This document shows, piece after piece, positions 1 to 64,000 of a stretch of 64,000 nt of DNA. Position numbers and translations under genes: made by a program. Under the pieces are notes generated by a model. The model saw only the letters and a program-made list of their open reading frames with translations. It searched no databases and was not told the origin of the DNA. How positions within the stretch are numbered: the first letter of the stretch is position 1; each line of letters opens with the position of its first letter. Source of the DNA: an uncultured Gammaproteobacteria bacterium (lineage in GTDB: Bacteria; Patescibacteriota; Microgenomatia; Daviesbacterales; UBA10151); contig CAZJNI010000006.1 in NCBI GenBank assembly GCA_964547465.1, positions 2,505 to 66,504 on the forward strand. The letters run 5' to 3'.

Positions 1-1567
1 TATAATCCGGCAGTAAATATCTGGCTTCATAATCTCCGGATTTTCCACTGCCATCAATTGTGACCTTTTGAGTAGACTGTCCCACAGTTCCTGTCGTCCT
101 CAATATATACTCACCGGCAGCGGAATTTCTCCATTTTAATTTGGTTAAAACCTGCAAAATAACCGGTTCTTTAACTTCAGTTGCAAACTCAACCGGCTTT
201 GAATCAAATTCTCTACCTTCAGAGAAAAGGTTAAACCTAATCTTAAAAACACCTCTTTGTGGAGCTTTTAGCTGAATTTGAAAAGTGTACGACTTTCCCG
301 GTTCTATTTTAACCCCACCTGATATTTCAGTAGGCTCAATTCCCAATTCCTTACCACCTTCAATTGGAATCAAAACTACTTTTTTCCCATCATTCCAAAT
401 AGATTGCCCATTATTTTTAAATTCCAGGGAAATTGTATAATCCTGACCGGAGACAATAGATGAGAATATCTCCCCATGAGTTAAAATAGCCTGATTTTCC
501 TGGATAGGTTCACCTTTATTTTTTGCCATATTTTTAATAGTTTCATATTGAGGGTAATACTGCGGGGGAGTCTCACCAGGAGCCTGAATAAATAACCCTG
601 AATTTGGAGACCTTTTAAAAGAAAAATGGTCAAAAGGAACCTCCTGATAGCTTAATAAAAATGGGGTTACAGCCACTATTTTTGAGTCTATCCAGGCATC
701 CTCAAAAGCTATTTTAAAATAATTACTTACACTCTCACTATCCGGTAAAAAGGATTGAAAATTCAATCCTTCTGCGTGTTTCCAGCCTGTTTCAGTTATA
801 AAAATGGGTAGACTTTTATTTAACCCTAAATTAGTTAATTGTTGCATCTCCCAGGCATAAGTCCTGATAGTTCCTCTGCCAATTGCGTAAGGTGAACCAA
901 CAAAGCCCGGATTAGGGTAAGAATGAGAAACCCAACCATCTAATTTATTAAAAATTCCAGGAACTCCCTGGTTCATTTGTTGCAAAAAAGAGATTTCATC
1001 CACATAATTTGGTGGCTGATTTGGTGATGAGGCATCAAGCCCGGCATTCAGTACAAAAAAATCCTCACTTCTTGATTTTAAAGCAGTTATCCACTTATCC
1101 AAAGTTTGGGCATATCCCTTAGCATCCACAGCCCCACCCCATTCATGTGCCTGATTAGGCTCATTAAAAATAACCACATACCTGTTTTTAATTGGCCAAT
1201 TTAGGGAATTTAGGAAATCTGCCCAGGAGTTGGCATCATCCGGATTTGGCCTTTCCCAGGATTGTCCGGAAGTTTCTGTGGCCAGCCTGACAATCGGGAT
1301 AAGATGTCTTCTTCGAAGATCATTAAAAAACTCCTGCCACTTATCTTTATTTTTATCGTTTTGTTGGATTATTACCGTGATATAACCCCAGTCTCCGTTG
1401 GTATTTACCAAACTTGCCGCAGGGGATGATTCATCAGGGGAGCCAGTAATTATATGGATCCCAAATTTGTTGTTGGGAACAGACAGGGGATCAACTGTGG
1501 CAAATGCAGGCTTATAAAATATAAAACCAGCCAATAAAAATGATAATGAAAATTTAAGGAGAACCAT
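1..1567 (-). CDS. Secreted GH5-like (clan GH-A) glycoside hydrolase, partial; the C-terminus runs off the window start
   Basis: Minus-strand ORF starts at ATG 1565-1567 with signal-peptide-like MVLLKFSLSFLLAGF. Translated motifs VVIFNEPN (acid/base Glu in NEP) and IFITETGW (nucleophile Glu) match GH5-type TIM-barrel hydrolases. No stop before position 1. Confidence 0.5.
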   Translation of the reverse strand, partial: MVLLKFSLSFLLAGFIFYKPAFATVDPLSVPNNKFGIHIITGSPDESSPAASLVNTNGDWGYITVIIQQNDKNKDKWQEFFNDLRRRHLIPIVRLATETSGQSWERPNPDDANSWADFLNSLNWPIKNRYVVIFNEPNQAHEWGGAVDAKGYAQTLDKWITALKSRSEDFFVLNAGLDASSPNQPPNYVDEISFLQQMNQGVPGIFNKLDGWVSHSYPNPGFVGSPYAIGRGTIRTYAWEMQQLTNLGLNKSLPIFITETGWKHAEGLNFQSFLPDSESVSNYFKIAFEDAWIDSKIVAVTPFLLSYQEVPFDHFSFKRSPNSGLFIQAPGETPPQYYPQYETIKNMAKNKGEPIQENQAILTHGEIFSSIVSGQDYTISLEFKNNGQSIWNDGKKVVLIPIEGGKELGIEPTEISGGVKIEPGKSYTFQIQLKAPQRGVFKIRFNLFSEGREFDSKPVEFATEVKEPVILQVLTKLKWRNSAAGEYILRTTGTVGQSTQKVTIDGSGKSGDYEARYLLPDY

Positions 1568-1589
1568 GAAACGCTATTTTACCACTTAG

Positions 1590-2576
1590 TCAGCCAAGCT
1601 GAACCACACAAACTGACGCAAACAGGCCTGCTCCAAAACCTGCTAAAACGAGTTTATCTCCGCTGCCAATGACTCCTTCTTGCAGTGCTCTAAGCATTGC
1701 TTTCGCTATTGATGCTGATGACCAGTTCCCATCTTCAAGGTCGCTATAAATTTGCAAACCGGGTAATCTTTTTGCAAGGGCTTCAATCATATGCCTGCTT
1801 GCCTGGTGGGGAATAACCATTTTAATTTGTCGTGCTTCCAGCCCAGCTCCTTCAATGGCAGTACTGATTAAACCAGGTACCGTTTCCCTGACCCCTTCAT
1901 AAACTGCCTTCCCATCCATCCAGAAATGTCCATTTTCCGAAGATGGGATATCCACGGTTAGGGCAGGGTAACGCACTAGACCATAATTTACAGGCATGCG
2001 GAGGCATACGGATCTTTCTTTCGGAAAACTATAATTTAAAGCATTCAGGATTTTCATATCTTGCCCTTCCGTAAATGACATTACCAGCGCCCCATCGGAG
2101 AAAATTGTCTGGGCTAAACTCGGATCGGCATCATCTGATCTTAAGTCCGTTAGTGTGGGTGAATATTTTTCGCTTGCGACCATTAAAATTTTTTTACCGG
2201 AAAAGCGATCCTTATTTTCCCAAATATGGTTCAGTCCAACAGTAAACCCCGAACATGCTGTATGGACATTCATACATCCGTCTGCCGTAAACTTAAGGCT
2301 TTTAACTACTTCATAGGCATTATTTACACCGTCAGGGTAACTGGTGGAAAAAAATACTACATCTGGTTGTGGCGAGGATTTTAGAGATTGTACGGCCTGA
2401 ATCCCCATGTCTAAAACAGTTTCGTCTGCTCTTGCCAGATATCTTCTTTCAACACCCACTTTATCATATATAGCTTGAGCAGTTAAAGGTTTTCTACCGT
2501 TATTTGGTTGCCAAGAGGCAATCTCTTCGTTTTCTAAAACTTGTTTTGGAAAATATGTGGCAATCTCCAAAGCCAT
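1590..2576 (-). CDS. FabH-like beta-ketoacyl-ACP synthase III / thiolase-fold condensing enzyme
   Basis: 328 aa. Active-site Cys context HTACSGF, HQAS and GFGAGL motifs typical of the KAS III/chalcone-synthase-like fold. Confidence 0.6.
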   Translation of the reverse strand: MALEIATYFPKQVLENEEIASWQPNNGRKPLTAQAIYDKVGVERRYLARADETVLDMGIQAVQSLKSSPQPDVVFFSTSYPDGVNNAYEVVKSLKFTADGCMNVHTACSGFTVGLNHIWENKDRFSGKKILMVASEKYSPTLTDLRSDDADPSLAQTIFSDGALVMSFTEGQDMKILNALNYSFPKERSVCLRMPVNYGLVRYPALTVDIPSSENGHFWMDGKAVYEGVRETVPGLISTAIEGAGLEARQIKMVIPHQASRHMIEALAKRLPGLQIYSDLEDGNWSSASIAKAMLRALQEGVIGSGDKLVLAGFGAGLFASVCVVQLG

Positions 2577-2630
2577 AATATTGGCTTATTATACAGCAAA
2601 AATAATGAATCAATTTGGGGAACATTTTAG

Positions 2631-3521
2631 ATGAGTCATATCGTTGGGTTTACATTTAGGACTTTTTTTGCTAGAATAGCCCATAATCTTAAAATGAGCG
2701 TAGAATTTGTTGGTGATCCTTATAACTTGAAAACTTTAATTCCTCGAATGGAAGATCTTGGATATCAATTCCATTATACTCCTGAAACTCCGACTACTAT
2801 GATATTGGCAGAAAAATATGTTAGAACAGGAAATGATGAGCCAGCTGTGTTTTTAGCCGATCACCAGACCCAAGGTAGAGGGAGGGAGGGGAGAGTTTGG
2901 TTAGATAAGCCGGGAGCATCATTGTTAACAACAGCAGTTCTCGGAATAAAAGATAATACAATTTCCATTTTTGCAGATATGGTTGCTTTACATGTTGTCA
3001 GTATCTTAAGAAGCGTTCCTTTAATTGATAATGTTTGTATTAAATATCCAAATGATTTAGTTATTGATGATAAAAAGGTTGGCGGGTTACTTGTAACAAA
3101 TATTTATGATGAAAGCAGAATCTATTTAGGTACAAGTGTAGGCATTGGAGTAAATATTCACTATACCCAGGAGGAATTGGCCAATTATCCCACTGATTAT
3201 GGAGCTACAGCTTTGGATTTACATACACCAAAACTAAACTCCAGGCAACTAATATTATGGTCTTTTCTAGAAAATCTTAGATTCTTATCCATTGATGCTG
3301 AAGTTTTTGGAACAAATTTACAAATGCAACAGGACTTAAATAATTTATGGAGAGCGCATTCTTCTATTCTAGGAAGAAAGGTACAAGTTGAAACTGATAA
3401 TGAAGTAGTCGTACAAGGGGCGGTAGTTGACACCCAGATAGGGAGGGGAATATCTTTAGGTGGAAAAACACAATGGTTTAATCAGTTTAATACTAAAATG
3501 AAAGTGAGGGTTTTAGATTAA
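2631..3521 (+). CDS. birA: Biotin--[acetyl-CoA-carboxylase] ligase (BirA catalytic domain)
   Basis: QTQGRGREGRVW matches the BirA GRGRxGRxW biotin-binding signature. The stop overlaps the next ATG (TAATG). Confidence 0.7.
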   Translation: MSHIVGFTFRTFFARIAHNLKMSVEFVGDPYNLKTLIPRMEDLGYQFHYTPETPTTMILAEKYVRTGNDEPAVFLADHQTQGRGREGRVWLDKPGASLLTTAVLGIKDNTISIFADMVALHVVSILRSVPLIDNVCIKYPNDLVIDDKKVGGLLVTNIYDESRIYLGTSVGIGVNIHYTQEELANYPTDYGATALDLHTPKLNSRQLILWSFLENLRFLSIDAEVFGTNLQMQQDLNNLWRAHSSILGRKVQVETDNEVVVQGAVVDTQIGRGISLGGKTQWFNQFNTKMKVRVLD

Positions 3522-4072
3522 TGACAAGCTCAGAAGGAGATAGAGTTACCAGAGAGGAAATGTATCCATCCGCCGGAAAACCTACTCAACCTCTTAAGGC
3601 ACTTATCCCAACCTTTGGAGAAATAATAATTACTGGATTGACAGAAGGCTTAGAATCCGGGCAGCTTGCTTCTGCTACACTTCGGCTTACCCACCAGGGA
3701 GAAAACCCTCAAGTTTTTGAAGCAATTATCAAGGGCAAAAATGTTACGGGTAATAATTTGGAGATTGAATTAACAGGAGATTGGCAAACTTCAATAGAAT
3801 TACCAAAAGGACTTCCGTTAATTGCTGACTATGAAGGAAAGTTTTATAGAAAAATTAAGCCGGAAGATAACCTGCCTATTGCTGAAGAAGGTACTGTTTT
3901 GGAACCAAACGGAGCATATGCTTTTGCTATGCAAGGTAAAGATAGACGTTGGTTTCTTAAATTACCACCCGCAGATTTTCCTAGAGGCGGAAAAATCAGT
4001 AGATTTGTACAACCGGATGGAATAGATGTTATCAAAGGTGAATCTATACTTTTATATGTGGAGCCAATTTAA
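3521..4072 (+). CDS. Hypothetical protein with a C-terminal biotinyl/lipoyl-like hybrid-barrel segment (degenerate BCCP candidate)
   Basis: 183 aa. The C-terminus ...AFAMQGK...GKISRFVQPDGIDVIKGESILLYVE resembles BCCP ...EAMKM...[24 protein letters not shown] but lacks a canonical AMKM. Translationally coupled to birA and directly upstream of the carboxylase. Confidence 0.3.
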   Translation: MTSSEGDRVTREEMYPSAGKPTQPLKALIPTFGEIIITGLTEGLESGQLASATLRLTHQGENPQVFEAIIKGKNVTGNNLEIELTGDWQTSIELPKGLPLIADYEGKFYRKIKPEDNLPIAEEGTVLEPNGAYAFAMQGKDRRWFLKLPPADFPRGGKISRFVQPDGIDVIKGESILLYVEPI

Positions 4073-4077
4073 ATAAT

Positions 4078-7000
4078 ATGGGAGAAAAATTAGCTACCGC
4101 AGAACATATTAAACCAATCCGAAAAATGTTTATTGCCCAAAGAGGGGAAATTGCTTTTAGGGCTGCTAGAGCGTGTGCTAAAAAAGGTGTTCCTGCGGTA
4201 ATTCCTTATACTTTTTCCGATTCAAACCCCTTGGCTTCTGAACTTGCTGAAAAGCTTAAAGATAGTGGTTGGGAGCTAGCAGCTTTGGGTGGCACCAGCG
4301 CGAACGAAAACTTTACTAATCCTAGAAACCTGATTCAAACAATGAAGCTTCACGATTGCGATGCAGTCTTTTTAGGTTATGGATTCTTATCTGAAGATTC
4401 TGATTTTGTCAGGATGTGTGAGGAGGAAGGAATAAGGGTACTTGCCCCACCTTCTTCGGTGATGGAAAAAACAGGAAATAAAATAAGTGCCAGGGAAATC
4501 GCTAAAAGAGTTAAAATAGGTTTAAGGTCTTCAATTCCTGTTTTGGAGGGAAGTGAAAATTTACCTAATTTTGAACAAGCACATAGAGCGGCTGACAGAT
4601 TAGGTTATCCTGTTATGCTTAAGGATCCGGATTTAGGTGGAGGCAAGGGGAATATTGTAGCCAGGAATGACAAAGAGTTAGAATCTGCCTACACAAGATT
4701 AAAAAGTAGAAGGGAAAACAAGGAAGTCTTCCTGGAAAGGTATGTTGAGCATGCTGTTCATGTAGAAGTTCAAATTGCGGCTGATAAATATGGAAATATT
4801 GTTTCTCTGGGAGAAAGAGATTGTACCTTGCAAAGAAAATCTCAAAAAGTAATTGAGGAATCTCCGTCACCACATATATCAAATAGAACTAGACAAATTT
4901 TACAATTGGCAGCAACCAGATTTGCTAAAACTGTAGGTTATCAGGGAGTTGGTACTTGGGAGTTTTTGGTAGATTTGGATAGAAAGGGTAGAAACGGTGA
5001 TCCCGCCTGGTATTTTATGGAAATAAATCCAAGAATTCAGGTTGAGCACCCGGTAACAGAAGAACAGACAAGAATTGATATTGTGGATTTAATGATTGAT
5101 ATTGCGGAAGGAAAATCACTTCCCTTTGCTCAAAAAGATATTATTCCACAAGGCCATACAATTGAAGCAAGAGTATATGCAGAAAATCCTAATAGGGGAT
5201 TTACGGAGAGCTTTGGAACCTTAAGTGTTTTAAGCAATCCTGAAGTAGAGGGGGTTAGAATTGAGCCTGCTTTAAGAGAAGGGGATACTCTTTCTTTTTC
5301 GTATGACACTACTCTTTTTAAAGCTATAGCTCATGGTTCTGATAGGGAAACAGCCAGACAAAAATTAGTCAGGCTTCTTTCTGGAAGTGAAATTGTTGGA
5401 GTTTCATCCAATTTACATTTCCTGATCGAACTACTTGCAACTTCCCAGTTTCAAGAAGGAAAAGTAACTACAAGTTTTGTAGAAGACTGGTGGAAAAAAA
5501 GATTAAGAGATAGGGTACACTCAATTGAAGAATTTATAAATGGTGGCACTTTTACAGAATATCCTTTTTCGCAGGAGTATAATCCCGCCTTGTTACCCCA
5601 AACCTCAACCGTTATAAAAAGAGAGGACGGCTCAAAAATAACTTATGCAGATCATTTAGAAAGATTAAGAAGAGAGAAAGGGACAACCTGTGCAGCTAAA
5701 TACGGAATCCAGGAAAGAGATGGAGTCAGATGGGTATTATATACTCTTGACTATAGTATTAATGCGGGTACATTAGGACCTCAAGAGGGAAATATTCTTA
5801 TAGATGCATCGAAATTAGCAAATCAGGAGAATTTAGTTTTAGTAACCCTGATAAGTACAGGTGGAGTTGATAACTGGACTAATGCTTTAGGGTTGCATCA
5901 AATGGGTTTATCAGTTGCGGCTGTAACTGAAAAATACCCTCCCAGAACTCATATAAATGTCAGTCATGGGCCATTTTTTGGTGGAGTTCCAGCTTCTTTT
6001 GCAGGAATACCTGATTGGCAAATTATGGTTGATTCTGAGCAATCGTATGGAGGATTAGCAGGTATATTATTGGTTGCTCGGGGAATGGGAATTAATATAC
6101 CGGAGGGTACCAAAGCGCCTGAGATTTATGAAATATTGACTAAAATGGATGAGAGAAATAAGGCACTTCATACTCCAATTTCCCATTACCAGGCAGGTAA
6201 TGTTGATACCTTAGTCAGTAGTTTGGGAGAAGCATCCAATAGAGTAACCCATTTAATACATAATCTTCATCATAAGGAAGCAATTACCGATCCAAATCGT
6301 GTTTATCAGCCAAATGAACAGATTGCTTTCCTGCAAGGCTCTTCAGAGGCTATAAGGCCTGATAGATCCGGCAGTCATTTTCCTGTCTGGTTTAGTCCTG
6401 TTTCCAGAGTTAGAGAGCAACTTTTGAAGATATCTACCCACTCAGGAAGAGAAGAAGTAAGAGAGCTAACGAATTATGAGAGATGGAAAATAATACATGA
6501 GGTTGATAGACCAACCGCGGCCGATTTATTAGACACCAGATTTGGAATGTTTGATGACAGCACTTTACTAAACGGTCCTATTCTTCATATTGGTAATGAT
6601 GAGTGGTATCCTTCAATAATAGGTGCAGTTTGTAGAATTGAGGATTTGCGTTTGTTAGTGGTAGCCCAGCAAACATCAAGAACTATTGACGAAGTAACTA
6701 AAAAGTTAGGAAAAAAATATGTCGCACAAAAACCTGAGGATTGGGAATCTTTAGAAGATTTCGTATTTGGAATAGGTCTAAAAAACAGATTACCTGTGCT
6801 TTTTATAGGAGATACAGAAGGAGCTAGTGCAGATCCTGATGCAGAGATTAGGGGTCAAATGAGGAAAATAGCCCGTACCCAAAAAATAACCAATAGCTAC
6901 CCTTTCCCCACAGCCGCACTGCTATTGGGATTTGGAGGAAGCGGGGGAGTTGAAACTATATTTAGACCTATGGATGGTGTAGCTGTTGCTGAAAATTCTT

Positions 7001-7326
7001 TATTATTCGTAGCTGATCCCAGACCTAAAAGTTGGATACAGGGGGGACATTGGTTAGATGATACAACAGAAGAGTTTAAAAATTTTATTAACGGCGAAGA
7101 AACAGCAAGGGCTGAAACTTTGGTACAAATGGGGTTAGCTGACTATATAATTAAAGAAGGTCTTGGTGGAGCACATAGAAATTCCAGATTATTCGCCAGG
7201 AATGCCAGAGATTGGGCTTATTCTACTTTTTCACCTCTTTTACCTTTATCTAAAGGTGAACTCACAAATAGAAGATGGGAAAGAAATTTAGCACCTAATC
7301 TTAAATTTAGTACACCTGTATCTTAA
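4078..7326 (+). CDS. Fused acyl-CoA carboxylase: N-terminal biotin carboxylase (ATP-grasp) plus C-terminal carboxyltransferase domains
   Basis: 1082 aa. N-terminus has MFIAQRGEIAFRAARA and MEINPRIQVEHPVTE (biotin carboxylase signature). The C-terminal approx 600 aa are carboxyltransferase-like. No AMKM biotinyl motif inside. Confidence 0.65.
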   Translation: MGEKLATAEHIKPIRKMFIAQRGEIAFRAARACAKKGVPAVIPYTFSDSNPLASELAEKLKDSGWELAALGGTSANENFTNPRNLIQTMKLHDCDAVFLGYGFLSEDSDFVRMCEEEGIRVLAPPSSVMEKTGNKISAREIAKRVKIGLRSSIPVLEGSENLPNFEQAHRAADRLGYPVMLKDPDLGGGKGNIVARNDKELESAYTRLKSRRENKEVFLERYVEHAVHVEVQIAADKYGNIVSLGERDCTLQRKSQKVIEESPSPHISNRTRQILQLAATRFAKTVGYQGVGTWEFLVDLDRKGRNGDPAWYFMEINPRIQVEHPVTEEQTRIDIVDLMIDIAEGKSLPFAQKDIIPQGHTIEARVYAENPNRGFTESFGTLSVLSNPEVEGVRIEPALREGDTLSFSYDTTLFKAIAHGSDRETARQKLVRLLSGSEIVGVSSNLHFLIELLATSQFQEGKVTTSFVEDWWKKRLRDRVHSIEEFINGGTFTEYPFSQEYNPALLPQTSTVIKREDGSKITYADHLERLRREKGTTCAAKYGIQERDGVRWVLYTLDYSINAGTLGPQEGNILIDASKLANQENLVLVTLISTGGVDNWTNALGLHQMGLSVAAVTEKYPPRTHINVSHGPFFGGVPASFAGIPDWQIMVDSEQSYGGLAGILLVARGMGINIPEGTKAPEIYEILTKMDERNKALHTPISHYQAGNVDTLVSSLGEASNRVTHLIHNLHHKEAITDPNRVYQPNEQIAFLQGSSEAIRPDRSGSHFPVWFSPVSRVREQLLKISTHSGREEVRELTNYERWKIIHEVDRPTAADLLDTRFGMFDDSTLLNGPILHIGNDEWYPSIIGAVCRIEDLRLLVVAQQTSRTIDEVTKKLGKKYVAQKPEDWESLEDFVFGIGLKNRLPVLFIGDTEGASADPDAEIRGQMRKIARTQKITNSYPFPTAALLLGFGGSGGVETIFRPMDGVAVAENSLLFVADPRPKSWIQGGHWLDDTTEEFKNFINGEETARAETLVQMGLADYIIKEGLGGAHRNSRLFARNARDWAYSTFSPLLPLSKGELTNRRWERNLAPNLKFSTPVS

Positions 7327-7750
7327 ATTCTCCCTATTGCTTTTCGGATTTCCTTCGGATATTGTAGAGTGTGTCATGGGTCACGGGTCAAGAAAAGCGT
7401 GATACATGATACTTGATACATGATACAGATTTCCGAGCCAATAAATGTCTGGGTGTTTTTTAAGGGAAATTCAATTCAGCCCTGGTGTTTTTTCTGGCAT
7501 TCCAGGCAAATTAAGGTAGACAAAATAAATTTAGTTCACACCTCAAAAGACGGATCCAGTGTTTTTTATCATTTTTCTATCTCTTCAGGCGGGAATTTTT
7601 ACAGATTAAAATTTGATATTGGGAAATTAACATGGATGCTGGAAGCGGTAGAAGAAGAACAATAAATATCTACTTATTTCCATGTATTTCTACTGTATAT
7701 CTGGCAGGATATTCATAGAAATACGATAGATATACATAGAAACTCATCGT

Positions 7751-9040
7751 ATGAACAAAGTAATACTACATATTGATTTTAATAGCTACTTTGCAACAGT
7801 GGAACAGCAGGCTAATCCCAGGCTTCGGGGTAAACCTGTTGGGGTAACTGGAGGAGATCGTATGAAGCGTACAGTTTTGGGTGCAGCATCAGTTGAAGCT
7901 AAAAAGTTTGGAGTTAAAACAGGCATGCAGATTTGGCAGGCAAAACAGCTTTGTCCTGAAATCATTTTAGTTACTGGGGATTCTGATAAGTATTTAGAGA
8001 CTACCAAGCGTTTTTTGGCTATTTTAAACGGTTACAGCCCATATTTGGAGGTGTTTAGTATAGATGAGGTATTTTTAGAATTACCTCCCCCTGTCATTGC
8101 GAAGCCACGAAGTGGCTGTGGCAATCTTGATTCTTTTAAGAAAGATTCCCACGTCGCTTCGCTCCTCGGAATGACAAAAGAAATTGCCCAAGAGATTAAA
8201 TCCCGTATTAAAGCTGAAATAGGTGAGTGGATTACTTGTTCCATTGGAATTTCTTATAACAAATTAATGGCAAAGTTAGCCGGATCTTTGTACAAACCGG
8301 ATGGATTAGTGATTATTGCAGATGAACAGGCTGCACAGTTTATTTTGGACAGAGTGGGGTTGGATGAAATTTGCGGGATTGGTTCTAGAATTAAAAAAAG
8401 GCTTAATAATATGGGTATTTTTAACTTTTCCCAATTGAGGCAAGTACCCCTCCCGGCTTTACTGGCTTCCTTTAAATCTTATGGCCAAACTCTATATAAC
8501 ATGAGCCGGGGGATAGATAATTCAGAAGTAATACCGTTTTATGAAAAAGAAGAAGTTAAATCAGTTGGCCACAGGCACACTATTGACCATGATACTGCTG
8601 ATCCTGTGGAGATTAAACAGATTCTACTTAAATTAACAGAACTTGTGGCAAGAAGACTGCGGGTCAAAAATTTAGTGGGTAAAACAGTCTCTGTTTGGTT
8701 TAGGTATGCTGACTTTGAAGGTAATGGTATGCAAACAACAATTTCTCCCACCCAGGATGGGCTGGAAATATTTAAAGCTGCCTGGGGAATTTTTCAAAAG
8801 ATATGGGATAGAGGGGAAATAAGGATGATAGGGGTGTCTATTTCTAATTTAGCTTCACAAACTCCGCAAAACTTGTCTTTATTACCAGAATCCAAACAAC
8901 AGGAAACAATTATCCAAACCCTGGACAAAATAAATAATAAATATGGTGAATTTAGTTTGCAAAGAGGAATTTTGTTAGGTTCATCCAAAATGCGCCGGAT
9001 GCCAAATCCTTTCCTTGCAGACAGAAGATTTAAGATTTAA
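7751..9040 (+). CDS. dinB: DNA polymerase IV (Y-family, DinB)
   Basis: N-terminus ILHIDFNSYFATVEQQANPRLRGKPVGV matches DinB ILHVDMDCFFAAVE. 429 aa. Carries an in-frame repeat-element insertion at 8093-8175. Confidence 0.75.
   Translation: MNKVILHIDFNSYFATVEQQANPRLRGKPVGVTGGDRMKRTVLGAASVEAKKFGVKTGMQIWQAKQLCPEIILVTGDSDKYLETTKRFLAILNGYSPYLEVFSIDEVFLELPPPVIAKPRSGCGNLDSFKKDSHVASLLGMTKEIAQEIKSRIKAEIGEWITCSIGISYNKLMAKLAGSLYKPDGLVIIADEQAAQFILDRVGLDEICGIGSRIKKRLNNMGIFNFSQLRQVPLPALLASFKSYGQTLYNMSRGIDNSEVIPFYEKEEVKSVGHRHTIDHDTADPVEIKQILLKLTELVARRLRVKNLVGKTVSVWFRYADFEGNGMQTTISPTQDGLEIFKAAWGIFQKIWDRGEIRMIGVSISNLASQTPQNLSLLPESKQQETIIQTLDKINNKYGEFSLQRGILLGSSKMRRMPNPFLADRRFKI
8093..8175 (+). repeat. RPE-like palindromic element (gtcattgcg...gcaatc family, long form with TIR gtcatt/aatgac) inserted in-frame in dinB
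   Basis: gtcattgcgaagccacgaagtggctgtggcaatc...cgcttcgctcctcggaatgac encodes ...VIAKPRSGCGNLDSFKKDSHVASLLGMT.... Confidence 0.6.
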
Positions 9041-9076
9041 TGTACAATTTATAATGTACAATGTACAATTAAGGAA

Positions 9077-10072
9077 ATGAGAATTTTGGTTACTGGCGGA
9101 GCCGGGTTTTTAGGGTCTCACCTTTGTGACAAGCTGATAGAGATGGGAAACCAGGTAATATGCGTGGATAATTTAATCACTGGTTCTGAAAAAAATATTG
9201 AACATTTAAAAGGTAATCCCAACTTTGAATTTATAAACCAGGATGTAATTCAGCCAATCTCTATAGATAAGATTGCCACTCCCGCACCAGAATCGGTGCG
9301 GGATCGCAATGACGGTGGGGGGGTAATTGATCAGATTTATCATTTAGCCTCTCCTGCCTCGCCTAATAAAAATAATCCCCAAAGCTACATTGCATATCCT
9401 TTTGAAACAATGCAGGTTAATACCACTGGAACATGGAAGTTAGCAGAGGCAGCTACAAAATTGGGCGCTAAATTTTTATTTGCCTCCACATCAGAGGTTT
9501 ATGGGGATCCCAAAGAACACCCGCAAAAAGAAGTCTATAGGGGAAATGTTTCGACAACCGGTCCCAGGGCAGTTTATGATGAAGCCAAAAGATTCGGGGA
9601 AACCATAGTCTCTTCCTTTGTACGCGAGAAAAATCTGGATGGCAGAATAGTTAGGATTTTTAATACATACGGACCAAGAATGGCAGATGATGGCAGGGTG
9701 GTAATTGAGTTTGTAAAAGCAGCTTTAGAAAATAAGCCTTTTCCTGTTTTTGGGGATGGAAAACAGACAAGGTCATTTTGCTACGTATCTGATTTAACAG
9801 ATGGAATTATTGCGGTTATGGAAAAAGGAGTAAGCGGGGAAATATACAATTTAGGAAATCCAGATGAATTCACAGTATTGGAACTGGCAGAAAAGGTTAA
9901 ACAGTTAACTAATTCCGGCTCAAATCCGGAGTTTGTGGAAGAGTTACCAGAAGATGATCCTCTGAAACGTTGTCCTGATATTACAAAAGCAAAAGATGAA
10001 TTAGGCTGGGAGCCAAAAGTAAGCCTGGAGGAAGGTTTAAAATTACTAATTGCTTCTCTCAAAAGGGTATAA
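9077..10072 (+). CDS. NAD-dependent epimerase/dehydratase, UDP-glucuronate decarboxylase (UXS)-like
   Basis: MRILVTGGAGFLGSHLCDKL Rossmann N-terminus and a YxxxK family; UXS-like throughout. An in-frame insertion sits at 9278-9313. Confidence 0.7.
   Translation: MRILVTGGAGFLGSHLCDKLIEMGNQVICVDNLITGSEKNIEHLKGNPNFEFINQDVIQPISIDKIATPAPESVRDRNDGGGVIDQIYHLASPASPNKNNPQSYIAYPFETMQVNTTGTWKLAEAATKLGAKFLFASTSEVYGDPKEHPQKEVYRGNVSTTGPRAVYDEAKRFGETIVSSFVREKNLDGRIVRIFNTYGPRMADDGRVVIEFVKAALENKPFPVFGDGKQTRSFCYVSDLTDGIIAVMEKGVSGEIYNLGNPDEFTVLELAEKVKQLTNSGSNPEFVEELPEDDPLKRCPDITKAKDELGWEPKVSLEEGLKLLIASLKRV
9278..9313 (-). repeat. RPE-like element (gtcattgcg family, reverse orientation) in-frame in the UXS-like gene
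   Basis: The reverse complement of cccgcaccagaatcggtgcgggatcgcaatgac is gtcattgcgatcccgcaccgattctggtgcggg; it encodes the ATPAPESVRDRNDGG insert. Confidence 0.6.
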
Positions 10073-10829
10073 TCCTTAAAGACACGATAAATTTTGCAAT
10101 CTCATCACCCATAAAAATTAATCCTGCATTTGAAGGGTGGATAAAATCTGAAGTGTTAATATAATCTGCTGACTTATCAAAGGATTTATCAAAAAGATTT
10201 ATCAAAGGGATTTTGTGCTCCCTGGCATATTTGATATGATTTTTTATATAAGCAATTCTTTCATCAGCCCATTTTCCTCTTTCCTCTGTGGTTAAATTAA
10301 CAACTCCTTCTGCGTATCTGTCTCTACTTGGAGCAATAGTTGCCACAAAAAAAATTGCTGCTCTAGGCTTTGCCTCTCTTATAATTTTCAAAGCCTGGCT
10401 CAAAATTTCAGTTTGTTTTTTTAATCCATCATCAAGCGAATATCCTGAAAGGGGATTATTACCAAAAGACTCAATTAAAATTGCATCAAAATCATGGTTT
10501 AATATAGGCATTAGAGTTTCATTGCCTCTTATCGCACCCTTGCCTAATCTATCCGGTAAAGTAAGAATAGAAGTTGAACCAATTCCATAATTTAGAATAT
10601 GAAACTCTTTTTCCGGATAATATTTTCGAATAATAGGTAAGATGGTCTCGCCTGCACCCAGCGCTTGAGTCATGGAATCACCGGCTAAAATTATGGTATA
10701 TTTAGAGGCAGGTTTAGCCTGAATCCCTAAGATATGAGAGTTGGAAAAAAATCTCTCCACAGGCAAAATAATATTTAAGCTGATAAAGAAAAAAAAGGCG
10801 CTACAACAGATGGATGCCAGAATATTCAC
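10059..10829 (-). CDS. SGNH/GDSL-family hydrolase with N-terminal TM anchor
   Basis: ILAGDSMTQALG (GDS block I) plus a hydrophobic N-terminus. Confidence 0.55.
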   Translation of the reverse strand: MNILASICCSAFFFFISLNIILPVERFFSNSHILGIQAKPASKYTIILAGDSMTQALGAGETILPIIRKYYPEKEFHILNYGIGSTSILTLPDRLGKGAIRGNETLMPILNHDFDAILIESFGNNPLSGYSLDDGLKKQTEILSQALKIIREAKPRAAIFFVATIAPSRDRYAEGVVNLTTEERGKWADERIAYIKNHIKYAREHKIPLINLFDKSFDKSADYINTSDFIHPSNAGLIFMGDEIAKFIVSLRIIPF

Positions 10830-10880
10830 GTATCAAGACTAACACAAAAGTCCCACAAAAATGTGGGTTTTTGTTGTTTG

Positions 10881-10953
10881 TACGCCCAGAGGGATTCGGA
10901 CCCCCGGCCTACTCGTTAGAACCGAGTTGCTCTATCCACTGAGCTATGGGCGC
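10881..10953 (-). tRNA. tRNA-Arg(TCT)
   Basis: Manual cloverleaf: GCGCCCA/TGGGCGT acceptor, D-arm GCTCAGTGGATAGAGC, anticodon loop GTTCTAA, T-loop TCCGAAT. 73 nt, no encoded CCA. Confidence 0.8.
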
Positions 10954-10986
10954 ATCTTATGCGACCAGGCGAAGTGGACAAGGTTT

Positions 10987-11013
10987 CCTTATCCACTGAG
11001 CTATGGGCGCATC
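10987..11013 (-). repeat. Partial duplicate of the tRNA-Arg 5' portion (acceptor + D-arm, approx 27 nt)
   Basis: tatccactgagctatgggcgcatctta recurs 56 bp beyond the tRNA 5' end. Confidence 0.6.
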
Positions 11014-11067
11014 TTACATATTTTATCAGGAGGTTGACAAAATAGAAAGATCTTGTTAAGTTATTAA

Positions 11068-11733
11068 ATGATGAAAAAAACTGCTGCTGTTTTAGCCCTA
11101 CTTACTTCAGGTTTACTTCTTACCCAAACCATTTTTGCCAGGGAAGCAACTCCATCAACAACTGCAGTTATCAGAAAAGAAGCAGTCCAACAAAGAATTG
11201 ATACAAGAAAATTGGCATTAGAGGATAAGATGGCTGCATTAAAAGAAAAAATGGCCTCCAGGACAGCAGCTTTAAAAACAAGATTACAAACTTTTAAGGA
11301 TCAGAGAAAAGCCCAGATTGCAGAAAGGGTTAATGCTACTCTTGCAAAAATAAACGAGAACCAAACCAATCAAATGTTGAAATTTTTAAATACAATGACT
11401 TCTATTTTGGATAAGCTGGAAGCAAGAGTTAATCAACCTACACCTGACATTAAGGATCCTGTGAAAGCCAAGCTTGCCATAGCAGATGCCAGAATAACTA
11501 TCGCATCAGCTTCAGCAGCAGTTACTACCCAAGCTCAAAATGATTATCCAATTGAGGCTACATCAGAGGCTAAAATCAGACAGGAAGCACAAGATGCCAG
11601 GAATAATTTGCACACAGATTTGTTAGCTGTCAGGAAATTAGTGATTGATGCAAAACAGGCAGTTGCAAATGCCATCAGGATTGCCAAGTCAGGACCGCCT
11701 ATAAAGGAGGGAACAGCCAGTGGACAACAGTAA
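11068..11733 (+). CDS. Secreted coiled-coil protein (hypothetical)
   Basis: Signal peptide MMKKTAAVLALLTSGLLLTQTIFA; A/K/Q-rich heptad-like sequence. Confidence 0.4.
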   Translation: MMKKTAAVLALLTSGLLLTQTIFAREATPSTTAVIRKEAVQQRIDTRKLALEDKMAALKEKMASRTAALKTRLQTFKDQRKAQIAERVNATLAKINENQTNQMLKFLNTMTSILDKLEARVNQPTPDIKDPVKAKLAIADARITIASASAAVTTQAQNDYPIEATSEAKIRQEAQDARNNLHTDLLAVRKLVIDAKQAVANAIRIAKSGPPIKEGTASGQQ

Positions 11734-12034
11734 TCCAACAAATCCAGCCCCTGCAGCAGCTGCGGTATCACCAGCACCTGCCCTAAATCCGCAGCCAAAT
11801 ATGATGTCAAACAACAAAATGATTTTATGGCTTATTTTAGGATTGGTCATTGTAGTTCTCTTAATCGGGGGAGCATATTTTTACGTTAATAGTCAAAAAG
11901 CCAATGCTCCGGCTGAATCTCAAACACCCCAAACTCAAACTGTAGATAGTTTAGAAAATGATCTAAATTCTGCTGATGCCGGGGATTTGGAGAATGATTT
12001 TGCCCCGGTAGATTCAGATCTGCAAAGCCTCTAA
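11720..12034 (+). CDS. Small single-pass membrane protein (hypothetical)
   Basis: TM helix ILWLILGLVIVVLLIGGAYFYV; overlaps the upstream gene end. Confidence 0.35.
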   Translation: MDNSNPTNPAPAAAAVSPAPALNPQPNMMSNNKMILWLILGLVIVVLLIGGAYFYVNSQKANAPAESQTPQTQTVDSLENDLNSADAGDLENDFAPVDSDLQSL

Positions 12035-12040
12035 GGTTAA

Positions 12041-12889
12041 ATGAAGAAAATAGCGTTGTTCCTGCTACTTTTTATGGGCAGCTTGATTGCTTACTCTTTT
12101 TTTAGTAAGCCCACAACTCATACTTTTATATTCCAAAGGGATACCCTTCAAAAAAGGGTGGAAGATGTTATGGATGGCAGCGATGGCCAGTATGGAATCT
12201 TTATAAAAAACTTAAAGACCGGAGAAACCTATACTAGAAATGAACATCAAATATTTGAGCCAGGCAGCCTTTATAAGGTTTGGCTGATGGGGGCTGTTTT
12301 TGAAAAAGTTAAAGTGGGTGAAATAAAAGAGAGTAATGCGTTAGCGGCAGATGTTGCATCTTTAAACACTGAATTTGAAATAGATCCTGAAAGTGCAGAG
12401 CTTACCGATGGAGTTTTGAATTTTTCCATTTCTTCTGCACTTGAACAGATGATTACCATATCCCACAACTATGCTGCATTGGCTTTAACAAAAAAAGTAG
12501 GGAGGCCTGCAATCACGGATTTTTTAAAAAGTTACGGTTTATCAGACTCATCTTTAGGTACCCCACTTAAAGCAAGTGCATATGATTTTGGCAGGTTATT
12601 TGAAAAGCTCTACATAGGAGAAATTATTGATAAAGAATATTCTCAAAAAATGCTGGATGTTTTAGCAAGACAAAAAATTAATGACCGGATCCCAAAATAT
12701 TTACCAAATGGTACAAAAGTTGCCCATAAAACCGGGGATATTGGTTATGTTGAAAATGATGCGGGAATAGTATTTTCTCCTGCTGGAGACTTCATAATTG
12801 TAGTTTTATCAGAAACCAAGGATGCCAATTTTGCCGGAGATAAAATTGGCAGAATATCAGAAGCTGCTTATAATTATTTTAATAAATAG
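12041..12889 (+). CDS. Class A beta-lactamase-like serine hydrolase
   Basis: S-x-x-K (SLYK), SHN and KTG motifs (HKTGDIG) in class-A order; N-terminal signal/TM. Confidence 0.6.
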   Translation: MKKIALFLLLFMGSLIAYSFFSKPTTHTFIFQRDTLQKRVEDVMDGSDGQYGIFIKNLKTGETYTRNEHQIFEPGSLYKVWLMGAVFEKVKVGEIKESNALAADVASLNTEFEIDPESAELTDGVLNFSISSALEQMITISHNYAALALTKKVGRPAITDFLKSYGLSDSSLGTPLKASAYDFGRLFEKLYIGEIIDKEYSQKMLDVLARQKINDRIPKYLPNGTKVAHKTGDIGYVENDAGIVFSPAGDFIIVVLSETKDANFAGDKIGRISEAAYNYFNK

Positions 12890-12992
12890 TCAAAAAACTG
12901 ATTAGGTCTAAAAAATGCATAAGTATACATAACAAAGTGCAATAACAATCTTTAACGAAGATGTATACTGTAACAAGTAAAATGAAAACTAT

Positions 12993-13829
12993 ATGAATCA
13001 AGAAGCAGCGCAGGTAACTAAAATAGCTATCTTTCGAAATAGGAAAATAAGGAAAACTATTCATAAAAATGAATGGTGGTTTGTAATTGTTGATGTTGTG
13101 GCTGCTTTAACTGATTCAGTTCAGCCGGATGGCTATATAAAAGATATGCGAAGACGTGATCCGGAACTTTCTAAAGGGTGGGGGCAAATTGCCACCCCCC
13201 TTGCAGTTCAAACATCAGGTGGTAGGCAAAAATTAAATTGTGCCAACACAGAAAGTATATTTAGGATTATCCAATCTATACCTTCTCCTAAAGCAGAGCC
13301 TTTTAAATTATGGTTAGCTAAAGTTGGGTATGAAAGGGTGCAGGAGATAGAAGATCCTGAGTTAGCCCAAAAAAGAGCCAGGGCACTCTACAAGGCAAAA
13401 GGGTATCCCGAGGATTGGATAGAAAGACGAATGCGTTCTATTGCCATTAGGGAAGAATTGACCGATGAGTGGCAAAAACACGGTGTAGAACTGGCAAAAG
13501 AGTATGAAATACTAACTGCCGAGATATCTAAAGCCACTTTTGGTGTTACACCATCTGAATATAAGAAAATAAAAGGACTTAAACGTCAAAATCTGCGTGA
13601 TCATATGAGTGATTTGGAACTTTTGTTTTCCCAACTTGGCGAGGCAGCCACCACAGAAATTACCAAAACAGAACACCCTAGAGGGTTTGAGAGAAATAAA
13701 CAAGTCTCAAAGCGTGGTGGTAAAATTGCCGGAGATGCCAGATCTAATTTAGAGAAGGAAACTGGCAGGAAAGTAATAACTTCACAAAATTATTTGCCGA
13801 AGAAGAGAGGTAAAAGGCTACTAAAATAA
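12993..13829 (+). CDS. Bro-N / KilA-N domain protein (phage-associated antirepressor-like)
   Basis: N-terminus FRNRKIRKTIHKNEWWFVIVDVVAALT matches the Bro-N core (R..DGE.WF.AKDVA.AL). Confidence 0.55.
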   Translation: MNQEAAQVTKIAIFRNRKIRKTIHKNEWWFVIVDVVAALTDSVQPDGYIKDMRRRDPELSKGWGQIATPLAVQTSGGRQKLNCANTESIFRIIQSIPSPKAEPFKLWLAKVGYERVQEIEDPELAQKRARALYKAKGYPEDWIERRMRSIAIREELTDEWQKHGVELAKEYEILTAEISKATFGVTPSEYKKIKGLKRQNLRDHMSDLELLFSQLGEAATTEITKTEHPRGFERNKQVSKRGGKIAGDARSNLEKETGRKVITSQNYLPKKRGKRLLK

Positions 13830-13885
13830 AGGGTTATTTACAGAAGTAACAACGATTAGATTTTAGCGAAATTTAAAGACTTTCT

Positions 13886-13935
13886 GAAGCTAAAATCCAC
13901 GAGTTCGATAAAATTTTTATGGAGCCCCTGACGAG
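13886..13935. repeat. Degenerate cassette-boundary repeat (gaagctaaaa..agttcgataaaatt + tRNA-3'-like tggagc...)
   Basis: Similar to 15457-15537; see the tRNA-Gly array finding. Confidence 0.4.
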
Positions 13936-14161
13936 ATCTTAGCCAGACTGCCAGGATTCGTTCAAGAGTTTAGCTCAAATCCTATTTTACCAGATTTTTT
14001 GTATGAATTACAGCCAAAATTAGCCTCAAAAACTGACAGATTGGCCTAGAGTTTTTTCTTTCTATTGCCTCTTATCTATTTTTTCTATTGTTGCGAAGTC
14101 ATTTTTCATGCATAATTATGCATAGTAAAAATCTGAAGAGTATTTACTGAAAAATTAATAT

Positions 14162-15388
14162 ATGAATGATAAAACAGTATATGTACTAGGTGCAGGGTTT
14201 AATCAATTTCTTGAAGATTTTGATGGCACAACACCTCCACTAGCCAGAGATTTCTTTAAAAAAGCCTTTAGTAAACGTAAATTTAATGAGCAAATATATC
14301 TTAACCAAATTAAGGACTTACTGGATTACATAGAACAATATTGGCATCTTGACTTATCAGATCTCAGAAAGGAAGACGTTGATCTTGAAGAAATCTTTAC
14401 CTTAATACAGCTACAAGTTGAAAAGGCAAAGTCAAAAAGAGACTATAAAGAACTAAAAAGACTAATTGAGGTCAGCTTTAAACTTGAGTCTTTCTTTTCA
14501 GAGTTTTTATCAGATTTCGTACCGATAAATCCTCGAAGACCTAGAGGATATTCTTATCTAGTAAAATTCGGAAAATTATTATTGCAGCGTCAACCGACAA
14601 TTATTACTTTCAACTACGATACTTTGCTAGAAGAGGGTATTGCATCAGCTTCTGGGGTTACAAATCCTCCTCCTTCTTACCTAACTTTACATCAAAACAC
14701 TTATAAGAAAAGCGAATTGCCTTCATCTATCCTTAAATATTCACATCATAACTGGAATTCTATACTATCTTATGGTTTCAAATTTGACTATGTTCAACTT
14801 CCTCAGGCTGGCCTAACCCAAATCGTTAGTCTGAAACAATATTATGGTGATCAACTTAACAAGCTTTATAAAATGGAAATATTAAAACTCCACGGTTCCC
14901 TAAACTGGATGGAAGTCGCTGGACCGCTAGACAGGAACGCTTGGAGCAACAAGGACCATTTTAGTTGGAAAGATTTCCCAGCAGAGATTCAAAGGAAACA
15001 AGGAGTTATTTATTATCGTGGACATTGGCATTTCGGTAGCCATCCCTTACTTAGTACGTGGTTTCTGAGACCAAAAATCATTACACCTGTTCTCTATAAA
15101 GACTCCTTTTATAATAGACATCCTTTTCCAGACTTATGGAAGAAAGCTTTGCATGCGCTAAAGCAATGCAAACGTTTAATAATTATTGGATATTCTTTCC
15201 CCCAGACAGATTTCTCCACCAAAATGCTTTTTTTAGAGGCATTTTCAGAGAATTTACTAGAAGAGTTAGTACTGGTAAATCCTGATGAATCTGGTGCTGT
15301 TGGGAAAATAGCCAAAAAATTAACACACTTTTCAAAGCCTATTTTCTACAAATCTGCACAAGACTATATACGAAGTCTGGCGTTGTAA
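14162..15388 (+). CDS. SIR2-like (sirtuin/SIR2_2 family) protein, standalone
   Basis: 408 aa. N-terminal VYVLGAGFNQF glycine loop, catalytic-His motif ILKLHGSLNW (sirtuin LHGS), C-terminal IIIGYSFPQTDF (SIR2_2 iGyS..D block). Confidence 0.6.
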   Translation: MNDKTVYVLGAGFNQFLEDFDGTTPPLARDFFKKAFSKRKFNEQIYLNQIKDLLDYIEQYWHLDLSDLRKEDVDLEEIFTLIQLQVEKAKSKRDYKELKRLIEVSFKLESFFSEFLSDFVPINPRRPRGYSYLVKFGKLLLQRQPTIITFNYDTLLEEGIASASGVTNPPPSYLTLHQNTYKKSELPSSILKYSHHNWNSILSYGFKFDYVQLPQAGLTQIVSLKQYYGDQLNKLYKMEILKLHGSLNWMEVAGPLDRNAWSNKDHFSWKDFPAEIQRKQGVIYYRGHWHFGSHPLLSTWFLRPKIITPVLYKDSFYNRHPFPDLWKKALHALKQCKRLIIIGYSFPQTDFSTKMLFLEAFSENLLEELVLVNPDESGAVGKIAKKLTHFSKPIFYKSAQDYIRSLAL

Positions 15389-15498
15389 CCTTCCTCATTC
15401 TTTGAGGTTCGATTCCCCTTAGGGTATAAGGTTATAGGATCGAATTTTGACTAATTTTATCAACTTTCCGAAGCTAAAACTTGTCAGTTCGATAAAAT

Positions 15499-15537
15499 TC
15501 GTCTGAGGCGGGAGACGCAAATTATTCCGAACTCTTT
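15499..15537. repeat. Partial copy of the tRNA-Gly(TCC) 3' end/trailer (cassette boundary)
   Basis: gtctgaggcgggagacgcaaattattccgaactcttt resembles 16059-16100 and the tRNA 3' region at 16771-16790. Confidence 0.5.
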
Positions 15538-15655
15538 GACTGTTTCATTAATAGAATTTAATAAATTCATGCACATGTATCAAGCTGTGAAAGAACAATA
15601 AAGCTATGAAATTGTTTAAGTTCAATTTCCGACAGAATTATTGTACACTTAACTA

Positions 15656-16045
15656 GTGAATAAAAAGAACCTATCTTTAAAAACATACATAAAAGTTATG
15701 TTCAGTTGGATTTTATTTCAGATGGTAATTTTTTTAATCGACATTTCTCTTTATCGAATCGTAGATTATAGCTCATATTTCCATTATATTTGGTCTTTAC
15801 GAATATTATTATTTGCTGTTCTCTTAGGTTTCATTTATAAAAAAGAGAATATCATTTGGGCCAATATTGCTTCTTGGATTGCCATACCCTTATTCTATAT
15901 TACCCTACCATATATTTTGAGAATTTCTAGTGAATCAGTATATGGACCCATATTAATTTTGGGGATTTTTGGTCAAATAGCAGCTATTACGGGAACCCTA
16001 ATAGCAATTTTATTAAGGAAATTAATGATTAATGCTAAACTATGA
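15656..16045 (+). CDS. Small polytopic membrane protein (hypothetical)
   Basis: 129 aa with 3-4 hydrophobic helices. Confidence 0.4.
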   Translation: MNKKNLSLKTYIKVMFSWILFQMVIFLIDISLYRIVDYSSYFHYIWSLRILLFAVLLGFIYKKENIIWANIASWIAIPLFYITLPYILRISSESVYGPILILGIFGQIAAITGTLIAILLRKLMINAKL

Positions 16046-16058
16046 ACTTTACTGCAAC

Positions 16059-16100
16059 TGCCCCGTCTGGAGCGGGAGATGCAAATTATCCCGAACTCTT
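16059..16100. repeat. Partial copy of the tRNA-Gly(TCC) 3' end + trailer
   Basis: ctgccccgtctggagcggga is identical over 20 nt to 16771-16790, which spans the real tRNA 3' end. Confidence 0.6.
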
Positions 16101-16206
16101 TTTTCTACAGATCTTAATCCATTTTAGAAGGTTAATGGAAGCTTACCAATCTCAAGTGGATGAAAATGAGCTTGATTCTTTACCAATTACCTGATATTTT
16201 TTTCTT

Positions 16207-16713
16207 ATGAGGGTTAATTACTTAGGAAAGAAAATAAGATTAGCACTTAAGAAAGCATCCACAATTGAAGACGTGCTTGATATTACGAGGCTACTTATAA
16301 CTCAGATTAAAATTGAAGATCCCAAAGCAAAAATTGGCTATGTTTCTGGTAAGGTTACTGCTGATGGAAAAGACAGAATTCCCCATAATCTGAAAAGAAT
16401 GCATAAATTTACGAGAAAACTTAAAGAAATTCACGGAGAACAAATCTTTTCTGCAGCTGATATTTTTAGTGATATCGTCTACTGGAAAATAAATCTTCCT
16501 AGACCAATACACGAAAAGGATTTTTATAATTTTTGGAGAAAAATTGTAAGTAGTGGGGTAACTGATATTTATATGACCCCAGAATGGGAAAGATCTCATG
16601 GAGCTAAAGATGAACATAAGATAGCAAAAACATTAAATATTAATATTCATTATATAGTTTTTGAAGAGACGGGAATCGAACTCCAGATTGAACCTAAAGT
16701 TAGAAGGAGATAG
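16207..16713 (+). CDS. Hypothetical protein (possibly Rossmann-like, nucleoside 2-deoxyribosyltransferase/DUF4406-like)
   Basis: 168 aa; IGYVSGKVTADG and TPEWERSHGAKDE segments. Assignment is weak. Confidence 0.35.
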   Translation: MRVNYLGKKIRLALKKASTIEDVLDITRLLITQIKIEDPKAKIGYVSGKVTADGKDRIPHNLKRMHKFTRKLKEIHGEQIFSAADIFSDIVYWKINLPRPIHEKDFYNFWRKIVSSGVTDIYMTPEWERSHGAKDEHKIAKTLNINIHYIVFEETGIELQIEPKVRRR

Positions 16714-16778
16714 GAGAATTCAATGAAATTAATACTATTTCAGGAAAAATTTGAGGCTAGCTACTTAGCTGCCCCGTC

Positions 16779-16853
16779 TGGAGCGGGATAGGGGAATCGG
16801 ACCCCTTACGTCCACTTTGGAAAAGTGGCATTCTACCGGTGAATTAATCCCGC
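16779..16853 (-). tRNA. tRNA-Gly(TCC), CCA encoded
   Basis: GCGGGAT acceptor, anticodon loop TTTCCAA, T-arm AGGGG-TCCGATT-CCCCT, 3' ATCCCGC-T-CCA. 75 nt. Confidence 0.8.
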
Positions 16854-16945
16854 AAGTATAAAAAATTAGGCTTTAAATTAGCAACAACCTGGTTTCATAA
16901 CTTACATATTTTAACCAAAATCAGATTTTTTAACAAGGATTGGAG

Positions 16946-17545
16946 TTAAACTTTTTGAGTTGCTGTCCCAAGTATCTCTAGCTGTTCAGACAAATCAGAT
17001 AACTGATATTTGGCAAGATCAATACCGTTTTTTTGAGCAATTACCAATCCTTGGATAATTTTTCTGGCCCTGACTGCATCTTTAGTACTTAAATATCCTA
17101 TATCTACAGAATTTTCAGTAAATCCTACATCCACAATTTTCAGGGTAGAAAAAAGTAAGCCAGTCTCAACCACCACATCTGATACATCCTTAATATATAC
17201 ACTATGAATATGGCTGGAAAAGAAAAAATACCTATAAATAATATTTACTTTATTTATGTCAACCACCACCTCATCCGGAAAAGGATTCAAGGGGATGATA
17301 GTTCTTATTTTGATAAGTGGTTTTTGCGAATTTTCCACTAGATCATTAAGCTTTTCTGTATCAGTTACTTTCTCATCAGGAGGACTATGATTAGGCGGAT
17401 CTAGATTCTTTCTCAAAATATCTCCTTCAGTTACTTCACGATCTAAAATAAGCCTTCTATAAGGTAAGCTTAAATATTTGGCCTGAAAACCAGTTCTTAG
17501 GTGTTGATCTTTCTCCTCAAGTTGTCCGTCTGTTTGAGGTATCAT
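16946..17545 (-). CDS. Hypothetical protein
   Basis: 199-aa ORF; no recognisable motifs. Confidence 0.4.
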   Translation of the reverse strand: MIPQTDGQLEEKDQHLRTGFQAKYLSLPYRRLILDREVTEGDILRKNLDPPNHSPPDEKVTDTEKLNDLVENSQKPLIKIRTIIPLNPFPDEVVVDINKVNIIYRYFFFSSHIHSVYIKDVSDVVVETGLLFSTLKIVDVGFTENSVDIGYLSTKDAVRARKIIQGLVIAQKNGIDLAKYQLSDLSEQLEILGTATQKV

Positions 17546-17610
17546 GATTTTTCCATACTCTCATTTATGGATAAGATTTTTGCGAAGTTCTGGTAAGAAT
17601 TTTGCAAGTA

Positions 17611-18351
17611 CTACTGGATTTCGTAACTTAAGGTAACAACTACTGTAATATCGGATGAACCAGGTTCTATTTGAGTTGGAGCTCCCTGGGCTTTTATATC
17701 AGCAGCCGAAAGCATAGGAATAGGCCTTGGAAGACCTCCAAAATCTTCTGAATAATTTATAATCCTGCCCAGTTTAAATCCGGCAATTTTTGCAGCATCT
17801 TCTGCTTTTTTCTTAGCATCAGCCACAGCTTTTTGCCTGGCCTCATTTTCGGACTTGGATTTGTCATCTACATCAAATGAAATTCCCCCCACCTGATTCG
17901 CCCCATTGGCTGTGGCCTCATCAATCACAGAGTTTGCCCTCTCAATTTGTCTGACCTTAATAGATAAATTTGTACTGGCAGAATAACCGGTTAGTCTTTG
18001 ACCTCCAGTATAGTCATAACTTGGGTTAATATTATAGTTTGTGGTCTGGATATCTTTAGCATCTACCCCCAGACTCTTAACAGCTGTAGAAACTTTATTA
18101 ATAGTGGAATTAATCTGATTCTGGGCATCTTTCACAGTTGCTCCTTTAGCAGAAATACCCACTGTCACCATAGCCACATCAGGAGCAGCAGTTGCTTTTC
18201 CTTCACCAGTCACATCAAATGTGGTAGATTTAGTGGTAGTTACAGAGTTTACAGAAAACGGAATTGGTCCGAAAATTTTGGTAAAGCTAAATAGCAGGAT
18301 AAAAAAAGTTGTAGCTCCAATTACAGGTAAGAGCAAAATCCTTGTGTTCAC
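17611..18351 (-). CDS. SIMPL/DUF541-domain periplasmic protein
   Basis: Signal/TM N-terminus; GEGKATAAPDVA...GYSASTNLSIKV...AVADAKKKAEDAAKIAGFKLGRI typical of the SIMPL (26-kDa immunogenic protein) family. Confidence 0.6.
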   Translation of the reverse strand: MNTRILLLPVIGATTFFILLFSFTKIFGPIPFSVNSVTTTKSTTFDVTGEGKATAAPDVAMVTVGISAKGATVKDAQNQINSTINKVSTAVKSLGVDAKDIQTTNYNINPSYDYTGGQRLTGYSASTNLSIKVRQIERANSVIDEATANGANQVGGISFDVDDKSKSENEARQKAVADAKKKAEDAAKIAGFKLGRIINYSEDFGGLPRPIPMLSAADIKAQGAPTQIEPGSSDITVVVTLSYEIQ

Positions 18352-18390
18352 AAATTAATAATACCACATTTTCTGTTAAACTTTTATTAG

Positions 18391-19281
18391 ATGAAGCATA
18401 GAGTTTTTAATATTTCTTTATTTGTAATTTATATAGCGGGGATGACTGCTTTGATGATCTGGCAAGGGATTGGTATTGATCCGTCAAGATATGCATTTGT
18501 CCTCCTTCTGGCCAGCCTTTTGGTAAAGAGAACCAGATCATTCATTTTGGACTGGACTCCATTTTTATTTATTTTACTATCCTATGATTTTTTAAGAGGA
18601 TTTGCAGACAACTTAAATACCCGTGTTAATTTTACTCTGCTAATTAACGCAGAGAGAGGCATTTTTGGATCCATTCCCACCATTGATCTTCAAAAAATGT
18701 TATACAATCCCTTGCATCCATCCCTTATAGACTTTTTTTTCACTATTTTTTACTTTTTACACTTTGCCCTGCCTTTAAGCTTTGGGTTTATTCTATGGCT
18801 TTACGACAGAAGCCATTTCAGACAATTTGTAACTGGAATATTACTTATCTCTTATACAGCCTGGATTTCATTTTTAATATACCCATCCGCCCCTCCCTGG
18901 CTGGCCTCAAATGAAGGGTATTTGCCTAAGGTATACAAAATATTAGATGTAACTTTAGGAGCTTTCCCGGATAAATGGAATTTGCCTTCTGTTTATCACC
19001 AATTTAATCCAAACCCGGTGGCTGCCATGCCATCGCTACACGGCGGATATCCGGTTCTAGTATTACTTTTTGCCATTAAATTTTTCAGATTGAAAGCTTT
19101 ATTTTTTATTCCATATGTTCTAGGAGTATTTTTGTCGGTTGTTTATTTGGGAGAGCATTATATTGTGGATTTAATAGGAGGTAGCTTGTATGCCCTGATT
19201 TGCTATTTTATTGCAGCAAGATTACATGTAATTGATTGGGGAAGACTAATTAATAAATATATTAAAAGATTGGAGAGTTAA
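18391..19281 (+). CDS. PAP2-superfamily integral membrane protein (IPC-synthase/AUR1-like)
   Basis: Polytopic; PSLHGGYP (PSGH-like) and EHYIVDLIGG (HxxxD-like) motif order. Confidence 0.5.
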   Translation: MKHRVFNISLFVIYIAGMTALMIWQGIGIDPSRYAFVLLLASLLVKRTRSFILDWTPFLFILLSYDFLRGFADNLNTRVNFTLLINAERGIFGSIPTIDLQKMLYNPLHPSLIDFFFTIFYFLHFALPLSFGFILWLYDRSHFRQFVTGILLISYTAWISFLIYPSAPPWLASNEGYLPKVYKILDVTLGAFPDKWNLPSVYHQFNPNPVAAMPSLHGGYPVLVLLFAIKFFRLKALFFIPYVLGVFLSVVYLGEHYIVDLIGGSLYALICYFIAARLHVIDWGRLINKYIKRLES

Positions 19282-19601
19282 TTTAAGTTCTCTATTTTTG
19301 CAGCTAAAATAAAATCATTTTCTGATAAACCACCAATATTGTGTGTCGTTAAATCAATAACTACTCTTTTGTAGTAAATATGAATATTGGGATGATGATC
19401 CTCCTGCTGGGCCAGTTTTCCCACTTTTTGGGCAAATTCTAATCCGCCTGAATAAGTTTCAAACTTAAATTCGTGTTTGATTTTCTTATCCTCTACAACT
19501 TCCCAGTCTAACTTTAATTGTTTTAATAATGGCTCATATTCTTTTGGTTCAAGCGGAGGAGTATTAATTTCACAGGGAACACATTTTTTTTGAGATAACA
19601 T
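19278..19601 (-). CDS. Pterin-4a-carbinolamine dehydratase (PCD/DCoH)
   Basis: EDHHPNIHI motif and family-typical length (107 aa). Confidence 0.7.
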   Translation of the reverse strand: MLSQKKCVPCEINTPPLEPKEYEPLLKQLKLDWEVVEDKKIKHEFKFETYSGGLEFAQKVGKLAQQEDHHPNIHIYYKRVVIDLTTHNIGGLSENDFILAAKIENLN

Positions 19602-19605
19602 TTCG

Positions 19606-20016
19606 TCAAATTATACCTTTTTTCTTTAAAAGGTTTAAATCATGCTGGATTGTTTTTAACTCTGCCCCAATATGCAGAATCACTTTATGTGCTGCTTCTT
19701 CTTCTGTTACATCTTCCTGAATATCTTCTATATCCTCCTCAACTTCCTCCAGGCTTTCAGTATTTCTGTTAACGCTCATCTGGATAAAAATTGCCAGGTA
19801 TATAGCCTCAATAGAAAGCCAGGTAGTAAACATCAAAAGAATAGTACGCAGTTCATAACCTAGGAAGGAAAGTGCCGGAACTGCAACAAATAAACAGGTA
19901 TGAAAAAGTACAGAATAGGGTGTACCCACCCATTTGATAAGCTTGAATGAAATCTGCTCAAGAAAAGTGAGTTTTTGGTGTCCGTTTCCATTACCATTGG
20001 TATATTTTACAGTCAT
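19606..20016 (-). CDS. Small membrane protein (DUF1003-like); likely start at ATG 20014-20016 preceded by GGAGGA
   Basis: Two TM helices and an acidic C-terminal tail; SD ggagga lies 5 nt upstream of the internal Met. Confidence 0.4.
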   Translation of the reverse strand: MTVKYTNGNGNGHQKLTFLEQISFKLIKWVGTPYSVLFHTCLFVAVPALSFLGYELRTILLMFTTWLSIEAIYLAIFIQMSVNRNTESLEEVEEDIEDIQEDVTEEEAAHKVILHIGAELKTIQHDLNLLKKKGII

Positions 20017-20197
20017 GGCATCCTCCTTTTTAAGTGTATAACGCAATTTAAAACACAAAAAAATCTCTGCCCGTCTTTTCTGGTTTTAGAGATTTCTAAG
20101 TTAATTGTGGCACCGTGAAAAGGGTATGTCAACCCCCCAAAATACGGCTAAAATAATCATGGAATCAATTTTGATTTATAGGTATAATAACCCTTAA

Positions 20198-20279
20198 GCT
20201 GATGTGGTGGAATGGCATACACGTTCGCCTTAAGAGCGAATGCCCAAAAGGCATGTGGGTTCGACTCCCACCATCAGCA
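20198..20279 (+). tRNA. tRNA-Leu(TAA)
   Basis: GCTGATG acceptor, anticodon loop CTTAAGA, long variable arm, T-arm GTGGG-TTCGACT-CCCAC. 82 nt. Confidence 0.8.
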
Positions 20280-20400
20280 CTGACACCGAAAGTCAGTTCA
20301 AAGGACTGATTTTCGGTGGCATGATGGTATTGGAGAGAATCCCAGCTCGAAGAGCGGTTCGTTCTCGCCGAAGGCGAGGTATTCCTCCCACCATCAGCAC
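20280..20400 (+). repeat. Spacer with a 14-bp-stem hairpin and a duplicated tRNA-Leu 3' end (ctcccaccatcagcac)
   Basis: Hairpin caccgaaagtcagt-tcaaagg-actgattttcggtg at 20284-20318. The 16-nt tRNA-Leu 3' end is repeated at 20385-20400, directly before tRNA-Pro. Confidence 0.55.
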
Positions 20401-20472
20401 CGGGGTCTAGTTCATCGGTAGAACGCTCGCTTTGGGAGCGAGAAGTACAGGGTTCAATTCCCTGGACCCCGA
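20401..20472 (+). tRNA. tRNA-Pro(TGG)
   Basis: CGGGGTC acceptor, anticodon loop TTTGGGA, T-arm CAGGG-TTCAATT-CCCTG. Confidence 0.8.
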
Positions 20473-20483
20473 CAAAGAATTTC

Positions 20484-21122
20484 TTAGCTCTTATCTAGTA
20501 TGAAAGTAACCTCCATATTTAAAAAGGAAAAAATTTTATCTTTTATCCTAAAGCCGGAGGCATTAATTAGTTTTTCAAGCTGTGTATGGTGAAAAGGATG
20601 TAGATGAGCTCCTTGCCAGATTTTACCCTGGGTATTTTCCCAGATAAACCAGACTATCCTAAAAAGCAAACTGCCGGAATCCATCGAAAGAATTAAAGTC
20701 CCGTTTTTTTTTAAAACTCTTTTAATTTCTCTTAAACATCCTTCAGGATCTTCCACATGCTCAATGGTTTCGTAAAATAAAATTAATTCGAAAGTATTTT
20801 TTTTAAATGGTAATTTGTTAGCAGACGCGATTTTAAACTTTATGTCAGGGTAAGTTTTCCTGGCATACTCAATAGCCTTATCGTATACATCAATGCCATA
20901 ATATTTGGCATCCGGATAAAATGAAGCAATTTTTGAAACCATATATCCTGAAGCGCAACCTATATCAAGGCAATTTTTAAACTTAAGACGGGAGAGTATA
21001 TATTTAGCCAGTTTAATTTTATGGGAATGCCAAAGCCACTGAAAGAGATTTCTCTTTACCCCTTTTTGATAATAAGTTACCGGGACTTGATTCCAAATTT
21101 TATATAAATTGTGGTTTTTCAT
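20484..21122 (-). CDS. Class I SAM-dependent methyltransferase
   Basis: Motif I LDIGCASGYM; Rossmann-fold MTase length. Confidence 0.65.
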   Translation of the reverse strand: MKNHNLYKIWNQVPVTYYQKGVKRNLFQWLWHSHKIKLAKYILSRLKFKNCLDIGCASGYMVSKIASFYPDAKYYGIDVYDKAIEYARKTYPDIKFKIASANKLPFKKNTFELILFYETIEHVEDPEGCLREIKRVLKKNGTLILSMDSGSLLFRIVWFIWENTQGKIWQGAHLHPFHHTQLEKLINASGFRIKDKIFSFLNMEVTFILDKS

Positions 21123-21162
21123 ATTGACAATTTAGAAAAGTTAGATTATCTTAAGCTTTCTA

Positions 21163-21822
21163 ATGAAAAAAATACAGAAGAAATTATTTTTTGTAGGAAT
21201 ATTTACCATTTTGGCATTTATTTCCCTGCAGATTCCCTTCAATAAACTGGCCGGATCGAATGTTTCGTTTACTCTTTTTGATTTTTTTGGCCCAATAGCC
21301 GGGGCGTTTTTAGGACCTTTTTTTGGCATAATTTCCGTATTTTCAGTGATGGTTACCAATAATTTAATAAAGGATGTTCCATGGACAACCGGATCTATAA
21401 TCAGATTATTCCCAACTTTATTTGCTGTATATTATTTTGCATATATTTCTAAAAAAGAGGGGAGATGGATTCTAGTAGTACCGGTTCTTGCAATCATTGC
21501 CTTTTTAGCTCATCCTAATGGTAGACAAGTGCCATATTACACCCTTTTTTGGGTTATACCACTCGTAGCTTACAAATTTAAAGCTAATTTGTGGATGAAG
21601 AGTTTGGGTGCAACATTTACAGCTCACAGCGTCGGTGGGCTGATGTGGATCTGGGCATTTAATTTACCAGCCTCTGTCTGGCAAGGACTTATCCCTGTTG
21701 TAATCTCCGAAAGACTTCTTTTTGCTACAGGCATAGCTGTTTCTTTTATCGTAACCAAAAAGGTTCTAGCTTTTCTCGCCTCCAGGCATGTTCTACCAAA
21801 ATTTGAAGTTTCCCAAAGTTAA
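21163..21822 (+). CDS. Polytopic membrane protein (hypothetical)
   Basis: 219 aa with about six hydrophobic helices. Confidence 0.4.
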   Translation: MKKIQKKLFFVGIFTILAFISLQIPFNKLAGSNVSFTLFDFFGPIAGAFLGPFFGIISVFSVMVTNNLIKDVPWTTGSIIRLFPTLFAVYYFAYISKKEGRWILVVPVLAIIAFLAHPNGRQVPYYTLFWVIPLVAYKFKANLWMKSLGATFTAHSVGGLMWIWAFNLPASVWQGLIPVVISERLLFATGIAVSFIVTKKVLAFLASRHVLPKFEVSQS

Positions 21823-22417
21823 AGGAAGACCCTTCTTTTATACAAATTTTGTTTCAACACTAGATGGTAAAGTAGCTGTTAAAAGGGCAGGTTATTGGCC
21901 AATTGGCTCCAGAAATGACTATGAAGTTTTAACCGAATTAAGACTATATGCTGATTGTTTAGTTCATGGTGGAAATTTAGCCAGGGAATTTGGAGAAATT
22001 ACCCAAAGAAGCCTTAAAAAACCAGATTTCAAAAAGTTAAGAAGAAAATTGGGTAAAAACCCCAGCTTGCCGTATTATATTATTACCAACAAACTTCATA
22101 CCGTTTCGTCAATAGACTTCCGATACAGTTTCGTTAGATCTGATCTCAACTTATTGATCAAAGAATTTTGGAATAAAGGTTATAAACATATTTTAGTAGA
22201 AGGTGGCCCTACCCTTTTAGGTTCTTTTTTAAATGAAAACTTAATTGATGAGATTTTCCTGACAATTGCCCCGAAAATTTATGGAAGCCAAAATTTAACC
22301 ACTAAAAATCTGGTGGAAGGGCAATTATTTCCACCCAATCAAATAAAACACCTTAAATTAATTTCTGTAAAGAAACTTAAAGATGAGTTATTTTTAAGAT
22401 ACTCTGTGAGGTCTTAA
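21788..22417 (+). CDS. RibD C-terminal domain / DHFR-like reductase
   Basis: FVSTLDGKVA and HILVEGGPTLLGSFLNENLIDEIFLTIAPKIYG match RibD_C/dihydrofolate-reductase-like proteins. Confidence 0.6.
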   Translation: MFYQNLKFPKVKGRPFFYTNFVSTLDGKVAVKRAGYWPIGSRNDYEVLTELRLYADCLVHGGNLAREFGEITQRSLKKPDFKKLRRKLGKNPSLPYYIITNKLHTVSSIDFRYSFVRSDLNLLIKEFWNKGYKHILVEGGPTLLGSFLNENLIDEIFLTIAPKIYGSQNLTTKNLVEGQLFPPNQIKHLKLISVKKLKDELFLRYSVRS

Positions 22418-22443
22418 GATAACGAAGTTATCGCAAGCTTTGC

Positions 22444-22704
22444 TTAACGGTCTTCTCTTGGTCTGGCAATGTTAACGACAATTTTTCTGCCTTCAACATC
22501 TGTTCCGTTTAAGTTTGAAACAGCATTATTAGCTTCTTCGTCTGTTGACATTTCAACAAAACCAAAGCCTCTTGATCTACCTGTTTCACGGTCTTTAACA
22601 ACTTGAGCGCTGACAACTGTACCTGCTTGTGCAAAAATTTGCGCAAGACCGGCATCATCAACTGACCAAGGCAAAGAACCTACGAACAATTTCTTGTTAT
22701 TCAA
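22444..22704 (-). CDS. RRM-type RNA-binding protein
   Basis: RNP-2 KLFVGSL and RNP-1 RGFGFVEM. Confidence 0.7.
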   Translation of the reverse strand: MNNKKLFVGSLPWSVDDAGLAQIFAQAGTVVSAQVVKDRETGRSRGFGFVEMSTDEEANNAVSNLNGTDVEGRKIVVNIARPREDR

Positions 22705-22816
22705 AAAAATTCACCTCCTTCATTTTAAAATCATGCGAGGTGAATTACAGTAATACTGAAATATACACTCTACACACTATGTTCTTATTATCTCATATGG
22801 TAAACTAAACAGTCAA

Positions 22817-23578
22817 ATGCCAATCGAGTTTATTCATTCACAAGGAACAAACGGCCATAAAGAAGCTGCAGGCTTTTCTTTAGTAAAAAAATCCCGGCAG
22901 GCTCAACCTCTTGGCCATGTAACTTTTGAGCAATATTCCCAGGAATTAGTCAGATTAGATAGATTCCATCCGTTTAGATCTTTTGGGATTGGACCATTAA
23001 CAGACTATATCGATCCAAGCTCGGGTATGATTAACTTAAGTTATATCGGTATAATCGAATCAGTCGATCACTACTATAGAAAGTTAGGTGTTGATTTTTA
23101 TAACGCTCATATTCGAGAGTGGTATGGGCTGTTGGATATATCTGGTGAATATGCAAAACGTTTAGATCAGAAGGGGGTTGAAACAAGTCATACTTTGACT
23201 GTTTTATGGGCCCATCATTCAGCAAATACTCAAAGGGAAATTGATTATGGTCTTTCCCTGGGAAAAAGAATTATAGTTCTTGATTGGGATGGGTCTTCAG
23301 ATCAGGCATACTTAAATTATTTGAGGGAAAGGATTATGAACTCAACTTCAAAAACCCCCTACCCGTCAGCTGTAATTACTTTCAGAAACACTCAAGAGCT
23401 TGAGAGAAATCTAAAGGAAGCCTGGGATCCTGTTTTGAGAAATCCAACATATACTACTAATCATTGGCTAGCTGGTATTGTTCCAGATGCTGTAAGGATT
23501 TATGGAATTCATGGGGATTCTGTTCCTGTCCTTAGTCATCAGATTGATGGCTCAATTAAATTCAACCTCTCGGAATAA
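22817..23578 (+). CDS. Hypothetical protein
   Basis: 253-aa ORF; start uncertain. Confidence 0.35.
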   Translation: MPIEFIHSQGTNGHKEAAGFSLVKKSRQAQPLGHVTFEQYSQELVRLDRFHPFRSFGIGPLTDYIDPSSGMINLSYIGIIESVDHYYRKLGVDFYNAHIREWYGLLDISGEYAKRLDQKGVETSHTLTVLWAHHSANTQREIDYGLSLGKRIIVLDWDGSSDQAYLNYLRERIMNSTSKTPYPSAVITFRNTQELERNLKEAWDPVLRNPTYTTNHWLAGIVPDAVRIYGIHGDSVPVLSHQIDGSIKFNLSE

Positions 23579-23579
23579 T

Positions 23580-23609
23580 CGCGCAATAATCGCGAAATTT
23601 ATCGCGCAT
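23580..23609. repeat. 30-bp direct repeat (left copy) flanking the Fic gene
   Basis: atcgcgcaataatcgcgaaatttatcgcgca is nearly identical to 24721-24750. Confidence 0.7.
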
Positions 23610-24667
23610 TACTTTGATAAAATATAGTAAGTACTGGGGCCACTTCCTTCAACTTTTAATAGCTTATTTGAAACAAGCTTTTTTAATTTAAGCTGAGCTG
23701 CCCTTTTGGAAAGATTCAAAATATCAGAAACATCATCAGAGGTAATTCTACCAGTGGTGGTTAAAAAATCCATAATTTGCAATTCATCCTTATCCAGAAA
23801 TATTTGTTCACTCTTTTTAGAAACTTTACCAAAACCAATAGATTGAATTTGCTCTAAAACTTTTCTGGCTTCAATTAAAAAACCGGCTGTAAAATATTCC
23901 AGCCAGCTGGTAAAATCCATATCCTCTTGATAATTAGCTCCTTGAGCATAATTTTCAGCATTGTAATAAGACATTCTATCCCTATTGTAATAATCTTCTA
24001 ATACCAAAATCTTTCTAAAGTCCCATCCGTCTCTATAAAGTTGAAGTTGTGTTAAAAGCCTGGCTAATCTTCCGTTTCCGTCCGTAAAAGGATGAATTGT
24101 GACAAATTGTAAATGCAGGATTCCTGCCCTGATAATTGGATGAATACCATCTTTTTTAGATTTATCCAACCACTCCAGTAAATCCGCGGTCATCCCTGCT
24201 AGTTTTTTAGCATCAGGCGCCTTAAACCTAACCTTTTCTTTTCCTCCACCTAAATCATCCACCACATAAACATCTGCTGGCCTAAATTTACCTGTTTTTG
24301 ATTTCTCCACCAGCCCGTTAATAATCATCTCATGAAGTTTCAGAATCTCACCCAGCGTGATAGAGTGCTTTATTTTTGCCATCTCATCCAGTTTTTGCAA
24401 AGCTTTGTAGTAATTCTCAACTTCCAAAATATCTTTTTGGGAAGCTTTAACCGGCTTACCTTCCAAAACTTTACCCACCTCAAATTGGGCTAATCTATTT
24501 CCTTCAATAGAAGTTGAAGTGTGAGCCATCCTTAGAATTGCCTGGCGCCTCAATTGGGCCTCATTTAGAGGAAGTACACGGGACCTCTCAATAATTGCCT
24601 TAATTTCAGCAATCTCTGTCATATTGGATAGGGTTTTAGGAGAAATAGAATAAACAGGCTCTAACAT
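23609..24667 (-). CDS. Fic/DOC-family protein (AMPylase) with C-terminal wHTH
   Basis: Fic motif HPFTDGNGRLARLL. Confidence 0.75.
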   Translation of the reverse strand: MLEPVYSISPKTLSNMTEIAEIKAIIERSRVLPLNEAQLRRQAILRMAHTSTSIEGNRLAQFEVGKVLEGKPVKASQKDILEVENYYKALQKLDEMAKIKHSITLGEILKLHEMIINGLVEKSKTGKFRPADVYVVDDLGGGKEKVRFKAPDAKKLAGMTADLLEWLDKSKKDGIHPIIRAGILHLQFVTIHPFTDGNGRLARLLTQLQLYRDGWDFRKILVLEDYYNRDRMSYYNAENYAQGANYQEDMDFTSWLEYFTAGFLIEARKVLEQIQSIGFGKVSKKSEQIFLDKDELQIMDFLTTTGRITSDDVSDILNLSKRAAQLKLKKLVSNKLLKVEGSGPSTYYILSK

Positions 24668-24720
24668 AGTCTCTATTATATCATAAAACCCGCCTAGACT
24701 TGACGTCTAGTCGAGGCTGG

Positions 24721-24750
24721 TCGCGCAATAATCGCGAAATCTATCGCGCA
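24721..24750. repeat. 30-bp direct repeat (right copy) flanking the Fic gene
   Basis: tcgcgcaataatcgcgaaatctatcgcgca. Confidence 0.7.
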
Positions 24751-24841
24751 AAGGACCCACTTTCATTCCTGCAAAAGCAGGAATCTATATAGATCCTGAT
24801 TTTCATCAGGATAACTCTAGGAGTTAGTATATAATATTTTA

Positions 24842-26566
24842 ATGACAGGCAAAATAACTATTTTTCTACTTCTCTTTTTCGTCTTCTCGTTCCTTTTTAG
24901 AACTGACTCCTCATTTGACCAGGATTTGGGAAGACACATAAAGCTGGGAGAAATCATAGTACAAACCCACCAGGTCCCGACAACAAACCTTTTCTCCTAT
25001 ACCAATCCCGATTTTCCTTTCATAAATACCCACTGGCTGTTTGAGGTATTTGTGTATCTTTGGAGCACATCCCTGGGTTTGCAGTCCTTACTTATTTTCA
25101 AAATTATTATTTTTTTGTTATCAGTCTGGCTGATCTTTAAGATAGTTCCTAAAGATAGGAGAGTTTTACTGCTACCAATAGGTTTTATTTTTCTGCATGT
25201 TCTAAGGGAAAGACTGGAGCTTAGACCGGAAATTTTCAGCTTCCTGTTCACAGCCAGTACCTATTATATTCTTGAAACGTACACATCGTCATTGCGGGCC
25301 CCGAAGGGGCGTGGCAATCTAATCTTTCTATTACCCCTTATCCAACTCATTTGGGTAAACACCCATATTTATTTTTTTGTGGGGTTAACCCTACAAGCTA
25401 TTTTTCTGATCCATTTATTATTTGAAAGAACAGGTGCCAAGCTAGTCCACCCTCCAGGTGGATTACGTTGGCACCTACTCTTAATCACTCTGTCTTTATC
25501 CATTCTGTTAAGTTTTCTAAACCCGAATGGTTTATCTGGGATTTTATACCCTCTTAATGTTACTAAAAATTATGGCTATACAATTGTTGAAAATCAAACC
25601 ATGTTTTTACTGGAAAATATTGGCTTTAGAGATCCTAACTTTTTATTTGTTAAATTATCGGCAACAATTATTGCGATCGCTTTTTTTGTTACCTTTATTA
25701 AAAAGCGGGTAGATTTAAAAAATATACTGGTACCACTTACCGGCCTTGGTTTGGCTTTACTTAATGTCAGAAGCTTCCCTTATCTGGTTTTTTTATCTCT
25801 ACCGGCTGTTCTGCAAAATCTTGGTCCGCTTAAAAGAAATCTCGTTACTAGTCTTTTGTTTTTAGTCTTTAGTTTTATGTTACTTTTGGAATCTTATTTC
25901 TACCTCAACGGGGATTACTACCGTTTTTCTGATCAGCTTGTTCAGCCAAAACTTGTACTTTTGGAAAGCGGCAAAAAGGCTATGGATTTTGTACTGGCCA
26001 AAGATTTGCCCCAGCCAATTTTTAATAATTTTGATATTGGCAGCTATATTTTATATCGGGGCTATCCAAAATATAAAGTTTTCGTGGATGGCAGGCCGGA
26101 AGCCTATCCGGCTCAATTTTTCACCGGGATTTATATTCCGGGCCAATCAGATTATGCTAATTTTAAGCAGTTAGAGGAACTTTATAAGTTCAAAACAATT
26201 ATTTTTTCCCATACAGACCAGACTCCTTGGGCCAAGACATTTTTACAATCTGTAGTTAAAGATCCGGATTGGAAAATAGTTTATATAGATAATTTCATGA
26301 TTATTTTGGTGAGGGAAGAGGTTGCAAATCAAAAGCAATTACCAGCTATAGATTTATCCAAGCTTAATCCATCTACTTACCAATTTGATAACCATCTTTC
26401 CTATCTTAGATTGGGTATTTTCCTTTTAAGTACAGATCGTGGGATGACCCAACAAAATACAGAATCCGGAAAACAGTTTATTCAAAAAGCCCTGCAGCTT
26501 TTCCCGAATGACCCGATCGCAAATTCATTCTATGGTCAAACTTCCAAAAATCCCTTTTTCTGGTAA
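24842..26566 (+). CDS. Large polytopic membrane protein (possible GT-C-type glycosyltransferase)
   Basis: 574 aa, more than 10 hydrophobic segments and a C-terminal soluble domain; in-frame repeat insertion at 25288-25319. Confidence 0.4.
   Translation: MTGKITIFLLLFFVFSFLFRTDSSFDQDLGRHIKLGEIIVQTHQVPTTNLFSYTNPDFPFINTHWLFEVFVYLWSTSLGLQSLLIFKIIIFLLSVWLIFKIVPKDRRVLLLPIGFIFLHVLRERLELRPEIFSFLFTASTYYILETYTSSLRAPKGRGNLIFLLPLIQLIWVNTHIYFFVGLTLQAIFLIHLLFERTGAKLVHPPGGLRWHLLLITLSLSILLSFLNPNGLSGILYPLNVTKNYGYTIVENQTMFLLENIGFRDPNFLFVKLSATIIAIAFFVTFIKKRVDLKNILVPLTGLGLALLNVRSFPYLVFLSLPAVLQNLGPLKRNLVTSLLFLVFSFMLLLESYFYLNGDYYRFSDQLVQPKLVLLESGKKAMDFVLAKDLPQPIFNNFDIGSYILYRGYPKYKVFVDGRPEAYPAQFFTGIYIPGQSDYANFKQLEELYKFKTIIFSHTDQTPWAKTFLQSVVKDPDWKIVYIDNFMIILVREEVANQKQLPAIDLSKLNPSTYQFDNHLSYLRLGIFLLSTDRGMTQQNTESGKQFIQKALQLFPNDPIANSFYGQTSKNPFFW
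25288..25319 (+). repeat. RPE-like element (gtcattgcg family, short form) in-frame in the membrane-protein gene
   Basis: gtcattgcgggccccgaaggggcgtggcaatc; encodes SSLRAPKGRGNL. Confidence 0.55.
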
Positions 26567-26597
26567 AACTACCGTTTCTGAGATATTTACCACTAAA

Positions 26598-26942
26598 TTA
26601 AGATCTTAACGTGGGAGGGCGTTTTGATTGCTTCTCTATGTCTCCTTGAAATCTATGGTATTGATAAGTTCTATATCCGACGGCTAATAGACTAACCCCA
26701 CAGAATAGTAAAAAACCAACCATACCCGTTGAGGCCAATAAAGCCTCTTCTGTATATGGATCTAATTGCCCCTGTTGAATTTCTCCTAGACTTTTGCTAA
26801 GTGGATAATACTTTTGACTTACATAAGTCATATCTGTTAAAAAACCGATTATACCCACTGCCATTAAACCCATGTTAAAAAATGCACGCTCCATGCTCTG
26901 TTGGCGTCTTAATTCTATATTTCCTGGTATTTTTTCGGACAT
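26598..26942 (-). CDS. Small membrane protein (hypothetical)
   Basis: 114 aa with 2-3 TM helices. Confidence 0.35.
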   Translation of the reverse strand: MSEKIPGNIELRRQQSMERAFFNMGLMAVGIIGFLTDMTYVSQKYYPLSKSLGEIQQGQLDPYTEEALLASTGMVGFLLFCGVSLLAVGYRTYQYHRFQGDIEKQSKRPPTLRS

Positions 26943-26991
26943 AGTGATGGCATTATAGCAAAAAATAGCTATAGGTTAAACTCAATCTTAA

Positions 26992-27909
26992 TCAATTTAG
27001 GGCTTTTTTGGATTTTAGGAAGAAATAACTTACAATTATAGCTGTTGCAACAGGGGATAGCCACTGTGGAATATGTAATCCAAAACTATCCAGCAGCATA
27101 ATTGTTCCCAATACCAACACTGAATACATGGCCCCGTTTTTTAAGAAAACATATTTTTTGATCCTGTCTATGTTGTGGATAGTGAGCTCCCTTACTACAA
27201 AAGCACCAACTCCATTTCCCAGCAAAATCAGAGGTACTGATAGGGTAAAAGCAAAGGCTCCAATCACCCCGTCTATCGAGAAAGTAGCATCAATTACCTC
27301 CAGATAAAAGATCTTGCTTAAATCAGACCTGGTGCTTTTTAAAAGTTTTTCCTCACTTTTTTGAGCATTCTCTTTAAATCCATGGGTAATAAAAAAAGCA
27401 GTTGATCCTACCACTGCCCCAAAAGCCATCAGGGGATTTTGCTGAATGGAAAACCAAACCACCAATGCCAAAATTATAGAAACTACAGCATAAAACCAAA
27501 CACCTTGCGAGAAAAAGAAGTGTTCACCTTTAAGCCCAAATTTTTTGGGTTCTAAAAACAGCCAGTGGAAAAACAAAAATATTAAAAAAATCCCTCCTCC
27601 TGACAGTAAAATAGGGGCTGATGCCTCTATCGCCTCAACTACCGATGTGTCAGATGAAAATGAGGCTGTCAGGGCTCCTAGCGGCCCCAAAGCAGGGTTG
27701 GTTGCCCAGACTATGGCCCAAGGCAGAGCACCCCGCAGTAGGAAAACTGCAATGAGCAGTCCCCAAAGTAAAAACCATTTTCTGGCACGCTGCCCCATGG
27801 TGGATAAAACCTGGGCATTTATAATGGCGTTATCAACAGATGATACTGTTTCAAATAAAATCAAACCTGAAATAATCAAAAGGATTGATAAAATCTCCAT
27901 ATTCTGCAA
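26992..27909 (-). CDS. TerC/DUF475-family integral membrane protein
   Basis: N-terminus LFETVSSVDNAIINAQVL resembles the TerC/DUF475 E..LS.DN motif. Confidence 0.5.
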   Translation of the reverse strand: MQNMEILSILLIISGLILFETVSSVDNAIINAQVLSTMGQRARKWFLLWGLLIAVFLLRGALPWAIVWATNPALGPLGALTASFSSDTSVVEAIEASAPILLSGGGIFLIFLFFHWLFLEPKKFGLKGEHFFFSQGVWFYAVVSIILALVVWFSIQQNPLMAFGAVVGSTAFFITHGFKENAQKSEEKLLKSTRSDLSKIFYLEVIDATFSIDGVIGAFAFTLSVPLILLGNGVGAFVVRELTIHNIDRIKKYVFLKNGAMYSVLVLGTIMLLDSFGLHIPQWLSPVATAIIVSYFFLKSKKALN

Positions 27910-27924
27910 TTATATTAAATCATT

Positions 27925-29238
27925 ATGAAAATAAAAGACAGACTTACAAAAATTTCCCCGGGGCCAATTTTGTTTTTTATCGTAATTTTTGCGCTGGGAG
28001 TAGGCTTTGGGTATTCATATGTTTCAAAAATTTCTCCAAGCACACAAAAAGTGACTGCGGAGAAGAACACACCAAAGGCTTTTCTGGAAGAATCTTATGA
28101 CAAGATAAAAGATAACTTCTGGGATAATATTTCAGATGGACAACTAATTGATCTTTTCAGGCTGGCTGCAGAGAGAAACGGTTCAAAGCCTCTACCTATA
28201 AAGATAGAAAATAAAAATGAACTCATAACAGCTTTAATTTCAACCCAAAACGACCTTTCTGCTGATCTTAAACCTAAGTTCATTCCAACTGTTTTAGGAA
28301 CAGTTTTAGCCTCTTTAAATCCTGCCGGCAGATCCGGCCTTTTTACAACCAAACAGGAGGAGCAGCTTAAAAATACAGTGGATAATGTCAATCCGGAGAA
28401 GGATTTGTATAAAGATTTAGGAGTTTCAAAAGGCGCATCAGAAGCTGCCGTGGCAGATGCATTTCAGAAACAGGAAGCAGAGTTAAAAAGTAAAAATACT
28501 CCGGAAGCAGCCCAAAAGCTTAAGGAAATTGCCTATGCCAAAGATGTCTTAACCAAAAAAGATACCAAAGCCAGATATGACAGTGCACAAGTGGAACCCA
28601 CTATTTTTACAAAAGTAGTCTCATCAGGCATACTTTATCTGCAGTTTAAAAAATTCTCTCCTACATCTTTGGATGAGTTTGTCAAAGCTTTTGATTCATA
28701 CACAGACAACTCGTCACTTTCCGGCCTGATTTTTGATTTAAGAGGCAATATCGGAGGGGCAATTGATGCAACTGCCTACTTTTTAGGCTACTTTTTGGGA
28801 AAAGGCCAGTATGCTTTTGATTTTTATCACAAAGGGGAATACCTACCGTTTAAAACAGCCACAGATAAACTGCCCAGTATTTCCAAATATAAACAAATTG
28901 TTATCCTGGTTGATAATCAAACCCAATCTTCAGCAGAAATGATGGCGGCCAGTTTTAAAAAATATCATGTGGGAATAGTAGTAGGGGTTCCTACCAAGGG
29001 ATGGGGGACAGTGGAGCGGGTTTTTGCGCTGGATAATCAAATAGATCCAAAAGAGAAATACTCAATATTTTTGGTTCATTCCATAACTTTAAGGGATGAT
29101 AATCAGCCAATTGAGGGAAGAGGTGTTGATCCTGATATAAACATTACAAATGCCAATTGGGAGGATCAATTATTTTCATATGTCAGGAATAATCAATTAA
29201 TTGAGGCTGTGAAAAATATTCTAGCCATCCCACTTTAA
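27925..29238 (+). CDS. S41-family (C-terminal processing) peptidase with N-terminal TM anchor
   Basis: DLRGNIGGAIDATAYF (S41 DLRxNxGG block) and QSSAEMMAASFK; contains a J-domain-like stretch KDLYKDLGVSKGASEAA without HPD. Confidence 0.6.
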   Translation: MKIKDRLTKISPGPILFFIVIFALGVGFGYSYVSKISPSTQKVTAEKNTPKAFLEESYDKIKDNFWDNISDGQLIDLFRLAAERNGSKPLPIKIENKNELITALISTQNDLSADLKPKFIPTVLGTVLASLNPAGRSGLFTTKQEEQLKNTVDNVNPEKDLYKDLGVSKGASEAAVADAFQKQEAELKSKNTPEAAQKLKEIAYAKDVLTKKDTKARYDSAQVEPTIFTKVVSSGILYLQFKKFSPTSLDEFVKAFDSYTDNSSLSGLIFDLRGNIGGAIDATAYFLGYFLGKGQYAFDFYHKGEYLPFKTATDKLPSISKYKQIVILVDNQTQSSAEMMAASFKKYHVGIVVGVPTKGWGTVERVFALDNQIDPKEKYSIFLVHSITLRDDNQPIEGRGVDPDINITNANWEDQLFSYVRNNQLIEAVKNILAIPL

Positions 29239-29270
29239 TTTCCCATCAAATTAGCGTATAATTAACAGTC

Positions 29271-31094
29271 ATGAAAAATATAAGCACGACTCCGCGAGTA
29301 AGAAATGTTGCAATAATTGCCCATGTTGATCATGGTAAAACCACTCTGGTAGATGCCATGCTTAGGCAAACTATGGTCAAAATCTCCAAAGAAACAGCTG
29401 AAAAGGGAGATTTAATCATGGATTCAAATGACCTGGAGCGGGAAAGAGGGATTACAATTTTTTCCAAAAATGCTTCTGTTCATTACAAAGATACCAAAAT
29501 AAATATCATAGATACCCCGGGCCATGCTGATTTTGGAGGGGAAGTTGAAAGGGTTTTAAAAATGGCAGATGGGGCGCTACTTTTAATTGATGCCAAAGAA
29601 GGACCAATGCCTCAAACCAGGTTTGTTTTGAAAAAAGCTTTGGAACTCGGTCATAAAGTCATTGTTGTTATAAACAAAATAGATAAGAAAGATGCCAGGA
29701 TTGAATATGTGATTAATAAAACCTTTGATTTATTTTTGGAGCTGGGTGCAGATGAAGAAACTGCTTACTTTCCTACCATTTATGCCTCCGGAAAGCAGGG
29801 AAAAGCAGGATTGGCAGCTGATCTTTCTAAAATGAGCGATATTTCCCCGGTTTTTGATGCTATTTTAAAATATATACCGGCTCCTTTGGCAGAAGATGAT
29901 AAACCGCTGCAAATTCTAATCACTAATACAGCCTATGATAATTTTAAAGGCCGGATGGCCACAGGTAGGGTTTATGCCGGAGTAGTTAAAGCAAGTCAAG
30001 AAATAGCCCATATTAACCGTGAAGGGGAGATAAAAAAATTCAAACTGACTTCCCTGATGGGATTTGAGGGACTTGAAAGAGTGGATATTGCGGAGGCTCA
30101 TGCCGGGGATATTATTGCTCTTTCAGGTATTCCGGATATAACTATTGGGGAAACAATTGCAGATCCGGGGAGCCCTGTTGCCTTACCTGTTCTGGAAATT
30201 GAGCCATCTACAGTCAGGATGAGGTTTGGAGTTAATTCTTCACCCCTTGCAGGCCGTGAGGGAGAGTTTAAAACAGCCAGACAAATTCAGGAAAGATTAC
30301 TTAAGGCGGCTGAATCTGACGTGGCGCTAAAAGTAGAATCCACAGGTAGCGAATGGATTGTGTCAGGCAGGGGTGAGCTCCATTTAGCCATACTTATTGA
30401 GACAATGCGGAGAGAAGGATATGAGTTCCAGGTAGGTAAACCACAGGTTATTGAAAAAATCGAAAACGGGAAAACGCTGACTCCGGTTGAAAAGCTGGCT
30501 TTAGAGGTACCGGAGGAGTTTTCAGGTTCAGTTATGCAGAAAATGGGGTTAAGGCATGGGGAACTGATAGATATGACAACTGACTCGCCTCGCTCCGCGG
30601 GCGGAGCGGGAAATAATATAGTTTATATGGAATTTATTATTGCCACTAAAGAGCTTTTTGGTTATAGATCTCAATTTATAACAGATACCAAAGGCTTGGG
30701 GATTATTTCTTCTTCTTTCTTAGAATATAGACTGGATTCCGGGGGAAGTTTTAAAAGAAATAACGGCTCTCTGGTAGTACATGAATCAGGCTCAACAAAG
30801 CTATATGCCCTAACAGGTGCACAGGATCGGGGGACACTTTTTGTAGGAGCCGGACTGGAGGTTTATAAAGGCCAGGTAATTGGACGAAACAGCAGAGAAG
30901 ATGATATCTGGATAAATGTTTGCAAAGAAAAACAACAGACAAATCACAGATCATCCGGTGAGGGCACTGCAGAGCATTTTAATAGTCCAAAATTGATGAG
31001 CCTGGAAAATGCCATTGAATATATTGATGACAGTGAGTTAGTAGAGGTTACTCCCAAAAATATCAGAATCCGCAAGATAGATTTGGCAGCCTAA
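29271..31094 (+). CDS. typA: Translational GTPase TypA/BipA
   Basis: NVAIIAHVDHGKTTLVDAML, DTPGHADF and NKIDK; EF-G-like domain order; 607 aa. Confidence 0.85.
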   Translation: MKNISTTPRVRNVAIIAHVDHGKTTLVDAMLRQTMVKISKETAEKGDLIMDSNDLERERGITIFSKNASVHYKDTKINIIDTPGHADFGGEVERVLKMADGALLLIDAKEGPMPQTRFVLKKALELGHKVIVVINKIDKKDARIEYVINKTFDLFLELGADEETAYFPTIYASGKQGKAGLAADLSKMSDISPVFDAILKYIPAPLAEDDKPLQILITNTAYDNFKGRMATGRVYAGVVKASQEIAHINREGEIKKFKLTSLMGFEGLERVDIAEAHAGDIIALSGIPDITIGETIADPGSPVALPVLEIEPSTVRMRFGVNSSPLAGREGEFKTARQIQERLLKAAESDVALKVESTGSEWIVSGRGELHLAILIETMRREGYEFQVGKPQVIEKIENGKTLTPVEKLALEVPEEFSGSVMQKMGLRHGELIDMTTDSPRSAGGAGNNIVYMEFIIATKELFGYRSQFITDTKGLGIISSSFLEYRLDSGGSFKRNNGSLVVHESGSTKLYALTGAQDRGTLFVGAGLEVYKGQVIGRNSREDDIWINVCKEKQQTNHRSSGEGTAEHFNSPKLMSLENAIEYIDDSELVEVTPKNIRIRKIDLAA

Positions 31095-31148
31095 GTTTAA
31101 TTTTTGTGGAATAATCTTGAAAAATAGGGTATAATATTTCAATTAAAT

Positions 31149-31436
31149 ATGGTCTCAAAGGATAATAAATTAACCAAAGAAGAACGTGAAGCAGCTGCGG
31201 CAAAAGCTCATGAAGTTTCCGAAAGATTATTTAAACTGGTGGTCAAAATAATCAGGTGGGAGACAGAATTACCTAATTCTAATTTAGGAAAACCAAAAGA
31301 AAAAATCACCCGGGATGAATGGAAAACATATGAAAAACATATCTTGAGAATTTCCACATCCGAGCGGGAAGAAAGAGTAAAAGAGAAAATAGGGGAAACC
31401 TATCAGGCCATAAAAAGCCACAGGGGCTTTCAGTAA
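31149..31436 (+). CDS. Hypothetical protein
   Basis: 95-aa charged ORF. Confidence 0.35.
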   Translation: MVSKDNKLTKEEREAAAAKAHEVSERLFKLVVKIIRWETELPNSNLGKPKEKITRDEWKTYEKHILRISTSEREERVKEKIGETYQAIKSHRGFQ

Positions 31437-31559
31437 ATTTAAAACTCAGCGTAAAACAAAACTTTAATGGCTTCAGGTATGCCATATTCTTGGATTATAT
31501 CAATGAGACTGTTTGATAATTTGACAGAATAGGATTTCAGCCTTAGAATTACCTCCATT

Positions 31560-32033
31560 ATGGCTGACACAGAAAGATTACCACTTTATACTCCCGGAAG
31601 TATTACCTGGGAAGAATATAATGAAGGCGGGAGAAATGAACAAATTTATGAACTTAATTTTATAGTACAAAAAGTAGCGGAAAAATATGGCTTGTATTTT
31701 AGAACAGTTGCAGCTTTGCATCTTGTAGATAATATACCAATCGATCACCTAAATCCTTTATTAAGCTCATTTGAAAATCTTAGGCGGTACAAGAAAAAGA
31801 ATGAATCAACAGAGGAAATAATTTATCAAGATCAAGTTTCACTTCAGGCTGTAACTGAAGTATACAGATTTTTAGATGGAGATATTGTTAAATTAAGAAC
31901 TACTACTAGCAGAGTTAAAAAGCAAGCAGAAAATACTGAACTAAGAAAAGGCTTGTATAATGACCTTTTAGCTAAAGTTGTTTTAGTAAATAACGTAATC
32001 ACAGATTCCACCCCTGGGGTGGAAATAGGATGA
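31560..32033 (+). CDS. Hypothetical protein
   Basis: 157-aa ORF. Confidence 0.35.
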   Translation: MADTERLPLYTPGSITWEEYNEGGRNEQIYELNFIVQKVAEKYGLYFRTVAALHLVDNIPIDHLNPLLSSFENLRRYKKKNESTEEIIYQDQVSLQAVTEVYRFLDGDIVKLRTTTSRVKKQAENTELRKGLYNDLLAKVVLVNNVITDSTPGVEIG

Positions 32034-32066
32034 CACCTCGGGATTTTTGACTCTTTTTGTGCCTAG

Positions 32067-32137
32067 CTGCGGGACATGGATTCGAACCATGATAGATAGC
32101 TCCAAAGGCTATCGTCCTACCATTAGACGATCCCGCA
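32067..32137 (-). tRNA. tRNA-Gln(TTG)
   Basis: TGCGGGA acceptor, anticodon loop CTTTGGA, T-arm CATGG-TTCGAAT-CCATG. Confidence 0.8.
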
Positions 32138-32173
32138 ATATTAAATATTATACCTAAGGAGGGGGAACAAAAT

Positions 32174-32437
32174 CTACCGTACTTGTCTTGAAGTAATTAC
32201 TAAAGAAGCATTTACGCAATCATCAAGCATACTTCTCTTTGACAGACTCGTATAAGGAGGGCTATCCTGTCCCACTTGTTCTCGTCTTGAAGCAATCAGC
32301 TGATTATCCGAACCAACAGTAATATGAAATTCTTGAAGATCTAGTGCATACGGACGTAGAGGACAAGTCCCAGGACAATCTTTTTTTTCTTCAAGTAGAT
32401 CATTTAGAGCGCAAGGAATTTGAACTTCTTTCCTCAT
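32174..32437 (-). CDS. Hypothetical protein
   Basis: 87-aa ORF only. Confidence 0.25.
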   Translation of the reverse strand: MRKEVQIPCALNDLLEEKKDCPGTCPLRPYALDLQEFHITVGSDNQLIASRREQVGQDSPPYTSLSKRSMLDDCVNASLVITSRQVR

Positions 32438-32457
32438 TCGGCAAGTATAACATACTC

Positions 32458-32715
32458 CTACACTAAATATACTTCAGTTCCTGGCTTGGTTGGTTTATCA
32501 ACCTTAACGCCAAAAGAATCTCCTTTTTTTACCTTTATTACACTTTCATGATCAACTTGCAGCGATTCTATTTTTTGACTAAATTCCTCATCTCCTCTTT
32601 TAAATTTCACTTCATCACCAACCTTCAGTCCACCTTTATCCAGATCTATAATTGCGACTCCTAATTTATCATAGAAATGTACAACTTTTCCCACTGGTTT
32701 ATCCAAATAAATCAC
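32458..32715 (-). CDS. Small hypothetical protein
   Basis: 85-aa lysine-rich ORF. Confidence 0.35.
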   Translation of the reverse strand: MIYLDKPVGKVVHFYDKLGVAIIDLDKGGLKVGDEVKFKRGDEEFSQKIESLQVDHESVIKVKKGDSFGVKVDKPTKPGTEVYLV

Positions 32716-32794
32716 CTCCTTTTAAACATATTATACTCTACTTGACATTTACTCCAGGGATATGTCTATGATGGATTAGAGGGGGTGATAAAAC

Positions 32795-32986
32795 TTGAAT
32801 CAAAAACAATTAGTTGGTTGGGTCCTGGCTGTTGCTGCCATTAACTGGGGCTTGGTAGGAGTATTGAATATTAATTTGGTTGAACTTATTTTAGGTTCCG
32901 GGTCAGTACTTACCAAGGTGGTTTATGGAGTAATAGGTTTGGTAGGAGTTTACAAGGTCTATTTAATGACCATGTCAAAAAAGTAA
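32795..32986 (+). CDS. DUF378-family small membrane protein
   Basis: LAVAAINWGLVGVLNINLVELILG matches the DUF378 NWGL core; SD agagggggtga upstream. Confidence 0.5.
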   Translation: MNQKQLVGWVLAVAAINWGLVGVLNINLVELILGSGSVLTKVVYGVIGLVGVYKVYLMTMSKK

Positions 32987-33014
32987 TCTGTCCACAAAGG
33001 TTTGGAAATTATTT

Positions 33015-33045
33015 AATCCCGCACTACTTTGGTGCGGGATTTTTG
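33015..33045 (+). terminator. Rho-independent terminator
   Basis: aatcccgcac-tactttg-gtgcgggatt followed by ttttg, directly after the DUF378 gene. Confidence 0.6.
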
Positions 33046-33120
33046 TGGAGCGGCGGACCGGATTTGGACCGGCGACCTCCTACTTGGCAAGCAGGCATTC
33101 TACCACTGAACTACCGCCGC
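33046..33120 (-). tRNA. tRNA-Gly(GCC), CCA encoded
   Basis: GCGGCGG acceptor, anticodon loop TTGCCAA, T-loop TCCAAAT, 3' CCGCCGC-T-CCA. Confidence 0.8.
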
Positions 33121-33126
33121 AAAAAG

Positions 33127-33199
33127 TGCCGAAGCGGTGAATCGGACACCGATAACGTGTTCTTCAGACACGCGCCTTGACCACATTGGCAACTTCGGC
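33127..33199 (-). tRNA. tRNA-Phe(GAA)
   Basis: GCCGAAG acceptor, anticodon loop CTGAAGA, T-arm CGGTG-TCCGATT-CACCG; 73 nt. Confidence 0.75.
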
Positions 33200-33258
33200 A
33201 AACATGCTAGATTCTACGTTTTTTGACAAAAAAAGGCAAGGTTCCACCTTATAAATTC

Positions 33259-34362
33259 CTATCGTTGCTCTTCTTTAAATCCCTGGCCTAATAAAAACCA
33301 AAATGCCACCAGCGTAGCAACTGATGCAGGATTAAATAAAAGAACAAAAATTAATCCTAAAAGAGTTGTTATCTCCAAACTTTTTTTAGCCTTAATTAAT
33401 CCTTTTAGGCTCAAAATCACCATCAAAACTACTGCTCCCAAACCAATTATTCCACCCTGAACAAAGTAATCAAGTAAAAAATTATGGCTTGAGTCTATAT
33501 ATTGAAACCTAATATTATTATTTAGCTTTTGTGACGAATTGTATAAAGCATTATCAATATTGCCAAAACCCTTACCAAAAATCATATTTTGGGAGCCACT
33601 GAAAATAGCTGTTTTCCAAATCTCGCTTCTGTTTTCAAACCAGCCGCCACCTTCTATAAAGGGGAGAATAAGTGAGATAAAAATAAAAAGGGCTGCAACT
33701 ATTAATGCTTTTTTAAAACCAAAGTTAAATTTAACAAGCATTAAAAATATTATTTGCATACCAAATGCCAAAAAGCCGGAACGTGATCCGGATAGTAAAA
33801 TTATGGCCAAAGCCGCAAATAAAACACCTAATTTTAAAAGTTTATTTAAAAGATTATTTTTAAGTTTAAAGAAAAGAGCATATGGCCAGAAAAATATGGC
33901 AGAGGAGGCCAGGGCATTTGCCTCACCCAAAGTTCCAATAGCTCTTCCGGTTTCATCAGGTTCTACTAAAAATGAGCTTAGGAGCAAAAAACCTAAACTT
34001 ATGGGAAAAAGGATCCTTGGAAACTTATCTATATTTAGCCTGGAACTTAGCAGTGATAGGGCTATTAAATTCCAAAGTAAAAATATCCCCTGCAGCCTGA
34101 ATTGATTTCCGAAGAAAATCTGATTACTTTTAAGAAAAAATATATTAAAAATAGTTAAAGTAAATAAAACAGCAGATAAAATTAGTTGAGATTTATTTAG
34201 GGATTTAAGTAATGAAGTTTTTTTTAAAAAAGTTATTAGTAAAAGAGTCTCAATTAAAATTTCTGCAAAAATAACTTTAGGGGGTTCAAAGAAAAAATCA
34301 CTAAAAGGATTAATAATAAACGGTGTAAGAAAAATTAAACAGGATAATAAAAAATAGGACAC
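33259..34362 (-). CDS. Polytopic membrane protein, O-antigen ligase/polymerase (Wzy_C)-like
   Basis: 367 aa, about 10 TM segments with a large loop. Confidence 0.4.
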   Translation of the reverse strand: MSYFLLSCLIFLTPFIINPFSDFFFEPPKVIFAEILIETLLLITFLKKTSLLKSLNKSQLILSAVLFTLTIFNIFFLKSNQIFFGNQFRLQGIFLLWNLIALSLLSSRLNIDKFPRILFPISLGFLLLSSFLVEPDETGRAIGTLGEANALASSAIFFWPYALFFKLKNNLLNKLLKLGVLFAALAIILLSGSRSGFLAFGMQIIFLMLVKFNFGFKKALIVAALFIFISLILPFIEGGGWFENRSEIWKTAIFSGSQNMIFGKGFGNIDNALYNSSQKLNNNIRFQYIDSSHNFLLDYFVQGGIIGLGAVVLMVILSLKGLIKAKKSLEITTLLGLIFVLLFNPASVATLVAFWFLLGQGFKEEQR

Positions 34363-34384
34363 AATCTTAATATAACACTTAATA

Positions 34385-34612
34385 TTAGTTTATATTTAAG
34401 ATTCTCCCCAAACCGTTGTAAGATATTTGAGAGCTGTTATGACCTTTACCTTTAGGAGAAGTTGCAGGTTTTGGTGTGTTTTTTGGAGACGTTGCAGGCT
34501 TTTTAGCATTAGCAGTGTCAACAAAGATTACCTGTGACAGGGTAACTGCCAACATTATTACAAAGCTTAAAATAATTACTGCTTTTTTATTCATAAGTGG
34601 TAAAGTATACAT
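34385..34612 (-). CDS. Small secreted repeat protein
   Basis: Signal peptide plus KKPATSPKNTPKPATSPKGKG repeats. Confidence 0.3.
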   Translation of the reverse strand: MYTLPLMNKKAVIILSFVIMLAVTLSQVIFVDTANAKKPATSPKNTPKPATSPKGKGHNSSQISYNGLGRILNIN

Positions 34613-34648
34613 GAAAAGTATCCCTTTGTCAACTATAGGTTACCCGGG

Positions 34649-36385
34649 TTATTTTACAGTCACGCTTTTGGCCAGGTTTCTTGGTTTATCCGGATTTAGA
34701 CCTAATTTAGTGGCTAAGAAATAGCCTAAAAATTGAGCAAAAACAATATGGGGTAAAACAGATGATGCTCCCACATCTTTTACTTTAAAAAAGTAATCAA
34801 ATACCTCACCCTTTTCTACTCCAACCCCAATCACAAAAGCACCTCTGGCTTTTACTTCCTCCGCATTTGCCAAAATTGCAGATTTTGTCTCATCATTTGG
34901 TACAAAGACAATTACAGGTGTACCCTTATCAATTAAAGCAATACAGCCATGTTTTAACTCACCGGATGCAAAACCTTCCGCATGTATATATGAAGTCTCC
35001 TTAATCTTAAGAGTTGCCTCTAATGCTACTGGATAAGACAGGCCCCTTCCTAAAACAAAAATATGCTTAGACCTATATATTTTTTTAGTAAGAATTTTAA
35101 TCTCTTCCTGCCTTTTAATAATCTCTTCTATTTCTTTAGCGCTGTCTTCAACTACTTTAACTCCCAAATCTAGTTTGCCGGCAACGCCATATGCATAAAG
35201 CAGCATATTAGCCACCATAGCTATAACTGCTTTTGTTGATGCTACTGCTTTTTCAGGTCCGGCATTCAAAAGATGTTTTAAATCTACCGTTCGATAGAGT
35301 GTGGAACCTAATGTGTTTGTAAGAGCTACAATTTTTGCTCCTCTTTGTTTAGCATGAGCCACTGGTTCAACAACATCAATTGTTTCACCACTTTGTGATA
35401 CTGCTATAAGCAGGCTTTTATTAGTTAAAAAATCCTCTGTATAATTAAATTCAGAACCTATTGAAAAATTTACGTGTTTTTTGGCTATTTTCGAAAATGC
35501 ATATTCACCCAGAAGACAAGTGTATGAAGCAGAACCACAACCAATAAAATAAGTCCCATGTGCTGATTTTATCTCTTCAACTATTTTTTCCACTGAATCT
35601 AAACTTTGAATCTGGTTGTATAAAACCTTTGGCTGTTCATAAATTTCTTTAAGCATAAAGTGAGGGAATTTTTCCATATCAGCTTTGCTGTATTCCCACT
35701 CAATTAAGCTAAATTCAGCTTCTATTTCATTTAAGTCTTCTACCTCATAAAGTTTAAGCTTAGAATTTAAAACAACCATTTGGCCATCTTCTAAAAAGAT
35801 TAATTTATTAGTTAAGGGAAGCAGGGCATTTGGATCAGAAGCTACCAAAAACCCGTCACTTGTCTGTCCAACTACCAAAGGTGAACCAATCTTGCAAGCA
35901 ATAATTTCTTTGCCATCAGAAACCACAATGGCAGATAAGCCTTCTAGTTTATTAAAGACTTTTGCTACAGCCTCTCTTAAGCTACCTTTTTCCTGTTCTA
36001 TTAAATGGATAATAACTTCAGAATCTGTTTCAGACTTAAGATTATGATTTTTTAAGCTTTTTTTAAGTTCCAGATAATTTTCTACAATTCCGTTGTGAAT
36101 CAGGACTAACTTATTATCACAGCTGGAATGTGGATGTGCATTTTCTACAGTTACTCCACCATGAGTGGCCCATCTGGTATGACCAATGGAAATATTTGAG
36201 GCTGGAAACTGAAAGCTTGAAGGTAGAAAACCAATTTTCTTTTCCAATTTCCATCTTCCATCATCTACCTTCCAGTATGCTACTCCCCAGGAATCATAAC
36301 CCCTGTATTCAATATCAATAAGCCCACTAAAAACTATCTGCGGAGCATTATTTTTTTTACCAACATACCCAAAAATCCCACACAT
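34649..36385 (-). CDS. glmS: Glutamine--fructose-6-phosphate aminotransferase
   Basis: MCGIFGYVG Ntn amidotransferase start plus two SIS domains; 578 aa. Confidence 0.85.
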   Translation of the reverse strand: MCGIFGYVGKKNNAPQIVFSGLIDIEYRGYDSWGVAYWKVDDGRWKLEKKIGFLPSSFQFPASNISIGHTRWATHGGVTVENAHPHSSCDNKLVLIHNGIVENYLELKKSLKNHNLKSETDSEVIIHLIEQEKGSLREAVAKVFNKLEGLSAIVVSDGKEIIACKIGSPLVVGQTSDGFLVASDPNALLPLTNKLIFLEDGQMVVLNSKLKLYEVEDLNEIEAEFSLIEWEYSKADMEKFPHFMLKEIYEQPKVLYNQIQSLDSVEKIVEEIKSAHGTYFIGCGSASYTCLLGEYAFSKIAKKHVNFSIGSEFNYTEDFLTNKSLLIAVSQSGETIDVVEPVAHAKQRGAKIVALTNTLGSTLYRTVDLKHLLNAGPEKAVASTKAVIAMVANMLLYAYGVAGKLDLGVKVVEDSAKEIEEIIKRQEEIKILTKKIYRSKHIFVLGRGLSYPVALEATLKIKETSYIHAEGFASGELKHGCIALIDKGTPVIVFVPNDETKSAILANAEEVKARGAFVIGVGVEKGEVFDYFFKVKDVGASSVLPHIVFAQFLGYFLATKLGLNPDKPRNLAKSVTVK

Positions 36386-36400
36386 ATCCGGAAATTATAA

Positions 36401-36442
36401 CATGCTAAAGCACTCTATTGTGGACGGTGAGGGATTTGAACC
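36401..36442 (-). repeat. Partial tRNA 3'-half-like copy (T-arm + acceptor), related to the tRNA-Val(TAC) 3' half
   Basis: The reverse complement ...tgtcgggggttcaaatccctcaccgtcca is 22/27 identical to the tRNA-Val 3' half; no 5' half is present. Confidence 0.55.
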
Positions 36443-36462
36443 CCCGACATCTTAGGTGTGAA

Positions 36463-37122
36463 TTAGTAAGAATTATATACACCTTTTACCCATCCACAAA
36501 TTCTAAGGAAAAGTCCTGTGTTACATATGTATATATCAAAAGTACCATGAGGTAACGAGTCTTTTTTCTGTTTACTACCTTTATTCATCTTTCTATATGT
36601 TTTGTAAAATTGTTTTAGAGGTATTTTACTAATTGATGACCAATATTTTTCAGCTGTTTTATAATCCTGGTGAGGATGAATATGAATTTGTCCCCTAAAT
36701 TTTTCATCTGGGACTTTACATATTGCCCTAAAGAAAAACATCATTAGCCTTATCATCTCAGGATCACTATTTGTAAATTGTACTAAATTACGATGGGTTT
36801 TACTACCCTCTGCCCAATAAAGCATAGTACCTATTAACCACAATTCTTTGCTTGATAATCTTTTAACATCTTTTTTAGCCTTTTCAATGATTAATTGCTT
36901 TTTATCAAACTCATTTTTTAAACGGGTAGACCTACGTTGTTCAATTACACTTCTCAACATCCCTTTTTTAAGAATCTTTCTTTTCTGTATTTCACTTAAT
37001 GCAATACTCCTAACCCATTTACTTACTGTACTTTTAGAAACTCCCAGAGAATTTTTGATCTCTTTCAACGATAGACCTGCTTGTCGCAATCTAATTGCCT
37101 CTTGCTTTTCTTCTAACTTCAT
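36463..37122 (-). CDS. HTH-domain protein with LAGLIDADG-like degenerate motif (possible homing-endonuclease-like)
   Basis: N-terminal HTH LSLKEIKNSLGVSKSTVSKWV; WLIGTMLYWAEGSK then LVQFTNSD...MIRLMMFFFRAI resembles the I-CreI-type block (LAGFVDGDGS...LTFQVTQK...RRWFLDKLVDEI). Confidence 0.35.
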   Translation of the reverse strand: MKLEEKQEAIRLRQAGLSLKEIKNSLGVSKSTVSKWVRSIALSEIQKRKILKKGMLRSVIEQRRSTRLKNEFDKKQLIIEKAKKDVKRLSSKELWLIGTMLYWAEGSKTHRNLVQFTNSDPEMIRLMMFFFRAICKVPDEKFRGQIHIHPHQDYKTAEKYWSSISKIPLKQFYKTYRKMNKGSKQKKDSLPHGTFDIYICNTGLFLRICGWVKGVYNSY

Positions 37123-37187
37123 ATATTTATAGAACCTTTGAATATTATATTAAGTATAGTATAAAACAGAAGTTCGAAAAATAAAAG

Positions 37188-37260
37188 TGCGCGCTGAGGG
37201 GCTCGAACCCCCGACAACCGCAGTGTAAATGCGGTGCTCTACCAGCTGAGCTAAGCGCGC
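37188..37260 (-). tRNA. tRNA-Val(TAC)
   Basis: GCGCGCT acceptor, anticodon loop TTTACAC, T-arm GGGGG-TTCGAGC-CCCTC. Confidence 0.8.
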
Positions 37261-37280
37261 TTAATACTATATTATACTCT

Positions 37281-37364
37281 TGGTGGGCGAGAGAGGAGTC
37301 GAACCTCCACACCTTTCGGCACTACCACCTCAAGGTAGCGTGTATACCATTTCACCACTCGCCC
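37281..37364 (-). tRNA. tRNA-Leu(GAG), CCA encoded
   Basis: GGGCGAG acceptor, anticodon loop TTGAGGT, long variable arm, 3' CTCGCCC-A-CCA. Confidence 0.8.
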
Positions 37365-37444
37365 TTTTGTGTAAGTATTATACTTAATGCTCACTTAATT
37401 TTAAAGATCTTGACATTATGTACATAACGTACTAATATCAAAAT

Positions 37445-37726
37445 ATGACGTTAACTGTTTCAGTAAGTGAGCTAAGAAGTAATATATCCTCATATTTAGA
37501 CCGGGTTACAAAAGGGGCTCGGGTAATAATCCGTGATGAAAAAAAAGATTTGACGATTGCCCAAATTACTCCCCAAACTTCTAACTTTGATAAAGAAGCT
37601 TTTGAGAAAAGTTTAAGAAAGGTAGCTGGTATTTTTTCTGCAGAAAACCACCCAGAGTGGAGCACAAAAAAGCGAATCAGCAGCTGGCTAAGAAAACAGC
37701 GTTTAGCTGACCAACGCTCGTTCTAA
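37445..37726 (+). CDS. Phd/YefM-type antitoxin
   Basis: LTVSVSELRSNISSYLDRVTKGARVII typical of the Phd/YefM N-terminus; 4 bp from the PIN gene. Confidence 0.6.
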   Translation: MTLTVSVSELRSNISSYLDRVTKGARVIIRDEKKDLTIAQITPQTSNFDKEAFEKSLRKVAGIFSAENHPEWSTKKRISSWLRKQRLADQRSF

Positions 37727-37728
37727 AT

Positions 37729-38112
37729 ATGTATCTACTTGATACTGACATATTAATTTGGATCCTACGAGGCAAAAAGGAGGTTGTTAGCAAGATATCA
37801 AAGCTAAAAGATGAAGCACCTCTTGGCCTATCCGTTATTACTATAGCTGAAATTTATAAAAATATTTTCCCTTCAGAACTCATAACTACAGAGGATCATC
37901 TTTCGCATTATGTTATCTTTGACGTTAATCAGCAAATTGCCAAAATGGCTGGTCTTTATTGGCAGGAGTACAGTAAGAAATTAAAGAATTTAAGTCTCAG
38001 TGATTGTTTAATTGCTGCAGCTGCTAATACCAATAGCGCCACCTTGGTTTCTCTTAACGCTAAGCATTTTCCTATGAAAGATATTCGAATATTAAACCCA
38101 GTTAAATCATAA
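37729..38112 (+). CDS. vapC: PIN-domain toxin (VapC-like)
   Basis: MYLLDTDILIWIL with conserved acidic residues; 127 aa. Confidence 0.7.
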   Translation: MYLLDTDILIWILRGKKEVVSKISKLKDEAPLGLSVITIAEIYKNIFPSELITTEDHLSHYVIFDVNQQIAKMAGLYWQEYSKKLKNLSLSDCLIAAAANTNSATLVSLNAKHFPMKDIRILNPVKS

Positions 38113-38113
38113 G

Positions 38114-38196
38114 TGCCGAGGAGAGGATTTGAACCTCCACGAGCTTGCGCTCACAGCCTTCTGAGGGCTGCATGTATACCGTTTCATCACCTCGGC
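38114..38196 (-). tRNA. tRNA-Leu(CAG)
   Basis: GCCGAGG acceptor, anticodon loop CTCAGAA, long variable arm, T-arm GGAGG-TTCAAAT-CCTCT. Confidence 0.8.
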
Positions 38197-38240
38197 TTGA
38201 TCGGCACCCATTATATCAACATTAGTGTATAATATCTAAA

Positions 38241-39239
38241 ATGTTTAAACAAAAAATAGTCACCCTTGGGGGAGGCACCGGACATTTTTCCCTTTTGCGA
38301 GGCTTAGTTGAATTAAACCAACCGGAATTAATTACAGCTGTTGTAGGAACCTGGGATTCTGGTGGTTCCTCGGGTAGACTTAGAACAGAATTAGGCGTAC
38401 TTCCTCCCGGAGATATCAGACAATGTCTTCTTGCTTTAATGGAGGATCCAAAACAAAGGCAAGTTGCCCAAAAGCTGTTTGATGACAGGTTAGCTGATAT
38501 TCCCGGTCCGCTAAAAGGTCACAGTCTGGGTAATTTAATTGCTGCCAGACTGGAGCATATTTATAAAGGACCTGATCGGGGAATTGAGGCAGAGAGGTTA
38601 CTTTTTAGAATTACCGGCAGAGTATTGCCAGTAAGTATTTCTGAACTTAATTTAATTGCCAAGCTAGAGGGCGGGGAAGAACTTGAAGGGGAATCAACAA
38701 TTGATTTAAGAGCGGAAAAGGATGGATTTAATCCTAAAAAAAGGATCAATAGAATTTATTTTGATACTAATGCAGATCCTAATCCGGAAGTAATTCAGGC
38801 TATTTTGAATGCAGATAAAATTGTTTTTTCTGCAGGAGATTTATACACCAGCATCCTGCCTCATCTTCTGGTAAGCGGAGTTAAGGAAGCAATAGCAGAT
38901 TCAAAAGCTAAAGTAATTTTAGTATTGAATTTAATGACAAAAATGGGGGAAACAGATAATTTTAAGGCATCTGATTATTTAAAAGCATTTATATATTATC
39001 TGGGAGATAAAAATAAAATTAGCTATATTCTGGCAAATTCAAATGGTTTAGACCCGGAAATACGAAAAGTTTATAAAAAAGATAAACAACAACCGGTAGA
39101 GTTGGATTCAGAAGCCTGTAAAAAAATTTCCCCAAATACGGAAATTATCAAAGAACCTTTTGCGATTTATCACATCAGAGAACATTTATTCAGGCATGAC
39201 AGCGAAAAATTAGCTTCAAAAATCTTGGGGTTGAGTTAG
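38241..39239 (+). CDS. YvcK/CofD-family (gluconeogenesis factor / 2-phospho-L-lactate transferase-like) protein
   Basis: IVTLGGGTGHFSLLRGL N-terminal glycine loop of the UPF0052/CofD family. Confidence 0.65.
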   Translation: MFKQKIVTLGGGTGHFSLLRGLVELNQPELITAVVGTWDSGGSSGRLRTELGVLPPGDIRQCLLALMEDPKQRQVAQKLFDDRLADIPGPLKGHSLGNLIAARLEHIYKGPDRGIEAERLLFRITGRVLPVSISELNLIAKLEGGEELEGESTIDLRAEKDGFNPKKRINRIYFDTNADPNPEVIQAILNADKIVFSAGDLYTSILPHLLVSGVKEAIADSKAKVILVLNLMTKMGETDNFKASDYLKAFIYYLGDKNKISYILANSNGLDPEIRKVYKKDKQQPVELDSEACKKISPNTEIIKEPFAIYHIREHLFRHDSEKLASKILGLS

Positions 39240-39295
39240 TTTGACCTAATTGACAAAGTTTTAAATTTAAGGTTACTATCTTCAAACAAAAGCAG

Positions 39296-39883
39296 ATGGA
39301 CAAAGTCTTACCAATTAGAATAGGGTTTGTTGGGGCATGGTTTGCAACAGCCATTTTATCTCTTATCCTGGCAACTACACTTAATATTTATCTGAACACA
39401 GCTAAGCTCACGCAATACACTAATCAAAACTTCAGGCTGTATGTTGCACTTCCTCAAAAAAATCTGGAGGAATCACAAGATATCCAAAAGGCAGATGCAC
39501 GCTCAAAAATTGTGGAAAATTTCCTTAAAGATTATAAATCTCCTTTAGTCCATCTTGGTGATCTGTTCGTGAGTGTTGCTGATAAATATAGCCTGGACTA
39601 TAGATTACTTCCTTCAATTGCCATGCAAGAATCAAATGGGGGACAAAAAGTTATTAAAAATTCAAAAAATCCATTTGGATATGGTATATACGGAGGAATG
39701 GTAACCAGGTTTGAGTCATGGGAAAGCGCTATTGAAAGAGTTGGCAGAGCCTTAAGGGAAGATTATTTAGATAAAGGTTTAAAGACCCCAACACAAATTA
39801 TGGCTAAATATACTCCTCCATCCCTGGCAAAAGGAGGAGCTTGGGCTAAAGGTGTTTCCTTGTTTATGGAAGAACTCCGTTAA
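39296..39883 (+). CDS. Membrane-anchored putative cell-wall hydrolase (paralog 1)
   Basis: TM N-terminus; LLPSIAMQESNGGQ segment reminiscent of SLT/glucosaminidase catalytic Glu context; paralogous to 39958-40551. Confidence 0.35.
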   Translation: MDKVLPIRIGFVGAWFATAILSLILATTLNIYLNTAKLTQYTNQNFRLYVALPQKNLEESQDIQKADARSKIVENFLKDYKSPLVHLGDLFVSVADKYSLDYRLLPSIAMQESNGGQKVIKNSKNPFGYGIYGGMVTRFESWESAIERVGRALREDYLDKGLKTPTQIMAKYTPPSLAKGGAWAKGVSLFMEELR

Positions 39884-39922
39884 CTTGACTTAGAGCCCTA
39901 AATCTGATATCATTAGCAGCTT

Positions 39923-39952
39923 ATCCTGTACCGTTTGGTGCAGGATTTTTTT
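39923..39952 (+). terminator. Rho-independent terminator
   Basis: atcctgtaccgtttggtgcaggat followed by ttttttt. Confidence 0.55.
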
Positions 39953-39957
39953 AAGCT

Positions 39958-40551
39958 ATGAAAAGAAAACTTCTTATTTTAATAACAGCTATTTCTACCC
40001 TTTTTACCTTTAATATAAATACAGGAGGGGCAGCTGTTGTGGCAAGTAACAACACTACACCTGATATTGTGGGAGTTAAAAAGTTAGATTCAAGAGCTAA
40101 AATTCTATCAGGCTATTTGGCTTCTTATAACTCACCAATGCAGTATCATGCTCAAGATTTTATTGATGCTGCAGATGAATATGGCCTAGTCTGGACAATG
40201 CTTCCCGCAATTGCCGGAGTTGAATCCACTTTCGGTAGGTTTATACCTGGCGGATATAATGCTTATGGCTGGGGGGTATATGGCACAAACAGAATTTATT
40301 TTGCTTCCTGGAGAGAAGGTATGTTTGCTGTAGCTAAGGGCCTCCGGGAAAATTATTTAAATAAGGGTTTAAAAGATCCATATTCCATAAATAGAATCTA
40401 TGCTGCCTCACCTTTTTGGGGTTCTAAAGTAACTTATTTTATGAATGATCTGGAAAAGTATGCCCAAAAACAGCAAACCTCAAATTCTCTCATGGCCCAA
40501 GCTATAATAGATCCTAAAATAGCTGCCATTTCAGGCCAGCCAATCTGGTAG
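39958..40551 (+). CDS. Secreted putative cell-wall hydrolase (paralog 2)
   Basis: Signal peptide; LLPAIAGVESTFGRF parallels paralog 1. Confidence 0.35.
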   Translation: MKRKLLILITAISTLFTFNINTGGAAVVASNNTTPDIVGVKKLDSRAKILSGYLASYNSPMQYHAQDFIDAADEYGLVWTMLPAIAGVESTFGRFIPGGYNAYGWGVYGTNRIYFASWREGMFAVAKGLRENYLNKGLKDPYSINRIYAASPFWGSKVTYFMNDLEKYAQKQQTSNSLMAQAIIDPKIAAISGQPIW

Positions 40552-40564
40552 TATAATTCCCTCA

Positions 40565-41833
40565 ATGAGATTACTTGCTGCACTGGCGTTGGGTAAAAGT
40601 ATTTCCTGGTTTATTAAATTATTTAAAATAGGTGGAGCCTCTGCAGCTCCCGGGCTTTATGCTCTAAAGTTAGATCCTGACTTAGTTAAGAAATTAAGTT
40701 CTAAAATACCTAAAAATATAATAATAACCGGTACAAATGGTAAAACAACAACTGCCAGGTTACTGGCACATTTTGCAAAGGCATCTGGCCTTAAAGTTAT
40801 CAGAAACCATACCGGTTCAAATCTGGAACGCGGCATTGCCTCAACTCTTGTCAAGGTCGGACCTTGGTTAAGGTCCGACCTTGGTATTTGGGAACTGGAT
40901 GAGGCTGCTTTTAATACAGTAGCACCAAAAATAAACCCAGATATAGTGGTTTTTTTAAATGTATTCAGAGATCAGCTGGATAGATATGGTGAGATAGATT
41001 CTGTTGTTAAGGGCTGGTCTAACACCCTGAAATCCCTAAATCCCAAAACTATAGTACTGGTTAATGGTGATGATGCAAATTGCACAAAATTAAAATCAGC
41101 ATTTAAAGGAAAAGTCTATCAATTTGGGGTTAAGGATTACAAAATCCTGGGTGAATCTATTACTCATATAAAAGAATCAGAAAACCTAGATTATGAAGCA
41201 AAAAATGTGAAGCCTAATGGTTTAGAAGGCTCTAGTTTCCGGTTATCAGTTACAAGTTATCAGTTATCAGTCAATCTTCCTCTTCCCGGCATTTATCATA
41301 TTTATGATGCGCTGGCTGCTATTGCATGTGCTTCTTTGCTGAATTTTCCAATCCGCCGACTCACCAACACGCTGAAACACTTTACACCTGCTTTTGGAAG
41401 AGTTGAAAAATTGCCATTTGGATATATTTTTCTTATTAAAAATCCGGCAGGAGCAACACAGGTTTTTCAAACAATAGCACCTCAGATTAAAAAAGAAGAC
41501 AGGTTGCTTCTGGCTCTAAACGATAATTTGGCAGATGGCACAGATGTTTCCTGGATCTGGGACGCTGATTTTGAAAAGCTATCAGTTACAAGTTATCAGT
41601 TATCAGTTACTTGTTCCGGTACCAGAGCTCATGATTTAGCAAATAGATTAAAATATGCAGGCTTTAATCCTAAACAAATAAAGGTCATACCCGAGTTGGA
41701 AAATGCCCTTAAAGAGGCTAAAAAGGGTCTAAAAGGCACTCTTTTTATCCTACCCACATATACTGCCATGCTTGAGTTACAAGGCATACTAACAAAGATG
41801 GGTATTAAGAAAAATTACTGGGAGGAAATTTAA
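40565..41833 (+). CDS. murT: Mur-ligase-family lipid II isoglutaminyl synthase subunit MurT
   Basis: IIITGTNGKTTTARLLAHF (Mur ligase P-loop) plus C-terminal DUF1727-like region; immediately followed by the gatD-like GATase. Confidence 0.65.
   Translation: MRLLAALALGKSISWFIKLFKIGGASAAPGLYALKLDPDLVKKLSSKIPKNIIITGTNGKTTTARLLAHFAKASGLKVIRNHTGSNLERGIASTLVKVGPWLRSDLGIWELDEAAFNTVAPKINPDIVVFLNVFRDQLDRYGEIDSVVKGWSNTLKSLNPKTIVLVNGDDANCTKLKSAFKGKVYQFGVKDYKILGESITHIKESENLDYEAKNVKPNGLEGSSFRLSVTSYQLSVNLPLPGIYHIYDALAAIACASLLNFPIRRLTNTLKHFTPAFGRVEKLPFGYIFLIKNPAGATQVFQTIAPQIKKEDRLLLALNDNLADGTDVSWIWDADFEKLSVTSYQLSVTCSGTRAHDLANRLKYAGFNPKQIKVIPELENALKEAKKGLKGTLFILPTYTAMLELQGILTKMGIKKNYWEEI
40852..40884. repeat. 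Palindromic element (aaggtcggacctt family) in-frame in murT
   Basis: caaggtcggaccttggttaaggtccgaccttgg; encodes KVGPWLRSDLG. Confidence 0.5.
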
Positions 41834-42592
41834 TTGAAAATAATACACCCCTCCTTCGGAGGTAAAAATTTAAAATTAAAAATTGGTTATTTCTATGGTG
41901 ATTTAATGAATATTTATGGGGACACCGGCAATACTATTGCCTTAAAAAAGCGGGCTGAATGGAGAGGAATTAAGGTTACCATCAAAAACTTCTCGATCGA
42001 GAATATAATGAAGCAAGGCGAGGCTGATTTATTCTTTTTTGGCGGAGGACAGGACCAGCAACAGGAATTGGTAGCAAGGGATTTAGGGAAAAGCGGGAAG
42101 GGTAAAGTAATAAAGTCAGAAATAGAAAGAGGAATACCACTTTTATCAATTTGCGGAGGATATCAATTATTAGGTGAATTCTACAAACCACATAGAGGTC
42201 CAAAATTACCTGGTGTAGGACTATTCCCAGCATATACTTTAGCAAGTCATGACAGGATGATCGGCAATACTGTTATTGATTCCATGTTTGGAGATTTAGT
42301 TGGATTTGAAAATCATTCAGGAAAAACTTATTTAAAAAAAGAAGGCTTACCTTTGGGTATGGTTAAAAAGGGCTTTGGAAATAATGGAAAAGATAAAACA
42401 GAAGGCTGTATATATAAAAACGCAATTGGCTGCTATATGCACGGGTCTTTACTTCCAAAAAATCCAAAGCTTGCAGACTGGCTCCTTAAAAAAGCTTTGG
42501 AGCTAAAGTATGGAAAAGAAATTGAATTGGAACCTTTAGATGATTCCTTAGAATCCCAAACCCACAACAATGCTGTTAAAAGATTTTCTTAA
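41834..42592 (+). CDS. gatD: Glutamine amidotransferase GatD (CobQ-like GATase1) partner of MurT
   Basis: LSICGGYQLLG catalytic Cys context and a His near the C-terminus; adjacent to murT with a 1-nt gap. Confidence 0.65.
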   Translation: MKIIHPSFGGKNLKLKIGYFYGDLMNIYGDTGNTIALKKRAEWRGIKVTIKNFSIENIMKQGEADLFFFGGGQDQQQELVARDLGKSGKGKVIKSEIERGIPLLSICGGYQLLGEFYKPHRGPKLPGVGLFPAYTLASHDRMIGNTVIDSMFGDLVGFENHSGKTYLKKEGLPLGMVKKGFGNNGKDKTEGCIYKNAIGCYMHGSLLPKNPKLADWLLKKALELKYGKEIELEPLDDSLESQTHNNAVKRFS

Positions 42593-42614
42593 TTTCTGTT
42601 AAAATACAAACCAA

Positions 42615-42697
42615 GCCGGGGTGGTGAAACGGTATACACGATAGATTTAGGATCTATTGCTCGTAAGAGTGTGCAGGTTCGATTCCTGTCCCCGGCA
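42615..42697 (+). tRNA. tRNA-Leu(TAG)
   Basis: GCCGGGG acceptor, anticodon loop TTTAGGA, long variable arm, T-arm GCAGG-TTCGATT-CCTGT. Confidence 0.8.
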
Positions 42698-42740
42698 CAA
42701 ATTTGAAATTTTAGGCTCAAAGTTGTATGATTAAAGTCTT

Positions 42741-43385
42741 ATGAATCCGTTTCTGTCTACAAAACCAGATGAAGATGATAATAAGATTAAACCTTCCCAA
42801 ATTTTCGGGGGGTTTGATGAAATTGGGTTTGAAATGGAAACTCCTTCTGTTTCTTCTGTTGTTAAAGGAGTAACCAGTGTTTTTGAAGATATTTTCAGTT
42901 TGGGACAAGATATAACAGGAGTTGAAGATAAACCCTCTGAAGAAACCAAAAAATTCCCATCAGAAGGTACTATTGAATTTAACCAGGCTGTTGCTGAAGC
43001 TCAAGATAAGCAGAAAAAGAAAGAAACAGTCGATGCACAAAAAATCTTCTTCCAGGCTTTAAAAGAAGATACTCAAAGGGCAAAAGAAGCAAAAGATAAG
43101 TTACTTTTTGAGGAAGAAATGAGTGATATTGTAACCAATTTGCCTACAGAGCAGAAAAATGAGCTGCTACATTACCAGGCGGGTTATAAAGACAGAAGTA
43201 TTTACCAAAGAGCAGAGTTAAGAAAGAAATTAATAGAACAAAGAAAAGAAGCAGATAAAAAGCAAAAAGAGGTAAGCATTGCCCAAACTGCTCCTAAAGC
43301 AACAGCTATGAATGCCGCATTTGAAGGCGGATCCGGTACCCAAGGCTCTGGTCAGGGCAATCTCTCATTCCAGGCCACAGGGTAA
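42741..43385 (+). CDS. Hypothetical K/E-rich protein
   Basis: 214-aa low-complexity charged ORF. Confidence 0.35.
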   Translation: MNPFLSTKPDEDDNKIKPSQIFGGFDEIGFEMETPSVSSVVKGVTSVFEDIFSLGQDITGVEDKPSEETKKFPSEGTIEFNQAVAEAQDKQKKKETVDAQKIFFQALKEDTQRAKEAKDKLLFEEEMSDIVTNLPTEQKNELLHYQAGYKDRSIYQRAELRKKLIEQRKEADKKQKEVSIAQTAPKATAMNAAFEGGSGTQGSGQGNLSFQATG

Positions 43386-43462
43386 TTTATTTTTTGCTAT
43401 AATCATCAAGATGAGGGCGGTTTAGACAAGCGAGGCTTGTCGCAACCGACCGAGCGTAGCGA

Positions 43463-43536
43463 GGGCAGTTAGCTCAGCTGGTAGAGCGTCCGATTGACGT
43501 TCGGAAGGTTCACAGGTTCGATCCCTGTACTGCCCA
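43463..43536 (+). tRNA. tRNA-Val(GAC)
   Basis: GGGCAGT acceptor, D-arm GCTCAGCTGGTAGAGC, anticodon loop TTGACGT, T-arm ACAGG-TTCGATC-CCTGT. Confidence 0.75.
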
Positions 43537-43557
43537 CTTGTGTTAACATTAAATTAA

Positions 43558-44829
43558 ATGGGTGATTTAAAAGATCATAAGCAAATAAGCAAGCTTGATT
43601 CTAGTGGTCCCAAGGACCACCGCGAATTAGGTCAAGAACTGGAACTCTTTTTTACAGATGAAATAGCTCCCGGCGCTCCTTTTTGGCTTCCAAAGGGGAT
43701 GGTAATTTTTAAAGAGCTGGAAAAATATATCAGAGAACTAACAGAAAAAGCAGGGTATTTAGAAACCTCTACACCAATAATGGTCAAATCTGAATTATTT
43801 AAGCAATCCGGTCACTGGGAAAAATTTGGTGAACATAATATGTATAACCTGAATCTCTCTGATGAGGCTGATGGATCAAATCCTGTAAGCTATTCCTTAA
43901 AACCTATGAATTGTCCTGAATCTACTATTATTTATAGATTTAGACCCAGAAGTTATAGAGAACTTCCCTTAAGACTCTCTGAAATAGGCAGATTACACAG
44001 AAGAGAAAAATCAGGGGAGGTTAATGGATTGCTGCGGGTCAGACAATTAACCATGGATGATGCCCATATTTATGCCACGGAAGATCAGATTTTTGATGAG
44101 GTTTCCAATATTTTGGATATGATGATAAGCTTTTATAAAATGTTTGGATTTGAATATGAATTCAGGTTGGCCACCAGACCGGAAGTAAGGGCCGGATCAG
44201 ATGAAGGCTGGAATAAAGCAGAAAAAGCTTTGGCTGAAGCTCTGGAGAAAAAGGGGATAAAAGCCGGAGATAAAATGGGTGACGGGGCATTTTACGGACC
44301 AAAAATTGATGTGCATATTAAGGATTCCCAAGGTAGGGATTGGCAGCTGGCCACAGTCCAGCTGGACTTTCACCAGCCGGAAGCTTTTGGATTAGAATAT
44401 GTTGATTCTGAAGGAACAAAAAAAAGACCTGTGATGATCCATAGGGCAATTTTCGGCTCATTTGAAAGATTTATAGCAATTTTAACAGAACAATACCAGG
44501 GGGCTTTTCCAACCTGGCTTTCCCCAATACAGGTACAAATTATACCCATTTCAGATCAAAACCTAAAGTGGTCACAAAATGTACTCGAACAATTAAAGGA
44601 TGCATTCGTGCGTGTTGAACTGGATTCAAGAGCTGAAAAAATGCAAGCCAAAATAAGGGATGCCCAACTTAATAAAATCCCTTACATGTTAATTATTGGA
44701 GGAAGAGAAGAGGAAGCAAAACAGGTTGCGGTTAGAACCCGGTCTGGTGAAGATTTGGGTACAATGGGAGTAGGAGAATTTATTAAAAAAATAAAAAAAG
44801 AAATTGAGTCAAAAGAAAGGGGATTTTAG
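43558..44829 (+). CDS. thrS: Threonyl-tRNA synthetase (short form lacking the N-terminal editing domain)
   Basis: Class II motifs FRPRSYRELPLRLSEIGRLHRRE and LLRVRQLTMDDAHIY; C-terminal anticodon-binding domain; heads the thrS-infC-rpmI-rplT operon. Confidence 0.8.
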   Translation: MGDLKDHKQISKLDSSGPKDHRELGQELELFFTDEIAPGAPFWLPKGMVIFKELEKYIRELTEKAGYLETSTPIMVKSELFKQSGHWEKFGEHNMYNLNLSDEADGSNPVSYSLKPMNCPESTIIYRFRPRSYRELPLRLSEIGRLHRREKSGEVNGLLRVRQLTMDDAHIYATEDQIFDEVSNILDMMISFYKMFGFEYEFRLATRPEVRAGSDEGWNKAEKALAEALEKKGIKAGDKMGDGAFYGPKIDVHIKDSQGRDWQLATVQLDFHQPEAFGLEYVDSEGTKKRPVMIHRAIFGSFERFIAILTEQYQGAFPTWLSPIQVQIIPISDQNLKWSQNVLEQLKDAFVRVELDSRAEKMQAKIRDAQLNKIPYMLIIGGREEEAKQVAVRTRSGEDLGTMGVGEFIKKIKKEIESKERGF

Positions 44830-45375
44830 CTGGCCAAATTTCATAGATTAAACCAATTTATTCAAGCACCAGAGTTAAGAGTCATAGATTCTGATGGCAA
44901 ACAAGTAGGAATCTTAACCAAAGAGGAAGCTTTGAAAAAAGCTCATGATGAGGGACTCGACCTGGTAGAAATTGCTCCGAATGCAGATCCTCCTGTTGCC
45001 AGAGTGGTAGATTTTAAGAAGTTTAAGTATGAGGAAAGTAAAAAAGACAGAGGCACTAAAAAAGGGTCTGAAGGGGGCTTAAAAGAACTTTGGCTTTCCC
45101 CGAGAATTGATGACCATGATCTTAAGGTGAGAATTAATAGAACTGAAGAATTTTTAAAGGATGGATTCAAAGTAAAACTGACTGTTAAATTTAAAGGCAG
45201 GGAAATGGCTCACCCGGAAAACGGCCGGAAAATATTAAACCAGGCGATTTCTCTTTTGGGTGAGGGCGTAGGAATTGAAAGGGAGGCTAAATTTGAAGGC
45301 AGGAACCTATCCATAATTGTAACAAAAAATAGAGCATTAAAAACCCCTGTCATTTCCGAAGTAAATCAGGTATAA
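44830..45375 (+). CDS. infC: Translation initiation factor IF-3 with non-AUG start
   Basis: Conserved N-terminus RLNQFIQAPELRVIDSDGKQVGIL is encoded upstream of the first in-frame ATG/TTG/GTG. The in-frame stop of thrS is at 44827-44829, so the start must be CTG 44830 or another non-canonical codon. Confidence 0.7.
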   Translation: MAKFHRLNQFIQAPELRVIDSDGKQVGILTKEEALKKAHDEGLDLVEIAPNADPPVARVVDFKKFKYEESKKDRGTKKGSEGGLKELWLSPRIDDHDLKVRINRTEEFLKDGFKVKLTVKFKGREMAHPENGRKILNQAISLLGEGVGIEREAKFEGRNLSIIVTKNRALKTPVISEVNQV

Positions 45376-45393
45376 TCATGTTTCAAAATTTTT

Positions 45394-45591
45394 ATGAATA
45401 AGCAGAAGGTTAGAAAATCCATTTTTAAAAGAGTAAAAATTACCGGAACAGGTAAGATTCTACGAAGGCATCAATTAGCAGCCGGACATCTAAAAAGCCA
45501 CAAGAGTAAGAATGCGCTTAATCGACAAAAAAAGAGTAGCACTTACTTTAAAGGTGAATCCAGATCATTAAGAGGAGTATTAGGAGTGTAA
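45394..45591 (+). CDS. rpmI: Ribosomal protein L35
   Basis: 65-aa basic protein KSIFKRVKITGTGKILRRHQ in the canonical operon position. Confidence 0.7.
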   Translation: MNKQKVRKSIFKRVKITGTGKILRRHQLAAGHLKSHKSKNALNRQKKSSTYFKGESRSLRGVLGV

Positions 45592-45789
45592 ATTATGGGT
45601 AGGGAAATCAGAAATTTTAAACAATCAAGAAGAGCTGGCGGCGCTGATGCAAATGCCAAAAGCTATGCTAGAATTAACCGGACAGGCAGTTGGGGCAAAA
45701 TATTTAGTGCTATTAAATTTAAAAAGGGAGAAATCAAGTAAGAACCTGTTAATCACAGGACCTTGATTCTTGAAAGGATCAAAAAATAA

Positions 45790-46134
45790 ATGGCCAGAGT
45801 AAAACGTGGAGTCACATCACATAGAAAACATAAAAAAGTATTGGCATTAACCAAAGGTCACAGAGGCGGCAGAAGTAAACTTATTAAAGAAGCTAAATCC
45901 TCGCTTTTGCATGCTGGTCAATATGCCTTTGCAGGCAGAAAGCAGAAAAAAAGACAATTTAGAAGACTTTGGATAACTCAAATGGGAAATGCGCTAAATT
46001 TGGAAGGATTAAGCTATTCTAAATTTATTAATCAACTTAAAGTTAAAAAAATACAATTGAACCGCAAAACTTTGGCTGATTTGGCAGTCAATCATCCAGG
46101 AGATTTTAAACAGCTTGTGAATTCTGTACAATGA
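45790..46134 (+). CDS. rplT: Ribosomal protein L20
   Basis: MARVKRGVTSHRKHKKVLALTKGHRGG. Confidence 0.85.
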   Translation: MARVKRGVTSHRKHKKVLALTKGHRGGRSKLIKEAKSSLLHAGQYAFAGRKQKKRQFRRLWITQMGNALNLEGLSYSKFINQLKVKKIQLNRKTLADLAVNHPGDFKQLVNSVQ

Positions 46135-46379
46135 ATACATCTGATTTTTTAAATATCGTTTTGACACTCGGCTTTATTGTAATTGTTTCCTGTATCGCGT
46201 TTGTATCCTTTTATTTGGTGCAAGTATTAAAATCAGTTAAGGATTTAGCAGATAATTTGGATGATACTACCAAAGATGTCCAGATTATAAAAAATAAAAT
46301 TAAAATGGGTGTTTTAACAACCCTTAGTGCAATTTTAACTGCCTTGGTTACAGGAATTATCAAAAGAAAAAGGGGGTGA
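46131..46379 (+). CDS. Small membrane protein (hypothetical)
   Basis: 82 aa, two TM helices; overlaps the rplT stop. Confidence 0.35.
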   Translation: MNTSDFLNIVLTLGFIVIVSCIAFVSFYLVQVLKSVKDLADNLDDTTKDVQIIKNKIKMGVLTTLSAILTALVTGIIKRKRG

Positions 46380-46654
46380 GTATAAAAATGGGTGAGGCAA
46401 AAAAAGGACTTAATCCGGCAGCCACAGCTGTGGCAGGAGCATTGATTGGCGCAGCAGCAGCTGCAACAGCAATTGTTTTATCAGATGAAAAAAATAGAAA
46501 GAAAGCTGAAAAAATCTTAAAAGATATTCAGGAAAGCGGAGATAAAATAATAAATGATATTACCCAAAAGGCCAGGGATTTAAAAGATCAGGCAGATAAA
46601 CAATTAAGTAAAACCAGAGGAGAAGTAAAAAAGTTATCAGCTAAAAAGAAATAA
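46376..46654 (+). CDS. Small hypothetical protein
   Basis: 92 aa with an Ala-rich hydrophobic N-terminus. Confidence 0.35.
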   Translation: MSIKMGEAKKGLNPAATAVAGALIGAAAAATAIVLSDEKNRKKAEKILKDIQESGDKIINDITQKARDLKDQADKQLSKTRGEVKKLSAKKK

Positions 46655-46675
46655 TTTTAGGGTATAATCAGATTT

Positions 46676-47740
46676 GTGGAAGAGAAGTTAAAAAAAATTC
46701 AGCAGGAATATCTAAATAAGATTAATTCATCTAAAACTTTAAAGCAACTGGATGAGATTTTTATTGCGCTTTTTGGAAAAAATGGGGAAGTTGACCTGCT
46801 TTCCCATCAATTTAAAAGTTTACCTAAAGACGAGTTAAAAACTGTAGGTCCTCTATTTAATCGGATTAAGCAGGAATTAGAACAAGGGATAAGGGTAAAG
46901 CGTGAAGGGTTAAGAGAAGAAATTTATAAAGGCCTGGCGAATGAAAAATTTACGTTCCAACCCCAGGTGTTAGAAGTTAAAAAAAGAAAAGGGCATTTGC
47001 ATCCTGTTAACCAATTTGAAGGTGAAATTGTCAGACTTTTTAACAAATTAGGTTTTGTCAGAGCAGATGCTCCTTTAATTGACACTGATTATAATAATTT
47101 TGAGGTTTTAAATATTCCGGAAAATCATCCTGCCAGGGATCTCTGGGATACTTTGTATATAAATTCAAAGTTAAAAGTTAAAAGTGAAAAGTTACTCTTA
47201 AGAACTCATACCTCTAATGCGCAAATCAGAATTTTAAAGAACAATAAACCACCTATTAGGATGATGTCTTTGGGTAGATGCTTTAGATATGAGCAGGTTG
47301 ATGCCAGACATGAACACACCCTTGAGCAATTTGAGATTGTGTATGTGGATAAGGGAGTCAGTATGGCTCATCTGCAATTTTTATCTGAATATTTTTTTAA
47401 ATCAGTCTTAGGAAAGGATATAAAAGTGAGGCTCAGGCCAAAATATTATCCTTTTGTTGAACCCGGAGTAGGTATAGACGCTACTTGCGTTTTTTGTAAG
47501 GGTACAGGCTGTAGGGTTTGTGGTGAAGTGGGATGGTTAGAACTGGCTGGAGCAGGCATGATTCATCCTAAAGTGTTGGAAGCCGGCGGAATTGATCCAA
47601 AGGAGTATTCTGGAATTGCCTGGGGTGTAGGACCAGAAAGAATGGCTATGCTTAAATATGGCGTTGAGGATATTAGGCTTTTTAATAGCGGTGATTTAAG
47701 CTTTTTACAAGGTGCGTCCTTTGTTAAGGTCGAACCTTAA
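46676..47740 (+). CDS. pheS: Phenylalanyl-tRNA synthetase alpha subunit (GTG start)
   Basis: Class II core with FRYEQVDARHEHTLEQFE; terminal codons and stop lie inside a palindromic repeat element. Confidence 0.85.
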   Translation: MEEKLKKIQQEYLNKINSSKTLKQLDEIFIALFGKNGEVDLLSHQFKSLPKDELKTVGPLFNRIKQELEQGIRVKREGLREEIYKGLANEKFTFQPQVLEVKKRKGHLHPVNQFEGEIVRLFNKLGFVRADAPLIDTDYNNFEVLNIPENHPARDLWDTLYINSKLKVKSEKLLLRTHTSNAQIRILKNNKPPIRMMSLGRCFRYEQVDARHEHTLEQFEIVYVDKGVSMAHLQFLSEYFFKSVLGKDIKVRLRPKYYPFVEPGVGIDATCVFCKGTGCRVCGEVGWLELAGAGMIHPKVLEAGGIDPKEYSGIAWGVGPERMAMLKYGVEDIRLFNSGDLSFLQGASFVKVEP

Positions 47741-47755
47741 CCAAGGTCCGACCTG
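47723..47755. repeat. Palindromic element (aaggtcggacctt family) at the pheS 3' end, providing its stop codon
   Basis: gttaaggtcgaaccttaaccaaggtccgacctg; PheS ends ...VKVEP followed by a stop inside the element. Confidence 0.5.
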
Positions 47756-47762
47756 AACAATT

Positions 47763-49409
47763 ATGAAAATATCTATCAATTGGCTTAAAGAATTGGTTGA
47801 TCTAAATTGCTCTATAGAAGAACTGGTTAATTTATTGCCTCTAAGAACTATTGGGACTAAAGAAGTAACTGATACTTATATTGAGCTGGATATGAAAGGC
47901 TATAATCGGGCAGACCTATTATCCATGCGTGGCGTGGCAGAGGAAGTATCTGCCATTACCAGCTCAAAAGTCCTGTTTGAGGAGCCACAGGAGGCCCAGT
48001 TCGTCTGGAACCAGCAGAAACTACCAAGTGACAAGGTTGAGATCCAAAATCCCCAGCTTGCTCCTTTTTATACCATCACTAAAATAGAGGGATTAAAGAC
48101 GGGAAAATCTTCTCCAGAAATAGTCAAAAAGCTGGAGGATTCTGGCATGAGGTCAGTAGATAACATAACTGATGTAACAAATTTAATCATGCTGGAGTAT
48201 GGCCAACCTTTGCATGCATTTGATGCCAGAGGCGTTAAAGATGAGGCAATAATAGTCAGGACAGCTAAAAAAGGGGAGAAGATTACCACTTTGGATGGAA
48301 AAACAAGGGACTTGGAAGAATCAGATTTATTAATTGCTGATTCTCAAAAAGCTTTAGGGCTGGCAGGAGTGATGGGCGGAAAAGATTCTGAAGTAAATGA
48401 AACCACCAGTACCATTCTACTTGAGGCAGCCATATTTGATCCTGTTAATATCAGAAAAACTGCCACCGGATTAGGTTTACAATCCGAGGCTTCAAAAAGA
48501 TTCCAGCATGGCTTAACCAAAAAAAGGCTTCTCCAGGCTTTAAATGCAGCCATAAAAATGTACAAGGAACTGGGTGAAAAAGTAACCACAGTCACCATAG
48601 TAGGTAATTTCGAAGATAAGGTTAGGAAAATTACTTTGACTAAGAAAAAACTGGAGGATTTGGTCGGGATTAAATTTGAAGATAAACAGGTAGAGGATTA
48701 TTTACAAAGTTTAGGTTTTACTTTAGCCTCGCAAGGACCAACTTTGTATGCGTGGAATGTAGTAATTCCGTACTGGAGATTAGACATTGAGTTAGAAGAG
48801 GATGTAATAGAGGAAGTTGCCAGGATGTATGGATATGAGAAGATCCCAGCTGAGACGGTTTCTGAATCAAAAGCACTTCAAGTTGAAGATCCAATTTTTA
48901 AAACTATTTCTGATTTAAGACAAAAACTAGTTGATTCAGGTTTAACTGAAGTTCAAACATATTCTTTTTATTCTACCCAGGTTTTAGAGGCTCTAGCATC
49001 TGATAAAGAAAGATTAGTAAAAGTGGCTAACCCAATATCTTCAGAAACAGAGTATTTAAGGGAAAATTTATGGCCAAATTTAGTGGAGATAGTGGGGAGA
49101 AATTTAAGAAAAGGGTTCAAAGACATAGCTGTATTTGAGATTGGCAAAACTTTTGAAGTGGGCCCAGATGGAAACCCTGTAGAAAACTACAGACTGACCA
49201 TAGCCTTAATGAATGGCACAGACAATCCAATTACTGAACTCTTTAGTCTTGCAAAATCCCTAAATATCGTCAAGACACCTGGGCTTTTTGAAAATCACTC
49301 ATTGTTTCACCCAAAGCGAATTACAAACAATATGGCGGAAATTCACTTAAGAGTCTTAAATAAATTAGGAATTGAGAAAAGAGTGGCTGTTTTGGAGATT
49401 GAACTTTAA
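47763..49409 (+). CDS. pheT: Phenylalanyl-tRNA synthetase beta subunit (short form)
   Basis: B3/4 and B5-like regions (GVMGG, YPYWRLDIELEEDVIEEVARMYGY); 548 aa. Confidence 0.8.
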   Translation: MKISINWLKELVDLNCSIEELVNLLPLRTIGTKEVTDTYIELDMKGYNRADLLSMRGVAEEVSAITSSKVLFEEPQEAQFVWNQQKLPSDKVEIQNPQLAPFYTITKIEGLKTGKSSPEIVKKLEDSGMRSVDNITDVTNLIMLEYGQPLHAFDARGVKDEAIIVRTAKKGEKITTLDGKTRDLEESDLLIADSQKALGLAGVMGGKDSEVNETTSTILLEAAIFDPVNIRKTATGLGLQSEASKRFQHGLTKKRLLQALNAAIKMYKELGEKVTTVTIVGNFEDKVRKITLTKKKLEDLVGIKFEDKQVEDYLQSLGFTLASQGPTLYAWNVVIPYWRLDIELEEDVIEEVARMYGYEKIPAETVSESKALQVEDPIFKTISDLRQKLVDSGLTEVQTYSFYSTQVLEALASDKERLVKVANPISSETEYLRENLWPNLVEIVGRNLRKGFKDIAVFEIGKTFEVGPDGNPVENYRLTIALMNGTDNPITELFSLAKSLNIVKTPGLFENHSLFHPKRITNNMAEIHLRVLNKLGIEKRVAVLEIEL

Positions 49410-51967
49410 AGAGCAACGGTTACTCCGATTGAACTGGAGAAAGAACCTCCATTATTATCCTCTAATGTCACCGTAATTGTATGCGAACCTTTATCTCCCT
49501 GCGGGAATTCTACATGCAGGGCATAGGGCTCGGATGTTTGAGTAGATTTTGGTGATCCATCTATCATCCAGGTCACTTTTTTCACTCCGGCTGGAGAATT
49601 TGTCCTGGCTAAAACATCAAAAACCCTTGGCACATTTGCCCCGTTTGCCACATTCACAATTTCTATAATTCCACCTGTCCCGGCACTAAATCCTGGAATT
49701 CCACTGCAACCTCTGGTTGCACCAACTAACCTGGCATCCGGAGCAGTAATAACCCAATCATCAATGCCTTTTTGCCATTTGTCCGCACCTGTTGGGTCTT
49801 TTTCCTGCAAGACTATGACATCTTTCTCCTCGTTATCCTCATTATCATTAGCTAGCCTATGCGGATTGCTTTTACAAACCTTTTGCCTCTGATAAGCAGG
49901 AGATTCACTATTTGGCTCTGTTCCTCCAATAAAGTATTCCTTCCTTGTTGGAGAGCCGCTATGCGGCTTGCCAGACATTAATCCATCCACATCTGCCTGA
50001 ATAACCTTAGCAGGTTTTTCAAAAGATTCATTTGGCTTATTTTTCAAGACTTCCTTCATCAAACGGTTCCACACAGTGGTAGCTCCAGTTACACCTGAAG
50101 CAATACGGGGATCAAGCGGGGAGTTATCATTATTTCCAACCCAAACACCCACCACGTAAGATGGGGTATAACCGATGGCCCAATTATCTCTTTTTTGATC
50201 TGTGGTCCCGGTTTTTACAGCCACAGTTTTACCCGGAATATTAAGGTAGGAGTTAGATCCAAAAGCTGCAGTCCTTGCTCCATTATCAGATAAAATATCA
50301 GAAATTATAAAGCTAATCCCATCATCAATCACTTTCCTGCCATCATGAGGTTTATATTCCAGTAATGTCTTATCTTTTGAATCAGTTACTTTAAGTATTG
50401 AGACAGGATCTTGCTGCTCACCCTTATTGGCCAATACTCCAAATGCAGAGGTTAAATCCAGAAGTCTTACCTCCCGGCCTCCTAAAGTTAGCGAAAGTCC
50501 AACAGAATTAACATTTTCCTCTGACGGTTCCCAGGTAGTTATTCCCATTCTATAGCCTTGCTCCAAAACATCTTTTACTCCAACCAGAGCCAGCATCTTA
50601 ACTGCCGGGATATTATACGAATTGCCTAAGGCATACCTTATTTGAACCGGGCCGTGAAATTGTCCATCATAATTAAGCGGTATATATTCAGGCAAATTTG
50701 CCCCGCCCGGAAAGGTAGTTTTTACATCTATTAAAGTATAGTTTGCGTTATACCCTTTTTCCAGCGCCTTTGAGTAGGTAATTGGTTTTGTAGCACTCCC
50801 GGGTTGACGAAGGGATAGAGCTGCATTTACATTTGGTTCAAAAACACAACTTTTCCCTTCCAAACATCCTTCTGGTTCACTCTTTGCAAAATAATCTTTA
50901 CTTCCCGCAAGTGCCAAAATCTGTCCGGTTTTCGGATCTATAACTACAGCCGCGCCGTTTCCAATTTTAGAGGAGTTGAGTTTATCTACTTCTTCTTTAA
51001 CAATAGTTTGGGCTTTTTCCTGTATTTTGTAATCCAGGGTTGTTGTAACCTTTAAGCCTCCCTGTTCAACTAATCTATCCCCAAATTGCTCTATTAATTT
51101 TTGTTTGACATAAAGTACAAAATGAGGCGCTTTAAAGCCCAACTCGTTTTGTTTTGTCCTAAACGTCAACTCTTTTCCTTCCGCATCTTTTTCCTGCTCC
51201 TTTGTAATGTATCCATCATCAACCATTCGTTTCAGAACTGCTTTCTGCCGCTCTTTTGAGAGCTCTGGATTAGTCCCATATGGTGAATAAACCGAAGGTC
51301 TTTGTGGAAGTCCGGCTAAAAGAGAAGCCTCTGCTAAATCCAGGTCTTTGGCGGACTTGCCAAAATAAAGATTTGCTGCAGCCTCAATCCCATATGCTGT
51401 GCCGCCGTAGGGGATTTCGTTAAGATACATTTCCAGTATTTGATCTTTGGTGTATGTTCTTTCAACTTGTATAGATAATATAAGCTCTTTTAGTTTTCTC
51501 ACCACAGATGTTTCAGAAGAAAGCAGGGCATTTTTAACCAGCTGTTGGGTTAAGGTAGACCCTCCTCCCTCAATTCTTCTTTGTATTATTAAATTAAAAA
51601 CAGATCTTAAAATACCTGAAACAGAAAAGCCTGAATGTTTATAAAAATCCTTATCTTCAATAGCGATAGTCGACTCTTTAACTACTTCAGGGATATCTGC
51701 AAGTTTAATTGGAGTTCTATTTTGCCCCTCATAAATATCATATAAAAGCTCACCGTTTCTATCATAAATTTTAGTGGCCTGGGCCACAAATCTGGAAGTT
51801 AGCTCATCAGCTGATGGGACCTGGGTAGCAAAAAAAACAACTGATCCAAAAAGAAGTAGCAAAAATCCTAAACTTAAAAAAATTATAGAGTTGGAAAGTT
51901 TTGATAACAGTTTAAAACGCCACAGCCGCGAATATTCTCTTCTCGCTTTCCAGGAACCTTGAGCCAT
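49406..51967 (-). CDS. Class A penicillin-binding protein (GT51 transglycosylase + transpeptidase)
   Basis: GT51 GGSTLTQQLVKN motif, transpeptidase SGSATKP, KTGT; N-terminal TM; C-terminal extra domain. Confidence 0.85.
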   Translation of the reverse strand: MAQGSWKARREYSRLWRFKLLSKLSNSIIFLSLGFLLLLFGSVVFFATQVPSADELTSRFVAQATKIYDRNGELLYDIYEGQNRTPIKLADIPEVVKESTIAIEDKDFYKHSGFSVSGILRSVFNLIIQRRIEGGGSTLTQQLVKNALLSSETSVVRKLKELILSIQVERTYTKDQILEMYLNEIPYGGTAYGIEAAANLYFGKSAKDLDLAEASLLAGLPQRPSVYSPYGTNPELSKERQKAVLKRMVDDGYITKEQEKDAEGKELTFRTKQNELGFKAPHFVLYVKQKLIEQFGDRLVEQGGLKVTTTLDYKIQEKAQTIVKEEVDKLNSSKIGNGAAVVIDPKTGQILALAGSKDYFAKSEPEGCLEGKSCVFEPNVNAALSLRQPGSATKPITYSKALEKGYNANYTLIDVKTTFPGGANLPEYIPLNYDGQFHGPVQIRYALGNSYNIPAVKMLALVGVKDVLEQGYRMGITTWEPSEENVNSVGLSLTLGGREVRLLDLTSAFGVLANKGEQQDPVSILKVTDSKDKTLLEYKPHDGRKVIDDGISFIISDILSDNGARTAAFGSNSYLNIPGKTVAVKTGTTDQKRDNWAIGYTPSYVVGVWVGNNDNSPLDPRIASGVTGATTVWNRLMKEVLKNKPNESFEKPAKVIQADVDGLMSGKPHSGSPTRKEYFIGGTEPNSESPAYQRQKVCKSNPHRLANDNEDNEEKDVIVLQEKDPTGADKWQKGIDDWVITAPDARLVGATRGCSGIPGFSAGTGGIIEIVNVANGANVPRVFDVLARTNSPAGVKKVTWMIDGSPKSTQTSEPYALHVEFPQGDKGSHTITVTLEDNNGGSFSSSIGVTVAL

Positions 51968-52008
51968 ATGAAGAAATTATAACAGAAATTAGGTATAATA
52001 GGATCCAA

Positions 52009-52091
52009 CCGGAGGTGGCAGAGTAGTCAATTGCACCAGACTGTAAATCTGGCGGGTTTTCCCTGCGAAGGTGCGAATCCTTCCCTCCGGA
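52009..52091 (+). tRNA. tRNA-Tyr(GTA)
   Basis: CCGGAGG acceptor, anticodon loop CTGTAAA, long variable arm, T-arm GAAGG-TGCGAAT-CCTTC (G at position 55). Confidence 0.8.
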
Positions 52092-52093
52092 CA

Positions 52094-53680
52094 CTAAAAT
52101 CTCAACCACTCCAAAATGATTTGAAGAAGACCACGATTAGTACTCACTCCTTGAGTACTGCCGCATTGACAGCTTGAACCATTCCAGGAACAACCAGATG
52201 TTTGAGCGCAAGCAGTGGCAGGATCCTGTGTAGAGGTAGTACTTCCTTGAGAAGTTTGAGTTTCTGTTGAGCTGGTGGTCGGCTGGGGAGTACTACCAGT
52301 CGATGTAGAACCGGAAGACTGACACTGACAATTACAGAAATCTCCATTCCAACTGCAAGTTCCCCCGCAAGACCTACATCCTGACTCCTGGTTCTCTCGA
52401 GTCATATTGGATGGAGCAGAGGTTGATGCCGGATAAGGTGTGGTCGTTGCGGTAGAACCAGAGCCTGAAGTTGAAGTACTGCCACCTGAAGTATAACCCT
52501 GACAATTACAGTATCCGCTGCTCCAATTACAAGTTCCACCTCCTGCTCTGCAACCTGCCTCTTGAGTCTCACGACTCCCGTAATAAGGAGTAGAATAGGG
52601 AGATGCCGAATAACCGGGTTGATATCCGCCAGTTGACGTTCCATCAGATGTATTCGAAGGCCTGCATCTATCCGGATTTTGCCTGCAGTATTCTTCAAAC
52701 TGTTTTCTTTGTTCCTCACTTCCAAAGCTGGCCGCTTGACCAGGTTGGCATTTATCTGGATTAGCTTGACAATAGCTGGCATATTCAGAAGCTTTTCGAG
52801 CGGATTCCTCTGTTTCACCATAAAATCCGCAATGACAGGTATTTTCTTTCCAGGCACAATTGGGGGTCTTATTACACATTTCTTGAGGATTATATCCTGG
52901 AGGCGGTGATCCACCTGGTCCTACGAAACCTCTTCTACATTGATCCTCATTTTCCTGACAATAAGTTCTACAAGAGGCTTCACTATTACAGCCACCAGGA
53001 CCGGTAAATGTGCCTCCGGATGTAGAGCTAAACCCGGAACAAACTGAATAGTTATTAGGATCCGAACAAAATGCCTTACAGGTAGCCTCGGAAGTACATC
53101 CACCAGGGCCAACTTGCTGCTGTCCTCCGTGTAAACCTACGGTCTTGGCGAATTCCGAACACTTTTGTCTGTTTTCTTCTTTTGAACAAAGCGATTGACA
53201 GCCAGCAGTTGAATCACAACCCAGCACTTCTTTAGCTCTGGTAATTACTTGGGTTCTGCTTAGATCTTCCACCTGTCCGCCAACCAAACCCTGACTCTTT
53301 GCAAAGGAATCACATTTATCGTGATTGGCCGAAACTTCGCAGAAGTTAAGACATGATGCTTTGGAATCACACCCTAATAGCTTTTTAGCTGCTTGTAAAA
53401 CCCTATCATTTACCTCAAACTTATCTTCTTGATAAAAACCTTTCTGCTTGGCATAGTTAATACAGCTTGTGGCATTGAGTGGATCTTCACAAAAACTGCG
53501 ACAGGCTGAATAATCTGCACATCCGCCCAACTGCGCAATTGGGTAGCTAACTCCATATTTTTCAGCCGCACCTTCAGTACTCTCTTGAGCATGAGTAGTG
53601 GTAGCCATTATGAAGGAAGCTACCAAAGCTACCAGAAATCCTATCCAGGCTGTTTTTTGTGTTGTTAAAAATTTAATCAT
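52094..53680 (-). CDS. Secreted cysteine-rich repeat protein with Ser/Thr-rich C-terminus
   Basis: Signal peptide; about 8 repeats of a C-x-C-x-C module (GCDSxAxCxxFC...KC..FA); S/T/G-rich tail. Confidence 0.5.
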   Translation of the reverse strand: MIKFLTTQKTAWIGFLVALVASFIMATTTHAQESTEGAAEKYGVSYPIAQLGGCADYSACRSFCEDPLNATSCINYAKQKGFYQEDKFEVNDRVLQAAKKLLGCDSKASCLNFCEVSANHDKCDSFAKSQGLVGGQVEDLSRTQVITRAKEVLGCDSTAGCQSLCSKEENRQKCSEFAKTVGLHGGQQQVGPGGCTSEATCKAFCSDPNNYSVCSGFSSTSGGTFTGPGGCNSEASCRTYCQENEDQCRRGFVGPGGSPPPGYNPQEMCNKTPNCAWKENTCHCGFYGETEESARKASEYASYCQANPDKCQPGQAASFGSEEQRKQFEEYCRQNPDRCRPSNTSDGTSTGGYQPGYSASPYSTPYYGSRETQEAGCRAGGGTCNWSSGYCNCQGYTSGGSTSTSGSGSTATTTPYPASTSAPSNMTRENQESGCRSCGGTCSWNGDFCNCQCQSSGSTSTGSTPQPTTSSTETQTSQGSTTSTQDPATACAQTSGCSWNGSSCQCGSTQGVSTNRGLLQIILEWLRF

Positions 53681-53910
53681 TTTAGTGTGTCAAATGGATT
53701 CTTATATCCTGCAAATGGATTGACAAATTTACCCTCAAAAGGGTTCTGATATCGAGTCTGTAACTGGACTGTTGGTTCCTTTTTTTGTCCTGGTAAAGAA
53801 GGAAGGGTTGTCTTCTTAAGAACTCCTGAAAGGAAGATAAAAATAACTGCTGCGGCAGCAAGCAGCAGAAGGAGAGGGACAGCTAAAGCAACAACTCCTT
53901 TTTGATTCAT
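53677..53910 (-). CDS. Small membrane protein (hypothetical)
   Basis: 77 aa, single TM (ALAVPLLLLLAAAAVIFIF). Confidence 0.35.
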   Translation of the reverse strand: MNQKGVVALAVPLLLLLAAAAVIFIFLSGVLKKTTLPSLPGQKKEPTVQLQTRYQNPFEGKFVNPFAGYKNPFDTLK

Positions 53911-54006
53911 TTCAGGTTCTAATATATTCTTAATATAAAGAAATACCTTTTGTCAACTCCCCGGTGCACCGAATTTCACTTCCATTTCCAGTATACTCAT
54001 ACCCGG

Positions 54007-55800
54007 TTAGTCAGACTTGGTCCATCTGGAAGTAGGAGTTTTAACTCTTCCCAATTTTTGACCTATTCTTAAAACTAAAGAAAGCAGGGAGTAGTAAAAT
54101 TTTCCATGGTAATGCACTGATGCTTTGACTAAATGTTCCATGGCTTTTTCCTGACCGATTTTTTTGGTGGATGCTCCATGATGATGAATAAACTTTGCAG
54201 ATGGCACAAAATACACCGGGATACCAAGTTTTTTTAGTCTTCTGCAATATTCCAAATCCTCAAAAAATATAAAAGTCCCTTCATCCAAAAGCCCCACTTT
54301 ATATAAAATCTTCTTGGGAATCATAAAGCAAGCCATCACAAATCCTTCTACCCTAACCGGGTTTTCACCTTTTGGCAAATACATAAAGTAGGAGCCCTTT
54401 TTTTTCAAAAAGTATTCCTTAAATGCCCCGGTTATTGTGGGTAAGTGAAATACAGAATCTTGATTACTCATATCAGGAAAATATAATCTTCCCCCTAAAA
54501 CTGCCTCACCCTTAAATTCATCTTCCACCTTTATCAGATCAGATATTCCATTTTCCAAAACTTCAATATCAGAATTAAACATTAAAAAGTACTCACCTAG
54601 GGAATATTTAATAATTTTATTATAGCCTTTGGTAAAACCTTCATTTTCAGAATTCTTTAAGTATTTAATTTTGGGCAGGTATTCTTTTAAAACCTCTTTG
54701 CTGGGGTCAATATTGCCATTATCCAGAACTATTATTTCCATGTCACTCTGGCGAAAGCCAGAGTCTATATTAAAAATGCTTTCTAATAATTTTTTAACTA
54801 AATCAGGGGTGTTGTAGTTTACAATTCCTATGGACAGTTTCAATGGATACTGCACATGTTCAGGTGCGTCCTTGGTTAAGGTCGCACCTTGGTTAAGGTC
54901 GGACCTGCCCCAATTACCCAGATAAAAATCCAGAATTCCCTGTCTTTGGGCTGGACGGCCAAATACAAAAAGCTTGAGAGCTTCTCTGATTAGGGCAAAT
55001 CTTGCCCTACTTAAACCATATTTCATGCCAAAAATTAGTCTGTTTCTGGTGTGATAATAATCTGTTATTTTTGAACCAATACCTGTAGACCTGGAAACTT
55101 TATGAAAGAGGGTACTTTTTCCATTATAAAAAATCTTAAAGCCAGCATCTTTAACTCTTTGGGCAAATTCACTGTCCTCAAAGTATAAAAAATAATCTTC
55201 ATTCAGCAAACCAATTCTTTCAAAAACTTGCTTTTTTATTAAAACGCAAGCGCCGGAAAAGATATCCTGTTCTTCAACTGCATCATATTTTCCAAGATCT
55301 ACTTCATCTATCCCCCGGTGTTTATTGCCTACAAAGCTCCAGTCAAATACGCCTCCGGCGTACCAGATCACTTTACCTAAATCCTGATTTTTGTATCTGT
55401 CTTTGTGAAATTCAAAGCCTTTTTCAAAATATATTTTAGGGGAGACTAGGCCAATTTTTTCATCAGATTCTAGAGTTTTTACCAGCTCATCAATTAAGTT
55501 GTTATCATTTATTAAAGAGTCATTATTTATAATTAAAAAATAATCAGCTCCCCAAATTTGGGCATATTCAATACCCTTGTTGTATCCTCCGGAAAACCCT
55601 AAATTTGCCCCAGCTTGAATTATATCTACCTCGGGAAAGCCTTTCTGGATTGCAGAAACAGACCCATCAGATGAAGCATTGTCAACTACAATAACTTGTA
55701 ACTTGTAACTTGTAACTTGTAACTTGTTGAGCGACGCAAGGAGTTCAAGGCTATCTTTTTTACCATTATAATTAACTGTTATAATTGCTACTTTTTTCAT
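54007..55800 (-). CDS. Tandem double GT2-family glycosyltransferase
   Basis: Two GT-A modules (ITVNYNG...VVDNASSDGS and IVNYNTPDL...IVLDNGN), each with DxD/ED motifs; contains a 5x heptanucleotide tract and a palindromic insert. Confidence 0.7.
   Translation of the reverse strand: MKKVAIITVNYNGKKDSLELLASLNKLQVTSYKLQVIVVDNASSDGSVSAIQKGFPEVDIIQAGANLGFSGGYNKGIEYAQIWGADYFLIINNDSLINDNNLIDELVKTLESDEKIGLVSPKIYFEKGFEFHKDRYKNQDLGKVIWYAGGVFDWSFVGNKHRGIDEVDLGKYDAVEEQDIFSGACVLIKKQVFERIGLLNEDYFLYFEDSEFAQRVKDAGFKIFYNGKSTLFHKVSRSTGIGSKITDYYHTRNRLIFGMKYGLSRARFALIREALKLFVFGRPAQRQGILDFYLGNWGRSDLNQGATLTKDAPEHVQYPLKLSIGIVNYNTPDLVKKLLESIFNIDSGFRQSDMEIIVLDNGNIDPSKEVLKEYLPKIKYLKNSENEGFTKGYNKIIKYSLGEYFLMFNSDIEVLENGISDLIKVEDEFKGEAVLGGRLYFPDMSNQDSVFHLPTITGAFKEYFLKKKGSYFMYLPKGENPVRVEGFVMACFMIPKKILYKVGLLDEGTFIFFEDLEYCRRLKKLGIPVYFVPSAKFIHHHGASTKKIGQEKAMEHLVKASVHYHGKFYYSLLSLVLRIGQKLGRVKTPTSRWTKSD
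54869..54907. repeat. Palindromic element (aaggtcggacctt family, two tandem units) in-frame in the double-GT2 gene linker
   Basis: tccttggttaaggtcgcaccttggttaaggtcggacctg; encodes RSDLNQGATLTKD between the two GT modules. Confidence 0.5.
55692..55726. repeat. Perfect heptanucleotide tandem repeat (taacttg)x5 inside the GT2 gene
   Basis: Five exact 7-nt units, currently in frame; they encode KLQVTSYKLQV. Confidence 0.8.
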
Positions 55801-55839
55801 AATATACTGTTTCGTTATATCTATTCCGATCCCATATCG

Positions 55840-56730
55840 TCAGATAACACTTAATCCTGCTATATAAATTTCAGCTCTTTTTCCTTTTCCAAGAATTGAA
55901 AATGCAACTACCCTTAAAATAAGCCCTAAAATTAAAAATATTTTAACCGGTAAATAAAAAATAGGGTAGTGTTTTTGAAGATAATATTTAACTCCTTTTA
56001 ATTCATTTAGAAAGGAGGAGCTTAAATCAAAATTAGTGGAAGCGCCATGAAGGTGGATAACCTCAATTTGAGGCACATACCAAACTTTAAAACCGCTATC
56101 AGAAATTCTTTTACACCACTCAATTTCTTCCATATGCATAAATAAATTCTCATCAAAGCCTGTTGTTTTATCAAAAATTTCTTTCTTAAAAGCAAAGAAT
56201 GCTCCCATAACCCAACCTACTTCGTGGGCTTTAGAAAAAAAACTCTTATTTTTAGGATGAAAGGCTGGGGACAAGAAACCTAAACCCAAAATCCAAAAAA
56301 TAATATTAAACGGATTAGGTAGGTTACCTGCTGATGGCTGCAGCTTACCCGTGACATAATTTAATCTTGCCCCCAACAAATCACAGTTTTTATTAACCCG
56401 AAAGTAAGCTAAAGCTTTATATAAAGATTCTTCCGGAAGATAAACATCTGAATTTAAAAGCAAAATATATGGATATTTAGATTGTTTCATAGCTATGTTG
56501 TTGCCTTTGGAAAAACCGGTGTTTTCCTTAGATGCAATGAGTTTCACCCAGGGGAAATCTTGTCTTATCATCCCCAAAGAGCCATCAGATGAGGCATTAT
56601 CCAAGACAATCACCTCAATTTTATTCCCCATTTTTTTCTCACAATAATCTTTAGCTAACTTCAGTTTTTCCAAACATCTTTTAGTAATATCTTTTGTGTT
56701 GTAGCTTAAAATAATTATCGAGAGATCCAA
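55840..56730 (-). CDS. GT2-family glycosyltransferase
   Basis: IIILSYNTKD...VIVLDNASSDGS. Confidence 0.7.
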   Translation of the reverse strand: MDLSIIILSYNTKDITKRCLEKLKLAKDYCEKKMGNKIEVIVLDNASSDGSLGMIRQDFPWVKLIASKENTGFSKGNNIAMKQSKYPYILLLNSDVYLPEESLYKALAYFRVNKNCDLLGARLNYVTGKLQPSAGNLPNPFNIIFWILGLGFLSPAFHPKNKSFFSKAHEVGWVMGAFFAFKKEIFDKTTGFDENLFMHMEEIEWCKRISDSGFKVWYVPQIEVIHLHGASTNFDLSSSFLNELKGVKYYLQKHYPIFYLPVKIFLILGLILRVVAFSILGKGKRAEIYIAGLSVI

Positions 56731-57626
56731 AGTTTTGCCTTTCTGTAATGCTCTAACATTTTAATCCCGGCTAAAATAAAATCCCGAATTATTGGAGGGT
56801 ATTTATTATAAAAGTGTTTTTTATAAAAGATTCTCATGGCAGAGGCCCCATGAGTTATGGTTTTTGATTTTGCTTTACCTGCAGATGAACCTTTATAGTG
56901 AATTATTTTCTCATCAGGATAAAAGAAAATTTTCCAGCCTTTCAGCTTTAGGGAATAACAAAATTCTATATCTTCACCGTTCCAAAAATAATCCGTGTCC
57001 CACCAGCTTATTGCATCCCCGGCAATTTTTCTGACCATTAAAAAAGCCCCTGTTAAACAATCTATTTCATGAGTTTTGCTAATGTCTAAATAAGACGCTG
57101 TATATCCAGAAAAAAGGGGAACATGAGGGAATAATTTTGATAAACCAGAAAAATAACAGAAAGAATTCCAAGGGGTAGGGAAACCTCTATGACATGAGTA
57201 ATCCAACTTTCCATCTGGTAATTCTACTCTACAGGTAATCGCGCCAATGTCAGGATTAGACATAAGAAACTTAAGTGACTTACTTATGGCATCGTTCACC
57301 ACCGCAGTATCCGGGTTTAAGAATAAGACAACAGGAGCTTTGGCTTTCTTTACCCCCACATTATTGCCGCCGGAAAAGCCTAGATTTGATTTGTTTTCCA
57401 CCAGCTCTACAACACCGTCATTGCGAGGAGTCTTCGACGAAGCAATCTTATACTTCTTCCTAACTGCTTCCACTGACCCATCTTCAGATGCATTATCCAC
57501 CACAATAACATGGTACTTATAACTTGGTACTTGGGACTTAAAAACTGACACTAAACAATTTAAAAGTAGTTCCTTAACATTGTAGTTAAGAATAATAATA
57601 GAAAGATCAGGATTTGAATCAACCAT
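56715..57626 (-). CDS. GT2-family glycosyltransferase
   Basis: IIILNYNVKELL...VIVVDNASEDGS. Confidence 0.7.
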   Translation of the reverse strand: MVDSNPDLSIIILNYNVKELLLNCLVSVFKSQVPSYKYHVIVVDNASEDGSVEAVRKKYKIASSKTPRNDGVVELVENKSNLGFSGGNNVGVKKAKAPVVLFLNPDTAVVNDAISKSLKFLMSNPDIGAITCRVELPDGKLDYSCHRGFPTPWNSFCYFSGLSKLFPHVPLFSGYTASYLDISKTHEIDCLTGAFLMVRKIAGDAISWWDTDYFWNGEDIEFCYSLKLKGWKIFFYPDEKIIHYKGSSAGKAKSKTITHGASAMRIFYKKHFYNKYPPIIRDFILAGIKMLEHYRKAKLWISR

Positions 57627-57717
57627 GTAATAAATTGTATAAGAAAGGCGAGTTAATTACCAATTTGAATTTAAATAATTTGACTTTAATATAGACAAAT
57701 AATAACATCTTAAATCC

Positions 57718-58308
57718 ATGAGCAGAGAATTTTTAATCAGTGAGAAAACACCAAATAGGATATTAGCTACTGCTAACTGGATTAAGTACCCTGTTAAAGG
57801 AAGAATTGCTAAAGATATATTTACCAACGCTATTGAGCTGGCACCAACAATTGATGAAAAGGCTGTTTTAAATTGTCTGGTTCACTATCGTAGAGGAAGC
57901 ACTAGAAAAGAGACTGGAATACCTGCGCTGGCGTATTCTGTTGCATCAACAATCGGTTCAACCGCAGCAAAAATGAGCTGGGATATGCATTCTCCAGAAG
58001 TCGTATACATGAGTGGTTATCATATTTTATGGGCCACTGGGGAAAATATAAAGAATTTAGAATCCAGAGGTAAAACTGACACCCCGGAATATAAAGTAAT
58101 CAAAATCTGCAGAGAAGATCTAGGTGAAGCTGTTTTTGAATATGTGGATAGATATTTATCTACTACTGAAGATTTATTAGAGATTTTAAGAGCTCTAATA
58201 TATCCTAGGCACAGCAACATAAAAAATAGAATACCTACTATACACAAATACTTGGGACTCGGGGATATAGATAGAGCTCTAACAATTTTACATGGCGCTA
58301 ATCCGTAA
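57718..58308 (+). CDS. Hypothetical protein
   Basis: 196-aa ORF. Confidence 0.35.
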   Translation: MSREFLISEKTPNRILATANWIKYPVKGRIAKDIFTNAIELAPTIDEKAVLNCLVHYRRGSTRKETGIPALAYSVASTIGSTAAKMSWDMHSPEVVYMSGYHILWATGENIKNLESRGKTDTPEYKVIKICREDLGEAVFEYVDRYLSTTEDLLEILRALIYPRHSNIKNRIPTIHKYLGLGDIDRALTILHGANP

Positions 58309-58332
58309 TTTATACAAAAAAGGTTGGATAAA

Positions 58333-58740
58333 TTATCTGACTTTGTGTCTTCTTTTAATACGTAGTTGTGCCAGGGATTTTTCTAAGTTTGCCAAAGTTT
58401 CTGCATATTCTTCATCTGACAGCGTTTGAGATAAAGCTGCCTCTGCCCGCTTTTTAGCTTCCTCAACAGCCCGTTCATCTATATCTGTTTCATTCACAGC
58501 TAAATCTGTCATCACAGTCAAAACGTTCCCAGAAACTTGCAAAAATCCATCTCCCACAGCCAAAGTATCTTCTTTCCCACCTTTTTTTATAACCAGTTCT
58601 CCTGGTTCTAGCTTTGCCATTAAATTTGCATGATTAGGGAGAATTCCTAAAATTCCCTGTTCTGTGGACACATTAACTTGAGATACCTCCTCATCAAAAA
58701 GCAGTTTTTCCGGAGTAACAATTTTTAAATGAAGTGACAT
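58333..58740 (-). CDS. atpC: F0F1 ATP synthase epsilon subunit (likely start ATG 58738-58740)
   Basis: MSLHLKIVTPEKLLFDEEVSQVNVSTEQGILGILPNHANLMAKLEPGELVIK typical epsilon beta-sandwich plus C-terminal helix. Confidence 0.7.
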   Translation of the reverse strand: MSLHLKIVTPEKLLFDEEVSQVNVSTEQGILGILPNHANLMAKLEPGELVIKKGGKEDTLAVGDGFLQVSGNVLTVMTDLAVNETDIDERAVEEAKKRAEAALSQTLSDEEYAETLANLEKSLAQLRIKRRHKVR

Positions 58741-58764
58741 GGTGATATTGTATAATATCCTACT

Positions 58765-59127
58765 ATGGATCACAAAGCAGATGCAATTGTTATAACCTGT
58801 ATTGATTTCAGGTTCCAGGAATATATTAACAACTGGCTTAATAAAAATTTTAAACCTAAAACTTATGATCGGGGAGCTTTTGCCGGAGCGGCTAAAAGTT
58901 TAGATACGATTCTTACACAAATTGAGCTAGCTTATAGATTACATCATGTAAAAAAGGCTATTATTATAAACCATGAAGATTGCGGAGCTTATGGGAAAGA
59001 GGAAACTGTTGATCACCATATCAGAGATTTAAGGCAAGTAAAAAAGCATATTCTGGAAAAATTCCCAAATTTGGAAGTAGAAACATATTACCTTCATCTT
59101 GATGGCGCCTTTGAATCTATTGTCTAA
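58765..59127 (+). CDS. Hypothetical protein with beta-carbonic-anhydrase-like Cys/His motifs
   Basis: ITCIDFRF and NHEDCGAYG resemble beta-CA C-x-D-x-R and H-x-x-C-G, but the 120-aa protein is shorter than canonical beta-CA. Confidence 0.3.
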   Translation: MDHKADAIVITCIDFRFQEYINNWLNKNFKPKTYDRGAFAGAAKSLDTILTQIELAYRLHHVKKAIIINHEDCGAYGKEETVDHHIRDLRQVKKHILEKFPNLEVETYYLHLDGAFESIV

Positions 59128-59148
59128 TAGGGGTATAATACGCATATT

Positions 59149-59595
59149 ATGAGCGAAAAGGATTTAATCATTCCCCAACGTCCGGCAGCCGAACCTCCTA
59201 CAAAACCCGCTGGGGCTATAAAAAATAAGTTGTTAAGCATTTTATCTGATAATCCCGATCAATATGAACCTGCTTTAGCAGCTTATGCTGTGGCACCAGA
59301 AGTAAAGGGAGATACTTTACTAGATGCAACTCCAAATAATGGTGATATAGGTAAGATGGAAGAGATAGAAGGACCATTACCAGCTCATTTTGAAAATATC
59401 CTAAGACCATTTAAAAGAGGGAACGAGTATTTCTTAAGACGTCCTTTCCAAGGTGAACTAATTTATGTTGGTCCTAAACAGCCAAAAGTAGAACAACCAG
59501 TTCTACAAAATCAAAACCCAGTTTCCCAAACTGATCCTGAGCTAGCAAATAGTCCCTTCTTTGCAAGACTAACAGAAATTAAAAGAGGTGTTTAA
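59149..59595 (+). CDS. Hypothetical protein
   Basis: 148-aa ORF. Confidence 0.3.
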   Translation: MSEKDLIIPQRPAAEPPTKPAGAIKNKLLSILSDNPDQYEPALAAYAVAPEVKGDTLLDATPNNGDIGKMEEIEGPLPAHFENILRPFKRGNEYFLRRPFQGELIYVGPKQPKVEQPVLQNQNPVSQTDPELANSPFFARLTEIKRGV

Positions 59596-59974
59596 AATGA
59601 CCAAAGAAGCGGAGCCAGTCTCACCTAGAGTTAAGAAGCTTGGGGCAATAGTTGCAGGTATTAGTGTAACCTGGAATCTAGTTGGATTTGTAATGGAGCA
59701 TAGGACTACTGAATTTTCTCCTATTCAATTACCCTTTTTTAGATCTTCAACTGTTTATGCAGTTTCTCCCACTCCCATAGCTTGTGAAAATGCTCCAACC
59801 ATGGAGTTTGCAGGTGCAAAAACCTATAGAGCTATAGATAGCATTATTTTTGATAATGGCAAAGGGAGTGTAAAATCTTCTGCTCCTGAAAACCCAAATT
59901 GTGTAGGAGATGTGCCTTTCAAAATAGGCGATTTTAATCCTTTAGAATTAAGGTATTTAATTTTCCACCCCTAA
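59588..59974 (+). CDS. Hypothetical protein
   Basis: 128 aa; overlaps the upstream stop. Confidence 0.3.
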   Translation: MFKMTKEAEPVSPRVKKLGAIVAGISVTWNLVGFVMEHRTTEFSPIQLPFFRSSTVYAVSPTPIACENAPTMEFAGAKTYRAIDSIIFDNGKGSVKSSAPENPNCVGDVPFKIGDFNPLELRYLIFHP

Positions 59975-59991
59975 AAGGGTAAACTCCCATT

Positions 59992-60375
59992 ATGAGAACT
60001 GTTAAACAAACCTATTTTATAAATGCGTCTATTGAAAAAGTCTGGCAGGCTTTGGTTGATCCAAAAATAATAGATGATTGGGGCGGGGGAGAAGCTAAAA
60101 TGAATTCGGAAGAAGGATTCGAGTTCTCTTTTTGGGGTGGAGATATTCATGGCAAAAATATAGAAGTTAAACCTGGCAAAAAATTAATTCAGGACTGGAT
60201 GTCAGGCGAGTGGGAAGAATATTCTAAAGTAACTTTTAATTTATCTGAAAAAGACGGAAAAACAAAGATAGATTTACTTCATGAAAATATTCCGGATAAA
60301 GAAGCAAAAGATATAGCAGATGGCTGGAAAAGATATTACCTGGGTCCTTTAAAGAAACTTCTGGAAAACAATTGA
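59992..60375 (+). CDS. SRPBCC-superfamily (AHSA1/START-like) protein
   Basis: Matches the Activator-of-Hsp90-ATPase-homolog/polyketide-cyclase-like family in length and pattern (VWQALVDPKII..W). Confidence 0.55.
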   Translation: MRTVKQTYFINASIEKVWQALVDPKIIDDWGGGEAKMNSEEGFEFSFWGGDIHGKNIEVKPGKKLIQDWMSGEWEEYSKVTFNLSEKDGKTKIDLLHENIPDKEAKDIADGWKRYYLGPLKKLLENN

Positions 60376-60418
60376 AATATTAATCTAATTTGATATATAA
60401 AAGATATCTTGTTTTTCT

Positions 60419-60799
60419 TTGAAGAGAAAATTAATATTAATCCTTATGGCTAATGACGATTTAAAGAGAATTAAAGAACTTTTAGAAGTGGTTACCAATA
60501 AAATTGGTAAGGTGGAAACGCATATTAGTTTACATTCTGCAACTTTACATTCAGTTAAAGATCAACAATCAGTTATGAATGAGAAATTGGACGGTTTGCA
60601 AGAGGATGTGCATGGCCTTGAAAAAGGTGTTAAGGAAATGAGTGAAAATGTTGATGCAGCTAGAGGTGATATAGAAAGCCTCCATATGGATGTAAAGGGA
60701 ATAAGAGATAAAGAAGGACTTTTTCACTCCAGAAACAAAAGGGAAATTGATGAAATCAAGACCCATCTTGGAATGCCTTTGATGCCAGATACTCCATAA
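60419..60799 (+). CDS. Coiled-coil hypothetical protein
   Basis: 126-aa heptad-rich ORF. Confidence 0.35.
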   Translation: MKRKLILILMANDDLKRIKELLEVVTNKIGKVETHISLHSATLHSVKDQQSVMNEKLDGLQEDVHGLEKGVKEMSENVDAARGDIESLHMDVKGIRDKEGLFHSRNKREIDEIKTHLGMPLMPDTP

Positions 60800-60991
60800 A
60801 CTAAATCCTCTTGATACATTCAGTTTACATGAACGTATCTTGATACAACTAGCTTACATAGTTGTATCTTGACTAAAAATCTCAAAAAGTGCTACAGTCC
60901 TGAGCACTTCGACTTCGCTCAGTGTGAACTCCGTCGAAGGGCAGACTCCAAAAATTTGACTTTAGTCCTATAAAGTATATAATTCCTAATC

Positions 60992-63046
<2,055 letters not shown>

Positions 63047-63077
63047 CTCCTAACAGGCAGGTTATCCTTTCTTACCC

Positions 63078-63144
63078 GTCATTCCCGCGAAGGCGGGAAT
63101 CCATAAATAATTATTAATGGATCCCGTATCAAGTACGGGATGAC
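63078..63144. repeat. RPE-like element (long form, TIR gtcattcccg/cgggatgac) in the atpG-downstream intergenic region
   Basis: gtcattcccgcgaaggcgggaatcc...atcccgtatcaagtacgggatgac, with two internal hairpins. Confidence 0.55.
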
Positions 63145-63151
63145 AATTGTA

Positions 63152-63991
63152 TCATTCCATTGCAGCTTGAGCGGTTGTGATCTCAAGCAACTCTCTAGTA
63201 ATATTTGCCTGTCTGGTCTGATTATAGCTAAGGTTTAAATCATCCACCAATTCCAGAGCATTATCCGTGGCATTTTGCATGGCAATCATCCTGGCAGAAT
63301 GCTCTGATGCTTTAGTTTCCAAAAGTGCCTGATAAATCTGTTCCTCAATATGATGGACTAACAGATAATCCAACAAAGCATCAGGAGCAGGTTCAAAGAG
63401 GAATTCAGCGTTTGTTACACCTCCGAGGTGTGAACCAGTCTTCTGCCCACTCTCACCTCGGAGGTAGGCGTCAGGGATGACAGATTGTAGATCTATTGGC
63501 AAAAGCTTAACCCTTTTTGGTTCTTGTCTTAAAGTGGACATAAAGTGAGGATAAACTAGGTATGCTTCTCCAATCTCTTTATTTTGGAAGGCTTCCATTA
63601 CCAACCTGGATAGTTGTTTAGCTTGTCTAAAAGTAACTGTATCCAGACTTTCGAAATCAGCTTTTAAATCCTTTCCAGTCCTGGCCACAAAGCTTCTGCC
63701 TTTTCTGCCTACTGTATAAAAATTTACGTTTACAAACCCGGTTTGTAGGTTCGAAACTGTTCTGATTAAATTTGTATTTAATGCTCCTACCAATCCTTTA
63801 TCCGTAGAAAGTAATACTATTCCCATTTTCCCGTCATTGCGAGTCCGCCCATTGGCGGGAGTAGCAATCTTATTTCCACCCAGCAGTGGATGAGCTTCCA
63901 CATCTACTGTAGGCAAAAGTCTCATCAATGCCTCTGACAAATTTTCCTGATATGGCCTGCCTGAGGTGGCCTGATTTTGGGCTCTTCTCAT
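63152..63991 (-). CDS. atpG: F0F1 ATP synthase gamma subunit
   Basis: N- and C-terminal helices (MRRAQ...ITRELLEITTAQAAME) with family-typical length; two in-frame repeat inserts. Confidence 0.8.
   Translation of the reverse strand: MRRAQNQATSGRPYQENLSEALMRLLPTVDVEAHPLLGGNKIATPANGRTRNDGKMGIVLLSTDKGLVGALNTNLIRTVSNLQTGFVNVNFYTVGRKGRSFVARTGKDLKADFESLDTVTFRQAKQLSRLVMEAFQNKEIGEAYLVYPHFMSTLRQEPKRVKLLPIDLQSVIPDAYLRGESGQKTGSHLGGVTNAEFLFEPAPDALLDYLLVHHIEEQIYQALLETKASEHSARMIAMQNATDNALELVDDLNLSYNQTRQANITRELLEITTAQAAME
63417..63466. repeat. Inverted-repeat element (cacctcggaggtg family) in-frame in atpG
   Basis: acacctccgaggtgtgaaccagtcttctgcccactctcacctcggaggta; encodes YLRGESGQKTGSHLGGVT. Confidence 0.55.
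63833..63869. repeat. RPE-like element (gtcattgcg family, short form) in-frame in atpG
   Basis: gtcattgcgagtccgcccattggcgggagtagcaatc; encodes the NDGKMG... insert on the minus strand. Confidence 0.55.
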
Positions 63992-64000
63992 TTTGGTAGC

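Follow-up and report, generated by a model that had tools for sequence, protein, structure and literature searches.

The window, a 64 kb stretch of DNA, belongs to a Daviesbacteria-like member of the candidate phyla radiation, a groundwater bacterium with a tiny genome. One repeat family is present with eight units at six loci, about one unit being expected by chance. Six units lie within genes, two of them in dinB and the others in a UXS-like gene, a membrane-protein gene, a GT2 glycosyltransferase gene and atpG, and all six preserve the reading frame, as a preliminary description had claimed for the genic copies. The five loci named there were all real; the sixth, in the GT2 gene, was absent from that list. 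A unit measures 24-45 bp and consists of an unpaired GTC tag, a stem starting with AT, a GC-rich hairpin and a 3-nt tail. Units occur single or as inverted pairs with the tags pointing outward. Elements of about 33-80 bp had been proposed; the repeated family stood, while the 80-bp elements each proved to be two units of 24-45 bp in inverted arrangement. Long units (31-45 nt) make up six of the eight and follow the scheme (C/T)GTC-ATTGC-GA-(variable GC hairpin)-GYG-GCAAT-CTT, in which a conserved 5-bp ATTGC/GCAAT outer stem and an asymmetric GA/GYG loop clamp a hairpin that keeps its pairing and is free in sequence. The remaining two are short: a stem of 8 bp carries a loop of 4-5 nt, and the tail reads CCA. 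A search of the window with Rfam at gathering thresholds returned 13 tRNAs only, the elements being covered by no known RNA family.

The gene dinB (7751-9040, forward strand) holds the long unit U1 (GTCATTGCGAAGCCACGAAGTGGCTGTGGCAATCTT, 8093-8128, forward), which encodes VIAKPRSGCGNL, scores 52.2 bits with a covariance model of the long form and folds as DNA with -8.4 kcal/mol (z -3.7). Its inverted partner U2 is a C variant of the long form (GTCATTCCGAGGAGCGAAGCGACGTGGGAATCTT, 8142-8175, reverse; 50.4 bits), encodes DSHVASLLGMT and contains a GCGAAGC mini-hairpin; the tags of the pair face outward. The long unit U3, whose inner stem measures 10 bp, lies on the reverse strand within the UXS-like gene (9077-10072, forward) and forms part of a 17-19-aa insert, KIATPAPESVRDRNDGGGV (43.7 bits, fold z -5.6). 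It had been placed correctly on this strand at 9278-9313, but is slightly longer, 9269-9313. U4 (GTCATTGCGGGCCCCGAAGGGGCGTGGCAATCTA, 25288-25321, forward; 46.6 bits) encodes SSLRAPKGRGNL in the membrane-protein ORF 24842-26566, for which no Pfam match was obtained. The additional copy U8 (GTCATTGCGAGGAGTCTTCGACGAAGCAATCTT, 57417-57449, forward; 37.3 bits) encodes KIASSKTPRND in the GT2 gene (56715-57626, reverse). The short units form an inverted pair with outward tags in the spacer between atpG and atpD: U5, C-GTC-ATTCCCGC-GAAG-GCGGGAAT-CCA (63077-63103, forward; fold z -4.3), and U6, T-GTC-ATCCCGTA-CTTGA-TACGGGAT-CCA (63118-63145, reverse; fold z -4.4). The long unit U7 (63833-63871, forward; 39.6 bits, fold z -4.5) occupies a position designated site A of atpG (63152-63991, reverse, leaving the window) and encodes KIATPANGRTRND. 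A remnant in the same gene, the 5' part of a GTC-tagged unit (GTCATCCCTGACGCC, 63467-63481, reverse), encodes VIPDA; at that codon orthologues hold intact units beginning SVIP or SVIA. A ninth unit at 32006-32036 is a possible candidate only.

The remnant abuts a member of a second repeat family, which is formed by CACCTCSGAGGTG pairs and was missing from the preliminary list. This element (CACCTCCGAGGTG, 23 nt, CACCTCGGAGGTA; 63418-63466, z -5.1) occupies site B of atpG and encodes the 14-aa insert YLRGESGQKTGSHLGG. Another (62628-62676) adds 18 aa to the N-terminal beta-barrel of AtpD (gene at 61362-62786, reverse), where the homologue 2qe7_D has a gap of exactly 18 residues. A palindrome in typA, CCTCGCTCCGCGGGCGGAGCGGG (30586-30611), which adds the eight residues SPRSAGGA relative to E. 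coli BipA, had been counted as related to the main family. With neither a GTC tag nor an ATTGC stem, it is assigned by its sequence to a further, different family. Its peptide, as DSPRSAGGAG, is also nested in a loop of P0185, an orthologue of ORF 24842-26566. A perfect hairpin in murT (40852-40883) was rejected as an insert, because it adds no length in comparison to S. aureus MurT.

The pattern GTCATYSC-N8-36-GSRATC was found nine times in the window with 0.07 matches expected, and a definition by structure only (GTC followed by a stem that begins with AT and has 5 bp or more, then C) ten times with 1.13 expected; the two extra structural matches are AT-rich. One of the nine pattern matches, at 52803-52836, has an AT-rich interior and no hairpin and is probably due to chance. 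Matches at 4664-4671 (pattern) and at 14098 and 55519 (structure) have no GC hairpin and were set aside as chance. The covariance model, built mostly from units of other phyla, gave 37-52 bits for the six long units and 10 bits for the next match; additional long units were not detected in the window. Since the model did not recognize the short units, the two forms were catalogued separately. The DNA folding suggested by the preliminary description was borne out for seven of nine units (the candidate at 32006-32036 included), which fold clearly better than shuffled versions (z -2.3 to -5.6); U2 and U8 do not with standard parameters. That such similarities arose by chance, or that the inserts are artefacts of the metagenome assembly from which the window was taken, has next to no probability: even with one pattern match that does look accidental, the counts far exceed expectation, the same inserts occur in independent assemblies of other samples, a sequencing read is longer than a unit, and the reading frames are intact.

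The inner hairpin is under selection for its structure, not its sequence. Among the matches listed, the 115 unique long units had 115 different inner segments, and 101 of them fold better than versions with a shuffled inner segment. In a hand-chosen set of 61 of these 115 units plus the six long units of the window, 128 cells of the inner helix were changed on both sides, compared with 41.5 in shuffles, and slid registers reached at most 0.09. GNA triloops and GCGNAGC mini-hairpins are frequent among long units. Both are unusually stable in DNA, and their frequency makes a DNA form of the hairpins plausible. The long variant is pan-bacterial, with conserved ends and a covarying inner helix; the matches listed cover well over a dozen phyla at least, including Rickettsia tamurae and a Rickettsiales metagenome-assembled genome. 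Fifty-eight stretches from a set of putative viral contigs also carry it.

Alignments to homologues of known structure confirmed the reading as insertions: solved homologues and many close orthologues lack the peptides, and the loop in question holds different units in other orthologues. The UXS-like protein has 19 aa that are not present in human UXS1, and its gene aligns with a 51-nt gap to that of the relative L001. In DinB, residues 112-142 remain unaligned to 7yll and are missing from many orthologues; 49 of 121 sequences have at least five extra residues in this loop, with differing peptides. The structural model predicts the DinB insert as a coil of low confidence that lies between strand and helix and looks like a surface loop, the location that had been anticipated. 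AtpG site A is 33 nt longer than in empty alleles, and filled alleles replace about 12 nt instead of purely adding sequence. The loop of the membrane protein has 46 aa compared with a modal 40, and the GT2 domain is about 12 aa longer than the Pfam profile. The peptides VIPAKAGIQ...LDPRLRGDD and DSRLRGND were found in orthologues.

Further copies and insertion polymorphism, both expected from the preliminary description, were abundant in related Daviesbacteria. In 456 kb of their DNA 52 units were counted, 43 of them within ORFs, and the load of related loci ranges from zero to many; as the window represents 64 kb of a genome, copy numbers per genome are extrapolated. Presence, absence and identity of in-frame copies in housekeeping-protein loops vary at the same codon between close relatives, extensively so at the DinB loop and at AtpG sites A and B, and the hot spots in DinB and AtpG carry differing units among orthologues. 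With the inserts masked, the filled state of AtpG site A is scattered on the tree. Across species, the inserts have diverged much less than the genes that host them. The U1/U2 dimer is identical to that of L001 at 82 of 83 positions, with dinB genes 76% identical; at AtpG site A the identity is 90-92% for the insert and 57-68% for the gene. One unit or dimer also recurs at non-orthologous places: a 31-nt unit identical to U8 of the GT2 gene occupies atpG site A in L124 and L154, the U5/U6 heterodimer is found in two further atp-operon spacers, in L144 and L150, and a related long dimer lies between genes in L127 and within a gene in the case of dinB. Inverted dimers, two in the window and more in L002, L127, L144 and L150, have their tags outward in all cases. 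The intergenic dimers begin about 10 nt past a TGA stop codon in three genomes. No target-site duplication was seen; clean empty/filled junctions were not obtained, and no direct repeat flanks any unit. Neither a transposase domain in general nor a Y1 transposase domain was detected among the window ORFs of at least 100 aa, and the literature on CGTC repeats reports no transposase. Small GIY-YIG nuclease genes near dinB in L001 and L002 were considered as mobilisers, and the idea was dropped because these genes lie between tRNA fragments, not beside units, and the window has none.

From these observations the elements are very probably short, non-autonomous palindromic repeats of the (C/T)GTC-tagged REP superfamily, which are inserts, repeated and polymorphic. 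We consider it unlikely that each loop received a single old palindromic insertion which is now immobile and has since diverged in place by compensatory changes, hairpin-driven deletions and small duplications. Filled alleles of AtpG site A and of the first DinB site share orientation, frame and boundary codon, those of AtpG in addition the flanking residues LLGG, and a single early insertion with subsequent losses would produce this pattern too; the modal loop YLRGPTKL of the membrane protein resembles a decayed unit. The same option has been weighed for the Rickettsia elements RPE-4, -6 and -7 (PMC3767692), and Di Nocera et al. suggested that CGTC repeats may have lost their transposase (PMC3733652). 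However, an old neutral insert should diverge at least as far as its gene, and here inserts are 90-99% and genes 57-76% identical. Identical units in unrelated genes, the U5/U6 heterodimer at three non-orthologous spacers and the interleaving of filled and empty alleles within a shallow clade also argue against fossil inserts.

A spread mainly by homologous recombination, with insert alleles patched in through their flanks and residents overwritten by gene conversion or template switching, is likewise improbable. It would account for different units at exactly one codon, the filled alleles of AtpG site A have the flank CTGCTGGGTGGAAA in common, and the flanks of the dinB insert are identical between the window and L001 at 38 of 42 and 22 of 24 positions, falling to about 80% farther out. 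But at AtpG site A only the insert, not its flanks, is conserved better than the gene; a homing-like co-conversion of flanks, suggestive at dinB, is absent there and was kept only as part of this alternative. The conserved ends comprise 11-12 nt, which is short for RecA-type exchange, and recombination can neither place one unit or dimer at non-orthologous sites nor account for a family common to many phyla. Still less probable is a retention for function, be it as RNA hairpins that stabilize or pace the mRNA, as sites for DNA-handling proteins or as useful peptide loops. The position of the intergenic dimers just past the stop codon is the classic one of REP-type stabilizers, the sequence conservation exceeds that of the host gene and the internal loop is conserved across phyla. 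Yet at each of the sites examined close relatives live without the insert, unrelated peptides arise from the use of both orientations and of several frames, the DinB insert is modelled as a low-confidence coil, and the load of related loci can be zero.

Movement as folded single-stranded DNA handled by a trans-acting enzyme is a conceivable route, to which we give slightly less than even weight. Copies would spread within and between genomes in the folded single-stranded state, and the enzyme would recognise them by their tag, outer stem and internal loop. Selection would purge insertions that break the frame or the fold, so that in-frame copies in tolerant surface loops and copies in spacers just past stop codons would survive. 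The encoded peptides, for which several frames and both orientations are in use, would be by-products. More speculatively, the long form may be the substrate of a very widespread, unrecognised enzyme that processes single-stranded DNA and still moves or rewrites the hairpins today; this doubtful reading starts from the universal conservation of tag, outer stem and asymmetric internal loop (GA/GYG), which surround a hairpin of free sequence. If true, such activity would rank among the chief sources of varying loop length in essential proteins encoded by the roughly 1-Mb genomes of the candidate phyla radiation, such as the beta and gamma subunits of ATP synthase, TypA and DinB, and phylogenetic profiling could find the enzyme, given the small gene sets and the existence of element-rich and element-poor genomes.

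In-frame palindromic inserts have long been regarded as a Rickettsia curiosity. The abundance of the CGTC-tagged superfamily within essential genes of a candidate-phyla-radiation bacterium, and likewise the long form with ends conserved over many phyla and a covarying hairpin, bear on how CGTC-type repeats are mobilised, a question that dates from 2013 or earlier. With genomes of about 1 Mb, of which public metagenomes contain many population variants, there is a compact system for asking what moves the elements. For the annotation of such genomes, odd GC-rich peptides and length differences in proteins have to be seen as repeat insertions rather than new domains; peptides of the type VIARSE.., SLRG.., ..PRND, ..LAMT or HLRGE...HLGG can lead annotation, alignment and phylogeny astray. 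Elements of this kind are known, and apparently undescribed so far in the Daviesbacteria group: a literature search that covered these sequences and peptides as well as REPs or RPEs in Patescibacteria yielded no report from the candidate phyla radiation, which, with an incomplete library, is absence of evidence only.

Among known systems, MITEs (transposable elements of the miniature inverted-repeat type), to which the repeats had been likened, do not fit: the dimers have inverted ends, but target-site duplications and a cognate insertion sequence or transposase were not seen. Integron attC sites were rejected as well, as the conserved ends are GTCATTGCGAG and CGYGGCAATCTT, not RYYYAAC/GTTRRRY boxes, and a cassette context is missing. 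The GTAG REPs and REPINs, which RAYT tyrosine transposases mobilise (Nunvar 2010; Bertels and Rainey 2011), are also short tagged hairpins, and their inverted doublets act as mobile units whose hairpin is recognised by structure. They differ in that the tag here is (C/T)GTC, the window has no RAYT or IS200-like gene, and REPINs are almost entirely extragenic. By analogy, their hairpin recognition is a likely working model for the movement of the present elements.

Closer parallels are found in Rickettsia, although the name Rickettsia element does not literally apply to repeats of a Daviesbacteria-like host. RPE-1, reportedly the subject of Ogata et al. 2000 ('Selfish DNA in protein-coding genes of Rickettsia'), is likewise a palindromic repeat, in frame in many ORFs and tolerated in surface loops. 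It is 100-150 bp long, has another sequence and lacks the ATGAC motif almost wholly; for RPE-1, RPE-2, RPE-3 and RPE-5 together, 0.1 ATGAC per kb was given (PMC3767692). In contrast, ATGAC, which is GTCAT in reverse complement, is the characteristic motif of RPE-4, -6 and -7 (Matsutani et al. 2013, PMC3767692), and GTCAT is present in every unit of the window. RPE-4 and RPE-7 (Ogata et al.; Matsutani et al. 2013) further resemble the units in their in-frame insertion at solvent-exposed parts of housekeeping proteins and in the presence of different element groups at one site of orthologues, for which hot spots and a common origin have been discussed (PMC3767692). Annotated RPEs are longer, 68-192 bp as opposed to 24-45 bp, and are deemed specific to Rickettsia; the present units lie in an unrelated phylum. 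Compared by motif and description, not by consensus, the resemblance supports a kinship beyond analogy, and the likeness to RPEs noted in the preliminary description gains substance from the shared motif and from the agreement with the CGTC-tagged REPs.

This superfamily includes the Rickettsia elements RPE-4, -6 and -7 and dRS3 of Neisseria (RPE-4 and RPE-6 assigned in PMC3733652); its CGTC-1 family includes RPE-6 of Rickettsia conorii and dRS3 (Di Nocera, De Gregorio and Rocco 2013, PMC3733652). CGTC-REPs are defined by an unpaired CGTC tag, often TGTC or CCTC, a stem of 8-9 bp with complementary A and T at the first and second positions, a loop of 4-5 nt, an unpaired 3' tail that is short and has the consensus CCA, and frequent inverted pairing (PMC3733652). 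In the window the tag is CGTC in five units and TGTC in three, and the stem begins with ATT or ATC and ends with AAT or GAT in all eight. U5 (8 bp, 4-nt loop) and U6 (8 bp, 5-nt loop) have the dimensions and the CCA tail of the definition, U5 matching CGTC-1 in particular (PMC3733652). Inverted dimers with outward tags correspond to the published intragenic dimers, copies lie within genes including those for replication and repair, and no transposase is associated with the published repeats or, within the window, with the present ones. Published intragenic CGTC-1/RPE-6 units encode VIPAKAGI and DSRLRGN- (PMC3733652), and orthologues of the genes studied here encode VIPAKAGI and DSRLRGND. Differences are the host, a candidate-phyla-radiation bacterium from outside the groups surveyed in PMC3733652, and the location, as the copies lie mostly within genes (43 of 52 in relatives) and REPs mostly outside them. 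Six of the eight units exceed the stated dimensions with their 5-bp outer stem, GA/GYG internal loop and variable inner hairpin, and end in a CTT tail that is conserved across phyla. Judged from the tag, the start of the stem, the tail, the layout of the dimers and the peptides encoded, the units are CGTC-tagged REPs, and the long ones are best classed as a long form of this superfamily that is as yet undescribed.

Eight palindromic repeat units of one design were found in the window. In each unit a GTC tag is followed by a stem beginning AT and a GC-rich hairpin, after which the stem closes and a C follows. The window has a G+C content of about 38 %, and the nearest relatives of its proteins belong to Candidatus Daviesbacteria and Microgenomates (75-80 % identity for DinB). 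The pattern GTCATYSC-N8-36-GSRATC matched nine times in the window against 0.07 expected matches; one of these, with an AT-rich interior (52803-52836), is probably a chance match. A definition by structure only gave ten matches against 1.13 expected, both extra matches being AT-rich. Two units lie in dinB (U1, 8093-8128, plus strand; U2, 8142-8175, minus strand), one in the UXS-like gene (U3, 9269-9313, minus), one in a membrane-protein gene (U4, 25288-25321, plus), one in a GT2 gene (U8, 57417-57449, plus), two in the atpG/atpD spacer (U5, 63077-63103, plus; U6, 63118-63145, minus) and one in atpG (U7, 63833-63871, plus). The preliminary description had placed the units correctly, but had left out U8; its two long elements, in dinB and in the atpG/atpD spacer, are present, but each consists of two inverted units with the tags outermost. 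The hairpin folding supposed there was borne out as single-stranded DNA for seven of nine units, a possible ninth included, which folded clearly better than shuffles; U2 and U8 folded no better than shuffles under standard parameters. The possible ninth unit (32006-32036, minus strand, GTCATCCTATTTCCACCCCAGGGGTGGAATC) is located at the end of an ORF (31560-32033) adjoining tRNA-Gln. A GTCATCC tag and an 8-bp hairpin with AATC at its end are present, but the outer stem is unpaired; this may be a degenerate unit.

U5 and U6 represent a short form with a CGTC or TGTC tag, an 8-bp stem, a loop of 4 or 5 nt and a CCA tail. The other six units are of a long form with a 5-bp outer stem ATTGC/GCAAT, a variable inner hairpin, a CTT tail and an internal loop that is both conserved and asymmetric, with GA on its 5' side and GYG on its 3' side. 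In a covariance model built from 61 units of other phyla and the six window units, the latter scored 37-52 bits and no other match in the window exceeded 10 bits; the window thus contains six units of the long form and two of the short form. A scan for GTCATTGCGA-N10-34-GGCAATCTT in one genome per species revealed the long form at at least 120 loci, against about 27 chance matches that we estimate for the entire collection. The matches listed cover well over a dozen phyla, among the hosts Rickettsia tamurae, a Rickettsiales MAG, Saccharibacteria, Berkelbacteria, Shapirobacteria, Daviesbacteria, Bacteroidota, Chloroflexota, Planctomycetota, Bacillota, Nitrospirota, Elusimicrobia and spirochaetes; judged from these sequence matches, the long form is pan-bacterial. 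Fifty-eight stretches of IMG/VR viral contigs, either phage or host fragments, also carry GTCATTGCGA..GGCAATCTT, more than the few estimated by chance.

One hundred fifteen unique units among the matches listed had 115 different inner segments, and 101 of them folded better than shuffles of the inner segment. Triloops dominated the inner hairpins, 24 of them GNA. In an alignment of 67 sequences, hand-picked from the matches, which inflates its percentage of paired cells and leaves 101 of 115 as the unbiased figure, all six pairs of the inner helix varied on both sides. Two-sided changes occupied 128 cells versus 41.5 in shuffles, the covariation score was 0.377 versus at most 0.09 in slid registers, and the outer stem was invariant. 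In a subfamily GAGGA-GCGNAGC-GACG the middle loop base varies, with C-G/T-A or G-C/A-T swaps around an invariant G..A; the highly stable DNA mini-hairpin d(GCGNAGC) shows this pattern. The conservation of tag, outer stem and internal loop around a covarying hairpin suggests that a folded strand, probably of DNA, is recognized through these three parts.

All six genic units are located within intact long ORFs and leave the reading frame unbroken, as had been proposed for the genic copies. Alignment of the host proteins confirmed them as inserts. In the UXS-like protein, 19 residues flanked by two well-aligned blocks are missing from human UXS1, the gene shows a 51-nt gap towards its orthologue in a related metagenome locus (L001), and the neighbouring UXS genes of three such loci (L001-L003) are 12-17 aa shorter. 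DinB residues 112-142 did not align to the best solved homologue; an AlphaFold model presents residues 112-132 as coil with a pLDDT of about 49-64 between a strand (106-111) and a helix (133-157), in agreement with the presumed position in surface loops. The window allele of AtpG is 33 nt longer at site A, one of two insert-bearing loops, than alleles without insert. The GT2 domain around U8 exceeds the Pfam profile length by about 12 aa, and the loop in the membrane protein (ORF 24842-26566) has 46 aa versus a modal 40. The modal loop of its orthologues, YLRGPTKL, may be a decayed GTC-tagged unit. Insertion in both orientations and in several frames yields unrelated peptides (VIAKPRSGCGNL, SSLRAPKGRGNL, KIATPANGRTRND, DSHVASLLGMT), thus the conserved object of the repeat family is the nucleic acid rather than the encoded peptide.

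Insertion polymorphism, for which the preliminary description had proposed a comparison of strains, was observed among relatives, in the presence as well as in the identity of the inserts. An alignment of the window DinB with 120 orthologues (69-80 % identical to it) had at least five extra residues in the loop after 'FLEL' in 49 of 121 sequences, with peptides as different as VIARSETTKQS..DCH..LAMT, VIPAKAGIQ..LDPRICGDD and LRGEP.., and a second loop, vacant in the window, was occupied in 50 orthologues. In a survey of 80 metagenome loci, AtpG site A was filled in the window and in L124, L125, L128, L145 and L154, held a dimer in L158 and L159 and was empty in most others; site B was occupied in most clade members, by a unit, dimer or nested combination that differed between them. 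A neighbour-joining tree of AtpG, calculated with both sites masked and without support values, interleaved filled and empty site-A alleles within the shallow clade of the window and placed L145 elsewhere, a sequence-based pattern that is only suggestive. Fifty-two strict units were counted in 456 kb of Daviesbacteria DNA. ORFs of at least 100 aa contain 43 of them, and many loci of this set hold none; a sample of about 30 kb from the 1.02-Mb contig Ga0209514_10000005 was likewise free of units.

Copies occur at non-orthologous positions. The AtpG site-A unit of L124 and L154 has exactly the sequence of the 31-nt core of U8, the unit in the GT2 gene. A short heterodimer, GTCATCCCGYACTTGATRCGGGATC plus GTCATTCCYGCGAARGCRGGAATC, occupies three different spacers, atpG/atpD in the window, the one separating the genes of the c and b subunits in L144 and atpA/atpG in L150, each time about 10 nt past a TGA stop, and a long dimer like that of dinB is intergenic in L127. 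The inserts are far more conserved than their host genes: the dinB dimer is identical in 82 of 83 positions between window and L001, dinB itself to 76 %, and AtpG inserts are 90-92 % identical among L124, L145 and L154 for an atpG identity of 57-68 %. Homologous exchange of filled alleles would also spread conserved inserts, and the immediate flanks of the dinB dimer are somewhat raised in identity (38/42 and 22/24, window versus L001). At AtpG site A, however, flank identity is not raised; recombination may therefore contribute to the spread, but does not account for the entire pattern. At the sites compared, filled site-A alleles substitute for about 12 nt, and neither a clean junction between empty and filled alleles nor a target duplication was seen.

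Other palindromic families share the same genes. A second family, CACCTCSGAGGTG, had eight matches in the window versus 0.37 expected, arranged as two pairs 36 bp apart. In AtpD, one pair accounts for exactly 18 inserted residues of the N-terminal barrel; in AtpG, the other pair is a 14-aa insert at site B, adjoining a remnant GTCATCCC tag; in L127 and L154 an element of this family follows remnants of CGTC units, and its peptides (HLRGE..HLGG, TSH..TSEVG) occupy the second DinB loop in orthologues. The typA palindrome, taken earlier as related to the GTC-tagged units, is indeed repeated and an 8-aa insert compared with E. coli BipA, but it belongs to a different family; an orthologue of ORF 24842-26566 has its peptide nested within a further palindromic element. 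Orthologues of the same ORF (P0151, P0153, P0185, P0186 and others) contain QMSHDRGTFV-like peptides of a third palindromic insert family, whose DNA, back-inferred from the peptide alone, would read CAAATGTCACATGAC...GGGACATTTG, GTCA/TGAC included. In the MurT gene, an in-frame perfect hairpin with a 13-bp stem (40852-40883; CAAGGTCGGACCT TGGTTA AGGTCCGACCTTG) adds no length compared with S. aureus MurT and is therefore no obvious insert. Another GC palindrome, GGGTGGGGGCAAATTGCCACCCCCC (13176-13200), is located inside an ORF with a Bro-N domain.

The ORFs of at least 100 aa in the window encode no domain of a transposase, an integrase or an HUH nuclease. In L001 (15516-15767) and L002 (12524-12787), small genes for GIY-YIG nucleases of 83-87 aa are located between tRNA gene fragments, near the dinB-UXS pair and not adjoining the repeats. 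ORF 16207-16713 (DUF4406) is flanked by a direct repeat of about 20 nt (CTGCCCCGTCTGGAGCGGGA; 16052-16083 and 16764-16795), which overlaps tRNA-Gly(tcc) (16779-16853, minus strand) at its 3' end; with Bro-N (12993-13829) and SIR2_2 (14162-15388) proteins just upstream, the region may be a small integrated element or a defence islet at this tRNA gene. The atp operon is interrupted: atpC (58333-58773, minus strand) and atpD (61362-62786, minus strand) are about 2.6 kb apart, with opposite-strand genes for Pro_CA_2, AHSA1 and unknown proteins in between. A 1082-aa fusion of biotin carboxylase and a carboxyltransferase-like domain (4078-7326) has a biotin ligase and a FabH-like gene as neighbours; such a combination is unusual in a reduced genome.

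On the account with the best support, the elements are non-autonomous hairpin repeats that are still gained, lost or overwritten. In analogy to the REPIN/RAYT-type handling of single-stranded hairpins, a trans-acting enzyme may process a single-stranded DNA intermediate, and purifying selection would then spare only copies that keep the frame in tolerant loops or that lie directly after a stop codon. Less probable rivals are fossil inserts, spread driven by recombination and a function for the host; an artefact is very improbable. Elements of this kind, their in-frame insertion included, are already known. New are the host group, the candidate phyla radiation, where a literature search of incomplete coverage retrieved no account of REP- or RPE-type repeats, the long form, whose ends are conserved across phyla, the presence of a second family alongside it and the density within essential genes.

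CGTC-tagged REPs possess an unpaired CGTC, often TGTC, tag, an 8-9-bp stem whose first bases are A and T, a 4-5-nt loop and a 3-nt tail near CCA; they are mostly inverted dimers, in some cases lie within genes, particularly those for replication and repair, and lack a dedicated transposase, none being reported for these repeats (Di Nocera, De Gregorio and Rocco 2013, PMC3733652). U5 and U6 show every one of these defining features. The long form lies outside the published stem and loop dimensions and is regarded here as a long, previously undescribed variant of the superfamily. The published table of intragenic units includes VIPAKAGI and SIPAKAGIQTGPSMDSRLRGNA (PMC3733652), and both peptides recur in Daviesbacteria orthologues. 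RPE-6 of R. conorii and the Neisseria dRS3 were placed in CGTC-1, RPE-4 in CGTC-4 (PMC3733652), and ATGAC, the reverse complement of GTCAT, is typical of RPE-4, -6 and -7 (Matsutani et al. 2013, PMC3767692). The fit of U5 and U6, the common peptides and this motif thus support the likeness to Rickettsia palindromic elements seen at the outset and sharpen it to a common superfamily. Different RPE groups occupy one site in orthologues, with hot spot versus common origin left open (PMC3767692); the same puzzle of one site and different units is encountered in Daviesbacteria.

Follow-up and report, generated by a model that had tools for sequence, protein, structure and literature searches.

The window, that is, the whole 64-kb stretch of DNA that was analysed, contains a tRNA-Gly(TCC) gene with an encoded CCA end on the minus strand at 16779-16853 (ARAGORN; Rfam RF00005, 56.2 bits), which is the integration target at this locus; the host is a Candidatus Daviesbacteria-like (CPR) bacterium. 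The four plus-strand ORFs listed in the first-pass annotation are as stated, and the nearest to the tRNA (16207-16713), then called unknown, encodes a 168-aa DUF4406 or nucleoside 2-deoxyribosyltransferase-like protein (Pfam PF14359, E=8.7e-7; PHROG 355, E=2e-7), the cargo of remnant E1. The cargo of remnant E2 (15656-16045) is a small membrane protein that has four hydrophobic segments and matches no family, and that of remnant E3 (14162-15388) is a 408-aa SIR2_2-like protein (Pfam PF13289, 27.9 bits) with the motifs GAGFN, TFNYD and KLHGS, which matches PADLOC SIR2 models with E values down to 7e-9 and for which no PDB relative was found by sequence. A 278-aa Bro-N protein lies at the distal end (12993-13829; Pfam Bro-N, E=3e-11; PADLOC PDC-S13, E=6e-114; PHROG 15286, E=1e-88). 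Homologs of this protein adjoin fragments of an integrase gene, Int(C), in other loci (86% identity in L120, 70% in L106/L116 and 49% in L138/L160), no outer junction is detectable beyond it, and it is probably the cargo of a yet older remnant. The suggestion that these genes act in defence holds as a candidate label only, given that the SIR2 matches are weak and PDC-S13 is itself a candidate family; the cargo of homologous sites elsewhere is mixed. The GC content of the island is 0.335-0.348 compared to 0.376 for the window.

Repeats of the tRNA end do delimit these units, as had been proposed. The sequence CTGCCCCGTCTGGAGCGGGA occurs exactly at two sites in the window, 16769-16788 and 16058-16077; shuffling gives 0.02 expected matches at up to three mismatches, and 0 of 100 shuffles reached two. 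The first site is the attL-side core, composed of the 10 terminal nucleotides of the tRNA and 10 nucleotides of trailer, and the second is the attR1 core (copy A), an exact 20-nt copy. A degenerate copy B forms the attR2 core (15500-15513, CGTCTGAGGCGGGA), which matches the tRNA end and trailer at 12 of 14 positions, and its resemblance to copy A extends over 38 nt (15500-15537 versus 16064-16101, 89% identity). Copy A had been placed at 16059-16100, a few bases away from its corrected position at 16058-16101. The copies had also been described as the tRNA end plus about 10 nt of trailer; the copies themselves stand, but the ~24 nt common to A and B past the core belong to the coding sequence of the integrase gene, which runs along the other strand, and their reading as tRNA trailer was rejected.

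What lies beside the tRNA-end copies, antisense to the tRNA, is coding sequence from the 3' end of a gene for a large serine recombinase (LSR). The encoded peptide, GAG followed by DANYxELxLxxxLxHFxKLMEAYQ.., corresponds to the final ~35-40 codons of the integrase gene, and the codons for its Gly-Ala-Gly are complementary to the tRNA end TCCCGCTCC. Int(C)1 (16069-16194, plus strand, inside the ORF 16042-16194) is an intact orphan tail, GAGDANYPELFFLQILIHFRRLMEAYQSQVDENELDSLPIT up to its stop codon, which matches a profile built from metagenomic Int(C) fragments with E=2e-17. Int(C)2 (15505-15601, plus strand; E=2e-4 with the same profile) is a frameshifted pseudogene of the tail, which reads EAGDANYSELF.. 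and then, in the next frame, ..SLIEFNKFMHMYQAVKEQ up to a stop codon. The repeats in the window are attR-type junctions, in which a tRNA-end core is fused to an LSR C-terminal fragment.

Scanning metagenomes with the junction 19-mer gave 73 loci, among them 51 non-duplicate homologs with in-frame GAGDANY...MEAYQ. Orphan fragments are found 0.4-5 kb 3' of tRNA-Gly in dozens of metagenomic loci, some of them in tandem as in the window (three copies in L126; two each in L162, L119 and L122). The nearest tRNA is an antisense tRNA-Gly, with anticodon TCC, GCC or CCC, in all 22 Int(C) cases having a tRNA on the expected side, and among the 10 loci in which at least 5.5 kb is available, 9 follow this rule. 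Codon-position entropy in the tail (0.96/0.63/1.27) has a coding signature, and 27% of the codon differences in the tail frame are synonymous, versus 8-19% in the five other frames. ORFs upstream of the tail are nearly all short, the protein P0001 of L128/L166 being the exception.

P0001 is an intact 549-aa recombinase with Resolvase and Recombinase domains, and it ends in the same tail as Int(C)1. It is the only intact integrase seen with the canonical tail, in two assemblies, and could be a tandem-junction hybrid instead of the free attP form. The L019 recombinase and P0002, P0005, P0006, P0008, P0009 and P0012 align as far as ..L and GAG, after which they continue into a tRNA-antisense peptide, and the integrase ORF overlaps tRNA-Gly(TCC) in L164 and tRNA-Gly(GCC) in L165. 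L019, L164 and L165 each have a full integrase at exactly the position corresponding to the window's, reading into tRNA-Gly. Taken together, the tail on P0001 and the ORFs reading into the tRNA in these three loci imply that the integrase ORF contains attP and that the gene is split by integration. The N-terminal product, Int(N), retains every recognised domain, the detached part being the final ~6% of the protein, and Int(N) may be active after splitting.

At the corresponding position in the window, that of the Int(N) 3' end of integrated relatives, direct reading of the sequence gives a short plus-strand ORF (16723-16791; MKLILFQEKFEASYLAAPSGAG up to its stop codon) that runs into the tRNA antisense strand. 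No integrase homology is left upstream, and the ..AAPS that precedes GAG just ahead of the core has no homology to known Int(N) ends; a tblastn match of the L019 recombinase C-terminus to 16732-16839 is mainly owing to the tRNA itself. The earlier statement that no integrase is present is borne out by local profile screening of ORFs of at least 60 aa across the 64 kb, in which neither a serine nor an Xer-like tyrosine recombinase was found, the tyrosine profile being made from Xer-like sequences only, such that a very divergent integrase could escape it.

A 56-nt companion repeat, D2, is present in two copies (13860-13915 and 15444-15499, 75% identity); the companion motif had been noticed before, and its position of 15457-15498 is corrected to 15470-15499. 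D2 copy B is a conserved non-coding unit that retains 28 of 30 bases at the syntenic junction of L005 and is also found in L017. We infer that D2 is tRNA-trailer-like flank sequence; no copy was observed right beside an unoccupied tRNA-Gly. Junction C (attR3, 13860-13925), which joins D2 copy C to a residual core TGGAGC (13920-13925), is the oldest junction still recognisable. The weaker third copy reported at this place is upheld as a junction by the companion motif, the 56-nt repeat and homologous junctions in L005 and L017, but not by its core, whose 6 tRNA-like nucleotides are not above chance. A type-2 orphan C-terminal ORF fragment (13921-14049, plus strand; GAPDEILARLPGFVQEF...LA and a stop codon) is placed relative to TGGAGC and D2 as Int(C) is. 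Its homologs are weak (E=0.025 in L005; E~9, not significant, in L017), no full-length parent gene was found, and its sequence is possibly the end of a different integrase lineage.

The order SIMPL, tRNA-Gly, a variable interval, beta-lactamase/o104/o221 and tRNA-Arg forms a conserved backbone in related loci, with an interval past tRNA-Gly of 0.4 to >10 kb, and the four cargo genes are present in 0 of 80 loci around SIMPL homologs, the best relative available having 73% SIMPL identity. In L013/L130, a 1.27-kb single-gene unit lies between the tRNA and a copy of its end plus trailer, beside a decayed tail. Foreign cargo, attR-type junctions, integrase-bearing relatives and tRNA-Gly-linked orphan tails thus support the earlier proposal of serial site-specific integration at a hotspot that has since decayed.

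We regard it as unlikely that the cassettes are still alive, as integrase-less, CIME-like and cis-mobilisable units of an active shuffling hotspot on which a cognate serine integrase would act in trans, its gene lying elsewhere in the genome or on an incoming element. In favour of this reading, a recent event is suggested by attL and attR1 cores that do not differ over their 20 nt and by the uninterrupted Int(C)1 ORF; same-species short-read contigs from two samples also both end just outside D2 copy B, at 15436/15438, although these ends may reflect coverage. Against it, the cores of B (12/14) and C (6 nt) have degenerated, and neither an alternative junction, an empty site nor a circle was observed. 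Excision by LSRs, attL x attR, normally also requires a directionality factor, which is not evident here, and no integrase was detected within the 64 kb. There are precedents in that integrase-less islands between att repeats at Dehalococcoides ssrA are possibly mobilisable (PMC3146451) and a related incoming integrase can excise archaeal split-integrase elements (PMC8371274). It is very improbable, and already largely refuted, that the repeats are promoter, terminator or small RNA elements, or small functional peptides, whose likeness to the tRNA end is incidental. D2 does have a hairpin (TTTTAGC..GCTAAAA), though a modest one (z=-1.6 to -2.0), and is kept at a syntenic place in L005 and L017, and databases list 55 Int(C)-like mini-ORFs, predicted by gene callers, as hypothetical proteins. 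Nevertheless, there are 0 Rfam family matches, copy A folds at shuffle level (z=-0.3), and the strict tRNA-Gly association and orientation are left unexplained; an intact serine recombinase ends, in frame, in this peptide, whose conserved frame frequently has no start codon, the upstream ORF being 0-10 codons in many loci. Least probable of all is that the units form an integron-like or CALIN cassette array, or that tRNA-Gly pseudogene fragments were duplicated locally: the co-oriented single-gene units of 0.5-1.6 kb with short repeats between them and no integrase nearby have that appearance, but the repeats are serine-integrase coding remnants, alike in primary sequence, unlike attC-type imperfect palindromes, and ordinary in single-strand structure, no tyrosine recombinase was found among window ORFs with the Xer-like profile, the repeats fail to align with the tRNA past its last 10 nt and are therefore not tRNA duplicates, and Infernal gave no pseudo-tRNA at E<=1.

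The Dehalococcoides ssrA islands are the closest known system, and the self-splitting is like that of archaeal 'suicidal' integrases. The former lie in tandem downstream of a small structured-RNA gene, whose 3' end recurs at their boundaries as ~20-bp direct repeats; adjoining attL is a CcrB-like serine recombinase of ~540 aa, the 3' end of its ORF always running across attL to a stop codon outside the island, an additional conserved motif lies beside the distal repeats, many islands lack an integration module, and accretion was proposed (McMurdie et al. 2011, PMC3146451). RNA-gene-anchored tandem units, 3'-end repeats, recombinase ORF overlap, an extra motif, integrase-less units and accretion are shared with the present system. 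The target here, however, is tRNA-Gly (three isoacceptors) rather than tmRNA, CPR bacteria serve as hosts, a second recombinase resembling DsiA was not seen, and the window units (0.5-1.6 kb, all integrase-less) are far smaller. In addition, the peptide encoded beyond the crossover here (~35 aa) is conserved and subject to purifying selection, whereas the overlapping end in Dehalococcoides has been considered divergent and probably non-functional. Archaeal SSV-type integrases carry the site inside the gene, so that tRNA integration leaves Int(N) and Int(C) at the element ends, and orphan fragments pile up beside tRNA genes ('gene capture'); they are tyrosine recombinases (Phage_integr_3) reported to be exclusive to Archaea (PMC8371274). 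The site in the integrase gene, the split on tRNA integration and the orphan fragments are common to both, but the enzyme here is a serine recombinase in Bacteria, and it loses its final ~6% whereas the archaeal split separates the catalytic domain. Prochlorococcus tycheposons and the tandem accretion/CIMEs of Streptococcus are also tRNA hotspots with tandem related elements, partial tRNA copies as boundaries and common degraded integrase-less cargo remnants, and they employ tyrosine recombinases whose genes are not split on integration. Our array shares their tRNA anchoring, tandem pile-up, partial tRNA boundaries and integrase-less remnants, and differs in its serine recombinase gene split by integration. 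Integron arrays and CALINs likewise have small, co-oriented, mostly single-gene units, short site-like repeats and no integrase nearby, but their sites are attC hairpins instead of tRNA-end/integrase-tail junctions, their recombinase is the IntI tyrosine enzyme instead of a serine recombinase, and their anchor is attI instead of a tRNA gene.

Returning to serial integration, at least three, and probably four, integrative elements would have entered the 3.8 kb 3' of tRNA-Gly(TCC) successively, each new element at the tRNA 3' end displacing the older ones outward. They would belong to a family of CPR (Microgenomates/Daviesbacteria-type) bacteria with a ~550-aa LSR, whose un-split gene would carry the crossover site GGAGCGGGA, with Gly-Ala-Gly codons complementary to the tRNA-Gly end, ~35 codons ahead of the stop. 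Because this site lies inside the ORF, integration would split the integrase gene: Int(N), the first ~510 codons, would remain beside the tRNA and read into its antisense strand, and the Int(C) tail would go to the far junction, fused to the displaced tRNA-end copy. In the window, every Int(N) and the remainder of each element would have been deleted, leaving three junctions and one co-oriented cargo gene per unit. Decay grows with distance from the tRNA, from A (20/20 core, intact tail) through B (12/14, frameshifted) to C, the farthest (6-nt core, different tail type). The repeats, their nature as integrase tails, the link to tRNA-Gly, both the intact and the integrated form of the gene and the foreign origin of the cargo are shown, as is the lack of a detected recombinase in the window; the order of insertion, the deletions, the present immobility and the function of the cargo we infer. 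The 3' side of tRNA-Gly is probably a graveyard of serial integrations, each of which split its own LSR gene.

The tRNA-Gly(TCC) gene called in the first-pass annotation at 16779-16853 on the minus strand is genuine and functional, being recovered by both ARAGORN and Rfam. A 20-mer core (CTGCCCCGTCTGGAGCGGGA), which comprises the last 10 nt of the tRNA and 10 nt of trailer (16769-16788), has only one other exact occurrence in the 64 kb, at 16058-16077, and shuffled sequences give a chance expectation of 0.02 matches even when three mismatches are allowed. That annotation had also described three copies of the tRNA 3' end; the sites are real, although their coordinates were offset by a few bases, and the repeats are direct, in the tRNA orientation, and distal to the tRNA 3' end. 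Copy A retains the core exactly (20/20) and copy B is degenerate (12/14 core positions; 15500-15537 is 89% identical to 16064-16101 over 38 nt), but only 6 nt of copy C survive (TGGAGC, 13920-13925). The companion motif belongs to a 56-nt repeat, D2 (TACGATTTTTATCGAACT), present at 13860-13915 and 15444-15499 with 75% identity between the two. We also considered whether the 24-nt arm shared by copies A and B might be a tRNA pseudogene or tRNA-like RNA; Infernal finds nothing at E<=1, and the arm has neither an acceptor 5' strand nor a T stem. Separately, GGTTCGATTCCCCT at 15405-15418, directly past the stop codon of the SIR2-like gene, is an inverted copy of the tRNA-Gly T arm (13/14). The open reading frames are those originally claimed, encoding Bro-N (12993-13829), SIR2_2-like (14162-15388), and membrane (15656-16045) proteins, together with a product (16207-16713) then listed as of unknown function; this last is a DUF4406 protein, and the membrane protein is a four-segment hydrophobic protein.

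The same junction sequences occur elsewhere. The arm common to copies A and B is also found about 1 kb 3' of tRNA-Gly in the related locus L020, and the D2 motif lies at the syntenic junction of loci L005 (28/30 bases) and L017. In L013, a 1.27-kb single-gene unit is bounded by ~44-nt repeats of the tRNA end plus trailer, the distal copy of which is preceded by the same AATTTGCGTCTCCCGCTCC junction. Scanning metagenomes with the junction (GGAGCGGGAGAYGCAAATT) gave 73 loci, 51 of which, after removal of duplicates, are homologous well beyond the pattern itself. No conserved ORF runs across these loci in the tRNA orientation, where several of them contain stop codons and long ORFs are lacking; the coding strand is the opposite one. 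There, all loci encode GAGDANY(F/S)ELxLxxxLxHFxKLMEAYQ, and the frame closes no more than about 10 codons later. Thirty-six distinct copies of this tail align without indels over 27 codons, with entropies of 0.96/0.63/1.27 at the three codon positions, the third being the most variable, and of the codon differences in the tail frame 27% are synonymous, as against 8-19% in the other five. Because the ORF upstream of the GAG motif is nearly always very short, the fragments are orphan C-terminal pieces, denoted Int(C). A profile search of 5.8 billion proteins returned 55 further Int(C) matches, all of them "hypothetical proteins" of 33-86 aa and some from genomes labeled Daviesbacteria or Patescibacteria, with zero full-length matches and no further intact integrase. 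Orphan tails thus come from 51 metagenomic loci, duplicates removed, and from 55 mini-ORFs in databases, two sets that may overlap. Three further arrangements were seen at such sites. At a contig end in L159 (1905-1994), two inverted Int(C)/core copies 52 nt apart form a long palindrome. In L005 (12615-13535, minus strand), an Int(C)-like frame (GAPDENYYESF..HFTKLMEAH..) has lost its stop and continues into a 279-aa ORF, possibly a gene fusion at an old junction. In L017 (10963-10978) and L020 (4541-4556), the 3' end of tRNA-Gly recurs as an exact 16-nt copy at a distance of only 115-135 nt downstream, enclosing a terminator-like hairpin; this may be a minimal insertion, or else a scar left by excision or deletion. 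In addition, CCCCTTAGG is shared with L020, where it stands immediately ahead of the Int(C) remnant.

In a single locus, L128 (independently yielded by a k=141 assembly as L166/P0001), the tail frame extends more than 510 codons upstream as a large serine recombinase (LSR) with Resolvase and Recombinase domains and a PHROG integrase match (E=2e-44); a PDB sequence search with P0001 found nothing. This only intact tail-bearing integrase might be a tandem-junction hybrid. The same domain set, taken with or without the Zn ribbon, is present in the 556-aa recombinase of L019, which abuts tRNA-Gly, aligns end to end with P0001 (E=5e-66) through ..L-G-A-G, and past this point consists of tRNA-antisense peptide (EGSRTPYVHFGKVAFYR). 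The C-termini of the related recombinases P0002, P0005, P0006, P0008, P0009, and P0012 are likewise tRNA-antisense, and the integrase ORF physically overlaps tRNA-Gly(TCC) in L164 and tRNA-Gly(GCC) in L165. Moreover, the tRNA-Gly end TCCCGCTCC common to all three isoacceptors has the GAG codons (GGAGCGGGA) as its complement. The attachment site is therefore internal to the integrase ORF, some 35 codons before the stop, and integration splits the gene. The complete integrated elements in L164 and L165 measure at least 9-10 kb and carry DUF6291 and DnaB_C-like genes. The alternative tail of the recombinase P0004 has no detectable homology to Int(C). Scans of viral contigs with the arm, D2, the junction 19-mer, and P0001 gave chance coding matches or nothing.

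The geometry is repeated at other tRNA genes into which related LSRs read, one LSR adjoining tRNA-Leu(GAG) (11340-11429) in L150 (11497-12939, minus strand) and one lying over tRNA-Leu(AAG) (13742-13824) in L165 (12087-13832). By a rough motif count, 27 of the 60 long homologs in the set P0001-P0120 have tRNA-antisense-like ends (DSNQRP, GFEP, GIEP, and similar), and running into a tRNA gene may be general for this LSR clade. In L166 (3040-3110), and just after Int(C) in L125, L135, L152, and L157, a conserved gene starting M..LFDE(K/N)(T/S)FYKAF either overlaps the integrase stop or begins right behind it; in the element, this gene probably comes next after the integrase.

Where a tRNA gene is present on the expected side of Int(C), the nearest one is an antisense tRNA-Gly (TCC, GCC, or CCC) in 22/22 cases, at distances of 0.4-5.4 kb, and the rule holds for nine of the ten loci in which that side extends for 5.5 kb or more. 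Int(C) also occurs in tandem arrays, with three copies in L126 and two each in L162, L119, and L122. Outside the window, the genes enclosed between tRNA and Int(C) are a mixed set, encoding a sigma-70 region-4 protein, DUF218, a flavin monooxygenase, an AbiEii toxin, PIN, a GH1 glycosidase, and an IS1 transposase.

Against this background the window can be read as a stack of remnants E1, E2, and E3, numbered outward from the tRNA. E1 holds the DUF4406 gene and ends in an intact Int(C) (16069-16194, profile E=2e-17) with the exact 20-nt core at 16058-16077. E2 holds the membrane protein gene, a frameshifted Int(C) (15505-15601) that reads EAGDANYSELF.. and then ..SLIEFNKFMHMYQAVKEQ* in the next frame, the 12/14 core, and D2 copy B. 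E3 holds the SIR2-like gene followed by a different, type-2 orphan C-terminal fragment (13921-14049, GAPDEILARLPGF...), TGGAGC, and D2 copy C; no parent gene was found for this fragment. The Bro-N gene, distal to E3, is absent from relatives and has homologs beside Int(C) fragments in L120 (86% identity), L106/L116 (70%), and L138/L160 (49%), and is thus probably the cargo of yet another, older remnant. Cargo genes and Int(C) pieces all share one orientation, like the genes of intact elements, and junction decay rises with distance from the tRNA, as expected if each newcomer enters at the functional tRNA and displaces older elements outward. The first-pass annotation had reported that no integrase is present, and indeed neither a serine nor an Xer-like tyrosine recombinase is detectable in the 64-kb window. 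Since L019, L164, and L165 carry an integrase gene at the tRNA-proximal position, what the window contains are remnants, none of them a complete element. We infer that the integrase bodies of its elements were deleted, that D2 is a native trailer, and that the type-2 fragment is an integrase tail. A match of the L019 integrase C-terminus to 16732-16839 was rejected as a remnant of the integrase body, the similarity lying almost wholly in the tRNA itself. The window has 13 tRNA genes, on both strands; at the second tRNA-Gly (GCC, 33046-33120) a profile search found no Int(C) remnant.

Scanning genomes with the protein of the neighboring SIMPL gene, we obtained 80 loci, the closest labeled Candidatus Daviesbacteria or other Microgenomates at no more than 73% identity. 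These share the backbone PAP2 - SIMPL - tRNA-Gly(TCC) - variable segment - beta-lactamase/o104/o221 - tRNA-Arg(TCT) - GDSL - o331 - o429, in which the variable segment ranges from ~0.4 kb (L027, where the site is almost empty) to more than 10 kb (L019) and differs in content from genome to genome. No homologs of the Bro-N, SIR2, membrane, or DUF4406 genes occur in the 80 SIMPL loci. Together with the lower GC content of the island (0.335-0.348 versus 0.376 for the window), these data indicate that the segment separating the tRNA from the beta-lactamase gene was acquired. Variation extends to the 5' flank of the tRNA, given that SIMPL directly abuts the tRNA in most relatives: a 199-aa ORF with no family match lies between them in the window (16946-17545, minus strand), with homologs only in L010 (46%), L116 (57%), and, weakly, L012. 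Six Gottesmanbacteria-type loci (L018, L022, L024, L025, L028, and L032) have no tRNA-Gly after SIMPL and instead an Xer-like tyrosine recombinase ~0-2.5 kb downstream of it; these Xer-like sequences were used solely to build a search profile. With regard to function, Bro-N matches the candidate family PDC-S13, and the TFNYD and KLHGS motifs of the SIR2-like protein are similar to catalytic motifs known from defense SIR2 proteins. PDB sequence searches with the SIR2-like and DUF4406 proteins found nothing. The SIR2-like, Bro-N/PDC-S13, and DUF4406 cargo genes are candidate defense genes.

The tRNA-end repeats, the foreign intervening DNA, and the integrase at the same position in relatives bear out the proposal of serial integration at a tRNA att site. 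It may be that the window cassettes continue to be mobilized in trans, a reading favored by the perfect core of copy A and by the break of two short-read assemblies at 15437; no alternative junction is seen, however, copies B and C are degenerate, and the array is most likely inert. Exact-protein look-ups with the window cargo returned only contigs of at most 1.6 kb collinear with the window, with breaks at 15437 and inside the tRNA, or no record, and no polymorphism is seen among these short contigs. The runs that contain this species are SRR12113383, -384, -420, and -430; in two of them, SRR12113383 and SRR12113430, its short-read contigs terminate or begin at 15436/15438, 7 nt outside D2 copy B, which could reflect a structural-variant breakpoint or a mere assembly effect, and a third stops inside the tRNA at 16808-16817. 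An account of the repeats as regulatory or structured-RNA elements fails, as they have no Rfam match and folding z-scores (-0.3 to -2.0) that are not unusual, many fragments have no start codon, and the association with tRNA-Gly is left unexplained; promoters and terminators were set aside likewise, inspection revealing no canonical spacing and the folding scores being unremarkable. Integron-type or CALIN cassettes, which are defined by attC palindromes and an IntI tyrosine integrase, are ruled out by repeat sequence, folding, and recombinase family, the repeats being coding remnants conserved in primary sequence with no unusual single-strand folding, the recombinase a serine enzyme, and Xer-like tyrosine recombinases undetected in the window.

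The closest described system is that of the Dehalococcoides ssrA genomic islands, a likeness drawn from their published description. Arranged in tandem, these islands are flanked by 20-bp repeats derived from the 3' end of tmRNA, the 3' end of their ~540-aa serine recombinase gene "always" overlaps attL, the distal repeats are accompanied by another conserved motif, and many islands have no integrase (PMC3146451). The tRNA-Gly family similarly has LSR domains in its parents (L128/P0001 and L019; only a terminal fragment in the window), an integrase ORF that crosses attL into the target RNA gene (L019, L164, L165, and the six recombinase C-termini), and tandem units, some integrase-less, with an extra conserved flank (the window, L126, L162, L119, and L122). 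It differs in its target, tRNA-Gly, in host phylum, and in the conserved, selected peptide beyond the crossover. The gene lists of L164 and L165 show no second small, DsiA/CcrA-like recombinase next to the integrase. Self-disrupting recombinases, the SSV-type "suicidal" integrases, were considered exclusive to Archaea in a 2021 review (PMC8371274). As in those, the recombination site lies inside the integrase ORF, which is split on integration (intact in P0001, fused to tRNA-antisense in the integrated forms). In contrast to the archaeal Phage_integr_3 tyrosine enzymes, in which the catalytic domain is separated, the present enzymes are serine recombinases of CPR bacteria that lose ~35 C-terminal residues. 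With just ~6% of the protein detached, the body left at the tRNA, Int(N), may well remain active. We accordingly classify the window feature as the decayed, tandemly arrayed remains of serine-integrase elements that target tRNA genes, in a variant that is new and CPR-specific, and as neither SSV-type nor an integron.

A broader proposal, to which we give somewhat less than even odds, is that self-splitting serine integrases are widespread in CPR bacteria. The conserved ~35-aa C-terminal helix would be needed for recombination or would control its direction; integration into tRNA-Gly would replace it with tRNA-antisense junk, acting as a built-in directionality switch or lock; and the trapped elements would decay into single-gene cassettes. 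Such enzymes would be the bacterial, serine-type counterpart of the archaeal tyrosine integrases. A bacterial serine integrase with its att site in its own coding region has a C-terminus that differs between the free and integrated states, and such an overlap appears earlier only in Dehalococcoides, unremarked. If the tail matters for activity, this would amount to control of LSR directionality without a separate directionality factor, which is relevant to genome-engineering tools. Knowledge of the mobile elements of CPR/Patescibacteria, and of how these bacteria gain genes, is sparse, and a tRNA-Gly followed by an orphan GAGDANY..MEAYQ tail is a searchable signature that flags earlier integrations in dozens of uncultured genomes and sets precise limits to the captured genes. 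If the proposal is true, tRNA-Gly loci would be a major site of gene capture in the reduced genomes of CPR bacteria, and the window one fossil stack among them.

Follow-up and report, generated by a model that had tools for sequence, protein, structure and literature searches.

The perfect tract of five heptanucleotide units in a double-GT2 glycosyltransferase gene (hereafter GT2d) of Candidatus Daviesbacteria is best explained, with a probability that we put at roughly 0.55, as a slippage-prone, homogenised, in-frame microsatellite of a lineage-wide family, whose rare knock-outs would be a by-product and not the output of a dedicated phase-variation device. With similar confidence we describe this family as one of short arrays (about 4-5 units, 28-36 nt) that occupy fixed, structurally permissive sites in conserved proteins as well as gene junctions. 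Slippage could turn the gene off, but many short 7-base arrays like this one occupy fixed sites in conserved, even essential, genes of the lineage, which makes a dedicated switch for surface variation improbable.

A perfect heptanucleotide tract in a glycosyltransferase gene

In the window, by which we mean the whole stretch of 64,000 nt that was analysed, TRF reports a repeat of period 7 with the unit TAACTTG, 5.1 copies and 100% matches at 55692-55727. Direct reading of the sequence agrees, which confirms the perfect fivefold tract that the preliminary description had placed in the N-terminal glycosyltransferase module. For periods 2 to 15, it is the sole exact periodic run with at least 14 matches in the window. 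Read this way, the tract is on the antisense strand of the host ORF (54007-55800, minus strand), which encodes 597 aa with two PF00535 GT2 domains, and on its coding strand the array reads (CAAGTTA)5, corresponding to nt 75-109 of the gene and to codons 25-36 (N25-KLQVTSYKLQ-V36; aa 25-36 are NKLQVTSYKLQV). Since 7 is not divisible by 3, every 21 nt hold three units read in three frames, which yields a peptide with a period of seven residues, QVTSYKL. In the AF2 model this periodic peptide links alpha1 to beta2 in the first GT2 domain: the tract is predicted to run from the last part of helix alpha1 through the loop into the beginning of strand beta2, directly ahead of D40-N41, two invariant alignment columns.

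GT2d belongs to the conserved core genes of Candidatus Daviesbacteria (homologs 65-81% identical). It is part of a cluster of three GT2 genes that lies upstream of the gene for a secreted protein rich in Cys and Ser/Thr. Its closest NCBIfam model is a rhamnosyltransferase, with a score under the cut-off of that model, and against the PDB the protein sequence had only a weak match, to a GT2 entry (6p61, E = 1.4e-6). A scan associated neither a promoter nor a terminator with the tract (the single promoter-like match lies elsewhere and is unrelated), and the RNA fold of the tract has no structure of note (z-score +1.0). In a lookup for alternative assemblies no record was found for GT2d and the neighbouring GT2 proteins. 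MurT of the window has a 100% match on record (P0150), and a neighbouring gene was located only on a Logan contig of 1.1 kb from SRR12113384, a read set that contains this strain.

That gain or loss of a unit shifts the reading frame, as had been proposed, is borne out in silico: four units lead to a stop after 35 aa and six to a stop after 41 aa, two, five or eight units restore the frame and give the full-length protein, and no in-frame restart codon is present from aa 37 to 140. Any change by one unit would create a null allele ending at one of these two stops, an event that appears to be rare, with one instance seen in a sister species. This natural OFF allele (L062, from another Daviesbacteria species) has exactly one unit fewer than L011 and L106 and is hence frameshifted; it is 99.61% identical to them over 3.8 kb, and two of the eight mismatches also lie inside the array. 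The tract of the window (5 units, 35 nt) is the purest, the longest and the only perfect array among 39 distinct alleles at this site, and thus presumably the most slippage-prone allele observed.

Heptanucleotide arrays in other genes and across the clade

The degenerate relatives of the motif previously listed in murT and in the neighbouring GT2 gene are real, although the second murT position (41590-41620) was about 10 nt off. The first murT array (41242-41271, plus strand; TTATCAG TTACAAG TTATCAG TTATCAG) encodes LSVTSYQLSV, its unit TTATCAG being the reverse orientation of a TAACTGA-type unit. The second (41580-41609, plus strand), 336 nt apart from it, shares with it 28 identical nt, TATCAGTTACAAGTTATCAGTTATCAGT, and stands in place of 'LSKQQIE-AII' of S. 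aureus MurT, with a length difference of one residue. The orthologous site of the first array is 7-aa periodic in 20 of 62 MurT homologs, and among Daviesbacteria murT has three array sites. The upstream single-domain GT2 paralog carries a decayed array at the homologous position (57505-57539, minus strand; CAAGTAC CAAGTTA CAAGTAC CATGTTA), which encodes SQVPSYKYHVIVVDN; in the L019 ortholog of this paralog, the position is taken by a perfect (AAGTATC)4.6. All these motifs had been said to overlap the conserved GT2 region QxY..EvIVVDN; this is true of the two GT2 copies, which precede IVVDN, but not of the murT copies, which lie outside any GT2 region because murT encodes a Mur-ligase/MurT_C protein.

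In pheS, an (AAAGTTA)4 array (47167-47194, plus strand) encodes KLKVKSEK in a loop flanked by DTLYI and LLLRTHTS; L003, L004, L009 and L029 have other units there. The weakest member, in a putative atpD (62412-62435, minus strand; KEKVKSEK), belongs to the unit family of the pheS array. An array is also found in pheT, where the PheT segment measures 16 aa with or without it; here, as in the second murT array, the repeat substitutes for sequence while the length is unchanged. At the pheS, pheT and murT sites, 13-32% of homologs show a 7-aa periodicity, compared with 0.76% of background windows. Two further places are situated at gene junctions: the last unit of (TGATACA)4 (7400-7427, plus strand) holds the ATG of ORF 7420-7665, and the adjoining arrays (AAGATTT)2.3 and (AATGTAC)4.4 (9025-9069, plus strand) extend across the dinB stop codon and finish 8 nt upstream of the ATG at 9077. 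The coding-strand units are TTACAAG in GT2d, TTATCAG/TTACAAG in murT (twice) and TTAAAAG in pheS, and several unlike units coexist in one genome (e.g. TGATACA, AATGTAC and AAAGTTA in the window). The preliminary description had seen in the tract an architecture typical of surface-glycan genes; since pheS and pheT, both essential, and murT, a cell-wall gene, contain arrays of the same kind, it is a genome-wide property instead.

With TRF, seven arrays of 4-5 copies were found in the 64-kb window and 69 in 717 kb of the clade. Of the 197 TRF hits in this Daviesbacteria DNA, 59 have period 7 (51 of them with at least 3.5 copies), compared with 2 of 53 in 426 kb from other phyla. After the 717 kb had been shuffled, arrays of 3.5 or more copies were absent at every period, which, together with the tract being the sole exact run in the window, argues that chance is not its explanation. 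Period-7 arrays were absent from 34 kb of more distant CPR relatives (L093-L096 and L101, 49-50% identity), and in the sample examined heptamer arrays seem limited to a Daviesbacteria-level clade; our search of the literature on heptanucleotide repeats in Patescibacteria retrieved nothing specific. Coding arrays keep to a narrow size range of 4-5 units, the lower limit of which is partly the detection threshold. Most arrays, the tract included, lie inside ORFs in reverse orientation, the forward orientation leading to stop codons, and a minority abut or contain start codons.

Three additional observations concern the composition of the arrays. The unit families CTACNAA, TTACARG, TTGACAA and ACGATTA are repeated at unrelated genes in many genomes. 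In genome L027, a 27-nt element with 25 of 27 positions identical is found within arrays of two different genes. Finally, palindromic or hairpin elements of 12-46 nt occur inside heptamer arrays.

Constant length and changing units at the GT2d site

We compared about 72 orthologous Daviesbacteria loci (35 species-level and 37 metagenomic, scorable) and 120 homologous proteins, taking array length between the anchors NYNGK and VVDN; the C-terminal fragments P0122 and P0124-P0126 of the P0114 cluster are uninformative about the array. Four contigs (L108, L109, L111 and L112) that start at 'query residue 34' were considered as assembly breaks at the array and rejected as such, since they begin in the second GT2 domain (EVIVLDNG), which aligned to the first by paralogy.

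A heptamer array occupied the GT2d site throughout the clade, and its overall length, and thus the reading frame, has been held constant. A comparison across related bins had been suggested as a way to detect length heterogeneity; instead, the anchors are exactly 69 nt apart, in frame, in 50 scored loci (39 distinct sequences), most of the others having 69 nt plus an in-frame insert, and arrays are identical in 20 of 22 near-identical locus pairs. The frame is kept in 35 of 35 species-level and 37 of 37 metagenomic orthologs among those scorable, the N-terminus is intact in 119 of the 120 homologous proteins, and L062 is the one OFF allele among the ~72 loci and 120 proteins (~1%). No ortholog has an array longer or shorter by 21 nt, such length differences as exist being unrelated hairpin inserts or small deletions. 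The site itself tolerates change: orthologs carry in-frame inserts of 12-36 nt there, and in the AF2 model it falls on a predicted helix end, loop and strand start.

The unit, by contrast with the length, differs by lineage. CTACAAA, CTACCAA, GGTTACA and TTGACAA are among the units found at the GT2d site, as are CAAACTA, CCAACTA, CGAACTA, CAGGTTA, ACAATTG, AAGACTG, TACCCTA, CGATTTA and CAAATTA. Units within an array share an identity of 0.716, whereas the same unit position compared between orthologs reaches 0.531, and none of 2000 permutations attained the observed value; the non-repeat flank, as a control, gave the opposite picture (0.269 within and 0.694 between). Units of one genome are therefore kept alike while the unit differs among lineages, i.e. 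they undergo concerted evolution. This homogenisation is episodic and not continuous, as one subclade has kept the imperfect pattern LPTTNYQLLT across diverged species; in many orthologs the array has decayed and looks unconstrained. Moreover, arrays at non-homologous sites are closer to each other within one genome (mean distance 2.46) than arrays are between genomes (2.79; permutation p ~0.0004), a likeness that, together with the 28 nt common to both murT arrays, points beyond purely local slippage.

Origin of the arrays and likeness to known systems

Misaligned pairing of neighbouring units, during replication or repair, would copy variants from unit to unit and would now and then gain or drop a unit, and selection on the enzyme would purge out-of-frame lengths, so that the array stays at five units (2 mod 3). 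The tract would then be a mutational hotspot able to knock the gene out reversibly, as a side effect of a process that forms repeats throughout the lineage. Under simple local slippage, array lengths should vary (+/-7 or 21 nt), but they are almost invariant, so that a length-neutral conversion step must be assumed. Speaking further against this explanation, a perfect tract in a glycan gene is just what a true contingency locus is expected to look like. Such a locus, at which slipped-strand mispairing toggles GT2d at an adaptive rate and varies a surface glycan, cf. neuO, is nonetheless unlikely in our judgement, and benefits such as escape from phage or an episymbiont-host interaction can be suggested only tentatively. 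It would account for the 5' coding position of the tract, its perfection and its length among the 39 alleles, for the immediate stop without restart, for the setting upstream of a secreted protein and for an OFF allele that differs by one unit from an ON strain of 99.6% identity. Yet five units are at the low end for hypermutable tracts, GT2d is a core gene with essentially one array length even in near-identical pairs, and equal arrays exist in pheS, pheT, murT and the putative atpD, genes whose ON/OFF switching would be costly if not lethal. What remains of the contingency-locus reading in the preliminary description is thus the frame effect and the one-unit-shorter L062 allele; the near-constant length, the single OFF allele and the housekeeping arrays speak against the rest.

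It is conceivable, if doubtful, that the arrays and the palindromic or hairpin elements form a family of very small copy-and-paste or template-converted elements overwriting permissive loops of conserved proteins, and do not arise by local slippage. Lineage-specific ectopic conversion or oligonucleotide-templated repair may in that case rewrite ~30 nt of coding sequence at unchanged length; the identical 28-nt murT arrays, the units common to non-homologous sites, the recurring unit families and the L027 element are hints in this direction. By analogy with a proposal for the TAACTGA repeats of Beggiatoaceae, the arrays could also be cis-acting sites for a trans-acting RNA- or DNA-binding factor, selection building and keeping 4-5 heptamers where the protein permits and the unit co-evolving with the factor in each lineage. 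This seems improbable to us. The replacement of sequence in place, the confinement of coding arrays to 4-5 units, the likeness of units at unrelated loci of one genome, the intergenic arrays that abut or contain start codons as in BOGUAY (PMC4679880), and the murT unit, which is TAACTGA reversed (repeats of the latter in this orientation encode LSVISYQ), all suit a binding site; but several units coexist per genome, unlike the single dominant TAACTGA, many orthologous arrays have decayed unconstrained, the four-unit limit is in part one of detection, the RNA is unstructured and unremarkable, and no candidate factor was identified. Least credible of all is a coincidental DNA repeat beneath a conserved GT2 protein motif, QxY..EvIVVDN. 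The array does overlap the usual 'Q-T-Y ... E-I-I-V-V-D-N' region, in the paralog as well (SQVPSYKYHVIVVDN), but the period is 7 nt and not 21 nt, the three codon phases of the unit are unrelated at the protein level, the peptide varies freely among orthologs while the DNA periodicity stays, and the same DNA unit is found in murT and pheS, neither of which is a GT2 gene. The excess of unit identity within arrays over positional conservation between orthologs refutes this reading.

Annotation should flag the tract as a slippage hotspot, not as an established phase-variable surface-glycan switch, and a frameshift at this position in other assemblies probably reflects a genuine allele or an artefact of repeat collapse rather than an old pseudogene. 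Clade-long heptanucleotide arrays at the same codons of essential genes are outside the standard picture of bacterial microsatellites. With length kept, units changed in concert and likeness across loci, they offer a tractable case of a repeat-forming mutation process or a copying mechanism not yet known, in which the effect of such processes on protein loops could be studied in candidate-phyla-radiation bacteria with their reduced genomes.

Among known repeats, the STRR heptamers of cyanobacteria, small dispersed repeats and the palindromic elements within Rickettsia genes comprise dispersed heptamer arrays or very small palindromes inserted in frame into protein-coding genes; compared here by general description, they bear mainly on the palindromic and hairpin inserts. 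For LSSRs (Mrazek et al. 2007), the account in PMC4679880 mentions a genome-specific excess of 7-nt repeats, for which polymerase slippage with a 7-nt footprint was proposed, and surveys that emphasise long, length-polymorphic arrays, with units that are not multiples of 3 depleted in coding regions. Daviesbacteria arrays share with LSSRs the tandem units of 5-11 nt beyond the expectation from composition (51 period-7 arrays vs 0 in shuffled DNA), but are short, of fixed length and mostly coding. In H. influenzae, slippage at the 7-bp promoter repeats of hmw1A/hmw2A and at other heptanucleotide SSRs modulates the expression of surface proteins (PMC2651432). These SSRs are promoter-located or comprise 8-38 units, with a strain-variable copy number (PMC2651432); they resemble the tract in their heptanucleotide unit and differ from it in location or length and in variability among strains.

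In neuO of the E. coli K1 prophage CUS-3, which encodes a glycan-modifying enzyme, the heptanucleotide repeat (AAGACTC)n likewise lies within the 5' coding region; translation is full length only for copy numbers of one class mod 3, and slippage switches the gene ON/OFF. With 3-53 repeats and 65.6% of 64 genomes OFF, it is the benchmark for variable copy number and many OFF genomes as the hallmark of a contingency locus (PMC13001214). However, neuO is an accessory prophage gene that is OFF in about two thirds of genomes, whereas GT2d is a core gene with ~1% OFF and a fixed length that is the same in orthologs, without a wide range of in-frame copy numbers, and similar arrays occur in essential genes. 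The direct repeat TAACTGA of marine Beggiatoaceae, Cyanobacteria and Bacteroidetes (MacGregor 2015, PMC4679880) forms sets of 2-6 copies dispersed over the genome, some of them abutting start codons, and in reverse orientation within ORFs encodes LSVISYQ; related heptamers are rarely repeated, and in BOGUAY one unit is dominant, most sets are intergenic and copies in ORFs are at protein termini (PMC4679880). Daviesbacteria arrays are likewise short sets over many loci, and three of the four units of the murT arrays are TAACTGA in reverse orientation (LSVTSYQLSV). By contrast, the plus-strand unit of the tract, TAACTTG, is two bases away from TAACTGA and so not that unit, and most of the arrays are not, as TAACTGA mostly is, intergenic, forward and a few nt from a start codon. 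Unlike those of BOGUAY, the arrays comprise several unit families and mostly lie within conserved domains at orthologous positions, where the unit changes by lineage. CPR/Patescibacteria are not among the host phyla reported for TAACTGA repeats, and repeats of this kind are hereby extended to a phylum without a prior report in the literature searched. The Daviesbacteria family thus resembles both the TAACTGA repeats and NeuO-type tracts, yet differs from both.

The heptanucleotide tract of GT2d and its orthologs

The perfect fivefold heptanucleotide tract that the preliminary description placed in a GT2 glycosyltransferase gene was confirmed by TRF and by direct reading of the sequence, as a period-7 array at 55692-55727 (unit TAACTTG, 5.1 copies, perfect). 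It lies antisense to the minus-strand ORF 54007-55800 (hereafter GT2d), whose coding strand reads (CAAGTTA)5 at gene nt 75-109, and the encoded peptide, NKLQVTSYKLQV, is immediately N-terminal to the invariant VVDN. Such an array is far beyond chance: the tract aside, no exact periodic run with at least 14 matches was found for periods 2-15 in the whole window, and in 717 kb of shuffled related DNA no array reached 3.5 copies. Neither scanning nor folding linked a promoter, terminator or RNA structure to the tract.

GT2d is the final gene of three GT2 genes in the same direction, and its product of 597 aa carries two Pfam GT2 domains; the closest NCBIfam model is a rhamnosyltransferase, with a score under its cut-off. 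Its homologs carry the name Candidatus Daviesbacteria (Microgenomates, CPR) and reach 81% identity at best, with hundreds at 65-80%, so that GT2d belongs to the conserved core genes of this clade. The window's GT2d and adjoining GT2 (55840-56730) proteins have no entry in the protein and contig indexes searched; murT of the same contig was found in the protein index at 100% (P0150). In the AF2 model (mean pLDDT 78), array residues 25-36 run from the end of helix alpha1 (14-26) across a loop (27-31) into strand beta2 (32-40), of which they form the first half. The gene immediately downstream of the cluster (52094-53680, minus strand) encodes a 528-aa secreted protein without Pfam match, with repeated Cys-rich modules and a C-terminal half rich in Ser/Thr/Gly, which is a possible glycosylation substrate.

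In 120 homologous proteins the array segment is 7-residue periodic and varies in sequence (e.g. LRTTNYELRT, LPTTNYQLLT, LKTENCELKT, LQVTGYRLQV, LTIDNGQLKI, LYPIPYTLYP). Comparison of DNA from 35 species representatives and ~37 metagenomic contigs revealed that these peptides are encoded by heptanucleotide arrays with a lineage-specific unit. Between the anchors NYNGK and VVDN on either side, 50 loci have exactly 69 nt, further loci have 69 nt plus an in-frame GC-rich hairpin insert of 12-36 nt, and two loci each have 54 or 75 nt; all scored loci are in frame with the sole exception of contig L062. Unit identity amounts to 71.6% within an array versus 53.1% at the same unit position between orthologs (reached by 0 of 2000 permutations), while the non-repeat flank beside the array displays the reversed pattern (26.9% within, 69.4% between), which supports concerted evolution of the units. 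The window allele is the sole perfect one among 39 distinct alleles. Given the unit-identity test, the decayed arrays of some lineages and an imperfect pattern long maintained in one subclade, homogenisation is real but episodic. The P0053 protein cluster suggests a recombination tract with one end close to the array: beyond the first ~40 residues, P0135 is near-identical to P0133, P0136 and P0137 except for three residues that it lacks, whereas those first residues, including the array (LRTTNYELRT vs LQITNYKLQT) and ~10 residues beside it, differ.

Possible phase variation

In silico, 2, 5 or 8 units keep GT2d in frame; four units lead to a stop after 35 aa and six to a stop after 41 aa, and there is no in-frame restart codon between aa 37 and 140. 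Gain or loss of a unit would thus frameshift the gene, as had been proposed. A natural frameshift allele occurs at the orthologous array of L062, the source of the truncated protein P0114, which has exactly one unit fewer than contigs L011 and L106 at 99.61% identity over 3.8 kb. Two of the eight mismatches to L011 (10096-13941) fall within the 35-nt array, which points to local hypermutability or a repeat-limited assembly artefact. The L062 allele is the only OFF (frameshifted) one in ~72 loci and 120 proteins; the others do not vary in array length, and arrays are identical in 20 of 22 near-identical locus pairs.

The interpretation of the tract as a contingency locus is therefore partly supported. 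Frameshift logic and one natural OFF allele speak for it, whereas length invariance, the contrast with the neuO tract (below) and the arrays in pheS, pheT and murT speak against it, the arrays since they make the architecture not specific to surface genes. The tract can be a reversible knock-out hotspot, but its use as a switch is not demonstrated by the data.

A lineage-wide family of arrays

More interesting than the tract as a candidate switch is the lineage-wide pattern. Of the 197 TRF hits in 717 kb of Daviesbacteria DNA, 59 have period 7, versus 2 of 53 in 426 kb from other phyla and none in 34 kb from more distant CPR relatives. Besides the GT2d site, arrays hold fixed positions in PheS (in the loop flanked by DTLYI and LLLRTHTS, and at a second site), in PheT (between QTYSFYS and ANPIS), in MurT (three sites; window murT 41242-41271 and 41580-41609), in GT2 paralogs (window neighbour gene 57505-57539) and, weakly, in atpD. 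The related motifs of the preliminary description are thus real, but its murT copies lie outside any GT2 motif, because murT encodes a Mur-ligase/MurT_C protein. At the non-GT2d sites, 13-32% of homologs show 7-aa periodicity versus 0.76% of background windows. Arrays substitute for existing sequence with length unchanged; the PheT segment has a constant 16 aa whether or not an array is present, and the alignment of murT array 2 with S. aureus MurT 'LSKQQIE-AII' differs by one residue.

Coding-strand units in the window are TTACAAG (GT2d), TTATCAG/TTACAAG (murT, two copies) and TTAAAAG (pheS), and the two murT arrays are identical over 28 nt. With unit distance minimised over rotation and strand, arrays from non-homologous sites within one genome lie closer to each other than arrays of different genomes do (mean 2.46 versus 2.79; permutation p ~0.0004), and distances <=1 make up 17% of the within-genome pairs versus 5.4% of the between-genome pairs.

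Intergenic arrays include the upstream gene's stop codon and/or the downstream gene's start codon, and slippage of their units would recreate these signals. Examples are found in the window at 7400-7427, (TGATACA)4 with an ATG at 7420, and at 9025-9069, in several genomes as (TGATTTA)n in the gap that separates the GT2 paralog from GT2d, and immediately upstream of the GT2d start (L009, L010, L024, L031, L032). The gene dinB (DNA polymerase IV, 7751-9040) has a heptamer array on each side; its NCBIfam matches fall in two separate stretches, suggesting a putative insertion within the protein, and a connection of dinB with repeat formation is pure speculation.

A palindromic family, AAGGTCSGACCTT-GGTT-AAGGTCSGACCTT with 13-bp arms, lies in frame within coding sequence and encodes ..RSDL.. 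peptides; in the window it occurs in murT (40837-40882), at the pheS stop/pheT start (47710-47759) and in the GT2d inter-domain linker (54857-54924), there matching a disordered stretch (aa 298-319, pLDDT <50). Its core motifs recur in L001, L002, L004, L026, L063, L064 and L096 and are nearly missing from 597 kb of other phyla. The GC-rich in-frame hairpin inserts of 12-36 nt (e.g. GCCCC-TTCG-GGGGC, GCTTCGC-CC-GCGAAGC, CCTCC-TTT-GGAGG) lie inside heptamer arrays, at the GT2d site (L003, L009, L015, L016, L018, L021, L023, L027, L064, L075, L081, L090) and at MurT sites 0 and 2 of many homologs. One type, GGGCCCCCGMAGGGG, is common to arrays of unlike units (L009/L104 vs L075). A 27-nt element, AAGATCGTCAGATCG(C/T)AAGCT(T/C)TGCTT, is present in L068 and twice in L027, in the GT2d (7735-7761) and PheT (15839-15865) arrays, two unrelated genes 8 kb apart, with 25 of 27 positions identical; this suggests a very small, possibly mobile element targeting arrays.

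Origin of the arrays and known heptamer repeats

The arrays are periodic at 7 nt in the DNA, evolve in concert, keep their length and frame and lie in permissive loops, and at least one loss of a unit has occurred. Misaligned unit-unit pairing in replication or repair could move variants among units and now and then alter their number, and purifying selection on the enzymes would purge out-of-frame and wrong-length alleles. This model does not explain why units are alike across unrelated loci of a genome, why a few unit families recur in many genomes, or how arrays arise in place at unchanged length; the same three features leave room for a trans-acting factor that binds the arrays, or for their origin through a copy or templated-conversion process.

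Our literature search found no report of such heptamer arrays in Patescibacteria. The nearest mechanistic analogue is the 5' (AAGACTC)n tract of neuO in E. coli K1, a proven contingency gene. Its frame logic is the same, but it behaves very differently in populations: the tract has 3-53 units, and 65.6% of 64 genomes carry the gene in the OFF state (PMC13001214). In descriptive terms, the arrays come nearest to the TAACTGA repeat family known from Beggiatoaceae, Cyanobacteria and Bacteroidetes, in which reverse repeats within ORFs encode LSVISYQ (MacGregor 2015, PMC4679880). The window murT arrays share its unit; unlike the Daviesbacteria arrays, however, that family has a single unit and is mainly intergenic. 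A more general record of heptanucleotide LSSRs is that of Mrazek et al. 2007, summarised in PMC4679880. Compared with these systems, the tract is a heptamer array of fixed length that stays in frame, switches its unit and occupies orthologous codons in conserved genes, and therefore a variant of known heptamer repeats that is new in form.
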